Part shown: piece after piece, positions 1-64,000 of the stretch
How the letters are laid out: each line of letters starts with the position of its first letter
Numbering within the stretch: position 1 is the stretch's first letter
Assembly (NCBI GenBank): GCA_050734135.1
Contig: JBOHUG010000114.1
Coordinates: 38,637 to 102,636 of the forward strand
Reading direction: 5' to 3'
DNA from: Candidatus Dormibacteria bacterium
Lineage (GTDB): Bacteria > Chloroflexota > Dormibacteria > Aeolococcales > Bog-877
Length of the DNA stretch: 64,000 nt
Made by a program: the position numbers and the translations under genes
Notes under the pieces: generated by a model
What the model was told of the DNA's origin: nothing
The model's input: only the letters and a program-made list of their open reading frames with translations
Database searches by the model: none

Positions 1-1
1 G

Positions 2-337
2 GCTACCGGGGCGGTGGTGCTCGACGCCCGCAGCCAAGAGCGATTCGGCGGCGCGCCATCACCATTGGACCCACGCCCAGGCCATATCCCAGGCGCCCAC
101 AACCTGCCCTGGGCGAATGCCTACCGCGATGGTCAGGTCATCGAAGCGGTGGAGTTGGTTGTCCGCAGTCATCAGGCCACCGCGGGCGCGGAGCCGACGG
201 TCGCCTACTGCGGCTCAGGTGTTACCGCCTGCAGCCTGATCCTGGCCCTTGAGTCGGCGGGAATCCAAGGAGTCCAGCTCTACCCCGGCTCGTGGAGCGA
301 GTGGGCCCAGGACCCCGCTCGACCTGCTGCGACCTAG
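2..337 (+). CDS. Rhodanese-domain sulfurtransferase, C-terminal part (5' end lies outside the window)
   Basis: ORF 14..337 translation carries a rhodanese active-site loop (VAYCGSGVTAC) and a C-terminal SEW motif; the reading frame is open to the window edge. Confidence 0.55.
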   Translation, partial: ATGAVVLDARSQERFGGAPSPLDPRPGHIPGAHNLPWANAYRDGQVIEAVELVVRSHQATAGAEPTVAYCGSGVTACSLILALESAGIQGVQLYPGSWSEWAQDPARPAAT

Positions 338-358
338 CGGCGCCTGAGGCGGGCCCCT

Positions 359-1129
359 TCAACTGCGCCGAGTGACCTTGTAGGCGGTCGCCTGTTGCAC
401 TGGACGCATCACGATCTGGTCCAGGTTTACATGAGCGGGCCGGGTGACCGCGAACGCGACCACGTCGGCAACGTCCTCTGCCGTGAGCGGGGTGACCCCT
501 CGATAGACCGCCGCAGCCCGGTCCCGGTCGCCTCCGTAACGGTTCAGAGAGAACTCGGTCTGGACCATCCCAGGGGAGACCTCGGTGACTCGGATTGGCC
601 GGCCGGACAGCTCCAGGCGCAGGGTCTGGCTGATCGCGTGCACCGCGTGCTTCGCAGCTGTGTAGCCAGCCCCCCCCTCGTAGACCTCGAGCCCAGCGGT
701 TGACGAGATGTTCACGATGTGACCCTGAGCGGAACGCTCCAAGGCTGGCAGAAGCGCCCGGGTCACCTGCATCAGGCCCAGCACGTTCACCTCCCACATC
801 CAGCGCCATTCGGCGCTATCCGCCTCGGCTACGGGGTCAACCCCCCGGGCGCCACCGGCGTTGTTGATCAGCACCCGGACTCCAACTGCCTCGGCGCAGA
901 AGGCGGCAACGCTGGCCTCGTCGCTCACGTCCAGCACCATCGCCCGCCCGCCAAGCTCACGCCCGATCCGGTGGACCTCTGCTTCTCGGCGAGCGCCGAG
1001 CAGGAGGCGGAATCCCTCCGCCGCCAGCCGCCTAGCGATGGCCTCACCGATCCCAGCGCTGGCCCCGGTGACCACCGCCAACGGCCGGAGATCGTTTTCA
1101 GCCGCCCGTCGCCCGCGCTCAGCGGCCAT
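359..1129 (-). CDS. Short-chain dehydrogenase/reductase (SDR) family oxidoreductase
   Basis: N-terminal VTGASAGIG Rossmann motif, NNAG, and catalytic Y-x3-K (YTAAKHAV); 256 aa is typical for an SDR. Confidence 0.8.
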   Translation of the reverse strand: MAAERGRRAAENDLRPLAVVTGASAGIGEAIARRLAAEGFRLLLGARREAEVHRIGRELGGRAMVLDVSDEASVAAFCAEAVGVRVLINNAGGARGVDPVAEADSAEWRWMWEVNVLGLMQVTRALLPALERSAQGHIVNISSTAGLEVYEGGAGYTAAKHAVHAISQTLRLELSGRPIRVTEVSPGMVQTEFSLNRYGGDRDRAAAVYRGVTPLTAEDVADVVAFAVTRPAHVNLDQIVMRPVQQATAYKVTRRS

Positions 1130-1178
1130 CTGTCACCTCCACGCTCAACCCCGTTTCCCGGCCGACGCCGACAACAGC

Positions 1179-3251
1179 CTAGGCAATTGAGATCCTCGCC
1201 AGCTCCCGGTCGAGCCCTTCGGCGTCGCCCACCGGAAGTCGGCAGGTGAACTTGCGGCAGACATAGGCGGTCGGAGCACCCTCAAGAAGGGGCCGGGAGA
1301 GCACCAGGGGCGGTCCCACCTCAGCATCGGCTCGGCCGGGACTTACCCGGCCTACCCCCACCACCAGCTCCGGTCGGAGCTGGGATCGTGCCCGGCGCAG
1401 CAGCGGTAAGTGAGCCGACTTCAGATCCGGCACGACCAGTGCCAGCTCGACCTGACCCTGGTTCAAGATCGCCATCATGGACAGAAGTGCTCCGAAGGCG
1501 GACGGGAACCGCTCAGCCGCGCTCGCCATCGCCTCCAGGACCGCGCTAGCCCGCTGGAGCCAGTTGGCGTCTCCACTTAGGGCGTAGAGCCGCAGACAGA
1601 GCTCGCTCATCAGCGATATGCCACTGGGCTGGGCTCCATCCTCAAGGCTCCGGGGCCGCGCTTGGAGGTGGGGGTCGTGATCGGTCGGGGTGTCGAACCA
1701 GCCGGGTCCGGCAGGATCCCGGTACTCTCTTTCGACGCGCCGGCCGAGTTCGAGCGCGAGTTCATACCAGCTCGTCTCACCAGTTGCCTCATGGAGGGAC
1801 AATGCTGCCAAGCCCATGGCTGCGAGATCGTCCAGCCCCGCCGTAAAGCGGGCGCGCGTTCCGTCGAAGAGATGGTGGAGCTCGCCGCCGCTGGTGGCCT
1901 GACGAAGTACTGCCACGGCACAGTTCCGGGCCACCGCCAGGTAGCGAGGGTCGCCAGATCCTAGGCCCAACTCGGCGAGGGCTGAGATCGCCAGTCCGTT
2001 CCAGCCCACAATCAGTTTGTCGTCCCGAGCGGGAACCGTTCGATCGGCACGCGCCTTGAGCAGCTCCTGCGCTACCTGCTCTCGGACAGTCGGGGATTCC
2101 GATTCCCCAAGGCCACGCTCCGCCCCCGCCGGCCCCGGGGCGATACCTCCGCGCAGCACCATGCCTCCCAGCTCCGTGTGGGCATCACCCGGTCCACCGA
2201 AAAGCTCGGCCACCAGTTCCAGCCGTTCCGGCCCCAAGACGGCGGCCAGCTGCTCGGGAGTCCAGGCGTAGAAAGCCCCATCACCGGCGGCGGTGTCGGC
2301 GTCGAAGCTGGCCGCGAATCCCCCCCCGGGCAGTCCCATCTGGTCGATGAGGAAGTCGGCAGTGCGGCTGGCGATGACGAGGTGACGCGGGTCGCCGTAG
2401 GCGCGCCAACTGCGCAGGTAGAGACGCACCAGCTGGGCGTTGTCGTAGAGCATTTTTTCGAAGTGGGGTACCGCCCAGCGGCGATCGACGCTGTAGCGAT
2501 GGAAGCCCTCGCCCAGCTGGTCGCGGATCCCGCCCGCGGCCATGGCCTGAAGGGACCTTCGGACCACCTCGGCGGACCTCGGGCTCTGCTCCAGAACCGC
2601 CCTGGTTAGGAGGAAGTCCAGGGCCGCGCATTGGGGAAACTTGGGAGCCCCACCGAAACCGCCGTACTCAAGATCCGCGCTGTGAACCAGCTGCTCCTCT
2701 GCTGCCGCGAGGACCTCGCCTAGCCGGGTTGCTCGCGGGGGCGGCGAGACAAGTGGAGCGGGTTTGAGGGCTTCGCTGAGGCGCTCCGCGCGGGCCACCA
2801 CCTCCGAGCGGCGCTCCCGATACGCGGCTGCGAGCGTCTCCATCGCCCTGCGGAAGCCAGGCAGTCCCGGTCGGTCTTCAGGTGGGAAGTAGGTTCCAGC
2901 GAAGAAGGGCCTCCCGTCTGGCAAAAGAAATGCCGTCATCGGCCAGCCACCGCTCCCGGTCAGGGCTTGGAGGGCGTCCATGTACACCCGGTCCACATCG
3001 GGCCGCTCCTCCCGGTCCACTTTGACGTTTACGAACAGCCCGTTCTGGAGCTCGGCGAGGAGTGGATTCTCGAAGCACTCGTGGGCCATCACATGGCACC
3101 AGTGACAGGCCGAGTACCCCACGCTGAGCAGGATCGGACGATCCTCCCTCTGAGCTCGCTGAAACGCCTCCTCGCCCCAGGGGTACCAGTCAACGGGATT
3201 GTCCTTGTGCTGGCGCAGGTAGGGACTAGACTCCTCTCCCAGCCGGTTCAT
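1179..3251 (-). CDS. Thioredoxin-domain protein of the YyaL/DUF255 family (N-acylglucosamine 2-epimerase-like fold)
   Basis: 690 aa. N-terminal [20 protein letters not shown] and CHWCHVM thioredoxin-like motif are characteristic of YyaL/SSP411 proteins, followed by a long alpha/alpha toroid-like region. Confidence 0.8.
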
Positions 3252-3313
3252 CGATTGAACGTACTACCCGAGGCCCAGGAGGGGAGTTCTCGGACGGCTG
3301 CGAGAATCGCCCT

Positions 3314-4213
3314 ATGAGTTCACGACCAGAATTCCAGCCGGAGCTGCCACCACTCGGACTGAGATTGGGGCTCAACGCCGCGTCTGCCACGGTCCGGGCA
3401 CTCGGTCCCCTCCGCTACCAGCTGGCGGACCGGATCGGCAACGCCACCTTTTTGGCTCAGCCCCGCCTTCGGAAAACCGCGATCCGAAACTACCGCGCCG
3501 CCTTCCCGAAGCTGACGCGGCGCCAGGCTCGCCGCCTGGCCGCCCGCAGCTTTCGGGAATACGCGCGAACCGCGATCGACTTCCTGTACGTCCAGCGCCT
3601 GCCCCGGACCACGGTTTTGTCCGAGATGCGGGTCTTCGGCTATGAGAGCTACATGCAAGGACTCCAGCTGGCGGGGAAGCCAGGGATCCTGGTGATCACC
3701 CATCACGGCAGCTGGGACGCCCCGGGTGCGCTGGCGATCGCCAACGGCGTCCACCTCACCTCGGTGATGGACGACGAGGGCAATGCCACCATGGCTAATC
3801 TGGTCATCTGGGCCCGGGCTGAGATCGGGGTTGAGGTTGTGCCGGCTTCAAGGTCGCCGCGCACCCTGCTGCAGCGGCTGCGAGCCGGCGGTTGGGTGGC
3901 GCTAGTCGCTGACATCCCCGGAGATACCCCCTCCGTCGAGGTCGACTTCCTCAACCACCGAACCCGTTTCTCCGCGGCTCCGGGCATTTTGGCGGCCCAC
4001 ACCGGGGCTCCCTTGGTCCCGGCTACCAGCGTCCGGACACCCAATGGCGGTTATCTGATCGAGCTCTTTCCTCCAGTCACGATCGAGAGAGGTACCGACC
4101 CTGCTGAAGCCATGGGCCGGATCATTCCCGTGTTCGAAGCGGTGGTGCGGCGCTGGCCCGAGCAGTGGTACCCCTTCCGCGAGGACCTCTTCCTTGACCT
4201 CCCCGCCAGCTGA
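3314..4213 (+). CDS. Lysophospholipid acyltransferase (LPLAT/HtrB-like; PIM acyltransferase PatA-like)
   Basis: 299 aa with an HHGSWD-type H-x4-D acyltransferase motif. It sits directly upstream of a GT4 glycosyltransferase, as in the actinobacterial patA-pimA arrangement. Confidence 0.6.
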   Translation: MSSRPEFQPELPPLGLRLGLNAASATVRALGPLRYQLADRIGNATFLAQPRLRKTAIRNYRAAFPKLTRRQARRLAARSFREYARTAIDFLYVQRLPRTTVLSEMRVFGYESYMQGLQLAGKPGILVITHHGSWDAPGALAIANGVHLTSVMDDEGNATMANLVIWARAEIGVEVVPASRSPRTLLQRLRAGGWVALVADIPGDTPSVEVDFLNHRTRFSAAPGILAAHTGAPLVPATSVRTPNGGYLIELFPPVTIERGTDPAEAMGRIIPVFEAVVRRWPEQWYPFREDLFLDLPAS

Positions 4214-5375
4214 ATCTGGCCCGGCGCGGCCGCTTCGGCTGGGCTGGTTCGGGCACGCTGCGGGAGTCCATACCGACGGCCTCACCACCTACTCAGCGGA
4301 ATCGGTGGCCGGGCTGCGGGCGCGGGGATTTGAGGTTTGGTTTCACCATTCGAGCCAGGACGGTGCCGCGGCCGCGAATGACGAGTCCCACTCCCTGGCC
4401 TGGCAGACCTGGCGGTACAAGACCGTGACCGTTCCCAGGCGAGGATTCCGAGCGGGAGTGCGCCACTGGCTGGCCGAGGTCCGGCCGGACATCGTCCATG
4501 CCTCACTCAGCTTCACCTTGGCAGACGGTTGGCTGGGTCGGCAGTCCCGGGCCGCCGGCGCTGCCGCGGTCGCCACTTTTCACTTGCCGTTTGGCAGACC
4601 CGGGAGTGGGCGCGCCTTGGTCATGCGTGAGCTGCACCGCTTCTGGGCCCCCCGGCTCCGCGCCTACCAACGAGTCATCGTCTTCTCCCAAGAGCACCGT
4701 CGCCGCTTGGCTGAGGTGGGAGTCGACCAATCTCGGATCGAGGTCGTTCCCAACGCGGTCAACACTGAAGTCTTCACTCCCGGGATCTCCCGGCTTCGAC
4801 AGGATCGCCTTCGCGGGGCCACTCTGGTGCTCGGATACCTCGGCCGACTGGACCCTGAGAAGGGCGTTCGCGAACTCCTCGAGGGGTTTCGCACGGCCAA
4901 CTTGGGGCCAGACTCCCGGCTCCTGATCGCCGGTCGCGGGGTGCTGGAGTCCCGGGTGATCGAGGCCGCGCGGAATCCCCGGATCATCTATCTGGGCCAG
5001 CTGCTGACACTACCCGAGCGGCTCGAATTCTGGAGAGCGGTTGACCTCTTCTGCCTCCCCTCCAGCGCCGAGGGGCTCTCGATCGCGCTGCTGGAGGCGA
5101 TGGCGACAGGCTGTGCGGTCGCGGCCACCCCAGCCGGGGGGGCCGCGGCAGTAGCGGGAGCTGCCGTCACCTTGACTCCTGGAGCACTTGCGGAATCGAT
5201 TGGGAGCCTTCTGACGAAGCTAGACGAGCAGCCCGGGGAGCGCGAGCGCCTCGGTCAGGGGGCACGCGAGGAAGCGGTGCGTCATCATGGGATGACCGCC
5301 ATGTTGGATCGATTGCTAACGATCTACGACGACTGTCTGCGCCAGCCAACGGATGATCTTCGACCGACGAACTAA
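4194..5375 (+). CDS. GT4-family glycosyltransferase (PimA-like mannosyltransferase candidate)
   Basis: 393 aa with a C-terminal GT-B fold signature (GRLDPEKG...EGLSIALLEAMATGCAVAAT). It overlaps the acyltransferase stop, so the exact start is uncertain. Confidence 0.65.
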   Translation: MTSPPAESGPARPLRLGWFGHAAGVHTDGLTTYSAESVAGLRARGFEVWFHHSSQDGAAAANDESHSLAWQTWRYKTVTVPRRGFRAGVRHWLAEVRPDIVHASLSFTLADGWLGRQSRAAGAAAVATFHLPFGRPGSGRALVMRELHRFWAPRLRAYQRVIVFSQEHRRRLAEVGVDQSRIEVVPNAVNTEVFTPGISRLRQDRLRGATLVLGYLGRLDPEKGVRELLEGFRTANLGPDSRLLIAGRGVLESRVIEAARNPRIIYLGQLLTLPERLEFWRAVDLFCLPSSAEGLSIALLEAMATGCAVAATPAGGAAAVAGAAVTLTPGALAESIGSLLTKLDEQPGERERLGQGAREEAVRHHGMTAMLDRLLTIYDDCLRQPTDDLRPTN

Positions 5376-5501
5376 CGCCAGGCAGCGGCACCGCTGGCCG
5401 GGCTCGGTCGGTCCCGACACGGGAGGCTCGACGATCAAGGTGGAGGAGTGGCTGGTGCGTGACTTGCTTGGCGCTCGTTCTAGGCCAGAACGAGACCGAA
5501 A

Positions 5502-6428
5502 GTGCCGTTCCCACGGCCGCTCTCCCACCTGCCGGGGAGCGGCTTGAGCAGAGTGTCCAGCCAGCCACAGACCGCCTTGGTAGTGGACAGCGGCGCCTGT
5601 CTGCCGCCCGCGCTCGGGGAATCTCCCTGGGTCAACGTCGTGCCCATGTCAATCGAGGTCGACGGCCGCGTGCTGCGGGACGGAATCGACATCACCAGCC
5701 AGGAGCTGTATCAACGGCTGACCGGTCCCGGGCCACTTCCCAGCAGCAGCTCCCCCTCGCCTGGCGACTATCTCAAGGTCTTCCGGTCGATAGCGATCGT
5801 GGACATCATCTGCCTGACCATTCCGGAGCGGTACTCGATGATGGGCCGGTCAGCTCGGGTGGCGGCCGAGATGCTCCGCAGCGAGGATGCGAAGAAGCAC
5901 ATCGAGATCCTCGACACTGGGACGGCTGCGGGGGGCTACACCCTGGTCGCGGAGGCTGCGGCGGCCGCCTGCGCCGCCGGTCTGGAGCGAGAGCAGGTGA
6001 CGGAGCACGTCAAGGAGGTGGCGTCGAGCGCACGGGTGATCGCGGCGCTCGACACGATGCGCTACCTGGTCCGCAGCGGACGGGTGCCGGCCCTGGCGGG
6101 GCTGAGCGGAGACCTGCTCCATGTTCGGCCGGTGTTCGCTTTCACCGGCGGCGATGTCCGCCGTCTCGGTCTGGTGCGCAGTACCAGGCGGGCGCTGAGG
6201 GCGGTGGCCGAACACCTCCGGGAGCAGACCCCTCCGGAGACCGAGGTGCGGCTGGCGGTGTTCTGCGGGGACTCCCCGAATGCGCTTCCGGAGCTTAGTC
6301 GCCACCTCCGGGCGCTTTTCGGCGAGCGCCCGTTGGAACGGCTCAATCTAACTCCGGTGATCGCGCTTCACACCGGCCCCGGTCTGATCGGCGCTGCCGC
6401 CGTCGCCGACATCCCGCTGGCCAGGTGA
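5502..6428 (+). CDS. DegV-family fatty-acid-binding protein
   Basis: 308 aa; (A)LVVDSGACLP N-terminus and overall DegV/EDD-fold layout. The start may lie slightly downstream. Confidence 0.7.
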   Translation: MPFPRPLSHLPGSGLSRVSSQPQTALVVDSGACLPPALGESPWVNVVPMSIEVDGRVLRDGIDITSQELYQRLTGPGPLPSSSSPSPGDYLKVFRSIAIVDIICLTIPERYSMMGRSARVAAEMLRSEDAKKHIEILDTGTAAGGYTLVAEAAAAACAAGLEREQVTEHVKEVASSARVIAALDTMRYLVRSGRVPALAGLSGDLLHVRPVFAFTGGDVRRLGLVRSTRRALRAVAEHLREQTPPETEVRLAVFCGDSPNALPELSRHLRALFGERPLERLNLTPVIALHTGPGLIGAAAVADIPLAR

Positions 6429-7114
6429 TGCTGGAGGCGTCGGTCGCCCCTGGCAAGCAAATGCTGGTCATAGTCCTGATCTGGGTGGGGGCCTATCTGG
6501 TCGGGGGGATCCCGGTCGGCTGGCTGGTGGGCAGACTGGCTGGCATCGATCTTCGGGAGGTTGGCACCCACAAGATCGGCACCAGCAACCTGTTCCACAG
6601 CGTCGGCCTGCTCCCAGCCGTGGTGGTGGGGCCCCTGCAGTTCTGCCAGGGGCTGGTGCCGGTGTTGGTCGCCCTGCTGCTGGGCGCTCCCGCGTGGGTC
6701 GCGGCTGGAGCGGGCCTCAGCGCTGTCATCGGCAACGGCTGGCCGGTCTACATGCAGTACAACGGCGGGCGAGGGGTGGCCAGCGCGACCGGGGCGGTGG
6801 CCCTCTGGTCCTGGTCCGGCTTCGCCTTCGTTCTGATCCTGATCATCGTCGGCGGGGTGCTGCGGCGAAGCGCCCTCGGGGTCCTCCTCGCCTACGCCGG
6901 GTTGCCGGTGGTGCTCTGGCTGACCCTGGCTTCACCGGCGTTCGCGATCACCGCGGTGGGGATCGTCATCTGCCTGGTCCTCCGCCGCTTCGAGGGCTAT
7001 CGAGTAGGCCGAGCCCACTCAGGCGAGGAAGCGGACAGCTGGGTCACCCGACTTCTGTTCGACCGGGTTTCCAGTGCGCAGAGCCCCGCGATCCAGCCGA
7101 TAGACTCGGAGTGA
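6425..7114 (+). CDS. plsY: Glycerol-3-phosphate acyltransferase PlsY
   Basis: 229 aa polytopic membrane protein with the HKIGTSN(L) motif equivalent to the PlsY G-x-GN-x-GATN signature. Its stop overlaps the fumC start (TGATG). Confidence 0.8.
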   Translation: MMLEASVAPGKQMLVIVLIWVGAYLVGGIPVGWLVGRLAGIDLREVGTHKIGTSNLFHSVGLLPAVVVGPLQFCQGLVPVLVALLLGAPAWVAAGAGLSAVIGNGWPVYMQYNGGRGVASATGAVALWSWSGFAFVLILIIVGGVLRRSALGVLLAYAGLPVVLWLTLASPAFAITAVGIVICLVLRRFEGYRVGRAHSGEEADSWVTRLLFDRVSSAQSPAIQPIDSE

Positions 7115-8532
7115 TGAGCGAGGGCCCTGTCCGCCTCGAGCGCGACTCCATGGGCGAGATGGAGGTCCCGGCAGACGCCCTTTACGGGGCGAGCACTCAG
7201 CGGGCGGTGGGCAACTTCCCCATTAGCCGGCTGCGACTACCCCGGCGCATGATCGGCGCTCTCGGCGACATCAAACGCGAGGCCGCCCAGGTGAACCTTG
7301 AGCTGGGGTTGCTGCCCACGGAGCTCGCCACTGCCATCGCCCAGGCCGCAGACGAGGTCAGCCAGGGCCGCTTCGACGGCCAGTTCGTGGTCGACATATT
7401 CCAAACCGGCAGCGGCACCTCGTCGAACATGAATGCCAACGAGGTGATCGGTAACCGGGCCCTCGAACTCTTGGGCGGTTCCCGGGGTGAGCGCAATCGT
7501 GTCCACCCCAATGACCACGTCAACCTGGGCCAGTCCAGCAACGACGTCTTCCCCTCCGCCATCCACCTGGCAGCGCTGGCGACCCTCCGAGACGAGCTGG
7601 TGCCCAGCGCGCGGCAGCTCGAGCTCAGCCTGGCCCGGCAACGCGACCAACTCTGGGGAGTTATCAAGACCGGACGGACCCACCTCCAGGACGCCACTCC
7701 GATCCGGCTCGGCCAGGAGTTCGAGGGCTACCGAGGACAGATGGAACGGGCGCTTGCCCGGCTTGAACTGGCTCGTCAGCAATTGGTCGAGGTGGCCCTT
7801 GGCGGGACCGCGGTGGGAACTGGGATCGGGACCCACCCGGAGTTCGCCCAGCGAGTGATCGCCCGGCTCGCCCCGCTCTACGACGCCCAGCTCCGCGAGA
7901 CCGATGATCACTTCCAGGCTCAGAGCACCCTGGACGCGGTGGTTTTCGCATCGGGAGCGGTCCGGGGAGCAGCCATCGCTCTCCATAAGATCGCCAACGA
8001 TTTGCGGCTGCTCAGCTCCGGTCCCCGAGCTGGGATCGCCGAGGTCAGTCTGCCCGAGGTTCAGCCGGGCTCCTCGATCATGCCGGGGAAGGTCAACCCG
8101 GTGATCTGCGAGTCGGCCCTGATGGTGGTTGCCCAGGTGCTCGGAAACGATGCCACAGTCGCCTTCTGCGGCTCGACAGGCTCCTTGCTGGAGCTCAACG
8201 TGATGTTGCCCGTGGCCGCCCACAACCTCCTGGAGGAGATCGAGCTGCTTGCTCGGGCCGCCGCCAACCTGGCTCACCAGACGGTGGACGGCCTGTTCGC
8301 CACCAGCCGTGGCCCAGAGCTGCTGGAGCAGGGTCTGGCGATCTGTACCGCACTGGTGCCGGTCGTCGGGTACGACGCCGCTGCCGCCATCGCCCATGAG
8401 GCACATCGGAGTGGACGAACCGTCCGGGAGGTGGCTACAGAGCGATCTGGGATCACTCCCGAGGAGCTGAACCGGCTCCTTGACCCCGAGCGGCTGGTCG
8501 GGCCCGGACTGGACCCGCCGGAGCGCGGCTGA
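7114..8532 (+). CDS. fumC: Class II fumarate hydratase
   Basis: DSMGEMEVPADALYGASTQRA N-terminal motif and the GSSIMPGKVNP signature of the fumarase/aspartase family. The long ORF 6694..8532 was trimmed to the ATG at 7114, which matches fumarase N-termini. Confidence 0.85.
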   Translation: MSEGPVRLERDSMGEMEVPADALYGASTQRAVGNFPISRLRLPRRMIGALGDIKREAAQVNLELGLLPTELATAIAQAADEVSQGRFDGQFVVDIFQTGSGTSSNMNANEVIGNRALELLGGSRGERNRVHPNDHVNLGQSSNDVFPSAIHLAALATLRDELVPSARQLELSLARQRDQLWGVIKTGRTHLQDATPIRLGQEFEGYRGQMERALARLELARQQLVEVALGGTAVGTGIGTHPEFAQRVIARLAPLYDAQLRETDDHFQAQSTLDAVVFASGAVRGAAIALHKIANDLRLLSSGPRAGIAEVSLPEVQPGSSIMPGKVNPVICESALMVVAQVLGNDATVAFCGSTGSLLELNVMLPVAAHNLLEEIELLARAAANLAHQTVDGLFATSRGPELLEQGLAICTALVPVVGYDAAAAIAHEAHRSGRTVREVATERSGITPEELNRLLDPERLVGPGLDPPERG

Positions 8533-8537
8533 CCTCG

Positions 8538-9173
8538 TCAGCTGGGCTTGAGCAGGGTGGCGACGTACCAGTCGCCGGCGACCTTTATGCAAGTGAGTTC
8601 GTCGGGGAGCCCGAGCGGCTCATGCGCCACCGGCTCGCAGGTGTACTCCTTGCTGCCGTTGAACGGCGCACAGACCTGGAGGGAGATCGTCACGGTGGCC
8701 CGGGACTTCTCCTGCTCGACGTAGGCCAAAGCCGGGGCCGCAACGTAGGCGCGGCGGGATTTGAAGGCTTCGACGATGGCGCGAGCCTGGGACTTCTTCG
8801 CCGGTGCCAGATATTGTCGGACCTGACTGACGTCGCTGTTCTCGAGCCCGACCAGGTAGCCGGCCACCGCCCCGGTCGAGCTGCTGTGCGAGGGTGTGGG
8901 GAGGGGATGGGTGGTCAGCAGCCGAATCAGGATCAGTACCACCAGAGCCCCGGCGAGCAGGAGGGTGAAGCGGCGCTGGCCGATCCGACCCGCCGGCCCC
9001 AGGGGTGTCAGCTGGGGCAGCGGCGCAACGGTCGACGAATCCTCATTGGGAATCCCAGAATCGCTCACTGGTGGAGCTCCCCTGCCGATGCCCTCTGCGC
9101 CACCTCCGGAAACCAAACCGGCCAGATCGGCGTTGTACTGGGTGGGCACGGCGCGTGCACGGTGCCTCCCCAC
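8538..9173 (-). CDS. Hypothetical bitopic membrane protein (cytoplasmic N-term, one TM, ~120-aa extracytoplasmic domain)
   Basis: 211 aa; hydrophobic stretch LLLAGALVVLILIRLL followed by a Cys-containing globular C-terminus. Convergent with fumC and divergent from PBP1A. Confidence 0.45.
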   Translation of the reverse strand: MGRHRARAVPTQYNADLAGLVSGGGAEGIGRGAPPVSDSGIPNEDSSTVAPLPQLTPLGPAGRIGQRRFTLLLAGALVVLILIRLLTTHPLPTPSHSSSTGAVAGYLVGLENSDVSQVRQYLAPAKKSQARAIVEAFKSRRAYVAAPALAYVEQEKSRATVTISLQVCAPFNGSKEYTCEPVAHEPLGLPDELTCIKVAGDWYVATLLKPS

Positions 9174-9277
9174 CTGGCCGGGTCACCACCCTCATCGGTA
9201 GGACCTAGGCCCCGCGCCGTGCCCAAACGTCGACGCTGGCTGGATTCATCCTTGGGCGAGATTCTGGACGTGTTCGA

Positions 9278-11362
9278 TTGACCCGCCCGCAGACCCGACG
9301 ACAAAGCCAGGCCCCGGGTGCCAACTGGCGCCGAATCGCGGCCGCGTCCGCCCTGGCGGCGGTCGCGGCTGTGGTCATCCTGGCGGTGCCCTTCACGGCG
9401 CTGGCGCGTGCCTATGGAGCGCTGCCGAAGGCGGTGGATCAGGGGGGCGACACCTTGATCTACGGGCAGGGAGGCGTCGAAATCGCCGACCTCCACCCCT
9501 CGGGAAGCAGCCGCATTCCGGTCCCCCTTCACGAGATCGCCCCGGTGATGCGGCAGGCGGTGGTGGCGATCGAGGACCGCAACTTCTGGAGCTCGCCCAG
9601 CTTTGATCTGGCCCGAATCGCCCAGGCAGCCTTCTTCGACGTGGTTCACCACAGCGAAGCCCAGGGTGCCAGCACCATCCCAGAACAGCTGGGCAAGATC
9701 CTCTACCTCCACGACGACAAGTCGCTCACCTACAAGGTCAAGGAGATTCTCTACGGCGAGGAGCTGACCGCCAAGCTCTCCCGCTCGACCATCCTCGACG
9801 AATACCTGAACGACGTGTATTTCGGCGAAGGCGCGACCGGCATCCAGGCGGCCTCCCTGACCTACTTCGGAGTGAATGCCTCTCAGCTCAACGCCAATCA
9901 GGCCTCGCTGCTGGCCGGACTCCTTCCCGAACCCAGCTACCTCGACCCCTTTCTCAACCTGGCGGCAGCCAGGCAGCGTCAGCAGTTGGTGGTGGCGGCG
10001 ATGCGGCGCCAGGGAGAGCTGAGCGCTTCCCAAGCCCGGGCGATCCTGGCCGCCGCTCCGCCACTGGCAGCGCCCGGTGGGAGCTCGGTCAATCAGGCGC
10101 CCTACTTCGTCGAAGAGGTCGAGAGCTGGCTCCAGAACCGATACGGCGGCGGCTACCGGACGATGGGCCTGCGGGTTCAGACCAGCCTCAATCTGACCCT
10201 CAATCAGGAGGCCCAGCAATTGGTGACCCAGACCGTTGCCGACGGCGCGGCCCAGCATCTGAGCGACGCGGCACTGGTGGCCGAGGACCCCAAGACCGGA
10301 GATGTCCTGGCCTGGGTCGGTGGCCCGGGAGCGAACTCGCCAGGCGGTCAGATCGACCTGGCCGCCACCCCACGGCAGCCAGGGTCCGAATTCAAGATAT
10401 TCAATTACCCGACCGCCCTTGAGGACCATGACATCACGATGACCACGCCCATCCTCGACGCCCCGCTGACCGTCCCTCTCAGCGGTGGCGGTTCGTACAC
10501 CGTGGTCGACTATGAGGGTCACTACGCGGGCGTGGTCCAGGCTCAGGTGGCACTGGGCAACTCGCTCAATGTCCCGGCGGTCCGGGTGGAGCTGAAGACC
10601 GGCATCCCCAACATCCTCGCCACCGCCCGCAATATGGGCGTTACCACTTTGACCCAACCCGACGGCGACTACGGTCCCAGTCTCACTCTGGGGGCCTACC
10701 CGGTGCCTCTCTGGGAGATGACCCAGGCCGGTGCCGCCTACGCCACCGAGGGTGTTCTTCATCCCACCACCTACGTGCTCCAGGTCACCAGTGACCAGGG
10801 CAACGTCATTTTCCGGGCGAACCCGACCGCGCGCCGGGTGCTCTCGACCCAGGTCAGCTACATCATGAACACGATCCTTTCCCGGAACAGCAACCGGCTG
10901 CTCGCCTTCGGCTCCGATACCCCGCTGGTCGTCGCGGGGCACACCGTTGCAATCAAGACCGGAACTTCCACTGACTTCCGCGACAACACCGCAGTGGGGT
11001 GGACCCCAAACCTGGTGGTGGGCGACTGGGTGGGCAACGCCAACGACTCACCGATGTATGGCGGGGGAGTCAACGGGATCACGGGCTGTGCCACCCTCTG
11101 GCACGATTTCATCGTCGACGCCCTGGCGAACACCCCGAACAGCTGGTACCAGCAGCCGAGCGGTCTGGCCACCAGGGTCATCGACGGGGAGACGGACTAC
11201 TACCTCCTGGGGAGCGGTCCCAGCACCAGCATCCTGGGTGGGGGAACTGTCACTCCGTCTCCGAGCCCCAGCGCCAGTCCCTCGGTCTCGCCGTCACCAA
11301 GCCCAACCTCGAGCCCGTCGCCCAGTCCACCTCCCAGTCCAACCCCAACCCCTACTCCCTAG
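9278..11362 (+). CDS. Class A penicillin-binding protein (PBP1A-type transglycosylase/transpeptidase) with a Pro/Ser/Thr-rich C-terminal tail
   Basis: GT51 motifs (AIEDRNFW, EQLGK, RSTILDEYLN) then a transpeptidase domain. It ends in ~45 aa of PSPSPS/TPTPTP low complexity. Confidence 0.85.
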   Translation: MTRPQTRRQSQAPGANWRRIAAASALAAVAAVVILAVPFTALARAYGALPKAVDQGGDTLIYGQGGVEIADLHPSGSSRIPVPLHEIAPVMRQAVVAIEDRNFWSSPSFDLARIAQAAFFDVVHHSEAQGASTIPEQLGKILYLHDDKSLTYKVKEILYGEELTAKLSRSTILDEYLNDVYFGEGATGIQAASLTYFGVNASQLNANQASLLAGLLPEPSYLDPFLNLAAARQRQQLVVAAMRRQGELSASQARAILAAAPPLAAPGGSSVNQAPYFVEEVESWLQNRYGGGYRTMGLRVQTSLNLTLNQEAQQLVTQTVADGAAQHLSDAALVAEDPKTGDVLAWVGGPGANSPGGQIDLAATPRQPGSEFKIFNYPTALEDHDITMTTPILDAPLTVPLSGGGSYTVVDYEGHYAGVVQAQVALGNSLNVPAVRVELKTGIPNILATARNMGVTTLTQPDGDYGPSLTLGAYPVPLWEMTQAGAAYATEGVLHPTTYVLQVTSDQGNVIFRANPTARRVLSTQVSYIMNTILSRNSNRLLAFGSDTPLVVAGHTVAIKTGTSTDFRDNTAVGWTPNLVVGDWVGNANDSPMYGGGVNGITGCATLWHDFIVDALANTPNSWYQQPSGLATRVIDGETDYYLLGSGPSTSILGGGTVTPSPSPSASPSVSPSPSPTSSPSPSPPPSPTPTPTP

Positions 11363-11364
11363 CG

Positions 11365-11853
11365 TCAGGCTGAGCTGGCCGCCGCCTCCGCCCTCGCCAG
11401 AACCAGCTCCCGGTTGGGCTTTCCCTGGCGCATCGGGCCCTGGCTGGCGAGCGCGTCGCCGACCACCGCCATCAGATTGTCGGCGCGGAACGGCTTGGGC
11501 AGATAGGCGAACCCGCCGGCTTGCATGCTCACCCGGAGGTCGAGTCGAGGCTGACGAGCGCTGGTGAAAATCACCGGAGTCCAGCTCCACTGGCTCCTGG
11601 CCAGCAGACGCCGGCACACTTCGAAGGCGCTCATCTCGACGAGATTGAGATCCAGGATCGCGCAGGCGTAGCTGCCCTGCCTGGCCTGCGCCAAGGCCGA
11701 CTTGGAGGAGTCGGCCTCGATCACTTCGAACCCCAGCCGCCGCAGGATCGACGCCGTGGCGGTTCGACTCACCTCGTCGCGATCGGCAACCAGGATTGCG
11801 CGCTCAGTCAACAGCTTGGACGTAGCCCCTTTGGGGGCTGCCGGGCTTGACAT
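11365..11853 (-). CDS. Stand-alone response-regulator receiver (REC) domain protein
   Basis: ILVADRDE acidic pocket, ILDLNL phospho-acceptor Asp and conserved Lys (YLPKPF). No output domain. Divergent from the VirD4-like gene. Confidence 0.65.
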   Translation of the reverse strand: MSSPAAPKGATSKLLTERAILVADRDEVSRTATASILRRLGFEVIEADSSKSALAQARQGSYACAILDLNLVEMSAFEVCRRLLARSQWSWTPVIFTSARQPRLDLRVSMQAGGFAYLPKPFRADNLMAVVGDALASQGPMRQGKPNRELVLARAEAAASSA

Positions 11854-11950
11854 CTCGGCCAGTCTAGGAGGGCACCTCCCGAGCTAGGCTGACCTTCCTG
11901 CACCGTTCCGGCAATGACCTGTAACGCTTGGGGAACCGCCGGCTACAGGT

Positions 11951-13669
11951 GTGTCGCGCCCGGAGTCCACCCACTCCCCGGGCGCCGGCGGACAGCTGCT
12001 GGGTATGACCTCCAAAGGCGACCCCCCATTCGCCTCCATCGCCGGCCCAGCGGCGCTTTTGGGAATGGCCCTACTGGCGATGGCTGTTCACTTCCATCAA
12101 TCTCCATCCCCCGTCGGGAGCGTTCGGACGATCCTCACCGGAAGTCACTCTCCGGCGACGACCTTCGGGGCCGCCTGGCTGCCCCCGCCGGCCGTAATGG
12201 CCGCCTCTCTGGCGGGGGCGATCCTCCTCGGCGCCAGTACGGTGATCAAGCTGCGAAGTCGAAACCTGGTGGGGGCTGGAGTGCTGGGTCGCGCCCGGCG
12301 TGCCGGAAGCCGGGATCTCAGGGAACTTCGGCGCGGAGGAAGAGCACGCCGACGGGCTGATCCCCGAGTCCGGCTCGGAGACCACCGCCACCGGCCCGTC
12401 TGGCTGCCAAGCGACGAGCACCTGCTGGCATTGGGTCCGACCGGATCGGGCAAGTCGTCGGCGCTGGCGATTCCGGCCCTCCTCGAATGGCCTGGCGCAG
12501 TGGTCGTGACGGATCCCAAGGGCGAGTTGATTCGAACCACCCTTGCGCATCGTCGCACCCTGGGTCAGGTGGCGGTCTTCGCTCCGCTGATGAAACCGAC
12601 GGCGCGGTGGGACCCGGTCGGCTCCATTCAGAGTTCAGAGGACGCCCTGAAAGTGGCCGCCTTCCTCATGGGTCGTTCTCCCGAGAGAGAGCCGTTCTGG
12701 CACGACCTCGCCCGCCAACTGCTCCACGGAATGCTGATCGAGGCCGCCGATCTCCACATTGCCTTGGGCGGGATCCTCGAACTGCTGCAGTCGACGCCCG
12801 CCGAGGACCTCCCGGTGGTGATGCGGCACCCGGTCTCCCGGAGGCTGGTCCAGGGTGCTCTGAGCGGCGGAGATCGCACGGCGATGGGGGTGGTCGCGAC
12901 CCTGGTCTCCCAGCTAGGTGCCTATGGTTCAGATCAGGTGGCCAGCGCGACCGCGGAGAGTGACTTCGATCCAAGGGCGATCGCCGGCGGGCAGCTGAAG
13001 ACCCTCTATTGCGTGGTGGCCCCCCACGACGCTCCGGTGCTCCGGGGGCTGATCTCGGCATTGATCTCATGCTGCTGGCGGAGCCTGTTCGCGACCCCAC
13101 CTTCAGTTCCCGCGCTATTCGTGCTCGACGAGTTCACCCAGCTCAACAACCTGCCGGAGCTTCCGGCACTTGTGCAGTTGGGACGGTCCCAGGGAGTACG
13201 CATGCTGCTGATGGCCCAGGATCTCGGCTCGATCAACGCCGCCTACGGTGTCGAGGCCGCGGGCGCGCTTTGGGCCAACTGCCGGACCAAGCTTCTGCTG
13301 CCCGGAATCTCCGAGATCGAGTTGCTGGAGCGGGCGAGCAAGCTGGCCGGATACGCAACCCTACATCGCCGGTCTGAAGGCGGCCATCCCGAGGCGGTGT
13401 CATCGCAGCCGCTGCTCCATCCCGATGACATCCGTCGGCTCCGGCCACAGCGGGCGCTCCTGCTGCGGGGCACCGACCAGCCGGCGGAGATCCAACAACA
13501 CCCCTGGTTTCGAGACCGCTCCCTCAAGGCGATAGCCTCGAGCGGCGATCCGGAAGAGGGACCAACCCCCGCTCCGGGCCGTCCGCTTCGCGATTGGGTG
13601 GATCCCAACCCCGGCTGGTCAGCCAACGACTACCCCCTTCGCTGGAGCCCGGCGGACGAAGAGCCCTGA
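11951..13669 (+). CDS. Type IV secretion coupling protein (VirD4/TraG/TcpA-like T4CP ATPase)
   Basis: N-terminal TM segments, Walker A LALGPTGSGKSS, the VVVTDPKGE motif typical of TraG/VirD4, and Walker B ALFVLDEF. 572 aa. Confidence 0.75.
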   Translation: MSRPESTHSPGAGGQLLGMTSKGDPPFASIAGPAALLGMALLAMAVHFHQSPSPVGSVRTILTGSHSPATTFGAAWLPPPAVMAASLAGAILLGASTVIKLRSRNLVGAGVLGRARRAGSRDLRELRRGGRARRRADPRVRLGDHRHRPVWLPSDEHLLALGPTGSGKSSALAIPALLEWPGAVVVTDPKGELIRTTLAHRRTLGQVAVFAPLMKPTARWDPVGSIQSSEDALKVAAFLMGRSPEREPFWHDLARQLLHGMLIEAADLHIALGGILELLQSTPAEDLPVVMRHPVSRRLVQGALSGGDRTAMGVVATLVSQLGAYGSDQVASATAESDFDPRAIAGGQLKTLYCVVAPHDAPVLRGLISALISCCWRSLFATPPSVPALFVLDEFTQLNNLPELPALVQLGRSQGVRMLLMAQDLGSINAAYGVEAAGALWANCRTKLLLPGISEIELLERASKLAGYATLHRRSEGGHPEAVSSQPLLHPDDIRRLRPQRALLLRGTDQPAEIQQHPWFRDRSLKAIASSGDPEEGPTPAPGRPLRDWVDPNPGWSANDYPLRWSPADEEP

Positions 13670-13706
13670 GAGCCGAGGGGAAGCTCGTGGCTGGTCGCTA
13701 GGGGGG

Positions 13707-13997
13707 ATGGTGGAACTGCTGGCGACCTTCAGCACCGGACTGGACAACGTGATCCACACGCTGACCGGCTTGGCCCTGGGCGCCGTGGCCGTCCTCTGCC
13801 TCAGCTTTGCGGCAATTCGTTACATGACCGCCCTGGACAACAGCCAGCGCCGCGCCGCCGCCGTCCAGGGCCTGGTCACCGTGCTGCTCGGCGTCCTTCT
13901 CCTGGTGAACGAGGGAGCGGTGTTGAGCTTCGTGGAGGGGCTCTCAGGGAGCGACACCGCCTGCACCACCAGCAGCTGCTCCGGCACCACCCACTGA
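13707..13997 (+). CDS. Small two-TM membrane protein, VirB2/TrbC pilin-like candidate
   Basis: 96 aa, two hydrophobic helices (LTGLALGAVAVLCLSFAAI; LVTVLLGVLLLV). It lies between the T4CP and the VirB6-like gene and has a paralog at 33416. Confidence 0.4.
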   Translation: MVELLATFSTGLDNVIHTLTGLALGAVAVLCLSFAAIRYMTALDNSQRRAAAVQGLVTVLLGVLLLVNEGAVLSFVEGLSGSDTACTTSSCSGTTH

Positions 13998-14084
13998 GAC
14001 CTGCCCACTGCCTTCCGGCTCGCGCTGCTGGCCGGCGCCTCCTGGGGGCTGGCGATCTCGTTCTCAGCGATAACCTCGACCACG

Positions 14085-16211
14085 GTGGTCATCCCAGCCG
14101 TGACCGCTGCCCGCGCGATCGTGACCATCTCAACACCCACCCCGAAAGCCACTCCGACGGCGAATCCAACCGCGACAGAAGATCAGACAACCGCCGGAAG
14201 CACCGACCAGCAGTGCGGCGGGATCACCGATCCCATGTGCTACATCGTGGATGCCTTCGTGAGCGGCCCTGTGGCCATCATGGGCAGCCTCGACGGCAGC
14301 CCGGACCCCGACCACGTCAGTGCTACCACGGGAGCGATCACCGCTGGCCCGTGGCGGATCGTGACCACCCTCGTCGGCAGCAACCCAGCGGTGGACAGCT
14401 ACAACGGCGCCTGGGGCGAGCCAGCGCACCAGTGCGGAGGTCAAGGCTGCATCCCATGGGTGCAGCAACTCAACTCGATCCTGGGGCCGCTTTCGCTGAG
14501 CCTGCTGGTGCTCGCCTTCGCGATTCAGGCCACCCTCTTCATGATCGGCCAGCAGCTGAACTTGCGAGCCGGCCTCGTGCCCTGCCTGATCGCCGCCGGA
14601 ATCATCGGCGCTGGGCTGCCGCTGCACTTGGCCGGACGGGTGATTGACGCCGGTACCTGGGCCTCTCAGGCTCTGCTTGAGACCACCTTTGAGCACCTGG
14701 GCGACCAGAGCGGGCAGCCGATCGATCTGATGACCTGGCTGGCGATGACCGCCTACTGCCCCGAGGACAGTCCACTAGCCCACCCTGGAATCCACCTCTC
14801 CACCCCCGGCCCCACACCAGCTGAACAGGTGCTGGTCCAGCCCTGGATGGACCCCCAATTCACCCAGTCACACTGCATCGGCTCCGACAGCCCTGACTTC
14901 ACCAAGGAGGTTCTGGACCGCAGCGAGAACTTCTCCGGGCCCCCGCTGCACGACGCCAATTGCGACCGCGGAGACGCAGTTCCTGCCCAGTCACTCTGCA
15001 CCAACACCGACAACCAGGTCAACAACAATGCCGGCCAGGAGTGCCTGGAGGGGAGCGGCGGTGCCGACTTGCCTGGCGAGCAGCTGAACGCCTTGCCATT
15101 AGCGGGGGAGCCGCGGGCCGGGAACGGTCAGAGCCCCGGTGACTGCCGCTACGCGGACATCTACTGGGGTACGGTTCCCACCTTCACCGACGTGTGGAAG
15201 GGGGTCGGTCCCCACGGCCGGAATGGGTACGACGTTCCGGATGGAATCCAGGGGATGGTGGCCTTCACGGTACTGACCGGTCTGGCCCTCTGGCTGGCGC
15301 TTACTTATCTGGCTCGCTATCTCGCCTTGGCTGTATTGGCAGGCTGTTCCAGCCTCGCGTTTTTGCTTCTGGCCCTGCCGGGCGGCCGGCCGGCCTTCGC
15401 GCGCTACTGGCGGACGGTGGCGGAACTCTCTGCGGTAGTCGTGGTCCAGACCCTGGTCTTCCTAGTTTTCGTGGCTATCGTGACCACCGTCTCGGGGCTA
15501 TCTCCCAACCCAGCCGCGGCCCATCTCGGAGGCTGCCCTTTGATCTCGGCCAACGCTACTTGTGGAGCCAGCTCCACAGGTCTCCTGGGCGAGGTGGGCA
15601 GTGGTGACCCGGGTGACCAGTTCGCCAAGTGCCTGCTGGCGATCGTCACGGTATGGCTGATGCTGGAGGTGCCGAAGCGAATCAGCCGGGGCGAGATGGC
15701 GACCACCGGCGGACTCCGGACGCTGGCGGCCGCCTCGGGCGGTGCCCTCCTGGGTGGATTGGCAGTGGCCCGGGGCCAGTTGCAACCTCGGGTCGCGCGG
15801 TTCGGATCCCAGGCGGTGCCTACTGGCCGCTCATTGCTCGGCCGCACTGGTCCCAGAGAACACCAACTGGCGGATAGGCTGGAACGGGGGGAGTCCATCG
15901 GAGCGGCGGCGTGGCCCCAGGCGACGGGGCGTGAGACTCGCGAGCAGTACATCGGCCGCTCCTTGCTGGGTGCCAAGGGGACCCGGCCGGAGCTCCACCG
16001 CCTCCTCGGGCTCAGCACCGCGGATCTCAGCGCCATGCGCGAGCGCGCGGCCCAGGATCCCTCGGTCTGGGCTGATCTGGGCCGAAACTACGTGGCTGGC
16101 GGGGGCAGTCGGGTCCACGAGCTGGATGCTGCTTATCTCAACGCTCTCCGGCGGGGCCGACTGCATCGGGACTCCGACCCGCCCCACCGCGACCCGAGCG
16201 GCACTACCTGA
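14085..16211 (+). CDS. Polytopic membrane protein, VirB6/TrbL/TcpH-like T4SS channel component candidate
   Basis: 708 aa with a Cys-rich extracytoplasmic N-terminal region, a block of 5 or more TM helices (LARYLALAVL...PAFARYWRTV...VVQTLVFLVF) and a cytoplasmic tail. Its position matches a T4SS module, and it has a paralog at 33660. Confidence 0.5.
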   Translation: MVIPAVTAARAIVTISTPTPKATPTANPTATEDQTTAGSTDQQCGGITDPMCYIVDAFVSGPVAIMGSLDGSPDPDHVSATTGAITAGPWRIVTTLVGSNPAVDSYNGAWGEPAHQCGGQGCIPWVQQLNSILGPLSLSLLVLAFAIQATLFMIGQQLNLRAGLVPCLIAAGIIGAGLPLHLAGRVIDAGTWASQALLETTFEHLGDQSGQPIDLMTWLAMTAYCPEDSPLAHPGIHLSTPGPTPAEQVLVQPWMDPQFTQSHCIGSDSPDFTKEVLDRSENFSGPPLHDANCDRGDAVPAQSLCTNTDNQVNNNAGQECLEGSGGADLPGEQLNALPLAGEPRAGNGQSPGDCRYADIYWGTVPTFTDVWKGVGPHGRNGYDVPDGIQGMVAFTVLTGLALWLALTYLARYLALAVLAGCSSLAFLLLALPGGRPAFARYWRTVAELSAVVVVQTLVFLVFVAIVTTVSGLSPNPAAAHLGGCPLISANATCGASSTGLLGEVGSGDPGDQFAKCLLAIVTVWLMLEVPKRISRGEMATTGGLRTLAAASGGALLGGLAVARGQLQPRVARFGSQAVPTGRSLLGRTGPREHQLADRLERGESIGAAAWPQATGRETREQYIGRSLLGAKGTRPELHRLLGLSTADLSAMRERAAQDPSVWADLGRNYVAGGGSRVHELDAAYLNALRRGRLHRDSDPPHRDPSGTT

Positions 16212-16600
16212 TGCAGGCCGAGGTGCCGCAGCCGATTTCGGGAGTTCCGCTGCGCTGGGGGGGATTCACGGTTCGACAGCTGGGCTGGATCGCCATCGGA
16301 GCCGCTCTGCCGTACGTCTTGCTCCGTTTACAGCTGGCGCCCGAAGTCGCACTGGCCGCGCCCGCCCCGTGGTTGGTCGTGGCGCTGTGCTTTGCCGTCG
16401 GCCGACGAGAGGGCCGACAGCTGGACTCCTGGGTCGCGGATTGGCTCCGGTTCCGGCTCCAACCCCGCCGCCTCCGGCACCCCGGGAAGCAGACCACCAG
16501 CACTCGCCGCGAGGCGTTTATCGCCGTCGATCAAGGGATCGCGGCTGAGAGGGCTGGGCGGCTCCCGGGAGCCCGAACCCTCCCCTGGGTAGACCCTTGA
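16211..16600 (+). CDS. VirB3/PrgI/TcpE-like small membrane protein
   Basis: 129 aa, two TMs followed by GRREGRQLDSWVADWLRF. It lies immediately upstream of and overlapping the VirB4 ATPase gene, the classical VirB3 position. Confidence 0.5.
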   Translation: MQAEVPQPISGVPLRWGGFTVRQLGWIAIGAALPYVLLRLQLAPEVALAAPAPWLVVALCFAVGRREGRQLDSWVADWLRFRLQPRRLRHPGKQTTSTRREAFIAVDQGIAAERAGRLPGARTLPWVDP

Positions 16601-18894
16601 TCCTGGCCAGGCCACCGGCGCCGCGAGGCTCCACCCTGCAGCTGGTCGATGTCGAATTTCTGGAGAACCAGGTCGCCCACCTGTCCAACGGGGCGCAGCG
16701 GGCAGCGCTTCAGATTGAGCCAGTGAACCTAGCCCTGCAGGGAGAGGTGGAACAGGAACAGGTTTGGCGTCGCTATCGCCAGTTGCTGGCGGCCCTCACC
16801 GGTCCGGTTTCGATCTACTCGTCGTCGAAACCCGAGCCCGGCGGGGAGGAGTGGCATCCGTCCGCAGCCGGTGATGGGCCCATCCAGCTGCTGGCTCGCC
16901 AGGATCTCGAATTCTGCCAGCAGTTGATCCGTGGACACCTGGTGCAGAAACAGCGCCACCTCGTCGTGGTCTGGGGCGGCGAGCTGGCTAACCCACTGGC
17001 CGGGCTCAGCAGTCGGCTAGATCGGCTAAGAACGAGGGCGAAGAGCCATACCCGCGTCCTGGGAGGCGGCATCCAGGTCGGGTTGGACCAGCGCTGCGAG
17101 GTGATCGCGGCCAGCCTCGGTCAACTGGGAGCTCGAGCGCGTCGGATCGGCGACGGCGAGTGGCTGCAACTGCTGCAGGAGCACGGTTCCGGCCGCAGTG
17201 ACCGCGAACCGGTCAGTTTCGCCAGCTGGGTTGCGCCGGATGACGCGGAGGTGCTGGCGCGGCAGGTCAGGGTGGGAGACCGCTGGAGCCGAACCCTCTT
17301 CGTCGCCTCCTACCCAAGGCGGGTGGCTATTGGCTGGCTGGCACCGCTGCTCCGGGGCCTGGAGTGTGAGGTGACGGTGGCTCAGCACCTGGTGCCACTT
17401 CCCAAGCTGCTCAGCTTGAGCCGGCTTCGGCGCAAGATTCGCGGATTTGAGACCAGCCTGGTCGTCGACCACCTGCGCGGTCAGCGGCCGGACCGGGGCA
17501 CCGAGACGGCCCTTGGCGATGCGCTGACTCTGGAGGAGCAGGTGCTGGTCGAGGAGGAGCGACTCTTCCAGCTGGAGCTCTTCGTGACCTTGGCGGCAGA
17601 GACCGTCGCCATTCTCGACAGCGGTTGGCAGCAACTCTTGACCACCATGGCTGAGCTCGGCTGTGGAGCGGTACCGCTCACTCACCGGCACATAGACGGC
17701 TGGCGAGCCACTATCCCGACCGGCGTAAGTCCCTTCGGCTGGGGCCGAGAGATGACGGCGAGTGCCTTGGCGACAGGGTTCCCTTTCTTGCGGAGCAATC
17801 TCGCGGCCGACACCGGGGTGCTGCTCGGTCCCAGCCTGATCTCGAGAGAGCTGGTCATCGTGGACCCCTTCGCCCATACCAATCCCAACTTCAACATCGT
17901 GGTCCTCGGCACCTCCGGAGGTGGGAAGTCGTACACCGCCAAGCTCTTGGCGGCGCGACTGGCCCTGCGGGGCTGCCGGCTGCGCTGCATCGACCCCGTC
18001 GGCGAGTACCGCGAACTGGGGCGGCTTCTCGATGGAGCCTGTCGCGATATCGCTCCCGGCCGCAGCTCTGGGCTCAGCGCCCTGGGACCGGCAGGAGTTG
18101 AGGGGGACGGAGCGGCGGCGGCCTCGGTACGGGCCGCGCGAGCGCTGGTGGTCTTGGAACTGCTGGCAGCCGGCAGATCCGGGGAATGGGATCTGCCGGA
18201 AGACGATGCTGAGGCCTTGGAGGCGACGCTGACCCAGCTGTTTTCGGCGCAACAGGATCCCCAGCTCCCGGACCTGGTAGCAGCCCTGGAGGAGGCTGGC
18301 CGGTCAGTACTTGCCCGTCGATTGGGTCGCTTCACCGGGGGGCTGCTGGGCGGAATCTTCGACGGTCGTGCCGGGGCCGAGCTCGCCGGCCTCGCGACCG
18401 TCTTCTCACTGGCGGGATGGGGCGGAGACCGGGAGCAGCTGCTGGCTCCAGCGATGCAGATGATCCTGCTGCAGCTGGAGTCGGAGACCTCTCGGGATCA
18501 GAGCGCTCTGCGCCTGGTTGTCGTCGACGAGGCTGAAGTTCTCCTGGGCCGACCCCGGAGCGCGGCCGCCCTTGAGGCCCTGAGCCGCCGGGTTCGCAAG
18601 CTGGGGACCGGACTGATGGTGATCTCCCAGGTGGTTGAGGACTTTCTCAACTCTCCCGTCGGGAATGTGATCGTCCGAAACTGCCACACCAAATTGCTCC
18701 TCCGCCAGGAGGAGGTGGCCATCCCGGCGGTTCGGGCGGCCTTTGGACTCTCCCCAGCGGAGTGCGACCTGCTCCGGGACGCACCTCCCGGGTGCGGCAT
18801 CGTCATCGCCGGACGGGAGCGAGCCGCCTTTCAGGGAGCGGCGCCGCCGGCACTCCACCAGGTGCTCTGTACTGACGCGGAGGCACTCGGTTGA
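16597..18894 (+). CDS. VirB4/TrbE/TcpF-family conjugation ATPase
   Basis: 765 aa; Walker A VVLGTSGGGKSY, the VirB4-typical IDPVGEY motif and Walker B VVVDEAEVL. Confidence 0.8.
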   Translation: MILARPPAPRGSTLQLVDVEFLENQVAHLSNGAQRAALQIEPVNLALQGEVEQEQVWRRYRQLLAALTGPVSIYSSSKPEPGGEEWHPSAAGDGPIQLLARQDLEFCQQLIRGHLVQKQRHLVVVWGGELANPLAGLSSRLDRLRTRAKSHTRVLGGGIQVGLDQRCEVIAASLGQLGARARRIGDGEWLQLLQEHGSGRSDREPVSFASWVAPDDAEVLARQVRVGDRWSRTLFVASYPRRVAIGWLAPLLRGLECEVTVAQHLVPLPKLLSLSRLRRKIRGFETSLVVDHLRGQRPDRGTETALGDALTLEEQVLVEEERLFQLELFVTLAAETVAILDSGWQQLLTTMAELGCGAVPLTHRHIDGWRATIPTGVSPFGWGREMTASALATGFPFLRSNLAADTGVLLGPSLISRELVIVDPFAHTNPNFNIVVLGTSGGGKSYTAKLLAARLALRGCRLRCIDPVGEYRELGRLLDGACRDIAPGRSSGLSALGPAGVEGDGAAAASVRAARALVVLELLAAGRSGEWDLPEDDAEALEATLTQLFSAQQDPQLPDLVAALEEAGRSVLARRLGRFTGGLLGGIFDGRAGAELAGLATVFSLAGWGGDREQLLAPAMQMILLQLESETSRDQSALRLVVVDEAEVLLGRPRSAAALEALSRRVRKLGTGLMVISQVVEDFLNSPVGNVIVRNCHTKLLLRQEEVAIPAVRAAFGLSPAECDLLRDAPPGCGIVIAGRERAAFQGAAPPALHQVLCTDAEALG

Positions 18895-19580
18895 TCCCGA
18901 AGGGTTCCTGGCTAGCTGCCCTGGCTCTGGGCGGCTGCACCGTCCCTCTCCTCATCGGGATAGCCCTCCTGGGGCTCCTCTCGGCGGGGGCGGTGGCGGC
19001 CGGCTGGAGCTCGGTCAGCGACCTGCTGCCAGAACCTGGGGGGTTCATGCTCCCCGTCGGTGCCGACATCCCGGACGGGTCGGTCGGCTTTCCCGTCTGG
19101 GCTCTCCCCTGCGGGCCGGAGCCGGGTGCGCTGGCAGTCGATCCCAGCAGCTGCACCGGCTCGCCCAACCCGTTCCCCGCGGACTACCAGGGTTTCGCCA
19201 CCGGGCAGTGCACCTGGTACGTCGCCACTCGTCGCCGGGTGACCTGGCACACGTCCTCTGGGGAGCTGGGCGGGAATGCGGGGCAATGGCTGCAGCTGGC
19301 GTCCGATTCCGGCTACGAAGTGGGCCCCGACCCGCAGGTGGGCGCCATCGCCGTCTACACCGACGCTGGCGCGGGTCATGTCGCGCTGGTGGTCGGGGTC
19401 GCCGCCTCAGGAAACTACACGGTGGCGGAAGCCAACTGGGTGTTTCTCGGTCCGCGGGCGCCCTACGTGGACTTGCGCGGGGTCGCTGCCGGGACGACAG
19501 GCGATGTCTTCGAGAAGTTGGCCGGCTTCATCTACGGTCCCCAGCAGGCTGGTCCGGGGGCGAACGGCACCCTATCCTGA
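18891..19580 (+). CDS. Membrane-anchored CHAP-domain peptidoglycan hydrolase (VirB1-analogue of Gram-positive T4SS)
   Basis: N-terminal TM, then CHAP catalytic Cys motif GQCTWYVA and His region GHVALVV. Translationally coupled to virB4 (ATGA overlap). Confidence 0.75.
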   Translation: MIPKGSWLAALALGGCTVPLLIGIALLGLLSAGAVAAGWSSVSDLLPEPGGFMLPVGADIPDGSVGFPVWALPCGPEPGALAVDPSSCTGSPNPFPADYQGFATGQCTWYVATRRRVTWHTSSGELGGNAGQWLQLASDSGYEVGPDPQVGAIAVYTDAGAGHVALVVGVAASGNYTVAEANWVFLGPRAPYVDLRGVAAGTTGDVFEKLAGFIYGPQQAGPGANGTLS

Positions 19581-19609
19581 GGTGGTGCTCTGTGGGGGAC
19601 GGCGGCCCG

Positions 19610-19873
19610 ATGCCTGACCTCAGTGTTCCGGGGCCAAGCCGTCTGCGCGCGGTTGACGCCCTCGCCGCGGACACGCGCTCGTTGCTGCGCCGGGCCACGA
19701 AGGTGCAGCGACAAACCGCTGACCTTGGTGAGACGGCGATTACTGAGCAAGGTCAATTGGTGGTGGAGGTGACGGAGCGGCTCCTCGGCAGCCTGGAGGA
19801 TCTGCGCCGCGACGAACGACTGCTCGCGCGCCAGAATCTCCAGGGAATTGGGGGGGATTCCGACCAACCGTAA
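19610..19873 (+). CDS. Small hypothetical coiled-coil protein (last gene of module A), uncertain
   Basis: 87-aa ORF, charged and helical (LEDLRRDERLLARQNL), lying between the CHAP gene and a hairpin terminator. No recognisable domain. Confidence 0.3.
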   Translation: MPDLSVPGPSRLRAVDALAADTRSLLRRATKVQRQTADLGETAITEQGQLVVEVTERLLGSLEDLRRDERLLARQNLQGIGGDSDQP

Positions 19874-19920
19874 GAGTGCGGTGTTCCCCAGGGCGGCTCC
19901 GCTCGCAGGCTTTGTACTGG

Positions 19921-19952
19921 TCCGGTGGTCCCCCGGACCGCTGTCTTCTCCG
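19921..19952 (+). terminator. Candidate intrinsic terminator of the T4SS-like operon
   Basis: GGTCCGG-TGGTCCC-CCGGACC stem-loop followed by a U-rich tract (GCUGUCUUCUCC), ~50 nt after the last + strand ORF. Confidence 0.3.
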
Positions 19953-20385
19953 CCGCGTCGATCGCGCTGGGTTAGTTGCACCGTGTCAGCGAGAATCGGG
20001 TGCGGTTTGCGTTTTCCGGTCGGCCGAAACCGCAATGGGCGGCCGCCCCGGGGGCGCGTCGCCGCGCGCTCCGATCGGCAATGGATCGACACCGGCCGCG
20101 AACCGAACGACAGCCAGATCAACGCAATCAAGCCGGTTTCCACCATCTTTTCCAGAAGATCCCGGGCCCCTCCGGATGACCCTAGCTTCGGGTTCGCGTC
20201 GGTACACTTCCGACAAATAATGCGGTAGCCGCCGCCGCACAGCGAAGGTGCTTGAGGGAGCGATGGGCGGGTCAGTGTCGGGCCACACGCGCTCCCGCTC
20301 TCCACCGCAATTCGCTGCCGCCTGGCCCGGTTCATCAATCGCTCGGCCAAACGCGGCGGGACGGAGACCAACTGGACAACGTGTG

Positions 20386-20952
20386 CTAATTCGGACGACT
20401 GCTTTTCTCCCATTCGCGAATCCCCTTCAGTCGGGGGCGCCTCTCTGCGATCATCCCCACCAGAGCGTCGGCGGCTTGTCGCTCGAACCGAAGTTGGAAC
20501 CCCTCGGGCGGGTGTCGCACCAGGTTCTCGGCTTGGTTCGAGTGGCCCCGGGTGAGCCGCTCCACGGTCACCCCGGTGGTGTTGACGGTGAACACGACGA
20601 TCCGGTTACCCGGAATGGTGACCTCGACGCTCTCCAGTGAGGCCCAGGTCGCAACCAGGTCGCAGTTCCGGACCACTCGCCGGATGCCGCGAGGACCGAC
20701 AAAGATTTCGTTGTGGCCCTGCCCGATGTAAGAAGCCACCGCGACCAGAATCGTGGCGAAAAGGCAGAGCAGCAAGACAGCCCAATTACGGCTCAGCAGC
20801 GTCAACACCAGCCCCACCGGAATCAGAACCGCTCCGACCGTGGTCCCGGCACTGAACGCCGCCCGCCGACGGTGAACCTCAGACGACCGGATCCGGAGCT
20901 CGTCGTCGTTGGCGCCCCCGCCGCGGTTGACCTCAGCCATCGCGGTACTCAC
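20386..20952 (-). CDS. Membrane protein with bacterial PH (YdbT-like) domain
   Basis: 188 aa; two N-terminal TM helices then a ~100-aa segment with bPH_2-like topology. Hypothetical. Confidence 0.5.
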   Translation of the reverse strand: MSTAMAEVNRGGGANDDELRIRSSEVHRRRAAFSAGTTVGAVLIPVGLVLTLLSRNWAVLLLCLFATILVAVASYIGQGHNEIFVGPRGIRRVVRNCDLVATWASLESVEVTIPGNRIVVFTVNTTGVTVERLTRGHSNQAENLVRHPPEGFQLRFERQAADALVGMIAERRPRLKGIREWEKSSRPN

Positions 20953-20967
20953 CAGTAGCCGGTTGAC

Positions 20968-21849
20968 TCATGGCGCCGCCACCCGAGCCCGACCCAGCAG
21001 CCACCCGACCGCCAGGGTGGCGCCCGCCAGCGCCGGGAGCACGAAGGGATGACCGCCTCGGGAGCGTTCACGTCGGGGTCCGAGCCGGTCCGCCCCTACC
21101 AATCCTGCACATGCCGCGGCGCCGCCCCAGGCCCAGCGGCGACCACCGGTCGGAGTGCTGACGGCCACCGCGAGCGCACCCGAGCCCAGGAGGAGATGGC
21201 TCGCAGCCCGGGAGCCCTGATCTCCCAGCAGGACGGGCAGGCTCCTCCGGCCAGCCAGCCGGTCCCGCTCAATGTCCGGGCCGCCATTGGCGAGGTGGAG
21301 CCCCACCCCCAGCCCAGCTGCGAGCACTGCGGCCTGCCCCCGACCCGGCAGCGGAAGGCCGACTGCGGCCGGCCCCAGGAGCGGCACGGTGCTCAGCCCG
21401 GTTGCAAAAGGCAAGAACGAGAACGGCGTGCGGCTGAGCCCCAGGCTGTAGCTCCATCCGCTCGCCAGGCCCACCAGCATCACTCGGAGGGCGGCCCTCC
21501 CTGCCAGCCTGGCGAAGAGCGCCGAGGCGCCCCCGCAGGCGATGCCGATCAGCCAGGCGTCACGGCGGGAAACCGCTCCCTGGGCAATGGGTTTGTACGG
21601 TTGGTGGGTCCGGTCCCAGGGAGCGTCAAAGGCGTCATTGAGCACCCCTGTGCTGACCTGAGCCAGAGCCATCGCCGCGCTCGCGCACGCCAGCCTGGCC
21701 GCCCACCCCGCTTCCAGGCGGGATTGCCCCGCCTGACGCCAGGCGCTCCATCCGGCGACGGTGGTCACCGCGGTGCAGACCGCGGATGGTCCCGGATGCA
21801 GCAGCTGCAGGTAGCCGCGCACGCCCCGAACCCACCCGAACTTTGGCAT
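20968..21849 (-). CDS. UbiA-family aromatic prenyltransferase
   Basis: Multi-TM protein with the UbiA Asp-rich motif NDAFDAPWDR. The ORF extends to 21885, but the internal start at MPKF (21849) avoids overlap with divergent hemE. Confidence 0.7.
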   Translation of the reverse strand: MPKFGWVRGVRGYLQLLHPGPSAVCTAVTTVAGWSAWRQAGQSRLEAGWAARLACASAAMALAQVSTGVLNDAFDAPWDRTHQPYKPIAQGAVSRRDAWLIGIACGGASALFARLAGRAALRVMLVGLASGWSYSLGLSRTPFSFLPFATGLSTVPLLGPAAVGLPLPGRGQAAVLAAGLGVGLHLANGGPDIERDRLAGRRSLPVLLGDQGSRAASHLLLGSGALAVAVSTPTGGRRWAWGGAAACAGLVGADRLGPRRERSRGGHPFVLPALAGATLAVGWLLGRARVAAP

Positions 21850-21890
21850 GCTCACCAGGTCATGGTCGCTCCACCTCCGGCCCATTCGCC

Positions 21891-22949
21891 GTGACGGAGG
21901 GCGCCGAACGCTTCTTGGCGGCCACCCGCCGCCAGGCGACCGATGCTACCCCGGTCTGGTTCATGCGCCAGGCTGGCCGCTCCCTGCCCCAGTACCGTGC
22001 CCTGCGCGAGCGCTTCGGCTTTCTGGAGCTGGCCACCAATCCCGAGCTGAGTGTCGATGTCACCTGTCTGCCGGTGGAGCTCCTGGGCGTGGACGCGGCT
22101 GTGGTCTTCGCCGACATCATGCTGCCGCTCCAGGGAATGGCGGTAGATTTCGAGATTCGCGAGAGCGTCGGACCGGTGATCGCTCGGCCGATCCGCTCCG
22201 AGCGCCAAGTGAGCGAGCTGCGGGTGGTGGCTGCCGAGGAGGCCACTCCCTACCTCTTTCCAGCCATTCGAGCGACCCGCGCGCGTTTGGGGAGAAAGGC
22301 CGCAGTGGTCGGGTTCGGGGCGGCCCCCTTCACACTCGCGTGCTATCTCGTCGAGGGTCAGGGGAGCCGGGATTATCCCCACGTTCGGTCTTTGATTCGC
22401 TCCGAGCCCGGGCTCTGGGACCGGCTGATGACCACCCTGACCGAAGTCCTGGCCCGATACCTGATCGCCCAGGCCCAGGCCGGCGCCGACGTGGTGCAGC
22501 TGTTCGACAGCTGGATCGGAGCGCTGGACCAAGCCACCTTTGTGCGCCACGTCGCCCCTCACCTCCAGACTCTGATCGGGCGGCTGCGGCCGATGTTACC
22601 GGTCATCTACTTCTCCACCTCCTCGAGCCACCTACTCCGGGCGGTTGCCGGCACTCAGCCCGATGGGATATCTGTCGATTGGCGGGTGCCGCTGCGGCAG
22701 GCGTGGGAGGTGGTGGGCAGGGAGCGATTCATCCAGGGCAACCTCGATCCGGCCCTGGTACTGGCTCCCTGGCCCGTTCTGGAGGTGAGCGCCCACGAGG
22801 TGCTCAAGGAAGCGGAGCACCGTCCCGGGCACATCTTCAACCTGGGGCACGGGGTGCTCCCGGACTCTGACCCGGACCAGCTCCGGCGGCTGGTGGAGCT
22901 TGTCCACGAGTGGGGGCCCACGGTCGAAGCCGAGGAAGACAGCCGCTGA
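21891..22949 (+). CDS. hemE: Uroporphyrinogen decarboxylase
   Basis: PVWFMRQAGR signature near the N-terminus; ~352 aa when started at the GTG at 21891 (the ORF track extends artefactually upstream to 21786). Confidence 0.85.
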   Translation: MTEGAERFLAATRRQATDATPVWFMRQAGRSLPQYRALRERFGFLELATNPELSVDVTCLPVELLGVDAAVVFADIMLPLQGMAVDFEIRESVGPVIARPIRSERQVSELRVVAAEEATPYLFPAIRATRARLGRKAAVVGFGAAPFTLACYLVEGQGSRDYPHVRSLIRSEPGLWDRLMTTLTEVLARYLIAQAQAGADVVQLFDSWIGALDQATFVRHVAPHLQTLIGRLRPMLPVIYFSTSSSHLLRAVAGTQPDGISVDWRVPLRQAWEVVGRERFIQGNLDPALVLAPWPVLEVSAHEVLKEAEHRPGHIFNLGHGVLPDSDPDQLRRLVELVHEWGPTVEAEEDSR

Positions 22950-22954
22950 GTCGC

Positions 22955-23080
22955 GGTAACTCGGCACTGAATTCGGTGTGAATTCCTGGTGAACTAGCGG
23001 GGGGGAGCCATTCCGGATCGTCCGGGTTGACCGGAGCCCAGCCCATGGGTTACCTTCCAGCCTCGCACCGTACGCGCTTA
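22955..23080 (+). promoter_or_regulatory. Candidate ydaO-type (c-di-AMP) riboswitch / structured 5' leader of the coiled-coil CHAP hydrolase gene
   Basis: 126-nt leader containing GGUGUGAAUUCC...GCGGGGGGGAGCC...CCGGAUCGUCCGG hairpin...GACCGGAGCCCAGCCCAUGGGUUACC. These GAAU / CGGGGAGCC / CCCA elements recall ydaO-yuaA. Such riboswitches are known upstream of cell-wall hydrolase genes in Actinobacteria. Confidence 0.3.
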
Positions 23081-23093
23081 TGTGGGAGGACGT

Positions 23094-24092
23094 ATGCGCG
23101 GAGCCCGCTTTGCTGGGCGCGCCTGGCTTGCTGCCGGCGTGGCCGGATTGGTATGGGTCTCCTCGATCTTTGGACCGGGCCTCGGAGCCGTAGCTCAGCA
23201 ATCGACCGACGCTGCCAACCAGCAAGCTCTCACGAACCTCCTCAATCAGTTGGAGGCCCAAGGAGAGGTCGCCAGCGCCAGCTCGGTCAGGATCCTGCTG
23301 ACAAAGATTGAGGCGAACCAAGAGGCGCTCAACTCGCTGAATCAGCAGTTGAGCACCGACCAAACGACCCAGCAGGTGCTGCAGGTTCAACTGTCCGGCG
23401 ATCGCCAGGCCTTGATCAGTCTGGTCAGCACCGCCTACGTCGACGGAAACGGGGCTGCCGAAGTCGCCACCGCCCTGGCCTCCCCTGACATGACCCAATT
23501 TTTCGACAACTCCACCCTGCCTGACGCCATCGCCTCCCAGGTGGCTCAGCTGGTGAACTCGATTCAGCACGATCAGCAGTCCATCGCCAAAGCGCAGCAG
23601 CAGCTTCTCGCCGATGAGGGCAGCGCCCAATCGATCCAGGGTCAGCTGGGGATCCAGTCCAACGAGCTGTTGGCCGAGCTAGTCCACCCGTCCGCCGCCG
23701 TCGGCACGGGCGACTGGGCCTTCGCCTTCGGTACCTGCACCTACTGGGCGGCGGGCCAGTGGCGGGCCAACGGCTGGGACGTCAACTGGGGTGGGGATGC
23801 CTACCAGTGGTGGGCCAATGCCGCCGCCGCCGGCCACGCGGAGGGCAGCACTCCTGAAGTGGGCGCGATCGTGGTCTGGCCGCCGGATTCAGGAGGGGCG
23901 TCGGACGCGGGTCATGTCGCCTACGTCACCGCGGTCGACGTGCCTGGCGCCGGCTCCCCCAACAACTTTGAAGTCTCCGAGATGAACTACTACGGCAACG
24001 GCGGAGGCTTCGACAAGGTCGACTACCGGGTTGTTCCGGACTCGGGCTCCGGCTTCGACGGGTTCATCTACCCGCCCAGCGGCGGCTCGTGA
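23094..24092 (+). CDS. Secreted coiled-coil + CHAP-domain peptidoglycan hydrolase (PcsB/RipC-like)
   Basis: Signal peptide, ~180 aa Q/L-rich heptad region, then C-terminal CHAP (FGTCTYWAAGQW...GAIVVW...GHVAYV). The ATG at 23094 has a GGGAGGA RBS. Confidence 0.75.
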   Translation: MRGARFAGRAWLAAGVAGLVWVSSIFGPGLGAVAQQSTDAANQQALTNLLNQLEAQGEVASASSVRILLTKIEANQEALNSLNQQLSTDQTTQQVLQVQLSGDRQALISLVSTAYVDGNGAAEVATALASPDMTQFFDNSTLPDAIASQVAQLVNSIQHDQQSIAKAQQQLLADEGSAQSIQGQLGIQSNELLAELVHPSAAVGTGDWAFAFGTCTYWAAGQWRANGWDVNWGGDAYQWWANAAAAGHAEGSTPEVGAIVVWPPDSGGASDAGHVAYVTAVDVPGAGSPNNFEVSEMNYYGNGGGFDKVDYRVVPDSGSGFDGFIYPPSGGS

Positions 24093-24093
24093 G

Positions 24094-24729
24094 GTGGCGC
24101 AGCTAACCTGGCCGGCCTACACGCCCAGGGTCGCCCTCACCCTCCGAAACGATGAGAAGACCCCGGCGCGGCGGCTCCCGTTGCTGGCCAGCCGGCTCCG
24201 CTGGATCCTGGCCGCGTCGGTGCTGCTGGTCAGCACACCGGTGCTGGGTGCGCTGGCGACAGGCGGCGCCTCAGGGCCACCCTCTACGGCCCCGGCGGCA
24301 ATTGCGCAGGTGGCCAGCCAGGCCCGCAGCATTCTCTCCGTCACCGACTATCAGGTGACCCTGCCGCTCCAGGAAGCCCAGGTACTGCCGCCGCCGCCAC
24401 CACCGGCCGTGGCGGCGGGAATGCCCTTCGGTTCAGCGTTCTGGCAGGCGGTGCCGGAACCTCCAACCGGCACCATCATGCAGATCATCTGGTCGGCGGC
24501 CCAGCAGTACAACGTCTCGTACACCTGGCTACTCGGTGTGGCTCAGTGCGAATCGGGCCTGAATCCCACCGACGTCAACAGGTCCTCGGGTGCCAGCGGC
24601 CTCTTCCAATTCATGCCAGCGACCTTCCATGCCCACGGGGGCACCGATATCTGGGACCCGGTGCAGCAGTCCGACATCGCCGCCAAAATGTTCTCGATCG
24701 GCGAGTCGGGGGAGTGGGTCTGCAAGTAG
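24094..24729 (+). CDS. Lytic transglycosylase (SLT domain) protein
   Basis: Signal/TM (RWILAASVLLVSTPVLGALA), Pro-rich linker, then SLT motifs AQCESGLNP...SGASGLFQFMPATF. Start assigned to the GTG at 24094 immediately after the preceding stop. Confidence 0.65.
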   Translation: MAQLTWPAYTPRVALTLRNDEKTPARRLPLLASRLRWILAASVLLVSTPVLGALATGGASGPPSTAPAAIAQVASQARSILSVTDYQVTLPLQEAQVLPPPPPPAVAAGMPFGSAFWQAVPEPPTGTIMQIIWSAAQQYNVSYTWLLGVAQCESGLNPTDVNRSSGASGLFQFMPATFHAHGGTDIWDPVQQSDIAAKMFSIGESGEWVCK

Positions 24730-24806
24730 GCTGAAGCTGTTGCTCCGGTTCCGGGAGGACCGGGCCGCAGTGGGCGCCGGCTGGCCTCCCCACTTAAACT
24801 CTCTCG

Positions 24807-25976
24807 GTGCCTGTTGTCGACAGATCCCCAGACCTCACCGGACTGCGCAGCTGGCTGATTGAACTCCAACCACGGTGGCTGGCGCTTCTGGAGGCCCTGG
24901 TCCGCTCCGAGTCGCCGAGCGGAGACCCGGTCGGGCTGACCAAGTGCGCGGACCTGGTCGAAGAGCTCTTTCTGGACGGCGTGGGGGTGACGGAGAGTCG
25001 CCGACTAGACGAGCGGGGCGTACCAGTTCTCCTGTTCCGCTGGGGCCTTTCCGAGGGACCTGCTCCGCTGCTCCTGGGGCATCTGGATACGGTCTGGGCC
25101 AACGGCGCCTTTCAGCCGGTCTACGCGATGTCCCAGGGCCGAGCCCGCGGACCCGGGGTATTCGACATGAAGGGCGGGTTAGTGGTCGCCCTGGCAGCCC
25201 TGGCCGGGCTCCAGGAGGCGAGCGGTCCTCGTGGGGGTGTGTCGGTCCTGTTGACCGGCGATGAGGAGGTCGGCAGCACCACATCGCGTGAACTGATCGA
25301 GGAGGAGGCAAAACGGAGCGCCGGGGTGCTGGTTTTGGAGCCGCCTCTGGGAAGAGCGGTGAAGATCGCTCGCAAGGGCATCGGGGGGTACCAGCTCACC
25401 GTCTGCGGTCGGGCCGCCCACGCCGGCTTGGATCCCGAGAAGGGGGTGAATTCACTGGTGGCGATCGCTCCCCTGGTCGCCGAGGTGGCGGCACTGGCAC
25501 GACCTGAGCTGGGTACGACCGTCTCCCCAACCGTGCTGCAGGCCGGTACTCGGACCAATGTGATTCCGGCACAGGCGCAACTGCAGGTCGACGTGCGCTT
25601 CGCAACCGCAGCCGAGGCAGAGCGAGTGGAGGCGGGGATGCAGGGCCTCCGGGTGACGCTCCGGGAGGCTCGCCTGAAGGTGGAGGGCGGCGTGAACCGC
25701 CCACCCTTCGAGAGGGCCTCCTCGATTGATCTCTTCGCGCTGGCCCAGGAGGCGGCCCAGGAGCTCGACTGGCCCGCGCTCGAGGGCGCAGCAGTGGGCG
25801 GTGGCAGCGACGGCAACTTCACCGCCGCTCTGGGGGTTCCAACCCTGGACGGAATGGGAATCGTGGGTGGCAACGCCCATGCCGAAGGCGAGTGGGCGGA
25901 GCTGGGCTCAATCCCCGATCGGGCCGCACTGCTCGCCGGCTGCGTGACCAGAATTTGGGAGGGTCGGCTGACGTGA
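24807..25976 (+). CDS. M20-family metallopeptidase (ArgE/DapE/CPG2-like)
   Basis: GHLDTV metal-binding motif, GPGVFDMKGG, catalytic TGDEEVGS and dimerisation-domain layout. 389 aa. Confidence 0.75.
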   Translation: MPVVDRSPDLTGLRSWLIELQPRWLALLEALVRSESPSGDPVGLTKCADLVEELFLDGVGVTESRRLDERGVPVLLFRWGLSEGPAPLLLGHLDTVWANGAFQPVYAMSQGRARGPGVFDMKGGLVVALAALAGLQEASGPRGGVSVLLTGDEEVGSTTSRELIEEEAKRSAGVLVLEPPLGRAVKIARKGIGGYQLTVCGRAAHAGLDPEKGVNSLVAIAPLVAEVAALARPELGTTVSPTVLQAGTRTNVIPAQAQLQVDVRFATAAEAERVEAGMQGLRVTLREARLKVEGGVNRPPFERASSIDLFALAQEAAQELDWPALEGAAVGGGSDGNFTAALGVPTLDGMGIVGGNAHAEGEWAELGSIPDRAALLAGCVTRIWEGRLT

Positions 25977-27106
25977 CAGAGAAGCTACCGCCATTGGTGG
26001 TGGAGGTCGCCCGACTGCGAGTGGTCGAGTTACCGCTAGTCTCGCCGTTCACCACCAGCTTCGGGACCCAGACCGTGCGCCGGGCTCTGCTGGTGGAGGT
26101 GGAAGGCGACGGCGTCGCCGGTGTCGGCGAGTGCGCGGCGGGGATCGAGCCCGGGTACTCCTCTGAGACCTGCGCCGGGGCGCTGCTAGCGCTGCGGGAG
26201 AACATTCTGCCCGCGGTCCTAGCCGGGTCTGCGGCCGATGTCGCGGGACAGGCCGCCAGCTGGGCCTGGGTCCGCGGTCACCACATGGCCAAGGCAGCGG
26301 TCGAGATGGCTCTGCTGGATCAGGCGGGCCGGGCCAGCGGTCGGAGTCTCTCTCAGATCCTAGGTGGGGTTCGCACCCGGATCAGCTGCGGGGTGAGCAT
26401 CGGCATCCAGGGATCGCTGGCGGCAACCCTCACTGCGATCGAGGGGTACCTGGCAGAGGGCTACCAGCGAATCAAGTTGAAGTGCAAGCCCGGCTACGAC
26501 GTGGAGCTGGCCCGCTCGGTCCGCCAGCGCTTCCCGGGGACCCCGGTCATGCTTGACGCCAACAGCGCCTACTCCCTTCACGACCTAGAACAGTTGCGGG
26601 CGCTAGACGAATTCGACCTGATGATGATCGAGCAGCCGCTCGCCCACGACGACCTGATCGACCACGCCGCCCTCCAGGCGCAGATCGACACCTCGATCTG
26701 CCTGGACGAGAGCGTCGAGTCGCTGACAGACCTTCGGGCCGCAATCGCGCTGGGCTCGGGAAGGATCCTCAACATCAAAGCGGGTCGGATCGGCGGGCTG
26801 CTGCCTTCGGTCGCGCTGCACGACGCCTGCGGTGAGGCGGGCTGGCCCGTCTGGTGCGGTGGAATGCTCGAGACCGGGGTCGGCCGGGCGGCCAATCTGG
26901 CTCTCGCTTCGCTTCCGGGGTTCACTCTCCCCGGGGATACCTCGGCCAGCGACCGTTACTTCCAGCAGGATGTGCTCGTCCAGCCCTTCCAGCTCTCCCC
27001 CGACGGAACCATGGGGGTCCCGACCGGACCCGGTCTGGGGATCGAGGTCGACCGACGCCGCCTCGACGAGATCACCGTCCACCTGGAGGTACTGACCGCG
27101 CGGTGA
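25973..27106 (+). CDS. Enolase-superfamily enzyme (OSBS / N-succinylamino-acid racemase / dipeptide epimerase group)
   Basis: MR/MLE layout with KxK (IKLKCK) and metal ligands (MLDAN, MMIEQP, CLDES). The GTG start overlaps the M20 stop by 4 nt. Confidence 0.8.
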   Translation: MTEKLPPLVVEVARLRVVELPLVSPFTTSFGTQTVRRALLVEVEGDGVAGVGECAAGIEPGYSSETCAGALLALRENILPAVLAGSAADVAGQAASWAWVRGHHMAKAAVEMALLDQAGRASGRSLSQILGGVRTRISCGVSIGIQGSLAATLTAIEGYLAEGYQRIKLKCKPGYDVELARSVRQRFPGTPVMLDANSAYSLHDLEQLRALDEFDLMMIEQPLAHDDLIDHAALQAQIDTSICLDESVESLTDLRAAIALGSGRILNIKAGRIGGLLPSVALHDACGEAGWPVWCGGMLETGVGRAANLALASLPGFTLPGDTSASDRYFQQDVLVQPFQLSPDGTMGVPTGPGLGIEVDRRRLDEITVHLEVLTAR

Positions 27107-27167
27107 TCAGGCTGGGTTCGTCTCCGGGCAACTGGCGAGGCCGGCCTGGGGTACGATCGCCCGGCTA

Positions 27168-27875
27168 GTGGAAGACGCCAATCAGTTCAACACGCTTGTG
27201 GTGGTCGGGGAGGCCAGCCTGGCTCGACGCGCCGCTGAGCTGGTGCCGTCCTTCCACATCGTCGGAGCAGTCGAGGATCTCGAGTTGGCCGACCCGGCGA
27301 CGAGCCTGGCGCGGATTGGCGCAATGCTCGATCGGGGGCAGCCCCCCGCAGCTGTCCTCTGCAGTGGCAACCCGGGCTTCACCGTGCTCTCGCAGCTGCG
27401 CCACTACCCCGCCAATCGCTGCTACGTCTTTCCGGGTGACTCACCGTGGCCGCTGCCCACTCTGCAGTGTCTGGTCGAGGCCGCCGGGATGACCCTGCTC
27501 CAGAATCTTGAGAGCCTGCCGGTGGCGCTGGTCGGACGCACGGTCAAGGGCGTCCGCCGCCCCGGGTACGAGGAGATCCCGACCGGGTCCGGGCTAGCAG
27601 CGGAGGAATCGGTCAGCCGGCTCAAGGCGGCCCAGGTCCAGCACGCCAGCCGGCCTGCCGGCGCCCAGCCGGCGCCCAATCGCGATGACTTCGGATGGGC
27701 CGACGCTCCCACCGTTCAAGTGCCGCCGGCCCCGGTGTCCCTGGACGGAGCAATTGAGGATGAGGGCGCGGGCGCGGTGGTCCTAAACGTCCACGACCGG
27801 CCGCTCGCGTCAGCGTCTGCCTACCTGCCCACCGACCTACTGCGGGTGCTGCGGCCGCGCGCGGGAGCGAACTAG
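27168..27875 (+). CDS. Hypothetical protein
   Basis: 235-aa ORF with plausible composition and no recognisable motif. First of three unknown genes between the enolase-family gene and folB. Confidence 0.4.
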   Translation: MEDANQFNTLVVVGEASLARRAAELVPSFHIVGAVEDLELADPATSLARIGAMLDRGQPPAAVLCSGNPGFTVLSQLRHYPANRCYVFPGDSPWPLPTLQCLVEAAGMTLLQNLESLPVALVGRTVKGVRRPGYEEIPTGSGLAAEESVSRLKAAQVQHASRPAGAQPAPNRDDFGWADAPTVQVPPAPVSLDGAIEDEGAGAVVLNVHDRPLASASAYLPTDLLRVLRPRAGAN

Positions 27876-28283
27876 ATGCCCAACTTGCCGAAGCGGCGCA
27901 AGTCCCCCGACTCCCAGCTGCTCGATCGGATCCGAAGCGAGATGCGGCGGATCCTGGCCATCCTCGACGATGCCGCCGTGAGTGGCAACGTCAGTCGGCT
28001 CGGTCAGGCCTTCGCCGGCGACGCCCTGGCCGAGCTCAAGGCTCGCTTCACCGCCTATCAGGCAGCCGGAATCCAGGTCAGCCCTTTCAGAGAGTCGTTG
28101 AACCTGGAGATCTCCGAGATTGCCGGCCAGGCCCAGGCCACAGTCCGACTACGGTACCGGGACCGCACCAGCTTCCTGACCACCGACGCCTCTCCGAGCA
28201 CCACGAACGAGGCGGTACAGCTGCGAATGGTGCTCGACGGTCAGCGCGAGCCGTGGCGGGTCACGTCGATCGAAGAGGAGTGA
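27876..28283 (+). CDS. Hypothetical protein (possible NTF2-like fold)
   Basis: 135 aa, immediately contiguous with the previous ORF. The alpha+beta pattern is reminiscent of NTF2/SnoaL-like domains, but the evidence is weak. Confidence 0.4.
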   Translation: MPNLPKRRKSPDSQLLDRIRSEMRRILAILDDAAVSGNVSRLGQAFAGDALAELKARFTAYQAAGIQVSPFRESLNLEISEIAGQAQATVRLRYRDRTSFLTTDASPSTTNEAVQLRMVLDGQREPWRVTSIEEE

Positions 28284-28377
28284 ACCCCCGCATGAGTTCC
28301 AGCGGAACTCATGCTACGCTGGGAGAGTTCCGGCGCGAGTCGGCGGGGGTCCCTGCGGCTACCCCTGTTTCTGTGAT

Positions 28378-28860
28378 TTGGTGTCCATGAGTCCCAGGCG
28401 CACGCCCAAGCCGGACGAGCCCGAGCCCGATCTGACAGCACAAGACGGCGCTGAGACGGCACCGCTTGCCGATGACGAGGAGGAGTTGGAGATCGCAGAG
28501 GAAGCTGAGCCCGACCTGGTTGTTGACCCACCGGCAGCTCCGACGGTCCGCGTGGCGCCCCGCCCCTCACCGACCCGCCCCTGGGGTGGGAATCGCGGGG
28601 CGATCAACGTGGAGGACCTCAGCCCGGAGGAACTGACTCCGGAGATGCGGTGGCCTCCAGGAAGCTGGGTCAAGGTGAACGACGTCGTCCGCCATAGCAC
28701 CGGGGAGATGATCGAGGGCATCTCTGTGGGGGACGTGGGGCAGGTTATCGCGGCCCTGTCCCAGACGCTGGTCGTGCTGTTTCCGACCCGGGACAACCGG
28801 CGCGAAGTGGTCCATATCGACTCCATCGAAGCTGTCGAAAAGAAGCCCATAGGCCGCTGA
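28378..28860 (+). CDS. Hypothetical protein with acidic disordered N-terminus and small conserved C-terminal domain
   Basis: 160 aa; D/E/P-rich first 90 aa, then a compact domain (SWVKVNDVVRHSTGEMIEG...VVLFPTRDNRREVVHIDSIE). Confidence 0.4.
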   Translation: MVSMSPRRTPKPDEPEPDLTAQDGAETAPLADDEEELEIAEEAEPDLVVDPPAAPTVRVAPRPSPTRPWGGNRGAINVEDLSPEELTPEMRWPPGSWVKVNDVVRHSTGEMIEGISVGDVGQVIAALSQTLVVLFPTRDNRREVVHIDSIEAVEKKPIGR

Positions 28861-28884
28861 CAAGATCCCGAGAGCCAGCCGGCG

Positions 28885-29277
28885 GTGAGCTCCATTGGCG
28901 AGCCTGATCCCTTGGCTCCCCCGCCCGACCTCCTGGCGCTGCACGGGTTGCGATTCTTCGGACACCACGGGGTCTCCGCCGCCGAGAGACGGGCTGGCGG
29001 TGAGTACACCGTCGACCTGGAAGTTGTCGCTGACCTGGTGCGCGCCCAGGCGACCGACGAGGTAGCTGACACCGTGAATTACGTCGACCTCTACGAGGCG
29101 GTCCGCGAGGTGGTGGAAGAGAAGCAATTCCATCTGGTGGAGGCCATGGCGTCCCAGATCGCCGCGGCGGTGGTGAAGCTGCCCAAGGTGAAGCGGGTTC
29201 GCCTCCGGGTGACGAAGCCGCCCCGGCTGCCCGGTCAAACGGTTGGCTTCGCTGTGGAGGTAGTCCGAGTCCCCTGA
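28885..29277 (+). CDS. folB: Dihydroneopterin aldolase
   Basis: LHGLRFFGHHGV...ER motif and ~120-130 aa size typical of FolB. Confidence 0.8.
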   Translation: MSSIGEPDPLAPPPDLLALHGLRFFGHHGVSAAERRAGGEYTVDLEVVADLVRAQATDEVADTVNYVDLYEAVREVVEEKQFHLVEAMASQIAAAVVKLPKVKRVRLRVTKPPRLPGQTVGFAVEVVRVP

Positions 29278-29295
29278 CCACGCCCCCCAACCCGG

Positions 29296-30222
29296 ATGGT
29301 CGGCGGACTGCAGATGCGCGGGACCGGCTCGCCCTCAACCATGGACAATCTTCGATTTGCGGACAACCTTGACGGTGAGGCCGTGGTCGCTCTGGGCCTG
29401 CCAGCGCCGCGGCTCGTCCTGCTGGGGCTGGGAGCCGCGAGCGCCTGGGCTGCGGGTGGGCTGCCGCTCCCCGATCCGCTGCGCCTGGGCGCGGCCGGGC
29501 TTGTGGCGCTGGTAACCGCCAGGTGGGCCTGGGGCAGGGTCAGGGGAGTGTCGCTCGCCCGCTGGAGCTGGCTGGCTCTCGGGTACGTCAGCCGGTCAGT
29601 AACCGCAGTGAAGCCGAGTGACTGGCAGAGTCTGGAAGCTGAGTTCGACACCACCCCGAGGCCGGAGCTCCGGGCCGCGATCCCGAGCGCCAAGGCCGTC
29701 GCCTTTGTGGCTATGCGGTCGGGAGTCGGCTGCACTTCAGTCTGCCGGGCCGTCGCGAGCCAGCTTCTGGTTGCGCCCCAGCCGGCCCTGGCCGGAAGTC
29801 GGCTTGAAGAGGCCGGTGCCAAGTGGATCCCGGCGGATCTTCAGGGCAGCTCGTGCCCCCCGTTGCTGCTCTGCGATTGGGGCGCCGGAGCGCAGAACCT
29901 GCCACCTCAATCTCAGGTGGTGGGGCTGATCTTGGTCTGGGGAGGGGAGGAGGACGCCCCTGGTGCCCTCAGAACCAAGGTACTGAATCTGCACCAAAGT
30001 TTCCCCGGCGTCGAAGTGCTGGCAGTACTCAACCGAGCCGGCGCAGCCGCTGTTTTGAGCACCCGCATCGCCAGCGCCGGAGCCCGCTTGGCGGCCACGA
30101 TTCCCGTCGACCCACAGCTGGGCGAGTCGAACCTCGGCCAGCGCCGTTCCGCTGACTCACCGTCGGCGCTGGGAGTCAGCCTTCTGGCCCGGGAGGTACG
30201 CGCTCTCTCCCACTCCTGGTGA
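29296..30222 (+). CDS. VirB3/PrgI-like membrane protein with ~200-aa C-terminal extension (module B)
   Basis: Two N-terminal TMs followed by WGRVRGVSLARWSWLALGY, paralleling GRREGRQLDSWVADWLRF of ORF 16211. It lies immediately upstream of and overlapping the second VirB4-like ATPase. Confidence 0.4.
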   Translation: MVGGLQMRGTGSPSTMDNLRFADNLDGEAVVALGLPAPRLVLLGLGAASAWAAGGLPLPDPLRLGAAGLVALVTARWAWGRVRGVSLARWSWLALGYVSRSVTAVKPSDWQSLEAEFDTTPRPELRAAIPSAKAVAFVAMRSGVGCTSVCRAVASQLLVAPQPALAGSRLEEAGAKWIPADLQGSSCPPLLLCDWGAGAQNLPPQSQVVGLILVWGGEEDAPGALRTKVLNLHQSFPGVEVLAVLNRAGAAAVLSTRIASAGARLAATIPVDPQLGESNLGQRRSADSPSALGVSLLAREVRALSHSW

Positions 30223-32213
30223 GGTCCCTGGCGACGGGCGGCGGACAACCCCGGACCCGGCGCATCCAGGCTCCCGACATTCTCGACCTGGTCGACTCGG
30301 AGCGGCGGAAGCGGGCAGCCGAGCTGGAGACCTGGCTGGAGCAGTTGCAGCTACCTGTCGCATTTCTCATCTGCTCTCGCCGCGAGACTACGGATGATCC
30401 CCTCGCGGGGTTGGCCCCCGGACGAGCTTCGAGTCGGCTGCAGGCTGCCATGGAGGATTATCTCGCCGATCAAACTCGGCGCCGCCCCAGGTTTCGGAGG
30501 ACCGTGTTCCTTGCCCTCTCCGATCTCGGGTCCGATGGAGAGATGGCGCCGTCTGGACCGGGCTGGATTGTCTCCCCTGACCGACCGGCTCCGCTGGCTG
30601 AGGGTCTCTGGCGAGAGCGCCCGACACTCCTGAGAGTTGGAGGGCGGTACCTGAGTTCGGTTTGGATTGAGCGGTTGCCGGGAATTGAAGTCGCTCCCGG
30701 GTGGCTGTGGGCTCTGGTCGGAACTCCGGGTGAGTTCGACCTGATCCTGAGCATTTGGCCCCAGGCCAAAGGTGCAGCAGACCGGTCATTGCGCCGCCGC
30801 ATGGTGGGACTGCGCGCCAGGGAGCTGGCCGCCGGCCAGCGCGGTGAGGACGGGGACCCTCGACTGCGCGCAGCACTGGACTCGGCGGCGCGGCTCCGAG
30901 AGGTACTGGCTCGATCCGAGGGCAAGCTCTTCGACCTAGCGATCACCGCTACCTTGGGCGCCGACACCGCGAACCACACCCGGGAGCTGGTCCACGACCT
31001 GCAGTCCCGAGTGGCGGCCCTGAGAGCAGGGCTCGCACCGGCCTGGTGCAGTCCGGGCCCTGCCCGCCTCCAGACCCAGCTGCTTCCGACCGACCCACTC
31101 GGACCGAGGCGGGTGGTGCAGAGTGGCGAACTCGCCACCTTGTGGCCCTGGCTCGACGACTGGGACGGAAAGACGATGGGCGCGGTTCACCTGGGGCGGC
31201 ACCTGCGGACAGGCGCTCCGGTCTGGTTGAAGCTCCATGATCCAACAGCTCTTCCGAATGCCAACTTGGGGGTGGTGGCAGCCTCCGGCAGCGGTAAGTC
31301 CTACCTCGGCGGTTTACTCGGACTCGAAGCCGTCTGCCTGGGCGTCCGAACCGTCGTTCTGGATCCTGAAAACGAGCATCGTCGATGGTGCGAGGCGGTC
31401 GACGGTCAGTACCTCTCGCTCGGTGATTCCCGGCCTAGCGGATTCAACTTGCTGGAGATGGCGGAGCCGGGAGAGGCTCCGAGTGCGGTCGCCGAACTGA
31501 TCTCCCTCCTCTGTGGACGGCTGTCGCCGGCGGAGATCGGCCAGGTCTCCGACGCTGTGAGGTGGGTGCTCGCTGAAGCCGGGACCGGCTCAGCGGTGCT
31601 CTCCGATTGTCTCCCCCGACTGCGCCGAACCGAAGCGGGCGAGACGGTCGCCCACCGGCTGCTGCCCTGGCTGGACGGGACCGCAGGGGCACTCTTCAAC
31701 TCCGCGGGGCGGGGGCCGGAGGTGATGACGACCACCGCGGTTGGACTCCGCGAACTCCCCTCGGCCTGGCTCCCCGCCGCCACCCTGCTGGTCTCGCACT
31801 GGCTCTGGCGCTGGATCCGTTTTCAGGGGGGTCGGAAGCAGGCGATCGTGGACGAGGCCGGGTTGTTGGCGGACAACGCCCCCCTGCAGCGACTCATGGC
31901 CCACCTCGCTCGGCGGATCCGTAAATATCAGGGCTCTTTGGTGCTGCTCACCCAGTCCGCCGGCGACCTCCTCGGCAGCGCTCCCGGGGAGGTAATGGCA
32001 GTGAATTCAGCGACCATGCTGCTCGGCAGCCAGCACCCCGCAGCTGCCCTTCGGTTACAGCAGGGATTCCTCCTCGACGACGCCCAGCGACAATGGCTGG
32101 AGAGAGCCGGACGGGGCCAGTTTCTCCTGCTCTTGGGGTCCCGGCGGGCACCGATTCAGATCGAGGCCGCGTCCGAATATCACCAATTGCTCAGTTCCGA
32201 GAGCGACGACTGA
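30219..32213 (+). CDS. Second VirB4/TrbE-family ATPase (diverged paralog)
   Basis: 664 aa; Walker A VVAASGSGKSY, the VirB4-type VLDPENEH motif and Walker B AIVDEAGLL. Same overall layout as ORF 16597. Confidence 0.7.
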   Translation: MRSLATGGGQPRTRRIQAPDILDLVDSERRKRAAELETWLEQLQLPVAFLICSRRETTDDPLAGLAPGRASSRLQAAMEDYLADQTRRRPRFRRTVFLALSDLGSDGEMAPSGPGWIVSPDRPAPLAEGLWRERPTLLRVGGRYLSSVWIERLPGIEVAPGWLWALVGTPGEFDLILSIWPQAKGAADRSLRRRMVGLRARELAAGQRGEDGDPRLRAALDSAARLREVLARSEGKLFDLAITATLGADTANHTRELVHDLQSRVAALRAGLAPAWCSPGPARLQTQLLPTDPLGPRRVVQSGELATLWPWLDDWDGKTMGAVHLGRHLRTGAPVWLKLHDPTALPNANLGVVAASGSGKSYLGGLLGLEAVCLGVRTVVLDPENEHRRWCEAVDGQYLSLGDSRPSGFNLLEMAEPGEAPSAVAELISLLCGRLSPAEIGQVSDAVRWVLAEAGTGSAVLSDCLPRLRRTEAGETVAHRLLPWLDGTAGALFNSAGRGPEVMTTTAVGLRELPSAWLPAATLLVSHWLWRWIRFQGGRKQAIVDEAGLLADNAPLQRLMAHLARRIRKYQGSLVLLTQSAGDLLGSAPGEVMAVNSATMLLGSQHPAAALRLQQGFLLDDAQRQWLERAGRGQFLLLLGSRRAPIQIEAASEYHQLLSSESDD

Positions 32214-32234
32214 GGGTGGCGACGGTCTGGGGCC

Positions 32235-32873
32235 ATGAAGTTGGCACCCTCGGGTCCGAGTCTAGAATCATCCTTCATGGGCCGGGTGCTTTTTGTCCGT
32301 CTGACCAATCCCGGCCTGGCCGGCGGGGCCGAGTGGACCACGGCGGTGGCCAACTTCGCCGCCACCAGATCGTGGCATTCGGAGCCCTTCTGGCTCGCGA
32401 CAGATGACTCCCCGGGCCTCTTTGAGATGGAGTACCTGCGCCACCTGCGCCTGGAGAATCATGAGCCGATCTTCGGCGCTGGCTTCGTCCGCCTGGCAGG
32501 GGACGAGACGGACGCGCTGGCGGTCTATTTTGGGCTGCTAAAGCTGACGGGGAGGCTGGGCGGACGAGCTCTGGTGTTGGATCCCGACAACCCGATCCGC
32601 AAGCAGCGCCAGCTGGCTCTGGTAGAGGGTGAAGTGAGTGGACCTCGAAGCATCGACGAGGTGATGGTGGCGGGCCCGATCTTCAAGCGGCTGGCCGGCG
32701 GGACCATTACCTTCTACCCTCCGCGGTATCGCGGGGCGACCCTGCCTGGCCCCGTCGGCTTACCGGGGCAGTGGAGCTTCGCGATCCATGGGATGAAGGA
32801 CCACGCGCCCGGATTCCTAGAGGCGGAAGCCGAGGCGATGCGCATCTACCGCAGCCTGCGCGCCATCGGCTGA
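32235..32873 (+). CDS. Hypothetical protein
   Basis: 212-aa ORF directly after virB4-B with no recognisable motif. It occupies the position held by the CHAP hydrolase in module A. Confidence 0.4.
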   Translation: MKLAPSGPSLESSFMGRVLFVRLTNPGLAGGAEWTTAVANFAATRSWHSEPFWLATDDSPGLFEMEYLRHLRLENHEPIFGAGFVRLAGDETDALAVYFGLLKLTGRLGGRALVLDPDNPIRKQRQLALVEGEVSGPRSIDEVMVAGPIFKRLAGGTITFYPPRYRGATLPGPVGLPGQWSFAIHGMKDHAPGFLEAEAEAMRIYRSLRAIG

Positions 32874-32877
32874 TCCG

Positions 32878-33348
32878 TTGCGGGCTGTGGTGCAGCGGGT
32901 GGCGCGCGCCCGGGTCACTGTGGATGGCGAGCTGATCGCCGCCATCAGGGGTGGTCTGGCGATCTACCTGGGAGTCGGTCCCACCGACGAGCCGGCGGTT
33001 GCTCGACACTTTGCAGGACGTTTGGTGGAACTCCGCATCTTTCCCGATGCAGCCGGCAAGATGAACAAGTCCCTCCTGGCCGTTGGGGGTGAGGTACTTG
33101 TGGTCAGCCAGTTCACCCTCTTCGCCGATACTCGCCGGGGCCATCGGCCGGCGTTCACTGCGGCGGCCGACCCTGAGCGTGGGCTCGAGCTGTATCGGCT
33201 CTTCATCGACGAGCTCCGCCGCCTCGGGGTCGTCCGCGTGTCCCAGGGCCAGTTTGGCGCCCACATGCTGGTTGACTCCGTCAACGACGGACCAGTGACT
33301 ATCGTCGCCGCCACCTCCGAAGCTCCCTGGCTGGCCGACTGCGGCTGA
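32878..33348 (+). CDS. dtd: D-aminoacyl-tRNA deacylase
   Basis: MRAVVQRVxxAxVTV N-terminus, SQFTLFAD motif and NDGPVT C-terminal motif; ~150 aa. Confidence 0.85.
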   Translation: MRAVVQRVARARVTVDGELIAAIRGGLAIYLGVGPTDEPAVARHFAGRLVELRIFPDAAGKMNKSLLAVGGEVLVVSQFTLFADTRRGHRPAFTAAADPERGLELYRLFIDELRRLGVVRVSQGQFGAHMLVDSVNDGPVTIVAATSEAPWLADCG

Positions 33349-33415
33349 CGAGCGCCAGCGCTTTCCCCCAGCGGACATAGGGGAGGGAGCATCTCAGTCA
33401 GCAGGGGGTAGATTC

Positions 33416-33654
33416 GTGGGCGAGCTAAATTCATTGCTCAATTCCTGGGTTCTGATCGGACAGGGAATAATCGGCAGCCTAGGTACATTGGCGTTTGTCA
33501 GTGCCTTTGTCTGGCGCGTGGTTGCCCCCAACCCTCACAGTGCCATGGAGGCCCTAACGATGGTTGGGCCGGATCGCCGTCGGAACCCTGGGGGTGGAGC
33601 TGGCGGGCGTGCTCACCCACGTGCTGCTGGCGGCAGTCCCGCACAGCGTCGGCT
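33416..33654 (+). pseudogene. Pilin-like two-TM protein gene (paralog of 13707) interrupted by an apparent +1 frameshift
   Basis: Frame 2 gives MGELNSLLNSWVLIGQGIIGSLGTLAFVSAFVWRVV...AMEALT, then degenerates into low complexity. Frame 0 from ~33558 continues WLGRIAVGTLGVELAGVLTHVLLAAVPHSVG-stop, a second TM helix. Joined, the protein resembles ORF 13707 (MVELL...). Confidence 0.35.
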
Positions 33655-33659
33655 GAACC

Positions 33660-34562
33660 GTGGTCGCGCTGACCTTTCCCAGCTTTGACCTCCACCCCCT
33701 CTCCCTGTTCAACCATCTCATCAGCGGTGCCCTCACCGCCTTCGTGACGTCCTCTCGCGCCACCCTCGATGGAGCCCTCCGAACTTACCTGTTCGGTACC
33801 TACGACGCCGCCCATCCTCTTCGCCATCAGCCCTTCACTGATACCCCGGGCGTGGGGCAGCTGAACCACTTACTGCTGGGCGCCGGTGGCGCGCTGCTGG
33901 TAGCTGTGTTTCTCTACAGTTCGCTGCGCACTGTTGCCAGCGCCGGCGACGCGCGCCACCACCTGCAGATCGTCCTGCCCCGTGTGCTCGTGGCGCTCGC
34001 GTTGGCTGTTGTTAGCCTGCCGTTGCTTCAGCAGGCCGTCGATCTGAACAACGCCCTCAGCGCAGTGGTGAGCGGCGGAGCCGACCTTAACCTGGCCCAG
34101 TTACCGTGGAGTTCACCGCTGAGTGGTTCCGCATTGCGGTCTGCTTCGACCAACGTCTTTTTGCTGCTTTTCGCTGCCGCGCTGGTGCTGGCACTGGTGA
34201 TCTTGGTGCTTGCCTACGTGGTGCGGTACACGCTGCTAGCCGTGCTGTGTGCCACTGCCCCGCTGGCGGCGATCGCCTGGATTCTCCCGGAAACGCGGGG
34301 TTTCTCCCGTCAGTGGCTGCGTCTCCTGGTGATCACTCTTTTCATGCAGTTTGGTCAGCTGCTAGTACTTCGCAGCGCCATCGCTCTCGCATTCGCGCGC
34401 GGGCACGGGGTGATCGGGATTCTGTATGCATTCGCCGCCCTTTACTTGATGCTACGCGTTCCCGGCGCCCTCAACGTGGCGGCCCACTACGGGTCCAGTG
34501 CGGAGGGGGCCGGCCGCCGCTGGGCGCGGGCGGCACGGCGGTCGGCGACAACTGAGGTCTAG
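33660..34562 (+). CDS. Polytopic membrane protein, VirB6/TrbL-like paralog (module B)
   Basis: 300 aa, 6 or more TMs. The motif block VVRYTLLAVLCATAPLAAIAWILPETRGFSRQWLRLLVITLFMQFGQLLV aligns with LARYLALAVLAGCSSLAFLLLALPGGRPAFARYWRTVAELSAVVVVQTLV of ORF 14085. Confidence 0.5.
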   Translation: MVALTFPSFDLHPLSLFNHLISGALTAFVTSSRATLDGALRTYLFGTYDAAHPLRHQPFTDTPGVGQLNHLLLGAGGALLVAVFLYSSLRTVASAGDARHHLQIVLPRVLVALALAVVSLPLLQQAVDLNNALSAVVSGGADLNLAQLPWSSPLSGSALRSASTNVFLLLFAAALVLALVILVLAYVVRYTLLAVLCATAPLAAIAWILPETRGFSRQWLRLLVITLFMQFGQLLVLRSAIALAFARGHGVIGILYAFAALYLMLRVPGALNVAAHYGSSAEGAGRRWARAARRSATTEV

Positions 34563-34571
34563 CCTGGGTGG

Positions 34572-35168
34572 TCAGAGAGTCACGTGCGCCTCGACGATCG
34601 GCGTTCCCCACAGGCTCTTCAGCTGGCCAAAGAACGCGCTGGATCGGAGCGAGGGACGGTCCTCCAGGTCGCCGAAGGTCAGCTCGGCGCGAGCCGCCGG
34701 CAGCCGAGGGGACCAGGTTAGCTGGGAGACGTCGAAACCCGCTGTACAGCTCGGGCACGAGGCCCGCATCGGGTCTGGGTCCGGGAACCTGAGCCGGAAG
34801 AATTCAAGCGCCGCAGCGCAGACGGGACACACCGCTCGGTAGCCCTGGGGCGGTTCGGTGTCAAAGCCCTCTGGACCCGGATCCGGATAGCAGCGCAGGA
34901 CCCCGCTCTCGAGGCGGACCTCGCCACGGCCCGGCCCCGCCATCTGCAGTCGACCGGGGGGAAGCAAGAGCCGGGCGAAGGCGGGACCGGGCAGAAGGGC
35001 GTCGGGCTCCGAGCCGGCGGTGGCCAGCCCCACCTCGAACAGCAGCTGGATAGTTGCCTGCAGCAGGACCTCGCTGGGTACAAACGTCGGGTCGCCGGGA
35101 AGCAGGTGTAGCCAAGTCCGGTGGCCGTGACCGCCATGTCCGGAGCCGACTGAGAGCGAGAGAGGCAT
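34572..35168 (-). CDS. Hypothetical protein with CxxC...CxxC zinc-ribbon
   Basis: 198 aa; CPVCAA...CPSCTAG pair. No other recognisable domain. Confidence 0.35.
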   Translation of the reverse strand: MPLSLSVGSGHGGHGHRTWLHLLPGDPTFVPSEVLLQATIQLLFEVGLATAGSEPDALLPGPAFARLLLPPGRLQMAGPGRGEVRLESGVLRCYPDPGPEGFDTEPPQGYRAVCPVCAAALEFFRLRFPDPDPMRASCPSCTAGFDVSQLTWSPRLPAARAELTFGDLEDRPSLRSSAFFGQLKSLWGTPIVEAHVTL

Positions 35169-35220
35169 CTGCGGGGATCGTAACCGGCCCCGTGGGACCG
35201 GGGGAGCGGACCTAATTCAG

Positions 35221-35601
35221 GTGATGGCAAAGGGTCGGATCAAGTCGGCGCTCGCTCTGATCGGAGCCTGCGCCGCGCTCTCCATCGTTCTCCCACCGCT
35301 GGCCGGCGTCCTCAACGGAGTCGGCTCGGTCACGCTCCTGGCTCTGGGTGGGTATTCCGCCTATCGGGCCTGGGCCTGGCTCGAGACGGTCGTGGAGGCG
35401 TCGCGGCGGCCGAGCACGGTCCGGCGCAATCTGAGCCGTTCGGAATCGGGAAATGAGAATGCGCCGGTGCCGCCGCGTTCGCGAGCTCGGTCGAGGTCAG
35501 CCCCAGATCAGGATCGGTCTGGCACCGAGGAGCGCCGGCTCCACTGGCCGGGGGTGGTGCACCGGGATCGCCCGCTCGTCCCGGTGTCGCGGGAACGGTA
35601 G
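35221..35601 (+). CDS. Small hypothetical membrane protein
   Basis: 126 aa with two N-terminal hydrophobic helices and an Arg/Ser-rich tail. Weakly supported. Confidence 0.3.
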   Translation: MMAKGRIKSALALIGACAALSIVLPPLAGVLNGVGSVTLLALGGYSAYRAWAWLETVVEASRRPSTVRRNLSRSESGNENAPVPPRSRARSRSAPDQDRSGTEERRLHWPGVVHRDRPLVPVSRER

Positions 35602-35678
35602 GACAGAGCGGTCGCGACCTGACTCCGGGGCGCCCGATTGAGATCGAGGGTCTCGACAGCGACTGCTACGATCGAGGC

Positions 35679-36590
35679 ATGGAAGTCGTCAAGATCAAGC
35701 CCCGCGGGTACTGCCACGGGGTGGTCGAGGCGGTCCGAGCTCTCCGCCAGGCCGCTGAGGAGCACGAGGGCGAATCCGTGGCGATGCTTGGCTATCTGGT
35801 GCACAACGAGCATGTGACGCGGGAGTTCGCCGACCGCGGCGTGAAACTCATCGACGCTCCCTCCCGGCTGGAGGCGCTGGAGGAGGTCACCGAGGGCACA
35901 GTCGTGCTGACCGCTCATGGAGTATCGCCCGAAGTCAAGGAGCGCGCTCGAGCCAAGGGCTTGAACGTGGTCGATGCCACCTGTAGTGATGTGGTCCGCA
36001 CCCATGACCTGGTCCAACGACTCACCGGTGAGGGTTATTCCGTGATCTACATCGGCAAGGCCGGCCACCCAGAGCCGGAGGGCGTCCTCGGGGAGGCCCC
36101 TGACAGGATCCACCTGGTCCAGTCCCTGGCCGATGTCGACACCCTGGAGATCACCAATCCCAAGCTGGCCGTCACCACCCAGACAACCCTCTCGGTCTGG
36201 GATACCCAGTCGATCATCGAGAAGCTCCGCCTGCGCTTCCCGCACGTCGAAGTACACAACGAGATCTGCAGCGCCACCCAGGACCGGCAGCAAGCAGCGG
36301 TCGAGGCGGCTCGGGAGTGTGATGTAGTGATCGTGGTGGGCAGCGCCCGAAGCAGCAACAGCCAGCGCCTGGTCCAGGTCGTTCATCAACTGGCGAAGCG
36401 GCCCGCCTATCTGGTGGACACCGTCGCCGATCTCCAGCCGGAGTGGTTCATCGGTTGCAATCGGGTGGGAGTCACGTCTGGCGCGTCGACACCCACCGGC
36501 CTGACCCGGGAGGTGATCGCAGCCCTAGAGCTGATGGAGGCACCGCCACCGGTGCCGACCCCGGCCAATTCGGAACCGGCCTCCGCCTGA
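35679..36590 (+). CDS. ispH: 4-hydroxy-3-methylbut-2-enyl diphosphate reductase
   Basis: GYCHGV N-terminal Cys motif, TQTTLS, ICSATQDRQ and SSNS motifs of IspH/LytB. Confidence 0.85.
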   Translation: MEVVKIKPRGYCHGVVEAVRALRQAAEEHEGESVAMLGYLVHNEHVTREFADRGVKLIDAPSRLEALEEVTEGTVVLTAHGVSPEVKERARAKGLNVVDATCSDVVRTHDLVQRLTGEGYSVIYIGKAGHPEPEGVLGEAPDRIHLVQSLADVDTLEITNPKLAVTTQTTLSVWDTQSIIEKLRLRFPHVEVHNEICSATQDRQQAAVEAARECDVVIVVGSARSSNSQRLVQVVHQLAKRPAYLVDTVADLQPEWFIGCNRVGVTSGASTPTGLTREVIAALELMEAPPPVPTPANSEPASA

Positions 36591-37168
36591 CAACATCCTC
36601 CGATGCCGGTTCGCCAATTGGCATCGAAGGGTCCCGGCCCGGGCGCGATCGGTACCATCTCCCCAGGTTGAAAAACTCACCCGGCCGCCCCTTGGTGGCG
36701 GAGCTGGTTGGACCTGCCCCGCGACCTCTCACTCGGGCCAGAATCGCCACCGTGATAGTGGCCGCGGCGCCTCTGGCGGTCCGCCTGGGATGGTGGTGGT
36801 GGAGTCAGAGCCGTCTCCGGGCGGGGGGCGGGAACGCCGCCACTAGATCGGCTCCGGCCGCGATCGAGCACACCGAGGTGGAAATGGTCCAGCGCGCTCT
36901 TGGTCGGTGGCGGCTTCGGGTCGTCAGCACTCGCTGGGTGGTGCCTGTCGCAACCGCCATCTCACCGCCGCCGCGTTCTGGAGCCCAGGCCCGAAGGATA
37001 GTTCGGCTCCTGCGTCTATCCGGCGCGGTACTGGAGGCCAACTCGCGCAATGCGTCCCCGACGCTGCCGCGGCTGCCACCTCCACCCGCGCTGCCTCGCT
37101 CCTAACCCACCGGCGGCCCGGGCCGACGGGATTCCTGCACGATAAGTGATCTGCTAGAAGGGGAGGCG

Positions 37169-38371
37169 ATGATTGCCGTCCGACTCCTGAGCGTGCTCGT
37201 TGGCCTCTACCTGACGCTGGGGACCTTGGGGAGCGTGATTCGGACGGTCATCGTGCCGCGAGCTGTCTCCTCACGGCTCTCCTCGGCGGTGGCGGCCATG
37301 GTCCAGGGGGTGGCCGTTTACGTAGCCCGCACCCAGTCCGACTACATGGCCCGCGACGGGATCCTGGCCCAGGGTGCACCCCTATTCCTGGTGCTGCGGC
37401 TAGTGGTATGGATTGGGCTTCTGGTAGCCGGGTTCAGCCTCCTGTTTTGGGGCAGTAGCTCAGACAGCTTCGCGGAGGCGATACGGCTCAGCTCGTCCTC
37501 GATTCTGCCGTTGGGGATCGCTCGGGCCGGCAGCGGCCTAGAGACCGCCATCGCCTTCCTGGAGTCAGCCTCAGGGGTGATCGTGGTCGCCCTGCAGATC
37601 TCCTATCTGCCCACGCTTTACAGCTCGTTCAATCGACGTGAAACCCTGGTGACCATGCTGGATAGCAGCAGTGGATCTCCGCCCTGGGGACCGGAGATCT
37701 TGGCTCGCCACGCCCTCATCGACAACCTGGAGCACTTAGCCGAGCTATACCGCAACTGGGAGCAGTGGGCGGCCGATGTGGCCGAGAGCCACACCAGCTA
37801 CACCACTTTGCTCTACTTCCGCTCTCCTGAACCCCGGACCTCTTGGACCCTGGCGCTGCTGGCCTGCATGGACGCTGCCGCCATGCAGCTGTCCCTGAAC
37901 CCGCTGACTGCCCCTGCCTCAGCGCGGCCGTTCCTCCGGATGGGAGTGGTTTGTCTTCGCTCACTCTCGAGGGTCACCGGATACACGTTCCCGGCGGACC
38001 CGAGCCCCGACGACCCGATCGAGCTCACCCTGGAGGAGTTCCAGTTCGGAGTGAACCGGGTACTCAAGGTCGGCTGGGAGGCCGAGCGGACCGCTGAAGA
38101 GGCGTGGCCCCACTTCCGCGGCTGGCGTGTGAACTACGAGAGCCTGGCCCATCACCTGGCCACTCTGGTCGACGCGCCGCCGGGGCCGTGGTCGGGCACA
38201 AGGAAGGGGCAGTTAGAGTCATCCTTGGTCCCGGTGAGACCGCCCCACAGAGCCCCGAGCAAGGAGGTGGAGAGCGTGCTTCAGGTCACCCAGCAACGCC
38301 GCGCTCACCGGGCGGCTCGCAAGCAGAAGCCGGGCCCCGCGGCATCTACCGAGAAGCTGGGCGAACAGTAG
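37169..38371 (+). CDS. Hypothetical membrane protein
   Basis: 400 aa, 4 or more N-terminal TM helices, then a soluble domain. No recognisable motif. Confidence 0.45.
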   Translation: MIAVRLLSVLVGLYLTLGTLGSVIRTVIVPRAVSSRLSSAVAAMVQGVAVYVARTQSDYMARDGILAQGAPLFLVLRLVVWIGLLVAGFSLLFWGSSSDSFAEAIRLSSSSILPLGIARAGSGLETAIAFLESASGVIVVALQISYLPTLYSSFNRRETLVTMLDSSSGSPPWGPEILARHALIDNLEHLAELYRNWEQWAADVAESHTSYTTLLYFRSPEPRTSWTLALLACMDAAAMQLSLNPLTAPASARPFLRMGVVCLRSLSRVTGYTFPADPSPDDPIELTLEEFQFGVNRVLKVGWEAERTAEEAWPHFRGWRVNYESLAHHLATLVDAPPGPWSGTRKGQLESSLVPVRPPHRAPSKEVESVLQVTQQRRAHRAARKQKPGPAASTEKLGEQ

Positions 38372-38401
38372 GTACGCTGGCTTCCCCCGGTCGCTGAGAA
38401 G

Positions 38402-40042
38402 CTAGACCGCCACTTCGGCGACCTGCGCCGGCGAGGCGAGCAGATAGGAGTGGCCCCCGGCGCGCTTGACCACGTACATGGCAGAGTCCGCCTCCTGTAG
38501 AACCTCCATCAGGCGCGAGTCCGCTGACCCGCAGGCGCCGCCAATGCTGACGCTCGGGGCTACCCCATCGACCAGGGTCAGCTTCAGGGCCTCGAGAATC
38601 CGCTGGGCGGTGTGCCCCGCGCCCTCCGCCGTGGCATCCAGCAGGAAGGCGGCGAACTCGTCACCCCCGGTCCGCGCCATCAGGTCTCCTTTGCGCATGA
38701 CCCTGGTCGTGGCCTGGGCAATGCCGATCAGCAGGGAGTCGCCGGTGGCGTGACCGAAGGTGTCGTTCACGGATTTCAGCCCGTCCACGTCGAGGGCGAG
38801 CACCGCGAAGCTGCGGCGACCGCCGAGCTGGGCAACCGCTTCCTCCAGGCCTCGACGGTTGGTCAGCCCGGTCAGCGGATCCGTGACCGCTTCCTTTCGG
38901 CTAATCTGCAGGGCCAGCGCGTTGGAGAGAGCCAACGCGACGATGTTGCCCAGGGAAAGGGCCCGGGTGAAGAGTTCGTCAGAGATGGCCACGCCCCGGG
39001 CCGAGACCGTAAGTACCCCGTGAAGCACCCCGTTGGGCGAAATCGGGATCCAGGCCCCGTGGGTGGTGCCAGTGCTCAAGAGATTGGCCCGGAGAGTTGG
39101 GCCGACGGCATTGAGGTCATAGGCTCCGCACGCTGGGTTGCCGGTGCGCACCACCTCGGCGAGATACGGGTGCTCCGACAGCGGGTACTTGGAGGCTGAG
39201 CGCTGGTTGGACTCGTCGAATTCCCATTCCCCGGTGGCCGTGTCTCCGTCAATCCGGAAGTACTTCGCTCGCCGACCCGGCACTCCCGGAGGCGAGACCA
39301 TGACCGCAGCTAACAAGCAGGCCTCGGATAGCACCGTGTCCGGCTGGAGCAGCGAGCTGAGGTGTTGGGCTGCCTGACTCAGACCGTCAGCCTGGCGAAG
39401 AGACTCTTCCCGCTCGGCGAGCGCTCGATGCAGTCGATCCCTGAGACGGTGCGTAGCGACGGTGATGACGACGCTGGCGGCTCCCCAGAACGCTGCCCGC
39501 CGCGCCATCGTCAAGAACGGTTCGTGCTCCGCGATGGAGAGCCCGACGATGGCCAACACGCAGCCGGCGATGACGACGACTGATTCCCACTTGTGCAAGT
39601 AGAGAGCGGTCCAGAGCACTGGCACCAGGAAGATTGGCAGCATCCCGGTCTCGACGGTGCCGACCGAGATGATGATCAGAGTAGCCGACGCCACGTAGAC
39701 CAGGGAAGGCAGGACCGCCGTCCATTTGGGGTATTCCCGCCAGGGGAGCGCGTTGGCAGCACAGACAACCCCCAGCAGGAAGGTGCCGGCCGCGAACGGC
39801 ACGCCATACCTGGGTCCGGAGGGAAGGGCAGCGCTGACGTCGGCGATCACGGCCAGAGCCATGAAGGGCAGGGAACGCCCGAGTAGTTGCCTTCTCTCCC
39901 TGGAGAGCGAGAGTTGAGCTTGGCTGCGCTCCATCACGGCGCGGAGCTGTAGCGGCGCCGTGCTGGTCGATCTGGCTGGGGTGTTCACGGGTCGATCCGA
40001 TTCTGCCGCCCGGTCCCCAGTTCTGATGAACGAAAATGCCAC
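38402..40042 (-). CDS. Membrane-bound sensor diguanylate cyclase (TM + GAF-like + GGDEF)
   Basis: Six or more TM helices, a central sensory region, C-terminal GGDEF domain with RxGGDEF active site (TGGDEFAAFL) and upstream DxLTGL motif. Confidence 0.8.
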   Translation of the reverse strand: MAFSFIRTGDRAAESDRPVNTPARSTSTAPLQLRAVMERSQAQLSLSRERRQLLGRSLPFMALAVIADVSAALPSGPRYGVPFAAGTFLLGVVCAANALPWREYPKWTAVLPSLVYVASATLIIISVGTVETGMLPIFLVPVLWTALYLHKWESVVVIAGCVLAIVGLSIAEHEPFLTMARRAAFWGAASVVITVATHRLRDRLHRALAEREESLRQADGLSQAAQHLSSLLQPDTVLSEACLLAAVMVSPPGVPGRRAKYFRIDGDTATGEWEFDESNQRSASKYPLSEHPYLAEVVRTGNPACGAYDLNAVGPTLRANLLSTGTTHGAWIPISPNGVLHGVLTVSARGVAISDELFTRALSLGNIVALALSNALALQISRKEAVTDPLTGLTNRRGLEEAVAQLGGRRSFAVLALDVDGLKSVNDTFGHATGDSLLIGIAQATTRVMRKGDLMARTGGDEFAAFLLDATAEGAGHTAQRILEALKLTLVDGVAPSVSIGGACGSADSRLMEVLQEADSAMYVVKRAGGHSYLLASPAQVAEVAV

Positions 40043-40151
40043 AGGATCGTCCCGATCACCCGCGCCGGCGCTCGATTCGAAGGCGGCGCTAAGCCGCCGT
40101 CACGACTTCCACCGTCGTTCCGACCCGATCGGGCTCTGCACGTGGAAGTAG

Positions 40152-40545
40152 TTGAGCATCTCCTTCGCCGAGTACGTACTGAGCGCCGTCTTCAGCCTGA
40201 TAGCGATTCGGCAGCTGCGCGGCCAACGGTTGGCGGGAATCAGGCTCTGTTTCCCCCGGCTGGCAGTCGCGGTGGTCTCCGTGAACTACCTGCACGGGAT
40301 CCCCACGAGGGGCAACGACCTGATGGTGGTGGCTGGGGGAGCACTGGTGGGCTAAGTTCTTGGGGGCGCTCCGCGCAAACTTCACCACGGTGAATCCCGG
40401 TCCTGGGGACATTTTCTACGCCAAGGCGGGCTGGCTCGCGGCCTTCTTCTGGATCCTCGGAGTGAGCGCCCGGTTGGGCTTCGCCCTCTACGCCAAGAAC
40501 GACGGTGGGATCTCGATTGCCCGGTTCAGCGCCTCCCCGACCTGA
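40152..40545 (+). pseudogene. Possible small membrane-protein gene split by a frameshift (two adjacent short ORFs), uncertain
   Basis: ORFs 40152..40355 and 40360..40545 are both hydrophobic and separated by 4 nt in different frames. It could also be two real micro-ORFs or noise. Confidence 0.2.
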
Positions 40546-40839
40546 CCGGAACCGCCTGGGCACCTTGACCGATCCTAATGACCCTGGGGGAATTCGTCAG
40601 GCGGAGCGGGATCCCCATCGTTCGCGCCTACTGGCCAGCTCTGAGGAGCCACTCAAGTGCCGCCATCTCGAGTGAGAAGGCGTGAACTGGAATGAGTGGC
40701 GACTTCGACTCCGGGTCGAACTCAAAGTGAGATGGAGCGAAACCGGATGGACGCTTTGGTTAGATACGAAAGTGAAGTCAAGGGGGTGCATTGCCTCCGT
40801 AGGGAGACACGCCACTGCACAATGGTGGGTACGTGCACA

Positions 40840-40990
40840 CCTCCGGTCCATTTCGTATTCACGCGCACGGGGTATTGAAGACGGGAGTGAATCACGCGCC
40901 CCGAACCCCATTGAGGGCGCCACCGCCGCGGGGCAAGTCCCAGTACGAACTTGTAACTGAACTTGCAGCCCACCGTGATCGCTGTTAGAG
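40840..40990 (+). promoter_or_regulatory. Candidate ydaO-type (c-di-AMP) riboswitch / structured leader of the second coiled-coil CHAP hydrolase gene
   Basis: Inside a locally GC-poor 430-nt ORF-free leader: ...CACGGGGUAUUGAAGACGGGAGUGAAUCACGCGCCCCGAACCCCAUUGAGGGCGCCACCGCCGCGGGGCAAGUCCCAG... It shares ACGGGG / GUGAAUC / CCCA elements with the leader at 22955. Confidence 0.25.
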
Positions 40991-41027
40991 TCGAGGGTCG
41001 AGACACTCCCATCTCACGTTCCAGCCT

Positions 41028-42173
41028 ATGTCTCAAGTCCGAATCAAGCGAGTCCTACGCGCCGCAGCCCAGTTGGGCATGTTCGGAATCGCCGCCATGG
41101 CGGCATCACTAGTCACCACCGGTCCGGCGTCCGCCAGCTATGCGACGGAGATCCAACAACTCAAGGCTCAGCAGGCGTCGCTACTCCAGCAGCTAGGTTC
41201 TCTGCAGGGTGCGGCTTCGACCGTCGGCCAGGAAGCCGCAGCCACTCAAACTCAGATCACCGCTGTTCAGACACAACTTACTCAGGACGAAACTGAGCTC
41301 AGCCAGGTGACTGGTGAGCTGGACCAGACCAAAGCGCAGCTCGTGGCGACCCGGGCTCAGATGGCGAAGGACCGTTCGCAGCTGGCGGATCTAGTCACCA
41401 TCCTCTACCAGCGGGACGGCAGCGACTCGATGGCTGCCGCCATCGCCGACAGTTCGAGCATCTCCAAATTGGTGGACGACACAGTCGACCTCCAGACTGT
41501 TCGGGCGCAGTTCGACTCTCTGACGCAACAGCTGATCGCGGACGCTAATGCGCTCAAAAAACTCCAGGCGCAGCAGCAGGCGCAGGAGCAGCAGGTCAAC
41601 ACCCTGGTGAACACAGTTCAGGGCCAAGAGGACCAATTGCAAACGCAGGAGAGTCAACTGACCACGGAGCAGAACAGTCTGACGGGTCAGGCGGCCACCA
41701 TCTCCGCACAGGTGCAGCAGATCTCGGCACAAATCGTGGTGCTTGAGGACGACTCAGCTGCGGGCGGAAGTGGAAGTGGCTCATTTGGCGAGATCGTAAA
41801 TGCGTGTAACGGGTGTTACAGCGGACCCTATCTCAGCCCTCCTCAGAACGACTACACCCCGGTAGGTCAGTGCACTTGGTTCGTGGCCACCCACGCGATC
41901 ATCGGATGGCGCGCGAATGCGGATGACTGGATCGCCGACGATAGTGAATACCCGATCGGAAGTACGCCGCAAGTTGGTTCGATCGTTGTTTTTATCCCCG
42001 GGTACAATCGCTTCTACAGCGACTTGGGCCATGTGGCCTGGGTCGTGGCTATCGGTGGGGGGTCTAGTGGCACCCAGTTCACTGTAGAAGAAGACAATGT
42101 TGAAAGCGGTGGCCTAGAGGACATGCGCATCATCCCTAACACCAGCGGAGTCATGGGCTTCATCTACCCGTAA
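41028..42173 (+). CDS. Secreted coiled-coil + CHAP-domain peptidoglycan hydrolase (PcsB/RipC-like), paralog of 23094
   Basis: Signal peptide, ~230 aa Q-rich coiled coil, Gly linker, CHAP motifs GQCTWFVATHA...GSIVVF...GHVAWVV. Confidence 0.75.
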   Translation: MSQVRIKRVLRAAAQLGMFGIAAMAASLVTTGPASASYATEIQQLKAQQASLLQQLGSLQGAASTVGQEAAATQTQITAVQTQLTQDETELSQVTGELDQTKAQLVATRAQMAKDRSQLADLVTILYQRDGSDSMAAAIADSSSISKLVDDTVDLQTVRAQFDSLTQQLIADANALKKLQAQQQAQEQQVNTLVNTVQGQEDQLQTQESQLTTEQNSLTGQAATISAQVQQISAQIVVLEDDSAAGGSGSGSFGEIVNACNGCYSGPYLSPPQNDYTPVGQCTWFVATHAIIGWRANADDWIADDSEYPIGSTPQVGSIVVFIPGYNRFYSDLGHVAWVVAIGGGSSGTQFTVEEDNVESGGLEDMRIIPNTSGVMGFIYP

Positions 42174-42210
42174 TCGATGTCGTCTTCGCAGAGGGGGTAC
42201 CGTACTGGTT

Positions 42211-43077
42211 ATGTCAGCGCTTAAGCGCCCCGCGGCTGCGGTTCCGCCGAGCACGCGACCTATGATCGTCTACCACGGCGACTGCCCTGACGGCTTCGGG
42301 GCAGCCTTCGCCGCCTGGAAGCGGTATGGCGAAGCGGCCGACTATGTCCCTGTCAGCCATGGCGATCCTCCCCCAAAAACGACAGGGCGGCATGTCCTGA
42401 TGGCTGACTTTGCCTACGACCGGGAAGTTACCGAAAAGCTGGCTGAGTCCGCGGCGAGTCTCGTGGTCCTGGATCATCATCGGTCGGCAGCCAGCGAACT
42501 GGCGGATCTTCCCTACTGCGTCTTCGACATGAACCGCAGTGGTGCCGTGATGGCCTGGCAGTACCTCCACGAGGAACCAGTCCCCGCGCTGCTTCGCTAC
42601 GTCCAGGATCGGGACCTGTGGCGTCATGATCTACCTGAAAGCGAAGAGGTGTCGGCCGCCTTGCGAGCCCATGACTTTGACTTCAAAACATGGGACTCCA
42701 TCGATGTCGACCAGCTACGCGTAGAAGGTCGTGCCCTGCTCCGCTATCAGCGCCGCATGGTCGAGCGCGTTGCCGCACACGCCAGTATGGTCGACATCCT
42801 CGGAACGGTGGTCCCCACGGTAAACAGCGCGGTGCTGCAGAGTGAGCTGGGCGATGTTCTCGCCACCGGACACCCCTTTGCCGGCGTGTGGTGGCAGGGA
42901 AGCGGAGACCTGGCTCGCTGGTCTCTGCGCTCGACCCCTGGGGGGGTGGATGTCAGCCTGATCGCGGCCCGGTACGGTGGCGGCGGTCACCGAACTGCGG
43001 CTGGGTTCAAGGGGCCGGTGCCGAAGGCTGGGAAGTTGGCGCCGCCTCCCGAGAACGAGGCTCCGACTCGGCCCTAG
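42211..43077 (+). CDS. DHH/DHHA1-family phosphoesterase (NrnA / c-di-AMP-pApA phosphodiesterase-like)
   Basis: DHH motif (VVLDHHRS), Asp-rich N-terminal motifs (HGDCPDGFGAA) and the DHHA1 GGGH motif (YGGGGHRTAAGF). Confidence 0.7.
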   Translation: MSALKRPAAAVPPSTRPMIVYHGDCPDGFGAAFAAWKRYGEAADYVPVSHGDPPPKTTGRHVLMADFAYDREVTEKLAESAASLVVLDHHRSAASELADLPYCVFDMNRSGAVMAWQYLHEEPVPALLRYVQDRDLWRHDLPESEEVSAALRAHDFDFKTWDSIDVDQLRVEGRALLRYQRRMVERVAAHASMVDILGTVVPTVNSAVLQSELGDVLATGHPFAGVWWQGSGDLARWSLRSTPGGVDVSLIAARYGGGGHRTAAGFKGPVPKAGKLAPPPENEAPTRP

Positions 43078-43637
43078 GGGAGTTCCTCCTGATCCAGTAG
43101 CTCGCCCGGGTTGGGCACGGGCCGCGCCCCCACCCTGAGTCCGTCCTCGGGATCCAGGTCGAGCAGGAACTGGTGGCACCGGGACGCTTCGTCCTCCTCC
43201 CCCAGGGCGGCGGCGGACAGCATCAGAAGATAGAGACTCCGGAGAAAGCCCTGGTTCGTCGGCTCCGACCAATGCACCTGGCCAGTGCCGCCCCAACCGC
43301 TCTTGCGCAAACGATCGAGTCCCCGGTGATATCCGACCCGGGAGTAGGCGTACGCGGCGACCGGGTCGCCGCCGGCATAGGCAGCCTCGGCGAGCCTGGC
43401 CCAGCCGTCGAGAAAGGTCGGATTCTCGCCACACAACTGGCTCAGGAGTACCCGGCGATCTGGCCCCGGGGCGTCCCCTACCGAACCCAAGATGAGCGCT
43501 AGGGTCGAAATCGCCCGGGGATTCTCCACCGGGAGCACGGTCTGGTGGGTCGCCTGGATCTGGTGTCCGTGAGGCGCAACCGGCAGGGTAGTCAGGGGTC
43601 GCTGCGGGTTGTTTGGCTGATCTGGTGTACTGCTCAC
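43074..43637 (-). CDS. DUF3151-family protein (actinobacterial conserved hypothetical)
   Basis: 187 aa; conserved block LGENPTFLDGWARLAEAAY...AYAYSRVGYHRGLD recalls DUF3151. Confidence 0.5.
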   Translation of the reverse strand: MSSTPDQPNNPQRPLTTLPVAPHGHQIQATHQTVLPVENPRAISTLALILGSVGDAPGPDRRVLLSQLCGENPTFLDGWARLAEAAYAGGDPVAAYAYSRVGYHRGLDRLRKSGWGGTGQVHWSEPTNQGFLRSLYLLMLSAAALGEEDEASRCHQFLLDLDPEDGLRVGARPVPNPGELLDQEELP

Positions 43638-43673
43638 CGCTCCCCTTTAGATGGCCGCCAGCGGCGGCGACTG

Positions 43674-43750
43674 TGGTACCCCGTAGCGGATTCGAACCGC
43701 TGATCTCCGCCTTGAGAGGGCGGTGTCCTTGGCCACTAGACGAACGGGGC
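43674..43750 (-). tRNA. tRNA-Glu (anticodon CUC)
   Basis: Reverse complement reads GCCCCGUUCGUCUAGUGGCCAAGGACACCGCCCUCUCAAGGCGGAGAUCAGCGGUUCGAAUCCGCUACGGGGUACCA. 7-bp acceptor, D and T arms (GGUUCGAAUCC), anticodon loop CUCUCAA, encoded CCA. Confidence 0.85.
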
Positions 43751-43800
43751 GAGAGTGCTCAAGGCAGTCCCGACTCCTCCGTCGATCAGTATATGGGCGG

Positions 43801-45678
43801 TCAATACAACGGTCGGAGCGGCGCAGCCCAGATGGCAAGGACAGCGTCTACCAGCGCCGCGTGGCTTTGCACTTGCGGGTAGTTCCCCCAGAGCTCTCCC
43901 GTCTCGGGGTCGGCGACCTCGGAGAGCTGGCCGGCTGCCCCGGCCAGCTGGTAGACGGCCCGAACTCGAGACTCGGCGGCTTCCAGCTCGCCCAGCAGAG
44001 CTTCGGCCCAGGCCGCCCAGAGCGCCGGAAATATGAACGGAAAGCAGGGAGCCGCGATGCCGTCGCGCTCGGGCGAGTGCCTGGCCATCAGCGGACCGCG
44101 GCCCAGGTCGAGGGCGACCCGTCGAAGGGTGGCGTCGGCATCCGGTTGGTCAGCGACGACGAACCCGACAAGATAAGCGGCCAGCAGGGCCGAGTCAGCA
44201 CCGGAGTCCTGGAAGGACATGACCAGCTCCCGGTTGGGTCCCCGGCCCCGATGTAGCAGCTCGCTCTCGATCGCGGTCTGCTCCTTCCGCCAGGCGTCAA
44301 CCGCTCCCTCGATTTGGCCCCGGTCGGCGAGGGAGCAGGCGGCCTCGAGCGCCGACCACGCCATGACCTTGCTATGGACATAATCCTGGGTCTTGCCGCG
44401 CGCCTCCCAGATTCCGTGATCGGGAAGTCGCCAAGTACGGGCCGCCGCGGCGGCGATAGCCGGGACGTGGCGGAGGAGCTCCTCCGGGCAGTGATGCTGG
44501 TGGCGATCCAGCTCCGAGGCGAGCCGGGCCATCTCGCCCAGGGTGTCAAGCTGCACCTGACCGGCGGCGCCATTCCCGATGCGAACCACCGCACCCGAGT
44601 ACCCCCGAAGGTAACCCAATACGTGCTCTTGGGGAAGTTCGCCGCCGAGAACCCGCCGAACCGGAGCCGCCCGGTCGGGTCGCTCACCGACCAGCCGGCC
44701 CAGCCCCCGCGCCACTGCCTCGGCCTCGGGCAGGGCCCCAACGCGGCAGAGCGCCATTCCGGCGTCGGCGCAGTCCCTCAACCAGGCATAGCGATAGTCC
44801 CAGGCCCGGACGCTGGCGGGCCACTGTGGAATCGAGGTGACCGGCGCGGCGACGAACAGCCCGGAGTCGCGGTGCTGCAGCCCTCGCAGGGTCAGCAGTG
44901 ACCGATCCACGGCCCCGATCGCCCAGCGAGGGGCGCGGGCGGCGAGCTCGGCGAGCGGGGGGGTTGCATGCAGTTGCAAAATCCATTCGCGGTCGGCCGC
45001 GACCGAGCCCGCCAGAAGCTCTCGGGTCGCCCGGACTGCGTCGGCCGGAGACTCTTCAGCCAGGGTCAAGAGGGGCGGACGCTGGTCGAGCTCGCCTGGC
45101 GCGCCCAGCCAGACCGCGAGGCCCCCCTCGGGCAGGTAGGCGATCAGACCGTCCTCAGCGACCTCGGTGGACGCGCTGGAAGTCAGTAGCAGCGGCCCAC
45201 CCGGACCGTCCTCGACGACGCCCTCTGCGAGAGTGGCCCCGAATGGCCCCCTGGCCCAGCCGGCGCCTCCTCCAGCGCTGGGATCGCGAAGCGTAATCCG
45301 AATGGTTGCCCCGGGCGGCCCGTCGACCAGCCAGGCAAGGGCGCTCGCGCCGCTGCCATCGTCCAGAAGACCGCACTGGATCTGCAGTCCGTCGAGATAC
45401 GAGAACCGGACGACCCGTGACATCTCAGCCCAGCTGGCGGAGGCATCGACACCCTGTTCCGCAGTCACCCCTACCGAACCACCTCGACCGGGGTCGAGCA
45501 GGGCGGCCAGACGTGCGGCGCTGTCGAAGCCGGGCCAGCACCAGAAATCACAGCCCCCAGCGGGGTTGATCAGAGCCGCGGTCCGGCCGTCGGCGAGGCA
45601 GAAGTAATCCTTCACCGGGAGGTCGAAGCGGCTCGGCGGCGCTGGCGACTCCCGCTCCGACCCCGACCTCACACCCAA
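43801..45678 (-). CDS. Glycoside hydrolase family 15 protein (glucoamylase/trehalase-like)
   Basis: 625 aa with an N-terminal beta-sandwich and C-terminal (alpha/alpha)6 region. The WDYRYAWLRD motif is typical of bacterial GH15. Confidence 0.75.
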   Translation of the reverse strand: MGVRSGSERESPAPPSRFDLPVKDYFCLADGRTAALINPAGGCDFWCWPGFDSAARLAALLDPGRGGSVGVTAEQGVDASASWAEMSRVVRFSYLDGLQIQCGLLDDGSGASALAWLVDGPPGATIRITLRDPSAGGGAGWARGPFGATLAEGVVEDGPGGPLLLTSSASTEVAEDGLIAYLPEGGLAVWLGAPGELDQRPPLLTLAEESPADAVRATRELLAGSVAADREWILQLHATPPLAELAARAPRWAIGAVDRSLLTLRGLQHRDSGLFVAAPVTSIPQWPASVRAWDYRYAWLRDCADAGMALCRVGALPEAEAVARGLGRLVGERPDRAAPVRRVLGGELPQEHVLGYLRGYSGAVVRIGNGAAGQVQLDTLGEMARLASELDRHQHHCPEELLRHVPAIAAAAARTWRLPDHGIWEARGKTQDYVHSKVMAWSALEAACSLADRGQIEGAVDAWRKEQTAIESELLHRGRGPNRELVMSFQDSGADSALLAAYLVGFVVADQPDADATLRRVALDLGRGPLMARHSPERDGIAAPCFPFIFPALWAAWAEALLGELEAAESRVRAVYQLAGAAGQLSEVADPETGELWGNYPQVQSHAALVDAVLAIWAAPLRPLY

Positions 45679-45710
45679 AGGCTACCCGCGGAAAGCTTCC
45701 CGGTTCTGGC

Positions 45711-46982
45711 TCAGCCCGACATGGTCTGGAGCAGCGCACCGATCTGAGCGATCTTGCTGGCCCAGCTCTGATCCCTGGCGTAGTCGACGTTCATCCCCTT
45801 GGGGGTGGGGCCGTTGTAGTACTGACCCGTCGCCACCGTGCCCGACCGGCCGCCGTAGTTGGCAACTTCGGAGCCGGGCGGGGTGAGGTAGTACGCCGAG
45901 ACGAACCAAGAGACGTAGGAGATGCAGTCCTGGTCGCTGGTGAAGGTCTCGCCGTCGACATAGGGGTTCGCGTCGTAGGCCTCGAATCCGAACAGGTTGT
46001 GCTTGTTCGTGTACAGCGCCGAGGTGCCCCAGCGGGTCTCCAGGACGGCGTCCGAGACCAGATAGATGGCACTGACGTGATTGGACTGCTCCGCCTGGAG
46101 GAAGTAGCTGGCGTCAGCCTCCAGCGGAGTTCCCTGCAGGAACTCCTGGATCTGCTGCAGGGAGATGCCGCTGGGAAGGGTCAGGTTGGTATTGACGGTG
46201 AAGGACCCTCCCCCTTCGCTAGCGGGAGGCGAGCTGGGGGGTGGGGTCGGCGCCGGGCCACCCGGTGTAGGAGTGCTCACCGGTGTTGGAGTGGGGGTCG
46301 GGGTGGCGCTGGGCGAGCTGCCAGCCGCCGGCGAACTTTTCGAAGCTGGTCCGCCCTGCACTTTCGGTTGGAAGGTAGCGTCAGCCGCCTGACTGGCCTG
46401 GAACTCGGCCACCAGCTCCTCCGCCTGGAGCCGGGACTCGGTCGCCGAAGCCTGCTTCTGCTCCTGCTGTAGGGCCGCCTCGCTGGCCTGCTCGTTGCGC
46501 ACATCTTGGGCGAGATTCAGCAGGAGCTGGCGCTGAGAGGCGGTCAGCTGGGAGAGCTCGATCTGGGTGTCGAGGGCGGTATTGAAATCGGGGCTGGCCA
46601 GGACCGAGAGCAGGCCATTGGGAGCGCCGGTGTACTCCTCGGACACCAGGTTGGCCAGCTGCCGACGCTCCTGGCCGATCTGGACCTTGTCGCTGGCAAT
46701 GGCCGTGCGCGCCGCCTGTACCTCGGCGGCAAGCGTTACCAGCTCCGCTTTGGCCTTTGCGACCAAGGCTGCGAGGGTGGCAGGGGAAGAGGAGGGCGAG
46801 TTGGAGCTGGCGCTCGCCAGGGGCGCGCCCGTGCCCGCGATCAAAGCCAGCGCGCCCACGCCGGCGATGACCGCGGCGGCCGCGGATTGCCCCCACTTCT
46901 TGACCCCGTCCACGAGGAGCCATTCTTCGATCGGATCGCACAATCCGATCTCGATGTCGCAGCCCCGATTCTGGACCGTCAC
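45711..46982 (-). CDS. Secreted coiled-coil + mannosyl-glycoprotein endo-beta-N-acetylglucosaminidase-domain hydrolase
   Basis: Signal-like hydrophobic segment, ~180 aa coiled coil, PT-rich linker (TPTPTPTPVSTPTP), C-terminal glucosaminidase motif (NHVSAIYLVSDAVLETRWGTS...NLFGFEAYD). The true start is probably ~46904, leaving room for a divergent promoter. Confidence 0.7.
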   Translation of the reverse strand: MTVQNRGCDIEIGLCDPIEEWLLVDGVKKWGQSAAAAVIAGVGALALIAGTGAPLASASSNSPSSSPATLAALVAKAKAELVTLAAEVQAARTAIASDKVQIGQERRQLANLVSEEYTGAPNGLLSVLASPDFNTALDTQIELSQLTASQRQLLLNLAQDVRNEQASEAALQQEQKQASATESRLQAEELVAEFQASQAADATFQPKVQGGPASKSSPAAGSSPSATPTPTPTPVSTPTPGGPAPTPPPSSPPASEGGGSFTVNTNLTLPSGISLQQIQEFLQGTPLEADASYFLQAEQSNHVSAIYLVSDAVLETRWGTSALYTNKHNLFGFEAYDANPYVDGETFTSDQDCISYVSWFVSAYYLTPPGSEVANYGGRSGTVATGQYYNGPTPKGMNVDYARDQSWASKIAQIGALLQTMSG

Positions 46983-47050
46983 CGCGATTGAAGGGTGGGT
47001 TTCGCCCGACCCCTAGACTCGAACTCGTGGATCCCCAGGCGGCGGCCACC

Positions 47051-47410
47051 GTGGTGCTCGCGGAAGACGAGCCGATGATCGGTCGGATCCTCGAGTTCAA
47101 ACTAAAGATGGAGGGCCACCGGCTGGTCTGGGTCCGCAGCGCAGGGGAAGCTGAGGCGCTTGTCCGAAAGGGCGGAGTGGAGCTCCTGCTGTGCGATGTC
47201 ACTCTCGAGGAGGATGGTCGGGACCTTTGCCGCCGGCTGATCGGCGAGGGCCTGGCGCCTCCGTCCGGAATCGTTCTGATGCCCGAGCAAAGGGATCCCG
47301 AGGGCCGGGAAAAGGCGCTAGCTGCCGGGGCCAGAGAGGTGATCGCCAAGCCGTTCAAGCCGACTTTGGTCGCCGCCACGATCCGCCGACTGCTGGAGCG
47401 GGCGGACTAA
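47051..47410 (+). CDS. Single-domain response regulator (REC only)
   Basis: VVLAEDEP acidic pocket, LLLCDVTL phospho-acceptor Asp, conserved K in IAKPF. ORF trimmed from 46988 to the in-frame GTG. Confidence 0.6.
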   Translation: MVLAEDEPMIGRILEFKLKMEGHRLVWVRSAGEAEALVRKGGVELLLCDVTLEEDGRDLCRRLIGEGLAPPSGIVLMPEQRDPEGREKALAAGAREVIAKPFKPTLVAATIRRLLERAD

Positions 47411-47438
47411 CTCCCGGGGCCCGCCTTCAGAAATCCGG

Positions 47439-47849
47439 ATGGCTAGGATGGGCGAGATGACCAGCCGTGTCACCGAGATCATCGTCGACAGCCACGATCC
47501 GCTCACCATCGCCGGCTGGTGGGCCGAGGTCCTCGGTTATGAGGTGTTGCCGATGGCTCCCGAGGGGTGGGTGGGGATATCCCCCTGGCCCCCAGGCAAT
47601 GAGCGCCCCTCAGACGACGCATTCCGCGCCGCCCCCCAGTTGCCCACAATCGTTTTCGTACCGGTCCCCGAAGCCAAGATCGGCAAGAACCGCATCCACC
47701 TTGACATCTGGTCGGTCGATCGGAGCCAAGCGGAGGAGGTGGCCTGGCTCGAAAGCCGGGGCGCTATCAGGGAGGACATCGGCCAGGGAGACGTGCCCTG
47801 GGTGGTGATGGCGGATCCGGAAGGCAATGTCTTCTGCGTGATGGGGTAG
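47439..47849 (+). CDS. VOC/glyoxalase-bleomycin-resistance family protein
   Basis: 136 aa with paired beta-alpha-beta-beta-beta modules (IIVDSHDP...IHLDIW...NVFCVM). Confidence 0.6.
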   Translation: MARMGEMTSRVTEIIVDSHDPLTIAGWWAEVLGYEVLPMAPEGWVGISPWPPGNERPSDDAFRAAPQLPTIVFVPVPEAKIGKNRIHLDIWSVDRSQAEEVAWLESRGAIREDIGQGDVPWVVMADPEGNVFCVMG

Positions 47850-47868
47850 CTCAAGGGAACGAGAGGAG

Positions 47869-48186
47869 CTACCTCTTCTCGCCATCACCGATCTGACGGA
47901 GGATCTCGAACCGGTAGATCCCGGTGTCGTGGCCGTCGTTCCAAATCACCTTGAGCCCATAGTTGCCCACCAACTGGATGTCGGCCAGTTCATCCTCGCC
48001 CTGGTGCAGCTCCGGATCGAGCTGGAACCGGCCCGGCCGCCCCAGCTCGCCGGTGCACAGAGCGCAGGGGCAGGCCCGCCGAAGTCTGTCGAACGGAATC
48101 GCCTGACCACCCCCATCCATCCACTCGATCAGAAGGGCGCGGGCCGGCTCGTCGTAGCCAAATCGACGAGGCGTGGTGCGGTCCAT
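47869..48186 (-). CDS. DUF971-family protein
   Basis: C-terminal 100 aa (LLIEWMDGG...CPCALC...YGLKVIWNDGHDTGIYRF) matches DUF971. The ORF track's N-terminal Ser/Arg-rich extension to 48567 was discarded. Confidence 0.55.
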   Translation of the reverse strand: MDRTTPRRFGYDEPARALLIEWMDGGGQAIPFDRLRRACPCALCTGELGRPGRFQLDPELHQGEDELADIQLVGNYGLKVIWNDGHDTGIYRFEILRQIGDGEKR

Positions 48187-48322
48187 CGAAGGCTCGAGGG
48201 AGGGACGGTCTGCCACCGAGTCAATTGTGACTGCCACTCCAAGGCGCCGCCCGATGGAGGACCGTTCGGGGGAGCGGGCGGCCGGGCTAGCTGAGCGATC
48301 CCAGACCGTATGCTGACCCGGG

Positions 48323-49366
48323 ATGGGTATGGCCGAAGAGCCGTTTGAGCTGGACGAGGGCGGCGCTGACCCGGGGACTCCGATCGACCGCAACCTGGCC
48401 CTGGAGTTGGTCCGGGTCACCGAGGGAGCGGCGATGTCGGCGGCCCGCTGGATGGGCCGGGACGACAAGATCGCCGCCGACCGGGCCGCAGTTGAGTCCA
48501 TGCGCCGCAGCCTCTCCCACGTGGACATGGCCGGGGTCGTCAAGATCGGTGAGGGCGAAAAGGACAAGGCGCCGATGCTCTACATCGGTGAGCAGATCGG
48601 CAACGGCAACCCGCCGCTGGTCGACGTGGCGGTGGATCCCATCGACGGCACGCGACTGGTCGCCCGTGGCCTTCCCGGAGGAATCGCCACCGTGGCGCTC
48701 TCGGAGCGGGACACTCTGCTCAAGACGCACTGCGCCTACATGGAGAAGCTGGTGGTCGGTCCCCGGGCGCGCGGGGTGATCGACCTTCGCGTCTCTCACA
48801 CCGAGAACCTGCAGCGGATCGCGGCCGCTGAAGAGCGACCGGTGCACGATCTGACCGTGGTGGTCCTAGACCGTCCCCGCCACGAGGAGTTGCTCAAGGA
48901 GATCCGGGCCACTGGCGCCCGGGTCAAGCTGATCACCGATGGCGACGTCGCGGCCGGAGTGATGGCAGCCCTTCCGGAGCGCACCGGCCTCGACGTCCTC
49001 CTGGGGATCGGGGGCGCCACTGAAGCTGTGCTGCTGGCCTGCGCGGTGCGCTGCATCCGTGGCGACATGCAGTGCCGGCTCTGGCCCCGCGATGAGGAGG
49101 AGCGCAAGCTCATCCACCAGGAGGGTTTCTCGGAAGCGCAGATCTTCAGTGCCGAGGACCTCTGCGGAGGCGAGAACATCTTCTTTGCCGCGACCGGAAT
49201 CACCGATGGGGAGATGCTGGGCGGGGTGCGGTTCGCGGGGGGGACGGTAGAGACTCACTCGGTGGTGATGCGGTCCTACAGCGGGACCGTCCGCTGGATC
49301 GATGCCTTCCACAATCTGTCCCAGCTGCGGCTGCGCAACGAACTCTCCCGCCTGGCCGACGACTAA
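48323..49366 (+). CDS. glpX: Class II fructose-1,6-bisphosphatase
   Basis: GlpX motifs (VTEGAAMSAARWMGRGDK, IGEGEKD, DPIDGT, LLGIGG). Confidence 0.85.
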   Translation: MGMAEEPFELDEGGADPGTPIDRNLALELVRVTEGAAMSAARWMGRDDKIAADRAAVESMRRSLSHVDMAGVVKIGEGEKDKAPMLYIGEQIGNGNPPLVDVAVDPIDGTRLVARGLPGGIATVALSERDTLLKTHCAYMEKLVVGPRARGVIDLRVSHTENLQRIAAAEERPVHDLTVVVLDRPRHEELLKEIRATGARVKLITDGDVAAGVMAALPERTGLDVLLGIGGATEAVLLACAVRCIRGDMQCRLWPRDEEERKLIHQEGFSEAQIFSAEDLCGGENIFFAATGITDGEMLGGVRFAGGTVETHSVVMRSYSGTVRWIDAFHNLSQLRLRNELSRLADD

Positions 49367-49390
49367 CCCCAGGCCCGCCTAAAAGCGGTC

Positions 49391-49918
49391 TCACATCCCC
49401 CCGGGAGCGTCCTCCAGCCGGAATCCCTCGCCCGCAGCCCCACAGACGATGCAGCGATCGGGCGGTTCCAGCCCGCGCTGGGTTCCCCCGCACTTACCGC
49501 AGACCCACTGGTGGCGGGCGAAGAAGGTGACTAGGTCGGTTCGCGAGATCAAGCCCACCAACTTGCCGTGGCGGACCACCGGCAACCGGCGGATTCGCTG
49601 CGCCATAAGGATCTCGGCCGCCTCGCTAAGGGGAACCTCCTCTTCAATGGTCCGGGGTTCCAACGACATGATGTCGGCCACGATCGTCCCCGGCTTGAGC
49701 ACCACGTCCATCTCGCTGACCACCCCCACCACCCGGTGGTGATCGTCGAGGACCGGCATGCCGGTGATGTGGTGCTGGCCCAGCATCTGGGCAACTTCGG
49801 TCACCTGGGCTTCAGGACCGATCGTGATCACTGCCCGAGTCATCACCGCTGCCACGGTGGCGCCTCCCGGCGGGGTCTCTTCGATCGGTGTCGCCATTTC
49901 AGCTTCTCCTTCGGGCAA
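49391..49918 (-). CDS. CBS-pair domain protein with C-terminal Cys4 zinc ribbon
   Basis: Two CBS motifs (GMPVLDDHHRVVGVVSEMD; RLPVVRHGKLVGLISRTD) and a terminal CGKCG...CIVCG ribbon. Confidence 0.7.
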   Translation of the reverse strand: MPEGEAEMATPIEETPPGGATVAAVMTRAVITIGPEAQVTEVAQMLGQHHITGMPVLDDHHRVVGVVSEMDVVLKPGTIVADIMSLEPRTIEEEVPLSEAAEILMAQRIRRLPVVRHGKLVGLISRTDLVTFFARHQWVCGKCGGTQRGLEPPDRCIVCGAAGEGFRLEDAPGGM

Positions 49919-50058
49919 ACTGGAGGGACCGCCGCCCGTGATCGCGCAGCTTAGCGCTGGGCGACTGCGGGAGGGGCCGCCGATGACCCACTCGTCCCCA
50001 GTGGTCGTTTGCTAATGTGCCGAAGTCACCATTTTTGAATGCAAGTAGAGAGGTCCTC

Positions 50059-51615
50059 ATGGGCAAGGTTGCCGACCCCTATTCGCCTTCCGCCCGGACC
50101 ACCCGGCAGAACCCCTCGCAGGAGGAGTTGAGGGAGTTGACGGCGGCGATGCCGACGGCTCGCCGCACCGCCTACGACAACTACAACGTTCAGACCCAGG
50201 CGCTGGCCAGGAGCACCGGCTCCACCTATATCGTCACCGACACACCCGAGATGACCTCCAGCCAGACGATCAGCTCCGAGGAGGGGCGCCGGGTGGCCCG
50301 GCTGCAGGAGGAGTACCTCCTCGGCCAGGACGTGATCGTGATCGACGGGTTTGTGAACAACGATCCCGATTTCCGCTCTCCGGTGCGGCTGGTGATCGAG
50401 GTTGGCGGTGCCAACATCGCCGGAATGCAGGACCATCTGCTCTTCAAGGACGAGCTGCTGGGAGAAGACTTCCGGCCTGAGTTCACCTTGATCTACACCC
50501 CCACCCTGAAGATGCCCGGGTACCCCGAGGACCGGCTGATCGCGGTGGATTTGGAGCACGGGCTTACCCGGGTGTTCAACTCCGACTACTTCGGCGAGTC
50601 GAAGAAAGGACTGCTGCGGATGTGGAACCGGCTGATCTATCAGCGGGGCGGCCTGGCCCTGCACGCCGGCTGCAAGGTGATCCCGACCGACCAGGGTGAG
50701 CGCACCCTGCTGATCGTCGGTCTATCTGGCACTGGCAAGACCACCACCACCTTCACCCGGCAGAACGAAAGCAAGCCGGTCCAGGATGACTTTGTGGCCC
50801 TGATGCCGGGCGGGATCGTCTACGGCTCCGAGAACGGCTGCTTCGCCAAGACCTACGCCCTCAGCGTCAGGGAGGAGCCCACCATCCACGGGGCGGTGAC
50901 CTCGCGGGTCGCCTATCTGGAGAATGTGTCCCAGCAGGAGGTCGACGGACCCGTCGATTTCTTCGACGAGACATACACCCAGAATGGGCGCGCCGTCTTC
51001 CCGATGGAGGCGCTGGGGTGGTCTAGGGACGCCCGGGACATCGCCCCGGTCTCCTCCTTGCTGATCCTCAACCGCAACGACGGGATCATCCCGGCCGTGG
51101 CACGCCTCTCTGTGGAGCAGGCCGCCGCCTACTTCATGCTGGGCGAGACCAAGGGCACCGCCGCCGGCGGCGCCGAGGAGGCCGGAAAATCGCTGCGGGT
51201 GCCCGGGACCAACCCCTTCTTCCCGCTGCTGCATGCACAGCAAGGGAATCGATTCCGAGAGCTGCATGCTCAGAGCAACTTCCAGGTTTTCCTGCTCAAC
51301 ACCGGCTGGGTGGGAGGCGGGGAAGGCGACCCCAACTCCAAGAAGATCCGCATCCCCCACTCGTCGGCGGTGGTCAAGGCCATCGCCGAAGGGACAATCA
51401 GCTGGGAGCGGGATCCGGACTTCGGCTACGAGGTGGCGACCGCGGTCCCGGGGATCGATGACCCAGAACTGCTCAAGCCTCGCCGCCTGTACCAGCGCCA
51501 GGGCCGCGCCCAGGAGCACCAAACGATCGTCGAGCGGCTGCGGCGGGAGCGCGCCGAATACTTGGCCAAGTACCCTGGGCTGGACCCGGCGACCCTGAAG
51601 GCCGTTGCGGGCTGA
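50059..51615 (+). CDS. pckA: Phosphoenolpyruvate carboxykinase (ATP)
   Basis: PEPCK-ATP kinase-1a loop GLSGTGKTT and overall conservation. The ATG at 50059 with a GAGAGG RBS is preferred over the ORF-track start at 50017. Confidence 0.85.
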   Translation: MGKVADPYSPSARTTRQNPSQEELRELTAAMPTARRTAYDNYNVQTQALARSTGSTYIVTDTPEMTSSQTISSEEGRRVARLQEEYLLGQDVIVIDGFVNNDPDFRSPVRLVIEVGGANIAGMQDHLLFKDELLGEDFRPEFTLIYTPTLKMPGYPEDRLIAVDLEHGLTRVFNSDYFGESKKGLLRMWNRLIYQRGGLALHAGCKVIPTDQGERTLLIVGLSGTGKTTTTFTRQNESKPVQDDFVALMPGGIVYGSENGCFAKTYALSVREEPTIHGAVTSRVAYLENVSQQEVDGPVDFFDETYTQNGRAVFPMEALGWSRDARDIAPVSSLLILNRNDGIIPAVARLSVEQAAAYFMLGETKGTAAGGAEEAGKSLRVPGTNPFFPLLHAQQGNRFRELHAQSNFQVFLLNTGWVGGGEGDPNSKKIRIPHSSAVVKAIAEGTISWERDPDFGYEVATAVPGIDDPELLKPRRLYQRQGRAQEHQTIVERLRRERAEYLAKYPGLDPATLKAVAG

Positions 51616-52172
51616 TGCTCGTGCCAGAGCCCTCCGCTCTGGTGGTCATCGATGTGCAGGTGGGATTCGACGACCCGGTGTGGGGCCCGCGCAACAACCC
51701 TGATTGCGAGGCCAACGTGGCAAGCCTGATTCGAGTCTGGCGCGAGCGCCGGCAGTCGGTCGTGTTTGTCCGTCACGACTCCGACGAGGGGTCGGACTCG
51801 CCCCTTGCCCCGGGCCAGCCGGGAAACGACTTCAAAGCGGCGGTGCAGGGCCAACCTGACCTGCTGGTCACGAAACAGGTCCATTCAGCCTTCTATGGAA
51901 GTCCGAACCTCGATGAGTGGCTGCAGGAGCGCGGGGTGGCCGCGGTGGTGATCTGCGGTATCGCCACCGACCACTGCTGCGAGATCACCGCCCGGATCGC
52001 CGGAGACCTCGGCTACCAGACCTACTTCGCTCTCGATGCTACCCGTGCTTTCGACCGCATGGGACCGGACGGTGACACGGTTTCCGCCGACGAAGTCTGC
52101 CGGGCCAGCGCGGCCAGCATCCACGACGAGTTCGCGACGGTAGTCACCACAGCCGATCTGGTCGCCGGGTGA
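51615..52172 (+). CDS. Isochorismatase-family cysteine hydrolase
   Basis: LVVIDVQVGF N-terminus, catalytic Cys in VVICGIATDHCC. Start overlaps the pckA stop. Confidence 0.7.
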   Translation: MLVPEPSALVVIDVQVGFDDPVWGPRNNPDCEANVASLIRVWRERRQSVVFVRHDSDEGSDSPLAPGQPGNDFKAAVQGQPDLLVTKQVHSAFYGSPNLDEWLQERGVAAVVICGIATDHCCEITARIAGDLGYQTYFALDATRAFDRMGPDGDTVSADEVCRASAASIHDEFATVVTTADLVAG

Positions 52173-52334
52173 TCTAAGGCCTCACACAATGCCCCCAGGC
52201 TCGCTCGACCCACGCCCAAAGCTCGTCGCAATGGCGGGGCGGTATCCTGGCACTTGGCGGCTTACGTCTCGGCACACCCGGACCCCAGTTCACCATCCTC
52301 AATCGCAGGCGCACTGGGCCAGGAGGAGTGGTCC

Positions 52335-52733
52335 ATGGCCACGGTCAGCGTGCGTTACATCGTTGCCGATGTGGATGCGGCGATCGCGTTTTACTGCACT
52401 CATTTGGGCTTTCAGGAGCGAATGCACCCAGCACCCACCTTCGCTATCGTGCAGCGCGAAGGACTTCGCCTGTTGCTCAGTTCGCCGAGCACGCAGGCGG
52501 GTGGCGGGCAGGTGTTGGCGGACGGGACCCGGCCCGCTCCAGGCGGCTGGAATCGGATCTCGCTCCAGGTAGTGGATCTGGTCGGGAAAACAGAGGAACT
52601 CCGGCGAGCGGGCGTCTATTTCCGCAATGACATCGTCGACGGGGTAGGCGGCAAGCAGATTCTGCTCGACGACCCCTCCGGCAACCCGGTCGAGCTGTTC
52701 CAGCCCACGACAGCCGAAGCTTGGGACAGCTGA
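52335..52733 (+). CDS. VOC/glyoxalase family protein
   Basis: 133 aa from the ATG with an AGGAGG RBS. Paired VOC modules (VRYIVADVDAAIAFY...NPVELFQP). Confidence 0.6.
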   Translation: MATVSVRYIVADVDAAIAFYCTHLGFQERMHPAPTFAIVQREGLRLLLSSPSTQAGGGQVLADGTRPAPGGWNRISLQVVDLVGKTEELRRAGVYFRNDIVDGVGGKQILLDDPSGNPVELFQPTTAEAWDS

Positions 52734-52974
52734 CCCTCCGCTCGTTCGAGCGATTGGTCTAGGCTGCGCCGGATTCGGTACGACCAGAGATCGCCGTATT
52801 CACTTGACGGGATGGCCCCAGGCGGCCCATCCCAGCGGGTGGCCCGGGAGCTTCCAGTCCACTCTCGATGGCCCCCGCCGACCTCGGGTACAGCCAAGGC
52901 GCAGCTCCTGGGTGGCAAACTCACAGGGTGCGCTTGATTTTCGGCGACCGATTCCGGTGAGCGACCAGCCGGTG

Positions 52975-53511
52975 ATGCGGCCCTCGAAGCCGGAGTATTT
53001 CCTGCTCCTGGCGCTGGCGGCGCGAACCCGGGCCGACTGCCTCGGCCGGCGGGTGGGCGCTGTCGTGGTTCGTGACGACCGAGTCATCAGCACTGGCTAC
53101 AACGGCACTCCGATCGGAATGCCCAACTGCTCCGAGGACGGCTGCCACCGCTGTGCCAATCGGGACACCGACACCTACCCGGCCGGTCGCGGCTACGACC
53201 TCTGCATCTGCGTCCACGCCGAGCAGAACGCGGTGTTGGCGGCGGCCCGCTTCGGACAATCGACACTGGCAGCAACGCTCTACTCGACAATGCGGCCCTG
53301 CTTCGGCTGTCTGAAGGAGTCGCTGCAGGCGGGGATCGCGGCGGTGCATTATCTGGAGGACTGGCAGGTTGCCCCCGGCGAAGACGACGCCGCTCTGGCC
53401 GCCCAGTACGCTGCGCTGCGGTCTCGCTTCCGGGACTTCAGTCAGGCCCGCATCCCAGACCACCGGCTGGCTCGGCTGCTGGCCGAGGAGCGGGTGGGGA
53501 CCGAATCATGA
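52975..53511 (+). CDS. dCMP/cytidine deaminase-family zinc enzyme (ComEB-like)
   Basis: HAEQNA zinc/catalytic motif and PCxxC (RPCFGCLK). Start trimmed to MRPSKPEY. Confidence 0.7.
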   Translation: MRPSKPEYFLLLALAARTRADCLGRRVGAVVVRDDRVISTGYNGTPIGMPNCSEDGCHRCANRDTDTYPAGRGYDLCICVHAEQNAVLAAARFGQSTLAATLYSTMRPCFGCLKESLQAGIAAVHYLEDWQVAPGEDDAALAAQYAALRSRFRDFSQARIPDHRLARLLAEERVGTES

Positions 53512-54068
53512 GCCAGGACGATCGCTGCGAGTCGCCCGAGGTTAGCGGGCATTGGCGAGTAGCCCTGCTCACCGTCAGCGATGAAGGTGCGGCGGGGCGG
53601 CGCCAAGACACCAGTGGCGACTGGCTCGCCCGGCGCCTTTGCGAGCTGCCCGGAGATCTCATCGTCCGCCAGATTTTGCCGGACGAACCGGTGCAGGTCA
53701 CTGAGTGGTTGCGCCGGTCGATGGCGGAGCTACGTCCCGCGCTGATCGTCTGTACCGGAGGTACCGGTCTCCATCCCCGGGACCGTACCCCGGAGGCGGT
53801 TCGAGCGGTCGGCGACTTTGAAGTTCCCGGCTTCGCCGAGGCGATGCGGTCGGCAGGGCTGACCCAGACCCCCCACGCCATGCTCTCCCGACAGGTGGCG
53901 GTCGTGAGCGGACAGTCCCTGGTGCTCGCGCTACCGGGCGCTCTCAAGGCGACCAAGGAGAGCTTGGAGGCGGTCTGGGCCGCCCTGCCCCATGCGTTGG
54001 AGATGATCGCCGGTCTTCCCCAGGCAAGTACCCCGGCCGGCCACCGGAGCGGGGCCCCCTCCGGCTGA
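53508..54068 (+). CDS. Molybdenum cofactor biosynthesis protein MoaB/MogA family
   Basis: VSDEGAAGRRQDTSGDWL and CTGGTGLHPRDRTPEA motifs of the MogA/MoaB fold. Confidence 0.7.
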   Translation: MSQDDRCESPEVSGHWRVALLTVSDEGAAGRRQDTSGDWLARRLCELPGDLIVRQILPDEPVQVTEWLRRSMAELRPALIVCTGGTGLHPRDRTPEAVRAVGDFEVPGFAEAMRSAGLTQTPHAMLSRQVAVVSGQSLVLALPGALKATKESLEAVWAALPHALEMIAGLPQASTPAGHRSGAPSG

Positions 54069-54095
54069 GCTCCCGCCGCCACCTACACTCTGGAG

Positions 54096-54794
54096 GTGGT
54101 GCTCCGGGGCGTGGTGTTCGACCTCTTCGGCACCTTGGTCGAGGGCTGGGGGCAAGAGACGGCCGCCCGCAAATCGGACGAGATCGCAGCCATCCTGGGC
54201 GCACCCGCAGCCGCCTACCGGAAGCTAATGGAGGCCACCTACACCCTCCGAGCCAATGGCCAGATGGGTGACCCGGCAGAGATGATGCGTCGCCTCAGCG
54301 TGATGGTCGGGGTGTCTCCTACCGAGGCCGCGATCGGGCGCGCCGCCGACCATCGGGTCGCCCAGTTTCGGGAAGTCCTGTGGGAGCCGCGCCGGGGAGT
54401 CCGGTCCCTCTTGGAGGAGTTGCGGCGCCGCCACTTTCAACTCGGTCTCATCAGCGACTGCTCGGGCGAGACCCCAGCCCTCTGGCGGGAGCTGCCGTGG
54501 ACCCAACCGATCCAGGCGGCGGTCTTCTCCTGGCAGGAGGGGGTTCGCAAGCCTGAACCGGCCCTGTACCGCAAGGTCGCCGAGCTGCTGCGGCTCGCGC
54601 CTGACGAATGCCTCTATGTGGGCGACGGGGGCAGCCAGGAGCTCTCCGGGGCGGAGCGAGCCGGTATGCGTGCCTACCAGCTGCGCTCCCCTCGCCCGGA
54701 TGGAGACCGGATACTGCAGTACGACCCCGATCCCGACTGGAGCGGACCGTCGATCTCCACCCTCTCGGAAGTCCTCCCCCTCCTCCCCGGCTGA
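54096..54794 (+). CDS. HAD-superfamily hydrolase
   Basis: VVFDLFGTLV motif I, S-D-C motif II region, K...GDGGSQEL motif III/IV. Confidence 0.65.
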   Translation: MVLRGVVFDLFGTLVEGWGQETAARKSDEIAAILGAPAAAYRKLMEATYTLRANGQMGDPAEMMRRLSVMVGVSPTEAAIGRAADHRVAQFREVLWEPRRGVRSLLEELRRRHFQLGLISDCSGETPALWRELPWTQPIQAAVFSWQEGVRKPEPALYRKVAELLRLAPDECLYVGDGGSQELSGAERAGMRAYQLRSPRPDGDRILQYDPDPDWSGPSISTLSEVLPLLPG

Positions 54795-54860
54795 TCTGGG
54801 GGTCGGCCTGCTCGCTATGCTCCCTCGGGGGGCGTGGCCAATTCGCGAATGCGGGGAGAC

Positions 54861-56327
54861 ATGCCTGTGGCTCAAGCCGGATCTCAGCGCAAAATAGTCA
54901 CACTGATCCCCGGGGACGGGATCGGGCCCGAAGTCGTTCGGGCCACCCAGGCGGTGATCGAGGCGAGTGGCGCGCTGATCGAGTGGGAGGAGCATCCCGC
55001 CGGTGCCAGCATCTTCCTGGAGGGACTGCCCTCCGGGGTGCCCAAAGAGACCGTGGAATCAGCGCGCCGCACCGGCGTCGTCCTCAAGGGGCCGCTGGAA
55101 ACACCGGTGGGCTTCGGCGAGAAGAGTGCCAACGTGACCCTGCGCAAGCTCTTCGAAACCTACGCCAACATCCGCCCGGTGCGGGAGCTGCCGGGAGTGG
55201 CCACCCCGTACACCGGCCGCGGGGTAGATCTGGTGGTAATGCGCGAAAACGTTGAGGACCTCTACGCAGGGATCGAGTACATGCAGACTCCCGGCGTGGC
55301 CGAAACCCTGAAGCTCATTTCCCGCAAAGGCTGCGAGAAAATCGTCCGCATGGGCTTCGAGTTTGCGCGCTCAGAGGGCCGCCACACGGTGCACTGCGCC
55401 ACCAAGTCCAACATCATGAAATTCAGCGAGGGCCTGCTGAAGCGCACCTTTGAAGAGATCGCGCCGGAATACCCGGACATCGAGTCGTACCACATCATCA
55501 TCGATAACTGTGCGCACCAGCTAGTAAAGCGACCCGAACAGTTCGACGTCATCGTCACCACCAACATGAATGGCGACATCATCAGCGACCTAAGCTCCGC
55601 GTTGGTGGGCGGACTGGGATTCGCTGCCTCGGCAAACATTGGCAACGAGGTGGCCATCTTCGAGGCGGTGCACGGTTCGGCTCCGAAATATGCGGGAAAA
55701 AATGTCATCAATCCCACTGCCTTGATCCTCACCGGCGTCATGATGCTGCGGCACCTTGGCGAGCTCGCCGCAGCCGAGAACGTCGAGCACGCGGTCCTGC
55801 TCACCCTCGAGTCGGGAGTCAAGACCCAGGACATCGCGGGCGGCGGCCCGGCGGCTTCCACCACCGCCTACACCGAGGCGATCATTGCTCACCTCGGCGA
55901 GCGCTCTGCGAACTGGTCGGTGCGAGAACACCACACGCTCCAGCTTCCCAAGGTCTCCAGCGAGTATGCGCTAGTGCATGTTCAGGACCGCCACGACATA
56001 GGTCTAGACATCTTCATCGAGTCGGACCTTTCGCCTATCGAACTGGGACACAGCCTGGAGGCGGCCACCGATGACACCGCGCTTCGGCTCGCGACAATCA
56101 GCAACCGCGGCACCCAGGTGTATCCCGCCACCGGAGGGGCTACCACCGACTGCATCGACCACTGGCCCTGCCGTTTTCTCCTCCGCGATTTGGCCGCTGA
56201 CCTGCAGGATGCTGATGTGTTCGCGCTACTGCAACGCGTTTCCCAGGAACACCGCTGGGTCCACATCGAGCGGCTGCCCGTCTTCGACGGAGAGCCGGGC
56301 TTCACCAAAGCTCAGGGCGAGGACTGA
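54861..56327 (+). CDS. Isocitrate/isopropylmalate dehydrogenase-family enzyme (isocitrate dehydrogenase-like) with ~140-aa C-terminal extension
   Basis: IVTLIPGDGIGPEV N-terminus, MRENVEDLYAGIE, NMNGDIISDLSSALVGGLG motifs. The canonical domain ends near residue 340 and the ORF continues to 488 aa. The ATG at 54861 has a GGGGAG RBS. Confidence 0.75.
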   Translation: MPVAQAGSQRKIVTLIPGDGIGPEVVRATQAVIEASGALIEWEEHPAGASIFLEGLPSGVPKETVESARRTGVVLKGPLETPVGFGEKSANVTLRKLFETYANIRPVRELPGVATPYTGRGVDLVVMRENVEDLYAGIEYMQTPGVAETLKLISRKGCEKIVRMGFEFARSEGRHTVHCATKSNIMKFSEGLLKRTFEEIAPEYPDIESYHIIIDNCAHQLVKRPEQFDVIVTTNMNGDIISDLSSALVGGLGFAASANIGNEVAIFEAVHGSAPKYAGKNVINPTALILTGVMMLRHLGELAAAENVEHAVLLTLESGVKTQDIAGGGPAASTTAYTEAIIAHLGERSANWSVREHHTLQLPKVSSEYALVHVQDRHDIGLDIFIESDLSPIELGHSLEAATDDTALRLATISNRGTQVYPATGGATTDCIDHWPCRFLLRDLAADLQDADVFALLQRVSQEHRWVHIERLPVFDGEPGFTKAQGED

Positions 56328-56364
56328 CGCACCCCGAACCTGCTCCTGCCGGGTGGGGCCGCGA

Positions 56365-56817
56365 CTAGCCTGTGGCTGCCAAGACGGCGGAAGCGTGCCC
56401 GGCTGGTTTGACTGCTTCCCACACCTGCTCGACCCGGCCATCCGAACCAATCAGGAAAGTTGTGCGACTGATACCCCCAGTGGATTGAGTCTCGCTCGAC
56501 TTCCAGACGCCAAAGAGCTCGGCGACATGGTGGTCGGGATCAGCCAGCAGGGGCAAGTCGGGCGCGCCGCAGGACGCGGCGAATTCGGCCTTGGCTTGGA
56601 CCTCCCCGACCGAGCAGCCGAAGACCCGGATGTGGTGCTGCCCGAAGGCTGGCAGGGCGCGGCCGAACTCCCCAGTCTCGATGGTGCACCCCGGCGTGTT
56701 GTCCTTGGGGTAGAAGTAGATGACCCAGCGCTGCCCGCGCAGATTGTCAGTGTCGACGACCTCTCCGGTACCGGCGGTGAGGGTGAAGCGTGTAATCGGA
56801 TCACCGGGCTTCAGCAT
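56365..56817 (-). CDS. bcp: Peroxiredoxin (Bcp-type thiol peroxidase)
   Basis: YFYPKDNTPGCT peroxidatic Cys motif; 150 aa. Confidence 0.8.
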   Translation of the reverse strand: MLKPGDPITRFTLTAGTGEVVDTDNLRGQRWVIYFYPKDNTPGCTIETGEFGRALPAFGQHHIRVFGCSVGEVQAKAEFAASCGAPDLPLLADPDHHVAELFGVWKSSETQSTGGISRTTFLIGSDGRVEQVWEAVKPAGHASAVLAATG

Positions 56818-56870
56818 GGCATTCTCCTCATATCGATGGCTTTTCGGGCGGACCCTTACCCAGTTTTAAC

Positions 56871-58667
56871 TCAGTTCGTTAGTAACTGTCGTGCCTGCAG
56901 GGCGACGCTCAGCACGACCCTGGTTTCCGCGTCGTCCAGCGACGCCTTCAGCAGATCCTCGATGCGCTGCACCCGGTAGGCAAGGGTGTTGATGTGCACC
57001 TGCAGCTGGCGGCCCGCCGCCCGCTGATTCCACCCCTCGGCGACCAGCGCCTCCAGGGTGGGTAGCAGTGGAGTCCGATGGCGCTGAGCGTAAGTGAGTA
57101 CAGGGCCCAGGGTCTCGTCCACGAAGCGGCGAAGGACGTCCGGGTCGCGTACCTCCAGCAGTAGGCGAAGGGCCCCAAGAGAGCGATAGGACGTGACCTG
57201 GCCGGACCCTCCGGCGCGACGGGAGAGCCGAAGCGCCTGGCGGGCTTCCTCGTGGGCTCGGGCCAGTTCCCGCGCCGAGGTCGCCAGATTGCCCATACCC
57301 ACCGAGAAGCTGAGCCGGCGCCCCAGCCCCTGGACCAGCGCCAGGACCGCCCGGGAGAACTCCTCAAGCTCCGCCTGCGAAGGTAGGGCCGAACCGTTCT
57401 TCTGGGACGCGACCGGCGCCGGAATGAGAAGCGCTGAGTAGGTGGCCCGGGCCACCACCAGCGATCCGGGAAAGCGGCGTCTCGTCAGCTCCTGGAGATC
57501 CCGCTGGAGCCGCTCCTGGAGCGGTTGGTTCTGGAACTGGCTCAGAGTGCGCTCGTCGTCAGGCTCTAGAACGAGTACAAAGGCTTGCTCAGGAATACGG
57601 TACCCGAGCCGCTCCGCTCGGACCGCCAAGCGAGCAGTGTCGTCCGGGTTCTGCCCCGGGGTGAGCAGCCCTTCGAGAAGGTCACCGCGAAGCCGTCTCT
57701 CCACCTCGGCGGCGGCCCGCTCCTTGAGCAGTTCGAGCGCCACCACGGTCGCCCCGTGCTCCAGCGCCCGCCGCTTTCCCGGCCCGGCGCCGGCGGGGGT
57801 CCCTTCGACAGCCAGCACCGCCACCAGCTCATCGCCAGCGCGCACCGGGGTGAGGATGAGGTCCAGCCGGGGCCGGGTCAGACTGATGCCGAGCGGAGCC
57901 GACGAGATGGGGCCCGTGAGTGATGGAGGAATCAGGAGCCGGCGCGCTGCCAGGCCGGGGCCGGCACCATGTTCCAGGTGGAAACCGAGCGGGTCGTAGA
58001 GCCCCACCGCGCCGCCGGCCAGGCTTGCGATGGCATCCAGAATCTTCGGCAGACCAGCACCGGAGAGCGCCAGATCGGTGAAGCGTTCGTGCACGGTCTG
58101 GGAGAGCTGAATCTCGACCAGCTGCAGCTCCAGCCGATGCTGCAGTTCGCTTCGCTCCAGCACTCCCGCCAAGGCGCCGGCGATCGCGGAGAGGACCGCC
58201 AGTTCATCCGGTCGGAACTCCCTGCGGTCGACGGTCTGAACGTTGAGGACCCCGACCATGCGCGGGCCGGCCAGGATCGGCACGGAGAGCATCGAGGTGA
58301 ACCGCTCCTCGTCTAGGCCCTCGACCCACTGGAAGTGGGGATCGGTGGTCACGTCGGCTACCGCGAGCGGCGCCCGAGCGGCTGCCACCGCTCCGGTTAT
58401 CCCCTCCCCGGGGGCCAGGACGACTCGGCCGACAGCCGCCTGGTTGAGCCCGTTGGTGGCGGTCAGCACCAATCCCGCGCGGGGCTGGTCGTACAGATAG
58501 AGTGCGCAGACATCCGCCTCCAGGACGCCGGTGGTCTCGCGCAGTACCAAGGACAGGAGCTCGTCACGCTCCATGGTCGACGCGGCTTCCACAGCCAGCT
58601 TTTGCAAGTAGAGGAGTTCTCTGAGCTCCCGCTCGCGGGCAGCTCCGGAGCGGGCGACCGGGGCCAC
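56871..58667 (-). CDS. GAF-domain PucR/CdaR-family transcriptional regulator
   Basis: N-terminal GAF and C-terminal PucR HTH (GWNQRAAGRQLQVHINTLAYRVQRIEDLL). Confidence 0.75.
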   Translation of the reverse strand: MAPVARSGAARERELRELLYLQKLAVEAASTMERDELLSLVLRETTGVLEADVCALYLYDQPRAGLVLTATNGLNQAAVGRVVLAPGEGITGAVAAARAPLAVADVTTDPHFQWVEGLDEERFTSMLSVPILAGPRMVGVLNVQTVDRREFRPDELAVLSAIAGALAGVLERSELQHRLELQLVEIQLSQTVHERFTDLALSGAGLPKILDAIASLAGGAVGLYDPLGFHLEHGAGPGLAARRLLIPPSLTGPISSAPLGISLTRPRLDLILTPVRAGDELVAVLAVEGTPAGAGPGKRRALEHGATVVALELLKERAAAEVERRLRGDLLEGLLTPGQNPDDTARLAVRAERLGYRIPEQAFVLVLEPDDERTLSQFQNQPLQERLQRDLQELTRRRFPGSLVVARATYSALLIPAPVASQKNGSALPSQAELEEFSRAVLALVQGLGRRLSFSVGMGNLATSARELARAHEEARQALRLSRRAGGSGQVTSYRSLGALRLLLEVRDPDVLRRFVDETLGPVLTYAQRHRTPLLPTLEALVAEGWNQRAAGRQLQVHINTLAYRVQRIEDLLKASLDDAETRVVLSVALQARQLLTN

Positions 58668-58668
58668 G

Positions 58669-59190
58669 TCAGCGGCCTCCGGAGGCCTCAGATCCGGCGC
58701 CGGGTCGGCGGATAGCTCCGGAGCGACCTCCCTGCTTGGCCAGCAGGACCACGGGGCCGATCTCGGCCCAAGGATCCAGGCTCTTGACCATGTCGATAAC
58801 GGTCAAGGCGGCCACGCTGACGGCTGTCAGCGCCTCCATCTCGACGCCGGTGGTGCCCTGGCACCGGACTGTCGCCCGCAGCCGAACGCGGTCAGGGTCC
58901 CGGGCGAGCTCGGCATCGACAGCGACGTGGGTGAGCGTCAACGGGTGGCAGAGTGGGATCAGCGTGGGAGTGTGCTTGGCGCCCATGATGCCCGCCAGCC
59001 GGGCCACCTCCAGGACGTCCCCCTTGTTGACGGTCCCGTCGGAGATAGCCGCCCAGGCGGCCTGGTTCAGCCGGACCTCGCCCTCAGCCGTCGCCTCGCG
59101 CGCCGTGCTGGGCCGGTCGCCGACGTCGACCATCCGGGCCTTGCCCCGTTCGTCAAGATGACTCAGCGAGGGGGTGTCTTCCTTCGTCAT
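58669..59190 (-). CDS. moaC: Cyclic pyranopterin monophosphate synthase accessory protein
   Basis: [46 protein letters not shown] motifs of MoaC. Confidence 0.85.
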
Positions 59191-59816
59191 GAGCTCGCGG
59201 CGCAGGCGTTCACGCCTTTGGCCACGGTCCCCCCGCCGAAGCTAACCCCCACGATGAGGTCGTTGGGACGGGCAGCTTCACAGGAGAAAATAAGAGTCCG
59301 GTCAACATCGATCAGCGCCAGCGAGAACGAGGGGTGGAATCCCCTGGCGAGCAATTGTGGGATCAATGAGGGCAGGGACATTTGGCCGATCGCCAGTCCA
59401 GAGAACTTGAGCTTGATCGTGGGCTGGCCGAGCCCTCCGAAGACGACCGGGCCGCTGATCACCAGGGGCCGGTTGAGAATGGTCGTCTCCCCGCTCACCA
59501 GCACCTGTCCTTGCAACACGTGCACCTCGAGCTCAGAAAGGCCGTCATAGGTGCTCAGGCTGTCCGCCAGCAACCCGGTCGCCTCGGCGTCGGTGAGGTG
59601 CACCAGAGCCACCGGCTGGCCGTTGGTGAGGGCTGAGGCAACCGCCTGGGCCGCGCTCAATTGCAGCGCCGAGGCGGGTGCCGGAGTGACCGGGGGATAG
59701 TCGGGAGGGGTGGTCCAAAGGTGGACCGCGAAAACCACCAGGGCGACCACCACGACGACCGGCAGAAGGCAGCCCAGGCAATTCAGAGTGCAGCCGCGCC
59801 GAACTACACCGAACAC
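59187..59816 (-). CDS. Hypothetical membrane-anchored protein
   Basis: 209 aa; N-terminal TM ([15 protein letters not shown]) and an extracytoplasmic domain. Overlaps moaC by 4 nt. Confidence 0.4.
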
Positions 59817-59817
59817 G

Positions 59818-60390
59818 TCAGCTGGCCACTCGCTGGCGAGCTCGCCAGGCCGCCAACGCCCGGCGGTGAGAGGAGAACACCAGCGGGGGGACCTGCTCGG
59901 GATCGAAGCAGCTCAACTCGGGCGCCTCTGCGGTAGGACGGGGCTCCCCCGCGGTCAACCGCCCGCGGTAGGCCAGCACGACCAGGCCCCCCTCCCCGGT
60001 GACCACATGGAAGACCCCAGCGAGGTCATCGACCGCGGCCTGGCAGCCGGTCTCCTCCAGGCATTCCCGCGCCGCCCCGAAAGCAGGATCCTCGACGTCG
60101 TCGACATAGCCCCCCGGAAAGGCCCAGCCGCCCTGGCCGGGGGAGAGCCCTCGGCGGATCACCAAGAGCCGGCCCTCGGCGTCACTGGCCAGGAGGGCGG
60201 TGGCCACCTTCGGTCCCCGCCAGGCCACAAAGTCACAATCTGGGCAGGCTGGCAGATCGTGTCCCTCTATGCGGCGCGCTTCCAGGGCCGAGCCGCAGCT
60301 CGGACAGAAGCGGAACTGGACCTTCATTGGTCCCGCCGAGGCCCGGTCATCGCTGCCACCTCCTGCCGACCAGGTTCCGCCGCTGGCCAC
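59818..60390 (-). CDS. NUDIX hydrolase with N-terminal zinc ribbon (NudC-like)
   Basis: CPSCG...CPDC ribbon, then Nudix box GGWAFPGGYVDDVEDPAFGAARECLEETG. Confidence 0.7.
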   Translation of the reverse strand: MASGGTWSAGGGSDDRASAGPMKVQFRFCPSCGSALEARRIEGHDLPACPDCDFVAWRGPKVATALLASDAEGRLLVIRRGLSPGQGGWAFPGGYVDDVEDPAFGAARECLEETGCQAAVDDLAGVFHVVTGEGGLVVLAYRGRLTAGEPRPTAEAPELSCFDPEQVPPLVFSSHRRALAAWRARQRVAS

Positions 60391-60470
60391 GCGCCTAATT
60401 GCGCGGCGCGGCGGGAACCGTCTCTCAGGCCCTCAGATGATACGTGCCCAGCTGCCGAACTCCGAAGCGG

Positions 60471-61706
60471 CTAAGAGTCGGTGAGGCGGCGCAAGTGGTC
60501 CTGATTCCAGTCCAACGGGTCGTCCAGGGACCCCGTGCCCCGGGAGATCGCCCGACCCCCGAAGCGGCTACGGAGTCCGTCCAGCGCCAGGTCCAACCGC
60601 TCCCCACGGCTGCCGGCGGGCTCGAACAGACTCAGCTGGCGGGCGTCCCTCAGCCCCTCGGCCCCAACCCCCAAAAGCCGCACCGCCTGACCGTCGCTCC
60701 AGTTCTCCGAGAAGAGGACTAGAGCAGCTGCCTGGAGCACCTGGTCGGCGTAGGTAGGCTCCGGCAATTGGCGTCGCCTGGTCACCGTTTCGAAGTTCGA
60801 GAAGCGCATTTTGATGGCCACTCCCTGGGCAATCAGGGATGCGGCCCGGAGTCGCTTGCCAACTCCTGCCGCCAGCACCGCGATCCGGGCATCAAGATCC
60901 TTGCGGGCGGTGAGATCACTTGCGTAGGTCTCCTCGCGGCTCACGGATTTAGGGATCACGGGCAAGGTGACCGGGGACGGGTCCACCCCACATGCCCGCT
61001 GTTGAAGGGCACCCGAGTTCGGTCCCAGCGTCTCCTGGAGCAAGGTGGGGGAGAACTTGCCAAGCTGGCCCAGGGTGTCGATCCCCAGTAGACGGAGCTT
61101 GGCGGTGGTCTTGGGCCCAGCTCCGGGAAGCCGCTCCACCGCCAGCGGGGCTAGGAACTGCGCCTCCTGACCCGGAGGCACGACCACCAGTCCCCGCGGT
61201 TTGCGCAGATCTGACGCCACCTTGGCCACCACTTTGGTGGTGGCCACCCCCACCGAGCATGGCAGCCTGAGCTCGGTCTCGAGGCGGAGGGCGATGTCTT
61301 CGGCTGCAGCCTTGCCGCCCCCCCTCAGGGACTCGGTGCCGGTGAGGTCCAGATACGCCTCATCCAGTGACCCCGGCTCGATAAGGGGGGTGTACTCGGC
61401 GAAGATCGAGAAGACCTGCAGGGAGATCCGCGCGTACTCGGCGATGTCGACTGGCAGGACCACCAGCTCGGGGCAGAGTTGCAGGGCCCGGCCAAGCGGC
61501 AGAGCGGAGCGAACCCCGAAGCGACGGGCTTCGTACGAGGCCGCCGCGACCACGCCACGGCCGGGATCCCTCCTTTCACCGGGGTGCGATTCGTGGCCGC
61601 CCCCCACCACCACCGGCAGTCCGGTCAGGTGCGATCGGCGGAGCAGTTCGCAGGAGACGAAGAATGCGTCCAAGTCCACGTGCAGGATCGTTCGCGTTCT
61701 CGCCAT
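60471..61706 (-). CDS. dinB: DNA polymerase IV
   Basis: ILHVDLDAFFVSCE catalytic motif, SLDEAYLD, and the typical Y-family little-finger region. Confidence 0.85.
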   Translation of the reverse strand: MARTRTILHVDLDAFFVSCELLRRSHLTGLPVVVGGGHESHPGERRDPGRGVVAAASYEARRFGVRSALPLGRALQLCPELVVLPVDIAEYARISLQVFSIFAEYTPLIEPGSLDEAYLDLTGTESLRGGGKAAAEDIALRLETELRLPCSVGVATTKVVAKVASDLRKPRGLVVVPPGQEAQFLAPLAVERLPGAGPKTTAKLRLLGIDTLGQLGKFSPTLLQETLGPNSGALQQRACGVDPSPVTLPVIPKSVSREETYASDLTARKDLDARIAVLAAGVGKRLRAASLIAQGVAIKMRFSNFETVTRRRQLPEPTYADQVLQAAALVLFSENWSDGQAVRLLGVGAEGLRDARQLSLFEPAGSRGERLDLALDGLRSRFGGRAISRGTGSLDDPLDWNQDHLRRLTDS

Positions 61707-61723
61707 CCGCGCCGACCCCGGGG

Positions 61724-63520
61724 TCAGGCCCCCCCGGGAAAGGTCCGAGCCGCCAGCGCCGCGATCGGCTCCATCTGCGCCGCGACCCAGTCGCGTTCCT
61801 CCTGGCGCAGAGCGGCGAGCTCCTTCTGCACCTCGGCCAGGATGGCGGACCGCGCTACTGTCCGGGGCTCGCCTAGGCGCCTTTTGAACTCGGCCCCCTC
61901 CGCCTGCACGCTGCGGGGAGAGATCGTGACCCGGAGGGGAATCCCACGCAGGTCAGCGTCGGCGAACTTCACTCCGGGGCTGACGTCCCGGTCGTCGAAC
62001 AGGACTTCGATGCCGGAAGCGAGCAGCTCTTGGTAGGCGGCCTCTGCGAGCTGAGTCACCGGCTCGTCCCGGCCTACTGAGACCAGCGCCACCTCGTACG
62101 GGGCAACCTCGAGCGGAAGGGTGAGGCCCCGGCCGTCGTGATGTGCTTCGGCCACGCAGGACAGCAGCCGGCCCAGGCCGATCCCGTACGAGCCCATGAC
62201 CACCGGAAGCTGCTGGCCGGCCTCGTCGTTGTAGAGAGCCCCCATCGCCACGCTGTACTGGGTACCGAGCTGGAAGATGTTGCCGTACTCGATGCCCCGC
62301 CGGAGCTGCAACGGGGAGCCGCAATTGCCGCAGGCGTCTCCGGTGCCGGCCGCGGCCACCCGGGCCACCGAGTAGGCCTGACAGTCGCGAGCCAAATTGA
62401 AGTTGCGCACGTGCCATCCTTGGCGGTTGGCTCCGGTCACCAGGTTGCGCCGGCGGGTGATCGCCTCGTCGGCCACCACGATCGCGGCCTGGCCCCCGAG
62501 TCCCCGCGGGGACAGGTACCCGGGCACTCCCCCCGCCCGCTCCAGCTCCTCGGCGGTCGCCGGCCGGAGGTCGATGGCGCCCGTGGCGTTGCGCAGCTGG
62601 GCCAGATTGACCTCTGAAGGCCCCGGTAACAGGGCCAGCACCAAGCGGGGCGGCTGGCCCCTCTCGAGCTCGGCCGTGAAGGCGACCGACTTGGCGATCC
62701 GGGCCGGATCAACCTGGAGGAAGGCCGAGACCTCGGCGACGGTTGCAGCTCCCGGCGTCTCCACCTCCTCGAGCTCCTTCTCGGGCTCGGTCTCGGGCGC
62801 CGAAAGAACGGTCTCCGCGACCTCCTGGTTGGCGGCGTAGCCGCAGCTGTCACAGAACACCAGAGTGTCCTCGCCAAACTCGGTGAGGTACATGAACTCG
62901 TGGGCCAGGTGGCCACCGTGGACCCCGACATCGCTCAGCACCGCGACCACCGGGACGCCCGCCCGGGCCGCGATCTTGAAGTAAGCGTGGAAGTGGGCGA
63001 TGTAGGCGCGTTCCAACCCGGCCTGATCTCGATCGAGAGAGTAGGAGTCCTTCATCGTGAACTCCCTGGTGCGCAGCAAGCCACCCCTGGCCCGTGGTTC
63101 GTCCCGGAACTTGGTCTGGAGGTGGTAGACGATCCGGGGCAGGTCCCGATATGAGCTGACGTTCGAGGCGGTCAGATCGGCGACCACCTCCTCGTGGGAG
63201 AGCGCCAGCGCCATGTCCCGTCCGCGCCGATCCTGAAAGCGCAGCAGAACCTGATCTATGTGATCCCAGCGTCCACTCTTCTTCCACAGGTCGCCGGGGT
63301 GGACGACCGGCATCGAGAGCTCCTGGGCCCCGAGGGCGCTCATCTCCTCGCGGAGAATCCGGCGCAACTTCTGCTCGGTGCGCCACCCCATCGGCAGGTA
63401 GCTGAAGATGCCAGTTGCCAATTGCTGGACGAATCCCGCGCGCAGCAGCAGCTGGTGGGAGATCAACTCCTCGGTCGGGGCACTGCGCCGGGTGGCGCCG
63501 AAAAGGCCGCTAACTCGCAT
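61724..63520 (-). CDS. proS: Proline--tRNA ligase (bacterial type with editing INS domain)
   Basis: Class II aaRS motifs and the ProRS N-terminus (HQLLLRAGFVQQLATGIFSYLPMGWR); 598 aa. Confidence 0.85.
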   Translation of the reverse strand: MRVSGLFGATRRSAPTEELISHQLLLRAGFVQQLATGIFSYLPMGWRTEQKLRRILREEMSALGAQELSMPVVHPGDLWKKSGRWDHIDQVLLRFQDRRGRDMALALSHEEVVADLTASNVSSYRDLPRIVYHLQTKFRDEPRARGGLLRTREFTMKDSYSLDRDQAGLERAYIAHFHAYFKIAARAGVPVVAVLSDVGVHGGHLAHEFMYLTEFGEDTLVFCDSCGYAANQEVAETVLSAPETEPEKELEEVETPGAATVAEVSAFLQVDPARIAKSVAFTAELERGQPPRLVLALLPGPSEVNLAQLRNATGAIDLRPATAEELERAGGVPGYLSPRGLGGQAAIVVADEAITRRRNLVTGANRQGWHVRNFNLARDCQAYSVARVAAAGTGDACGNCGSPLQLRRGIEYGNIFQLGTQYSVAMGALYNDEAGQQLPVVMGSYGIGLGRLLSCVAEAHHDGRGLTLPLEVAPYEVALVSVGRDEPVTQLAEAAYQELLASGIEVLFDDRDVSPGVKFADADLRGIPLRVTISPRSVQAEGAEFKRRLGEPRTVARSAILAEVQKELAALRQEERDWVAAQMEPIAALAARTFPGGA

Positions 63521-63579
63521 CGCTCAAGTGTACGAACGACTCTCTCCGCCTCTGACGTGGCCCTGGTCCGGAGGCCCGC

Positions 63580-64000
63580 TCACTGCAGCATGGTCAGGAG
63601 GTCCCCCCACCGCAGCAGCTGCTCTGCGCCTTCGCGGCCGGCGCTGGCTCCGGGCGCCAGGATCGCCCGCATCCCAGCTCCTGTGGCTCCTTCGATATCC
63701 GCCTCCCACTCATCGCCTACGAACCACACCGCTGCGGCTGGCAGTCCCAAGCGCCGCAGCATCTCCGCGAATATCCGGGGATCCGGCTTGCGCCAGCCGA
63801 TCTCGCTGGAGAAGAGAGCGGCGTCGAAGTACTGCCGCAGTTGGAAGCGCTCCAGCTGCTCGTACATCAGGTGGGGCGGAAAGGGTGCATTGGAGCAGAG
63901 TGCGAGCCGAAGTCCACGCGCTTTCAGGGTGGCCAGGACTTCCCGCGCCGCTTCCAACGGGGCCACACCCTCTGCCCAGCTTCGCTGCAGGATCGCTGCC
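63580..64000 (-). CDS. HAD-family hydrolase (C-terminal part; gene continues past the window end)
   Basis: ORF 63580..63966 shows the HAD motif III/IV region (K...VGDEWEADIEGATGAGM). The frame is open to the window edge. Confidence 0.5.
   Translation of the reverse strand, partial: AAILQRSWAEGVAPLEAAREVLATLKARGLRLALCSNAPFPPHLMYEQLERFQLRQYFDAALFSSEIGWRKPDPRIFAEMLRRLGLPAAAVWFVGDEWEADIEGATGAGMRAILAPGASAGREGAEQLLRWGDLLTMLQ

Follow-up and report, generated by a model that had tools for sequence, protein, structure and literature searches.

The seven genes at positions 11951-19873 of the Dormibacterota DNA analysed here (a stretch of 64 kb, called the window, to which all coordinates refer) encode parts of a type IV secretion system (T4SS) that is fixed in the chromosome, inherited vertically and kept under purifying selection. 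This module (module 1) is probably a functional T4SS of the MPF-FATA, or monoderm, type, chromosomally fixed in Candidatus Dormibacterota and vertically inherited, and serves as a cellular organelle rather than as the apparatus of a mobile element. We found no published report of a Dormibacterota T4SS of this kind.

The original prediction had described seven co-directional, packed or overlapping genes, flanked by PBP1A with a response regulator on one side and UbiA/HemE on the other. All seven ORFs were present, tightly packed on the plus strand, and the flanks were as described:

9278-11362: PBP1A, flank of module 1
11365..11853, minus strand: REC-only response regulator (Pfam Response_reg, 1.9e-18), divergent from the T4CP gene
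11951..13669, plus strand: coupling protein (T4CP) of the VirD4/TraG family, 572 aa, two N-terminal TM segments, first gene of the operon
13707..13997, plus strand: VirB2/T4SS-pilin-like protein, 96 aa, two predicted TM segments
14085..16211, plus strand: putative extended VirB6/TrbL-like polytopic membrane protein, 708 aa, predicted TM segments
16211..16600, plus strand: PrgI/VirB3-like protein, 129 aa, 4-nt overlap with virB4
16597..18894, plus strand: VirB4 ATPase (VirB4-1), 765 aa, full length including the N-terminal domain
18891..19580, plus strand: membrane-anchored CHAP peptidoglycan hydrolase (VirB1 analogue), 229 aa, one N-terminal TM segment
19610..19873, plus strand: small helical ORF, last gene of the operon, 87 aa, no role by homology
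19918..19940, plus strand: GC-rich hairpin, candidate operon terminator (consensus scan)
20968-21885, minus strand: UbiA, flank of module 1
21786-22949: URO-D/HemE, flank of module 1

The predicted VirD4/TraG coupling ATPase matched Pfam T4SS-DNA_transf (3.7e-44; 151.8 bits, cut-off 20.1), TrwB_AAD_bind (1.5e-26) and TraG-D_C (3e-21), as well as TrwB in the PDB (1E9R, 1e-8). Its Walker A (GPTGSGKS), DPKGE and Walker B motifs were invariant in 23 species. VirB4-1 matched the VirB4 structure 4AG5 (6.3e-48), and its Walker A (GTSGGGKS) and Walker B (DEAE) motifs were invariant across orthologues. The best NCBIfam family of VirB4-1 was VirB4-like CD1110 (2.9e-49; 168 bits against an equivalog cut-off of 325) and the T4CP matched the CD1115 family under its cut-off (4.4e-34), and since both scores fall below the equivalog cut-offs, these proteins are divergent members of their families. 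Assignment of the ATPases to the non-T4SS FtsK/HerA clades, which would have undermined the prediction, was rejected, as the matches were to VirB4 (4AG5, TrwK) and TrwB/VirD4.

Two of the smaller products were also identified as predicted: the PrgI-like protein scored above the gathering threshold of PF12666 (4.4e-9; 37.2 bits against 27), and the hydrolase, whose gene start overlaps the virB4 stop, matched PF05257 (7.8e-17; 62 bits against 26), with no change of the catalytic Cys (GQCTWYV) or His (GHVA) across 25 copies. The 96-aa protein is pilin-like and has two TM segments by prediction; its Pfam matches to T4SS_pilin (7.9e-5) and TrbC/VirB2 (2.8e-3) stayed under the gathering score. It is the most conserved gene product of the locus, with 55 of 96 residues invariant and a length of 96 aa in 21 of 22 copies. 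The 87-aa ORF had no Pfam match; its orthologues are 84-87 aa long and occupy the same position, and comparison with four of them gave 119, 112 and 201 substitutions at codon positions 1, 2 and 3. The excess at the third position indicates a real coding sequence, as had been proposed. The hairpin terminator proposed to follow it was present but has a weak T-tract, and hairpin-type candidates were no more numerous in the scan than the shuffled expectation.

In the 708-aa protein, a hydrophilic, Cys-rich domain (about residues 40-390) is conserved, and the C-terminal domain is helical. The window copy had no Pfam match, and 57 homologues, all from Dormibacterota, were without any Pfam domain; weak matches to TrbL_4 appeared in 8 of 40 orthologues (best E 0.0019) and to TrbL/VirB6 (PF04610) in one of 40 (0.0045). 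Alignment with the TrbL_4 paralogue of module 2 (see below) by hhalign gave a probability of 70% (E 4e-5). The AF2 model was confident for residues 390-470 and 590-700 only, which excludes the Cys-rich domain, and a Foldseek search with it returned no informative match. Weak profile evidence together with the gene position suggests that the protein may be VirB6-like, as originally assigned.

Pfam scans of essentially all ORFs of the window (about 57) turned up neither relaxase nor integrase/recombinase families, nor any of the Rep, Par or FtsK/TraB type, in agreement with the original prediction, and the unannotated gaps left are too short for such a gene. Pfam tables for the 20-kb flanks of more than 20 other loci contained no relaxase, oriT-binding, competence or recombination genes; the relaxase search covered the window and these flanks. 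To call the module a minimal conserved core of monoderm conjugation machines was an overstatement, as a VirB8-like (NTF2-fold, bitopic) subunit was not found among the neighbour genes by Pfam, NCBIfam or PDB sequence matches. A VirB8 candidate, hyp211, gave a single-sequence AF2 model with a pLDDT of only 48.8.

Comparison of related genomes showed that the seven genes occur in the same order between the same housekeeping flanks in representatives of at least 22-25 Dormibacterota species. The VirB4 of these species is 42-80% identical to the window copy; among them the distribution is not patchy, and the ORFs are intact and of constant length. The recurrent order (loci L003-L034) is fumC, a hypothetical gene, PBP1A, the response regulator (minus strand), T4CP, pilin, VirB6-like, PrgI, VirB4, CHAP, the 87-aa ORF, a TM protein and UbiA (both minus strand), HemE, CHAP2, SLT and M20. 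The flank genes plsY, fumC, PBP1A, ubiA, hemE, folB, dtd and ispH likewise keep their order, at the same divergence, in at least 22-25 species. The position of the response regulator next to the T4CP gene was conserved in 21 loci; this syntenic partner is a candidate regulator. Median identities of the T4SS proteins (pilin 88%, VirB6-like 71%, CHAP 71%, T4CP 63%, VirB4 57%) bracket those of the flanking gene products (fumC 77%, PBP1A 72%, HemE 61%, UbiA 53%), with the pilin-like protein surpassing even fumarase in conservation.

Homologues of VirB4-1 fall into 59 clusters at 90% identity, 100 to 43% identical to the window copy, and those with names were nearly all labelled Dormibacterota (one 'Acidoferrales' is probably mislabelled); the 100% match is annotated as a VirB4 family protein in a MAG of Candidatus Dormibacteria. 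In an exhaustive phmmer search with VirB4-1 over 1.84 billion representatives, scores ran from 856 to 506 bits within the Dormibacterota clade and then fell to 261 bits, a gap which argues against recent horizontal exchange of VirB4-1. The composition of module 1 is native (tetranucleotide z = 0.75; GC 0.677 against about 0.67), no att-like repeats surround it, the direct repeats being imperfect matches at chance level, and the only tRNA of the window (Glu, 43674-43750) lies 24 kb away. The suggestion that the T4SS is domesticated and chromosomally fixed is therefore strongly supported by synteny, intact ORFs, invariant motifs and native composition. Since the same chromosomal site between housekeeping genes is occupied in all sampled Dormibacterota, the T4SS is best regarded as a permanent organelle and not as a mobile conjugative element.

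The label 'orphan' given to module 1 was misleading, because a second, paralogous VirB3/VirB4/VirB2/VirB6-like set (module 2), overlooked in the prediction, lies 10 kb downstream at 29296-34562:

29296..30222, plus strand: VirB3/PrgI-like N-terminus fused to a degenerate ParA/CbiA-like domain, two TM segments (assigned from sequence and position)
30219..32213, plus strand: VirB4-2 ATPase, 664 aa (Pfam P-loop_TraG/AAA_10/DUF87)
32235..32873, plus strand: conserved 212-aa protein between virB4-2 and dtd, syntenic in Dormibacterota loci L010 and L011 (66-79% identity)
33416..33688, plus strand: small membrane protein, the second pilin-like one of the window, with orthologues of 79 aa in L010 and L011 (80-86% identity)
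33660..34562, plus strand: TrbL_4 (VirB6-like) polytopic membrane protein, 300 aa (Pfam TrbL_4, 6.5e-13, above gathering)

VirB4-2 is 29% identical to VirB4-1 and matched NCBIfam VirB4 families at about 1e-18 and the PDB entries 4AG5 (1.3e-14) and TrwK (3e-8). Its homologues form 52 clusters, the named ones nearly all labelled Dormibacterota, and its nearest relative outside Dormibacterota is preceded by a CbiA/ParA protein. The VirB3-like protein, whose gene overlaps virB4-2 by 4 nt, had no Pfam match and aligned weakly with PrgI of module 1 (hhalign, 10%); the 212-aa protein matched neither Pfam nor NCBIfam. DNA alignment revealed a +1-nt frameshift in the pilin-like gene of this genome, caused by an insertion near 33556, and orthologues of the TrbL_4 protein match TrbL_3/TrbL_4. 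Module 2, which has dtd among its genes and folB and ispH as its flanks, is as conserved and syntenic as module 1, and both lie on the same contigs; it could be either a second translocon or the accessory half of the module 1 machine. In carrying a TrbL_4 protein, module 2 resembles actinobacterial T4SS sets (TrbL_3/TrbL_4, PrgI-family and DUF87 VirB4 proteins on Embleya and Streptomyces replicons; the Embleya order is PrgI family, ATP-binding VirB4, T4CP), and the best clade HMM of VirB4-2 was actinobacterial-type (193-224 bits against 113-177 for other clades). From those sets module 2 differs by the lack of a dedicated T4CP, by the dtd gene lying between its members and by its fixation in the chromosome of Dormibacterota.

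In module 1, the order of the VirB6-like, PrgI, VirB4 and hydrolase genes is collinear with Prg/Pcf of pCF10 from Enterococcus faecalis, the prototype MPF-FATA system, which shares small membrane proteins, a polytopic protein in the prgH position (here occupied by the 708-aa protein) and a VirD4-like T4CP. VirB4 corresponds to PrgJ, and the hydrolase and the polytopic protein to the PrgK and PrgH positions. VirB4-1 scored only about 97-105 bits against PrgJ. As a plasmid, pCF10 also carries MobC and a relaxase, Rep/Par, adhesins and the VirB8-like proteins PrgL/PrgD, none of which was found at the Dormibacterota locus.

We infer assembly, substrate and direction of transport for module 1 by homology with pCF10/pIP501-type machines. 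The membrane-anchored coupling protein would recruit the substrate, and a VirB4 hexamer, attached to PrgI/VirB3 and to the VirB6-like protein, would power assembly and translocation across the single membrane. The ultra-conserved VirB2-like protein may be a structural element of the conduit, CHAP would open the peptidoglycan locally, and the Cys-rich domain of the putative extended VirB6 may reach the cell surface. Since the locus has no relaxase and is kept as a trait of the host, the machine would most likely serve to translocate a host-encoded macromolecule upon contact, or to mediate interaction between cells, as has been proposed for the Patescibacteria T4SS, rather than the self-transfer of an element.

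A possible but unlikely alternative is a domesticated DNA-transfer system, serving kin chromosomal conjugation with a relaxase encoded elsewhere, or relaxase-independent DNA import or export like archaeal Ced/Ted or H. pylori ComB. The latter systems, which derive from VirB4-based machines, are chromosomal, inherited vertically and without a relaxase. To our knowledge, they lack a VirD4-type T4CP, unlike module 1, which for ComB-like import counts against this alternative; the domains TrwB_AAD_bind and TraG-D_C of the conserved T4CP are typical of DNA-transfer T4CPs. No CedA-like protein was recognised, and a weak match to the CedD model spans the Walker A P-loop region only. Chromosomal VirB4 of Altiarchaeota and DPANN archaea formed the next group after Patescibacteria among the matches listed, in a contig scan whose candidates were pre-selected by two Dormibacterota-derived peptide patterns. 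T4SS genes of the Patescibacteria class ABY1 co-localise with competence and recombination genes (PMC12102498), but neither these nor a relaxase or oriT-binding protein was found in the 64 kb or in the 20-kb flanks of the more than 20 loci.

The original prediction had also considered a very large ICE, of which module 1 would be the transfer region, with the relaxase, integrase and ends outside the window. Its parts are homologous to conjugation genes, and a distant VirB4 relative (P0141, 33% identity) adjoins a Replic_Relax protein, ArdC and a primase. The conserved housekeeping flanks, the native composition, the absence of att-like direct repeats and the lack of close VirB4-1 relatives outside the lineage effectively refute this very improbable reading. 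The reading as a defunct, decaying relic of an ancient conjugative element, to which the missing relaxase and the frameshift in module 2 could point, is equally improbable and already contradicted by the conservation data, i.e. seven intact genes of constant length, invariant catalytic motifs, a pilin-like protein conserved beyond fumarase and third-position bias even in the small ORF.

Among known systems, the one most similar to the chromosomally fixed T4SS of Dormibacterota is the relaxase-less T4SS in the chromosomes of Patescibacteria/CPR (Quinonero-Coronel et al. 2025, PMC12102498), described as essential in Ca. Southlakia epibionticum in PMC12102498 and PMC12857230, citing Wang et al. 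2023. Both combine an MPF-FATA-type VirB4 with PrgI/VirB3, a VirB6-like protein, putative in module 1, a VirB2-like pilin and peptidoglycan hydrolases; both are chromosomal, lineage-wide and largely vertically inherited, and neither has a relaxase linked to it or a recognisable VirB8. The top match of VirB4-1 outside Dormibacterota in the phmmer search was a Patescibacteria VirB4 (the 261-bit match; full-length alignment) in the context PrgI, VirB4, M23, dnaN, dnaA, and basal Dormibacterota also have an M23 peptidase directly 3' of virB4. The hosts differ: Patescibacteria are ultra-small epibionts, and Dormibacterota, an uncultured lineage, live freely in soil and have genomes of about 2.4-2.9 Mb. 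The T4CP gene, first in the operon and highly conserved in Dormibacterota, is usually unlinked in CPR and was non-essential there; a single ultra-conserved pilin-like gene in module 1 contrasts with several divergent paralogues. Unlike the Patescibacteria T4SS, the Dormibacterota locus is not near dnaA, has no TrsD-like split gene and is accompanied by the second paralogous set. Neither the NJ tree, where module 1 and CPR VirB4 joined in 0 of 100 bootstraps, nor clade-HMM scoring, in which VirB4-1 scored equally for CPR, actinobacterial-type and Firmicute-type sets, placed the two VirB4 clades as sisters.

It is doubtful, yet conceivable, that both systems descend from one chromosomal T4SS fixed in a common Terrabacteria ancestor and that the free-living Dormibacterota use theirs for an obligate contact-dependent interaction. 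If so, domestication of the conjugation machine would predate the epibiotic lifestyle of CPR, contact partners would serve, for example, the acquisition of nutrients or nucleic acids or kin exchange, and the dual VirB4/VirB6 architecture would represent a new composite machine.

An ORF check and profile searches bore out the original prediction for the seven open reading frames of module 1 (11951–19873, + strand): all are real and run in one direction, packed so closely that neighbours either overlap (three cases, by 1–4 nt) or stand 37, 87, or 29 nt apart. A promoter scan found no sigma-70 promoter in the operon region. The genes, in order, encode:

VirD4/TraG coupling protein (T4CP): Pfam matches to T4SS-DNA_transf (3.7e-44), TrwB_AAD_bind, and TraG-D_C; TrwB 1E9R, 1e-8
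96-aa pilin-like protein: two transmembrane (TM) segments; T4SS_pilin/TrbC matches below threshold
708-aa polytopic protein (VirB6L): no Pfam match for the window copy
PrgI/VirB3: 4.4e-9 in the profile search
VirB4-1: CD1110 family, 2.9e-49; Gram-positive VirB4 structure 4AG5, 6.3e-48
membrane-anchored CHAP hydrolase: 7.8e-17 in the profile search
19610–19873 (+), 87-aa ORF: coding by its codon-position substitution pattern

Compared with four orthologues, the 87-aa ORF showed 119, 112, and 201 substitutions at codon positions 1, 2, and 3, respectively, and it is because of this pattern that we regard it as coding. An antisense ORF of 293 aa, called over it in one assembly, was ruled out as spurious by the same figures.

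Among the orthologues of VirB6L, 8 of 40 gave a weak TrbL_4 match and one of 40 a TrbL/VirB6 match. With hhalign, the TM region aligned to the TrbL_4 protein encoded in the same window at a probability of 70%, and the gene occupies the position of prgH in the pCF10 gene order. Judged from these comparisons, the 708-aa protein is, with moderate confidence, VirB6-like. It also carries a Cys-rich hydrophilic domain of approximately 350 residues with high conservation, which we propose to be surface-exposed. The AF2 model built with 40 homologues had a mean pLDDT of 56.5, and Foldseek returned no PDB match for it at E ≤0.001.

To establish whether the operon is mobile or fixed, essentially all ORFs of the 64 kb were scanned with Pfam. 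No relaxase, integrase, Rep, Par, or FtsK/TraB was found, and outside module 1 the scans identified solely housekeeping, cell-wall, and signalling genes. The same gene order was found in 22–25 species representatives of Dormibacterota: fumC, a hypothetical gene, PBP1A, a response regulator (−), T4CP, pilin-like, VirB6-like, PrgI, VirB4, CHAP, the small ORF, a TM protein (−), UbiA (−), HemE, CHAP, SLT, and M20, with an MFS transporter added in some lineages and an M23 peptidase in the most divergent ones. The median identities of the T4SS genes to the window (pilin-like 88%, VirB6-like 71%, CHAP 71%, T4CP 63%, VirB4 57%, and PrgI 50%) can be set beside those of the flanking genes (fumC 77%, PBP1A 72%, HemE 61%, and UbiA 53%). 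All module 1 ORFs were intact and near-constant in length (the pilin-like protein has 96 aa in 21 of 22 copies), and across orthologues no variation was seen in Walker A/B of either ATPase, in DPKGE, or at the catalytic Cys and His of CHAP. Both GC and k-mers were native, the module (GC 0.677, tetranucleotide z = 0.75) matching the surrounding chromosome in a window of approximately 67% GC, and no att-like direct repeats were found in the searched window.

When 1.84 billion representative proteins were searched exhaustively by HMMER with VirB4-1, the Dormibacterota clade scored 856–506 bits, followed by a drop to 261 bits; thus, nothing points to a recent exchange with other lineages. VirB4-1 has a 100% identical counterpart in a Candidatus Dormibacteria MAG, and its homologues formed a gradual identity series from 100% down to 43%, with source names that were all Dormibacterota except for one 'Acidoferrales' label, which is probably wrong. 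In the PLSDB plasmids, the best VirB4 match reached 165 bits, and none had 80% query coverage. Taken together, the synteny, identities, intact ORFs and motifs, composition, lack of att repeats, and bit-score gap establish, at the level of sequence comparison, that module 1 is a chromosomally fixed, vertically inherited T4SS under purifying selection, so that the domesticated system first suggested was the correct reading. The alternative put forward with it, a large ICE, is refuted, since the Pfam searches for relaxase, integrase, Rep, and Par and the searches for att-like repeats and atypical k-mers were all negative and the order is the same in 22–25 species. A decaying remnant is likewise refuted by the intact ORFs, the invariant motifs, and the housekeeping-like divergence.

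The T4SS operon is bracketed in all species by two conserved genes on the opposite strand, both for membrane-anchored proteins:

8538–9173 (−), 211-aa protein (hyp211): one TM segment and an alpha/beta domain
20386–20952 (−), 188-aa protein (TM188): two TM segments

Each is a candidate for a T4SS subunit not otherwise accounted for, for example a VirB8 analogue. Profile searches of PDB sequences gave no match for either, and a single-sequence AF2 model of hyp211 was unusable. When Dormibacterota profiles were compared by hhalign with single pCF10 proteins from PrgD to PcfA, none matched at a probability of ≥30%.

The original prediction was right about the genes of module 1 but had overlooked a paralogous core (module 2) ten kb downstream, composed of:

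29296–30222, fusion of a two-TM VirB3-like protein and a degenerate ParA/CbiA-like domain, overlapping the next gene by 4 nt
30219–32213, VirB4-2: VirB4 families at approximately 1e-18, 4AG5 at 1.3e-14, and TrwK at 3e-8; Walker motifs intact
after VirB4-2, conserved 212-aa protein
after the 212-aa protein, dtd, interleaved in the module
about 33416–33688, pilin-like 2, small membrane protein
33660–34562, TrbL_4 VirB6-like protein (TrbL_4, 6.5e-13)

VirB4-2 was represented by 52 clusters with identities from 100 to 43%, the named ones being nearly all from Dormibacterota. Module 2 keeps its position between folB and ispH in genomes with VirB4-2 identities of 72% and 46%, and the two modules share the same contigs. 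A recent duplication was rejected, as VirB4-1 and VirB4-2 matched each other at 70–145 bits, below the score of either against outside clades; with clade HMMs, VirB4-2 scored best against the actinobacterial-type clade. In the window genome, pilin-like 2 has a 1-nt insertion at about 33556 relative to two orthologues that shifts its frame, and its conserved C-terminal half and stop codon can be read in the +1 frame. The lesion may be genuine, making this a pseudogene, or it may stem from an error in the assembly.

Several other features were observed. Between the modules (23082–24729), another membrane-anchored CHAP protein forms a conserved pair with an SLT/Rpf-like transglycosylase, and it is this pair, not the T4CP gene, that the REC-only response regulator adjoins in the most divergent lineages. 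GC is lower (0.61) at 40043–42173, where two adjacent small ORFs (40152–40355 and 40360–40545) resemble a single membrane protein interrupted by a stop codon, the approximately 480 nt of non-coding DNA after 40545 (40–41 kb) had no Rfam match, and 41028–42173 encodes a PcsB-like protein in which a signal peptide and a long coiled coil are combined with a CHAP domain. At 3314–5375, a lipid A-type acyltransferase (PF03279) stands beside a GT4 glycosyltransferase; the likeness is to the phosphatidylinositol-mannoside genes PatA/PimA of actinobacteria and not to LPS synthesis. Contigs deposited as 'Candidatus Micrarchaeaceae archaeon', 'Verrucomicrobiia bacterium', and 'Candidatus Acidoferrales bacterium' (loci L018 and L034 and the contigs of VirB4 homologues P0002/P0078) showed full Dormibacterota synteny with VirB4 43–83% identical (VirB4-2 78% for P0078), and they are probably mislabelled MAG records.

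The closest analogue of module 1 is the chromosomal T4SS of Patescibacteria (CPR), which is relaxase-less, derived from MPF-FATA, and essential for epibiotic growth, its origin by horizontal transfer or ancient inheritance being explicitly left open (PMC12102498). A 2025 review describes it as the first host-essential T4SS, unusual among monoderms for its VirB2-like pilins (PMC12857230). There, Dormibacterota appear solely as a sister lineage, without analysis. The top non-Dormibacterota match of VirB4-1 was to a VirB4 of Patescibacteria, set in the context usual there (PrgI, VirB4, M23, dnaN, dnaA), and no VirB8 was recognised in either system. Unlike the CPR system, that of Dormibacterota has a free-living host, an operon-linked and conserved T4CP, one ultra-conserved pilin-like gene, an extended VirB6, and a second core set. 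An NJ tree of Kimura distances resolved shallow clades only: those of VirB4-1 and VirB4-2 were each recovered at 100%, and VirB4-1 grouped with CPR in 0 of 100 bootstraps. By BLASTP bits and equal clade-HMM scores, VirB4-1 was approximately equidistant from CPR, actinobacterial-type, and Firmicute-type VirB4s; a specific sister relationship to the CPR clade was recovered by none of the three approaches. Chloroflexota proper gave no close VirB4-1 orthologue among the 1.84 billion representatives. In 14 of 24 CPR loci, the strand opposite to virB4 carries a class A PBP 7–10 kb downstream of it, and in Dormibacterota PBP1A is located just upstream of the T4SS operon; the linkage may be shared, or it may be a coincidence among small, related genomes.

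The core is collinear with the prgH-I-J-K block of pCF10 plus T4CP, and by analogy we infer a monoderm T4SS translocon in which T4CP would recruit the substrate; VirB4 would dock on PrgI/VirB3 and the VirB6-like protein and drive both assembly and transfer; the VirB2-like protein, which is under extreme constraint, would be part of the conduit; and the CHAP enzyme would open the cell wall. As a whole, we consider this explanation likely; that the substrate is non-conjugative is an evenly balanced call. Since the locus has no gene for DNA processing and behaves like a trait of the host, we favour a role in the contact-dependent translocation of a substrate that the host encodes, or in cell–cell interaction. 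The main rival, a domesticated DNA-exchange or uptake system with its relaxase elsewhere or lacking altogether, we regard as rather improbable.

The system is of a recently recognised kind in altered form and not categorically new. To our knowledge, chromosomally fixed, relaxase-less monoderm T4SSs were hitherto a peculiarity of the ultra-small, host-dependent Patescibacteria, to which Dormibacterota, with Chloroflexota, are sister in recent phylogenies. Dormibacterota, an uncultured lineage abundant in soil, have been noted mainly for their trace-gas oxidation and dormancy, and no report of a T4SS in them was found in the full-text literature. Here, a complete, strongly constrained relaxase-less T4SS is fixed in a free-living lineage, with T4CP still attached and a second paralogous core, suggesting that T4SS domestication is not tied to genome reduction. 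The Dormibacterota T4SS provides an outgroup for testing the origin of the CPR system, and it indicates that Dormibacterota have a cell-surface machine that had gone unrecognised, and possibly that their lifestyle is contact-dependent.

What the first reader, a model, noticed from the sequence alone, without database searches (positions are those of the whole stretch)
29296..34562. Second, rearranged and partly decayed paralogous T4SS-like module ~10 kb downstream
A second set of homologues occurs in a different order and is interrupted by dtd and an unknown gene. It comprises:
- a VirB3-like protein with extension (29296);
- a second VirB4 ATPase (30219; SGSGKSY, LDPENEH, IVDEAG);
- a pilin-like gene (33416);
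- a VirB6-like protein (33660).

Pairwise similarity to module A is visible by eye:
- MVELL versus MGELN pilin N-termini;
- the LARY.LAVL...P..R.F.R.W block in both VirB6-like proteins;
- the G-R-x-x-G-x-x-L-x-x-W-x-x-W-L block after TM2 in both VirB3-like proteins.

Module B has no coupling protein and no CHAP hydrolase. The pair could be an ancient duplication with subfunctionalisation (two VirB4 motors in one machine), or a decaying second element.
Basis: partly seen in the sequence, partly recalled or inferred. Interest (0 to 1): 0.8.

Follow-up and report, generated by a model that had tools for sequence, protein, structure and literature searches.

The report
Conserved second type IV secretion core
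The second set of type IV secretion genes is real, but it is an ancient chromosomal module kept in the same place across Candidatus Dormibacterota soil bacteria, not a decaying copy, which suggests these uncultured bacteria use a domesticated secretion or DNA-transfer machine with two very different motors.

Summary
The window is a chromosomal segment of a Candidatus Dormibacteria genome assembled from a metagenome.

**What module B (29296-34562) contains**
- A PrgI/VirB3-like two-helix membrane protein, fused to a ParA/MinD-like domain that has lost its P-loop lysine.
- A VirB4 ATPase with intact Walker motifs.
- An unrelated conserved gene (X198), then dtd.
- A 79-aa two-helix pilin-like gene.
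- A TrbL/VirB6-like protein.

**Similarity to module A**
- Clearly significant only for the VirB4 pair (29% identity, E=2e-26).
- Weak for VirB6.
- Only transitive for VirB3.
- Absent for the pilins.

**Conservation**
- The region from ctaB to ispH, including module B, keeps its order in 35 Dormibacterota loci, down to 41% VirB4-B identity.
- Module A lies upstream in the same order on every contig long enough to show it.
- No relaxase or integrase is in the window.
- The pilin-like gene is the most conserved gene of the region.

**Relationship of the two motors**
- In my trees the two VirB4s are never sisters.
- VirB4-B belongs to a separate deep clade, usually paired with PrgI-ParA fusions.

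**Decay**
- The only sign is a 1-nt insertion (T33555) that frameshifts the pilin-like gene in this genome alone.

Verdict: "decaying second element" and "recent duplicate" are both rejected. This is an ancient, selectively maintained second core of a domesticated type IV secretion system (T4SS).

The parts
29296..30222 (+). B3B: a PrgI/VirB3-like N-terminus with two membrane helices (about aa 16-100), fused to a degenerate ParA/MinD-like domain. The P-loop reads 'RSGVGCTS', so the lysine is lost. The gene's end overlaps the VirB4-B start by 4 nt.
   Evidence: - No direct Pfam hit; one of four orthologues hits PrgI at E=0.0055.
- hhalign of 12 orthologues against the L049 PrgI+CbiA/ParA fusion: probability 96%, E=4.6e-9, columns 16-165 including the P-loop.
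- The B3B HMM hits the fusion proteins at E=1e-10 to 1e-24. The module-A PrgI HMM hits nine of those same proteins at E=1.4e-6 to 3e-3.
- The extension is present only in closer relatives. Distant orthologues are 97-131 aa.
30219..32213 (+). VirB4-B: a VirB4-family ATPase of 664 aa
   Evidence: - Pfam P-loop_TraG, AAA_10 and DUF87.
- NCBIfam VirB4-type models at E about 1e-18.
- PDB 4AG5, a VirB4 C-terminal domain, at E=8e-26.
- Walker A S356/G357/G359/K360/S361 and Walker B D545/E546 are invariant in 22 orthologues.
- 29% identity to VirB4-A, E=2e-26.
32277..32873 (+). X198: a conserved cytoplasmic protein of unknown function. An alternative start lies at 32235. It is probably not a T4SS component.
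   Evidence: - No Pfam or NCBIfam hit.
- 238 homologues. Some lie outside any T4SS context, and one is linked to dtd in L012.
- A promoter-like site lies at 32241-32268.
32878..33348 (+). dtd (D-aminoacyl-tRNA deacylase), a housekeeping gene embedded in the module
   Evidence: Pfam Tyr_Deacylase at E=1.8e-50. It holds the same position in all 32 loci that cover it.
33416..33656 (+). pilB: a 79-aa pilin-like protein with two membrane helices, frameshifted in this genome by an extra T at 33555
   Evidence: - Intact at 79/79 aa and 77-97% identical in all 32 relatives that cover it. It is the most conserved gene of the region, median 88.6%.
- The insertion is also present in L001 and L002; the sequence is shown.
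- No Pfam or NCBIfam hit.
- Two predicted membrane helices.
- It ends 3 nt before the VirB6-like gene, mirroring the pilA-B6A order of module A.
33660..34562 (+). B6B: a TrbL/VirB6-like polytopic membrane protein of 300 aa
   Evidence: - Pfam TrbL_4 at E=6.5e-13, above its cut-off.
- About 5-6 hydrophobic segments.
- Median identity 72.6% across 32 loci.
- Weak profile match to the module-A 708-aa protein, E=5.8e-5.
23082..24729 (+). CHAP2 (23082-24092) and an SLT transglycosylase (24031-24729): candidate VirB1-like cell-wall hydrolases lying between the modules
   Evidence: Pfam CHAP at E=1.5e-14 and SLT at E=5.6e-11. Each has an N-terminal membrane anchor. Their position is conserved in 28 loci.
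11951..19580 (+). Module A:
- VirD4, 11951-13669
- T4SS_pilin-like gene, 13707-13997
- 708-aa VirB6-like gene, 14085-16211
- PrgI, 16211-16600
- VirB4-A, 16597-18894
- CHAP1, 18891-19580
   Evidence: Pfam hits. The 708-aa protein hits TrbL_4 weakly in 3 of 4 orthologues. Order and context are the same in L009-L011.

Best explanation
**What it is.** Module B is a functional, vertically inherited second core of a domesticated chromosomal type IV secretion system (T4SS) that characterises Candidatus Dormibacterota. No relaxase lies in this window. Module B is neither a decayed copy nor a remnant of a mobile element.

**Shown**
- Its four T4SS-type genes are kept in the same housekeeping context across the lineages sampled. 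They are the PrgI/VirB3-like anchor, the VirB4 motor, the 79-aa two-helix pilin-like subunit and the TrbL/VirB6-like channel protein.
- The ATPase motifs are intact.
- The two membrane subunits are under very strong constraint.
- VirB4-B belongs to a deep clade of its own (B plus 'B-like'). Its members are typically preceded by a PrgI-ParA/MinD fusion gene.

**Inferred mechanism**
1. B3B tethers a VirB4-B hexamer to the membrane, as VirB3/PrgI does in known systems.
2. VirB4-B uses ATP to extract or load pilB subunits at the B6B channel.
3. The membrane-anchored CHAP2 and SLT enzymes, encoded 5 kb upstream, open the peptidoglycan.
4. Every core part (pilin, B6, B3, B4) exists in an A version and a B version, but there is only one VirD4. 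I therefore think B most likely builds its own VirD4-independent channel or fibre, working beside the VirD4-containing A machine. It could serve uptake or surface-structure assembly, as in ComB or the archaeal Ced/Ted systems. I think this more likely than B acting as a second motor inside A.

**This genome.** The extra T at 33555 would truncate pilB. It is either a strain-specific inactivation or an error in the read set.
For: **Taxon**
- All 52 VirB4-B clusters (43-100% identity) that carry a meaningful name are Dormibacteria/Dormibacterota MAGs.

**Synteny**
- The order ctaB-hemE-CHAP2-SLT-M20-MR_MLE-u235-u135-u157-folB-B3B-VirB4B-X198-dtd-pilB-B6B-...-ispH is found in 35 genome loci and in L003-L008.
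- Module A lies about 13 kb upstream on the same contigs.
- At least 12 contigs carry both modules, judged by matching contig lengths.

**Selection**
- Walker A and B residues are invariant.
- Median identities: pilB 88.6%, ispH 83.3%, B6B 72.6%, dtd 62.8%, VirB4-B 57.2%.

**Not a mobile element**
- The flanks and the rest of the 64 kb are housekeeping genes, with no relaxase or integrase found.
- GC content is even across the window.

**Deep divergence of the two motors**
- Cross-HMM scores are 108-182 bits between the A and B families. Generic VirB4s score 225-400 bits against each profile.
- In NJ trees, A has 100% support, B plus B-like 100%, and A+B 0/100 and 1/60.

**Identity of B3B**
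-.

**Known parallels**
- Patescibacteria have a chromosomal T4SS that mostly lacks a relaxase (PMC12102498).
- The archaeal Ced/Ted importers consist of VirB4, VirB6 and a pilin, plus ParA/MinD in Ted (PMC9905601).
Against: - There are no expression or functional data.
- pilB has no detectable homology to any pilin family. 'Pilin-like' rests on size, two helices and position.
- pilB is frameshifted in this genome, so module B may be inactive here.
- No VirB8-like component was identified.
- Nothing shows whether B works alone or with A.
- 'B-like' VirB4 loci in other lineages lack a nearby pilB or B6B, so the four-gene module may be specific to one part of the phylum.
- The trees are neighbour-joining, without reference sequences of the named MPF classes, and B sits on a long branch.
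- A relaxase could be encoded elsewhere in the genome.
Confidence: 0.55

Rival explanations
1. One composite machine: the A and B proteins co-assemble into a single T4SS with two different VirB4 motors and mixed VirB6 and pilin subunits.
For: - Both modules sit in one conserved super-locus on the same strand, with a single VirD4 and hydrolase genes lying between them.
- The two modules show the same rank order of conservation: pilin > VirB6 > VirB4 > VirB3.
- Rickettsiales rvh systems also keep duplicated VirB4 and VirB6 genes in scattered islands (PMC2653234, PMC4676284).
Against: - All four core parts are duplicated, not only the motor. That is what two separate channels would need.
- The A and B partners are so diverged that mixed assemblies seem less likely: there is no pilin similarity and VirB3 similarity is only transitive.
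- There are no interaction data.
Confidence: 0.25
2. Module B is the decaying remnant of a second conjugative element that integrated downstream of module A.
For: - pilB carries a frameshift in this genome.
- The ParA-like domain of B3B has lost its P-loop lysine.
- Module B has no VirD4 or relaxase.
Against: - Position and order are identical in 35 loci, down to 41% VirB4-B identity.
- pilB is intact in all 32 relatives and is the most conserved gene of the region.
- ATPase motifs are invariant.
- There is no integrase, no compositional break and no tRNA at the borders. The only tRNA in the window is at 43674.
Confidence: 0.03
3. Module B is a recent duplication of module A within the lineage, followed by rearrangement.
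For: The VirB4 pair is significantly similar. Both modules hold the same four kinds of gene.
Against: - A and B are each closer to generic VirB4s than to each other.
- The A+B clade appears in 0/100 and 1/60 bootstraps.
- B groups at 100% with a separate 'B-like' clade that has its own PrgI-ParA partner.
Confidence: 0.04
4. The B genes have been co-opted for a non-secretory envelope function, such as membrane or cell-wall organisation. This would explain their co-transcription with folB, dtd and other housekeeping genes.
For: - Genes from 27168 to 34562 form a tight same-strand array with very short gaps, mixing housekeeping and T4SS-type genes.
- The window is rich in cell-wall enzymes: PBP1a, three CHAP proteins, an SLT and a glucosaminidase.
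- The two small membrane proteins are extremely conserved.
Against: No precedent was found for a VirB4/VirB6 pair outside transport or fibre assembly. The active-site conservation of VirB4-B fits a translocation motor.
Confidence: 0.1

Closest known systems
Monoderm (MPF_FATA-type) conjugative T4SS, e.g. pCF10 PrgH/PrgI/PrgJ/PrgK/PcfC and CTn-type elements
   Same: - The part list matches: a VirB4 ATPase preceded by a PrgI/VirB3-like protein, a VirB6/TrbL-like polytopic protein, CHAP and SLT hydrolases, and VirD4 in module A.
- VirB4-A scores best against the NCBIfam CD1110-type VirB4 model (168 bits).
- Both VirB4s match the Thermoanaerobacter VirB4 structure 4AG5.
   Different: - It is chromosomal, vertically inherited and interleaved with housekeeping genes.
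- No relaxase or integrase is in the window.
- There are two full core sets.
- VirB4-B is far more divergent (65.8 bits to the same model) and sits in its own clade.
- Small two-helix pilin-like genes are present.
- B3B carries a ParA/MinD-like domain.
Chromosomal T4SS of Patescibacteria, which mostly lacks a relaxase (PMC12102498)
   Same: [quoted passage not shown]
- Their T4SS is also FATA-related and chromosomal, usually without a relaxase.
- It has VirB2-like pilins, PrgI and VirB6 near virB4, and a function other than conjugation has been proposed.
   Different: - A phylum-wide pair of deeply diverged VirB4 core modules is not described there, nor a PrgI-ParA fusion.
- The low-GC, probably Patescibacteria, VirB4s fetched here did not group with B or with A.
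- Patescibacteria pilins are highly variable arrays, whereas the two pilin-like genes here are near-invariant.
Archaeal Ced/Ted DNA-import systems (PMC9905601) and the H. pylori ComB system (the latter from my own knowledge)
   Same: They are domesticated T4SS derivatives built from a VirB4-like ATPase, a VirB6-like channel and a small pilin, without a relaxase. Ted loci also carry a ParA/MinD-family ATPase. This composition matches module B.
   Different: - No sequence relationship to Ced/Ted was detected for module B. Only VirB4-A gave a hit, a 24.8-bit match to CedD.
- DNA uptake is an analogy, not a tested function.
- A VirD4-containing sister module sits next door.
Rickettsiales vir homolog (rvh) T4SS (PMC2653234, PMC4676284)
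   Same: It is a vertically inherited chromosomal T4SS with duplicated components, including two divergent VirB4 paralogues and several VirB6 copies. The genes are scattered in islands among housekeeping genes.
   Different: rvh is a diderm P-type system in obligate intracellular Alphaproteobacteria, with an outer-membrane core complex. It has no evolutionary link to the monoderm-type genes here.

Membership tests
Type IV secretion system (defined by VirB4) | VirB4-family ATPase with functional Walker A and B motifs | tested here: met
   - Pfam P-loop_TraG, AAA_10 and DUF87 above cut-off.
- NCBIfam VirB4-type models at E about 1e-18, though below their equivalog cut-offs.
- PDB VirB4 4AG5 at E=8e-26 and TrwK at 7e-9.
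- Motif residues invariant.
Type IV secretion system (defined by VirB4) | VirB3/PrgI-like small membrane protein encoded next to virB4 | tested here: met
   - The direct A-versus-B comparison is not significant.
- B3B is homologous to PrgI+ParA fusions: hhalign probability 96%, E=4.6e-9.
- The B3B HMM hits those fusions at E down to 8e-24, and the module-A PrgI HMM hits nine of them at E down to 1.4e-6.
- Pfam PrgI matches the L049 fusion at E=7.6e-4 and one B3B orthologue at E=0.0055.
Type IV secretion system (defined by VirB4) | VirB6/TrbL-like polytopic channel protein | tested here: met
   Pfam TrbL_4 at E=6.5e-13, 49.1 bits against a cut-off of 27. Multiple hydrophobic segments.
Type IV secretion system (defined by VirB4) | VirB2/T4SS_pilin-family subunit | tested here: inconclusive
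   - pilB has no Pfam or NCBIfam hit even at E<=10 and no profile similarity to pilA.
- The only support is 79 aa, two membrane helices and its position directly upstream of the VirB6-like gene.
Type IV secretion system (defined by VirB4) | Coupling protein (VirD4/T4CP) | tested here: not met
   None lies in 29296-34562 or its conserved flanks. The only VirD4 in the window is in module A, 11951-13669. Some known T4SSs lack a T4CP (PMC12102498).
Conjugative element (ICE or plasmid-derived island) | Relaxase, integrase or recombinase, and variable presence or position among relatives | tested here: not met
   - Pfam scans covering most predicted genes of the 64 kb (about 55 of 64, including all long ORFs) found no relaxase or integrase domain.
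- The position is fixed in 35 loci.
- The rest of the genome was not examined.
MPF_FATA class of T4SS | VirB4 falls inside the FATA clade in a phylogeny with class references | tested here: inconclusive
   - No labelled MPF-class reference set was available.
- VirB4-A nests among unnamed generic relatives, including a Streptomyces protein.
- VirB4-B plus B-like forms a separate clade with 100% support.
MPF_FATA class of T4SS | VirB8-like (PrgL/TcpC, NTF2-fold) component | not tested
   Pfam found no such protein.
Ced/Ted-type DNA importer | DNA import function; homology to CedA/CedA1/CedB or TedA/B/C | not testable with these tools
   Only the composition is similar (PMC9905601). Module B gave no sequence match; the only hit was a 24.8-bit match of VirB4-A to NCBIfam CedD.

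The most novel reading that the evidence does not exclude
Dormibacterota carry a phylum-wide, vertically inherited, domesticated T4SS super-locus with no relaxase, built from two anciently diverged core modules. Its B-type motor, together with a PrgI-ParA/MinD fusion partner, would define a previously undescribed VirB4 lineage. That lineage would run a VirD4-independent apparatus for DNA uptake, cell-cell exchange or fibre assembly. It would be a free-living, soil-dwelling counterpart of the essential T4SS of the related Patescibacteria and of the archaeal Ced/Ted systems.
Probability: 0.3. Interest if true: 0.8.

Novelty: new variant of a known kind. Interest (0 to 1): 0.6.

Why it matters
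- **An uncultured phylum with a dedicated machine.** Dormibacterota are abundant in soil, permafrost and Antarctic deserts, and nothing is known of how they exchange DNA or interact with other cells.
- **Evidence of importance.** A T4SS locus fixed among housekeeping genes across the sampled lineages, with near-invariant small membrane subunits, suggests the machine matters to their biology and is not cargo of a mobile element.
- **Parallels.** It would join Patescibacteria, the archaeal Ced/Ted systems and the Rickettsiales rvh system as a case of domesticated conjugation machinery.
- **A natural comparison.** It offers two co-resident, highly diverged VirB4/VirB3/VirB6/pilin sets for studying partner specificity.
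- **A new partnership.** The pairing of a B-type VirB4 with a PrgI-ParA fusion appears undescribed in the literature I could search.

Tried and rejected
- **B3B structure.** Single-sequence AF2 gave pLDDT 38.7 and is unusable.
- **PDB profile searches.** The B3B profile found nothing. The B6B profile found only spurious transhydrogenase helices.
- **Pilin pair.** BLASTP, hhalign, Pfam and NCBIfam all gave nothing.
- **Names for B-like VirB4s.** Cluster look-ups returned few names, all Candidatus Dormibacteria.
- **Metagenome scan.** The first attempt, with a too-diverse alignment, failed. The second worked.
- **pilB and B6B near B-like VirB4s.** None lie within 10 kb.
- **Patescibacteria link.** I tested whether the low-GC, probably Patescibacteria, VirB4s group with B or with A. 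They group with neither.
- **Promoter and terminator scan.** It was uninformative apart from one promoter-like site before X198.
- **Programmed +1 frameshift at CUA-A in pilB.** I considered this and rejected it as unsupported, because all 32 orthologues are in frame.

Full report
**Source and gene map**

The window has about 67% GC, spread evenly. The exact VirB4-B protein is encoded in a MAG named Candidatus Dormibacteria, GCA_973417115.1, and in a Logan assembly of SRR27067711.

Gene calling by codon-position GC, together with Pfam scans, gives a chromosomal, housekeeping landscape. It includes fumC, PBP1a, ctaB, hemE, folB, dtd, ispH, glpX, pckA, icd, dinB and proS. Two groups of T4SS genes are embedded in it.

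- Module A (11951-19580) runs VirD4, T4SS_pilin-like, a 708-aa polytopic protein, PrgI, VirB4-A and CHAP.
- Module B (29296-34562) runs a 308-aa membrane protein, VirB4-B, an unknown 198-aa protein, dtd, a small two-helix ORF and a TrbL_4 protein.
- A CHAP gene and an SLT gene (23082-24729) lie between the modules.
- No relaxase or integrase domain was found among the predicted genes scanned, which cover most of the 64 kb. The only tRNA is at 43674.

**Checking the observation**

- VirB4 pair: clearly homologous, with 29% identity over 571 aa and E=2e-26.
BLASTP gives E=0.009. Profile-profile comparison gives E=5.8e-5 and probability 66% over 45 columns. The module-B protein hits TrbL_4 strongly. 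The module-A protein hits it only weakly, in 3 of 4 orthologues.
- VirB3 pair: not significant directly.
- Pilin pair: no similarity at all.

The pilin-like ORF is mis-delimited. Orthologues encode a 79-aa protein. In the window the same reading frame is broken after residue 46 by one extra base, T33555. The conserved C-terminal helix continues in the next frame and ends at 33656, 3 nt before the TrbL gene. The insertion is identical in the NCBI MAG and in the Logan contig. These may derive from the same reads.

**Conservation in relatives**

- VirB4-B has 52 homologue clusters at 43-100% identity. Every one with a meaningful name is from Dormibacteria/Dormibacterota.
- VirB4-A has a parallel set of 59 clusters.
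- Contexts fetched around distant members and a scan of species-representative genomes (35 loci) show one conserved order: plsY-fumC-...-PBP1a-response regulator-VirD4-pilA-B6A-PrgI-VirB4A-CHAP1-...-ctaB-hemE-CHAP2-SLT-M20-MR_MLE-u235-u135-u157-folB-B3B-VirB4B-X198-dtd-pilB-B6B-...-ispH.
- The 35 VirB4-B-centred loci cover the stretch from ctaB to ispH. The part from plsY through module A is seen in the three VirB4-A-centred loci.
- The two modules lie about 13 kb apart on the same contigs in the window and in two other genomes (L003/L009 and L007/L010). At least 12 contigs carry both, judged by matching contig lengths.
- pilB is intact (79/79 aa) in all 32 loci that cover it.
- Median identities to the window are: pilB 88.6%, ispH 83.3%, CHAP2 76%, B6B 72.6%, X198 70.7%, dtd 62.8%, VirB4-B 57.2% and B3B 55.3%.
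- Walker A, Walker B and other motif residues of VirB4-B are invariant across 22 orthologues.

Module B is therefore maintained by selection and inherited vertically. 'Decaying second element' is rejected. The single frameshift in pilB is the only decay, and it is specific to this genome.

**What the 308-aa protein is**

Its first ~115 residues are conserved in all relatives. The C-terminal ~190 residues occur only in the closer ones; distant orthologues are 97-131 aa.

A divergent 'B-like' VirB4, P0126, is preceded by a 388-aa protein. Pfam reads that protein as PrgI (E=7.6e-4) plus a CbiA/ParA domain (E=5e-8).

- The B3B alignment matches this fusion with probability 96% and E=4.6e-9 across the two helices and into the P-loop strand.
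- In that strand the window has 'VAFVAMRSGVGCTSV', aligned to 'VTFFSLRGGTGRSTL' in the fusion.
- The rest of the alignment shows the usual ParA/MinD landmarks..LLL.DWG....LVLVWDG....LNRA....IP.D...
- The P-loop lysine is replaced, so this is probably a pseudo-ATPase.
- A metagenome scan showed the PrgI-ParA gene upstream of the B-like VirB4 in nearly every locus where the upstream flank is present.
- An HMM of B3B hits these fusions at E=1e-10 to 1e-24.
- An HMM of the module-A PrgI hits nine of the same proteins at E=1.4e-6 to 3e-3.

This gives transitive support that B3B is a PrgI/VirB3 homologue.

**How the two VirB4s are related**

- Cross-scoring with family HMMs shows that A and B are each more similar to generic monoderm-type VirB4s than to each other. 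Generic VirB4s, including a Streptomyces protein, score 225-400 bits against each profile. A and B score 108-182 bits against each other's profile.
- A whole-library profile search found a graded set of 'B-like' proteins. The few that carry names are Candidatus Dormibacteria.
- In neighbour-joining trees, A is monophyletic at 100% and B plus B-like at 100%. An A+B clade appears in 0/100 and 1/60 bootstraps.
- Low-GC VirB4s, probably from Patescibacteria, group with neither.
- VirB4-A scores 168 bits against the NCBIfam CD1110-type model. VirB4-B scores 65.8 bits.
- Both match the solved VirB4 domain 4AG5.

The pair is therefore not a local duplication. It represents two deeply separated lineages that have co-resided since early in this group.

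**The inserted genes**

X198 has no family assignment. Its homologues also occur outside T4SS contexts, and in one case next to dtd. A confident model has no informative structural neighbour. I regard X198 and dtd as housekeeping passengers inside the array. They may have their own promoter.

**Interpretation**

All four core parts exist in two versions, and there is one VirD4. Membrane-anchored CHAP and SLT enzymes are conserved between the modules. No relaxase is nearby.

The best reading is a domesticated chromosomal T4SS super-locus, in which module B forms its own VirD4-independent assembly beside module A. A single composite machine is the main rival.

Published parallels:
- the chromosomal T4SS of Patescibacteria, which mostly lacks a relaxase (PMC12102498);
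- the archaeal Ced/Ted importers, built of VirB4, VirB6 and a pilin, plus ParA/MinD in Ted (PMC9905601);
- the duplicated, scattered rvh system of Rickettsiales (PMC2653234, PMC4676284).

Full-text searches found no description of a Dormibacterota T4SS.

**Limits**

- There are no functional data.
- The trees are distance-based and lack labelled MPF-class references.
- pilB is called pilin-like by topology and position only.
- The genome outside the window was not examined for a relaxase.

Noticed in passing
window 33555 (within 33416-33656): A single extra T frameshifts the otherwise near-invariant 79-aa pilB gene. It is present in the window, in GCA_973417115.1 and in the Logan assembly of SRR27067711, and absent from all 32 orthologues.
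   Followed up: yes
window 14085-16211: The module-A VirB6-like protein (708 aa) has a cysteine-rich region of about 250 residues between two clusters of hydrophobic segments (about aa 129-183 and 387-475). It is 64-79% identical across distant genomes and has no Pfam match, so it may be a surface-exposed domain.
   Followed up: partly
window 13707-13997 and 33416-33656: Both small two-helix pilin-like proteins are the most conserved genes of their modules: 83-94% and 77-97% identity where the VirB4s are 41-52% identical. This is the opposite of the hypervariable VirB2 arrays reported in Patescibacteria.
   Followed up: partly
window 18891-19580, 23082-24729, 41028-42173, 45711-46982: Cell-wall hydrolases are unusually dense in the window: three CHAP-domain proteins (one with a long coiled coil), an SLT transglycosylase and a glucosaminidase, plus PBP1a at 9278-11362.
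   Followed up: no
window 27168-28860: Three conserved genes of unknown function (235, 135 and 157 aa) always sit between MR_MLE and folB, just upstream of module B. None has a Pfam hit, and they were not tested for VirB8-like folds.
   Followed up: no
window 32277-32873; L012:9742-11713; L013:10001-10717: X198 belongs to a family of about 240 clusters with no Pfam model. It is linked to dtd in another lineage and stands alone elsewhere. A confident AF2 model has no close structural neighbour.
   Followed up: partly
L049:6734-7900 and L050-L080: A PrgI (two-helix) plus CbiA/ParA/MinD fusion gene precedes nearly every 'B-like' VirB4 where the upstream flank is present. No TrbL or pilin gene lies within 10 kb. 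I did not find this pairing in the literature searched.
   Followed up: partly
L007/L010/L020 (contig_16369, 2.39 Mb) versus L008: The long contig shows many fragmented genes between SLT and folB. These genes are intact in the independent Logan assembly of the same organism, which suggests indel errors in that assembly.
   Followed up: no
L014, L018, L045 (record titles): Contigs with full Dormibacterota synteny are labelled Acidiferrales, Micrarchaeaceae archaeon and Nanopelagicaceae in their records. These are probably taxonomic mislabels.
   Followed up: no
window 16211-16600: The module-A PrgI gives weak NCBIfam matches to the N-termini of the SCO6880 family (Streptomyces) and of the type VII secretion protein EccE, both at E about 1e-3.
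   Followed up: no
window 11365-11853 (-), 46988-47410 (+), 38402-40042 (-): A receiver-only response regulator is conserved divergently upstream of VirD4. A second receiver-only regulator and a GGDEF protein lie downstream of module B. These are possible regulators of the locus.
   Followed up: no
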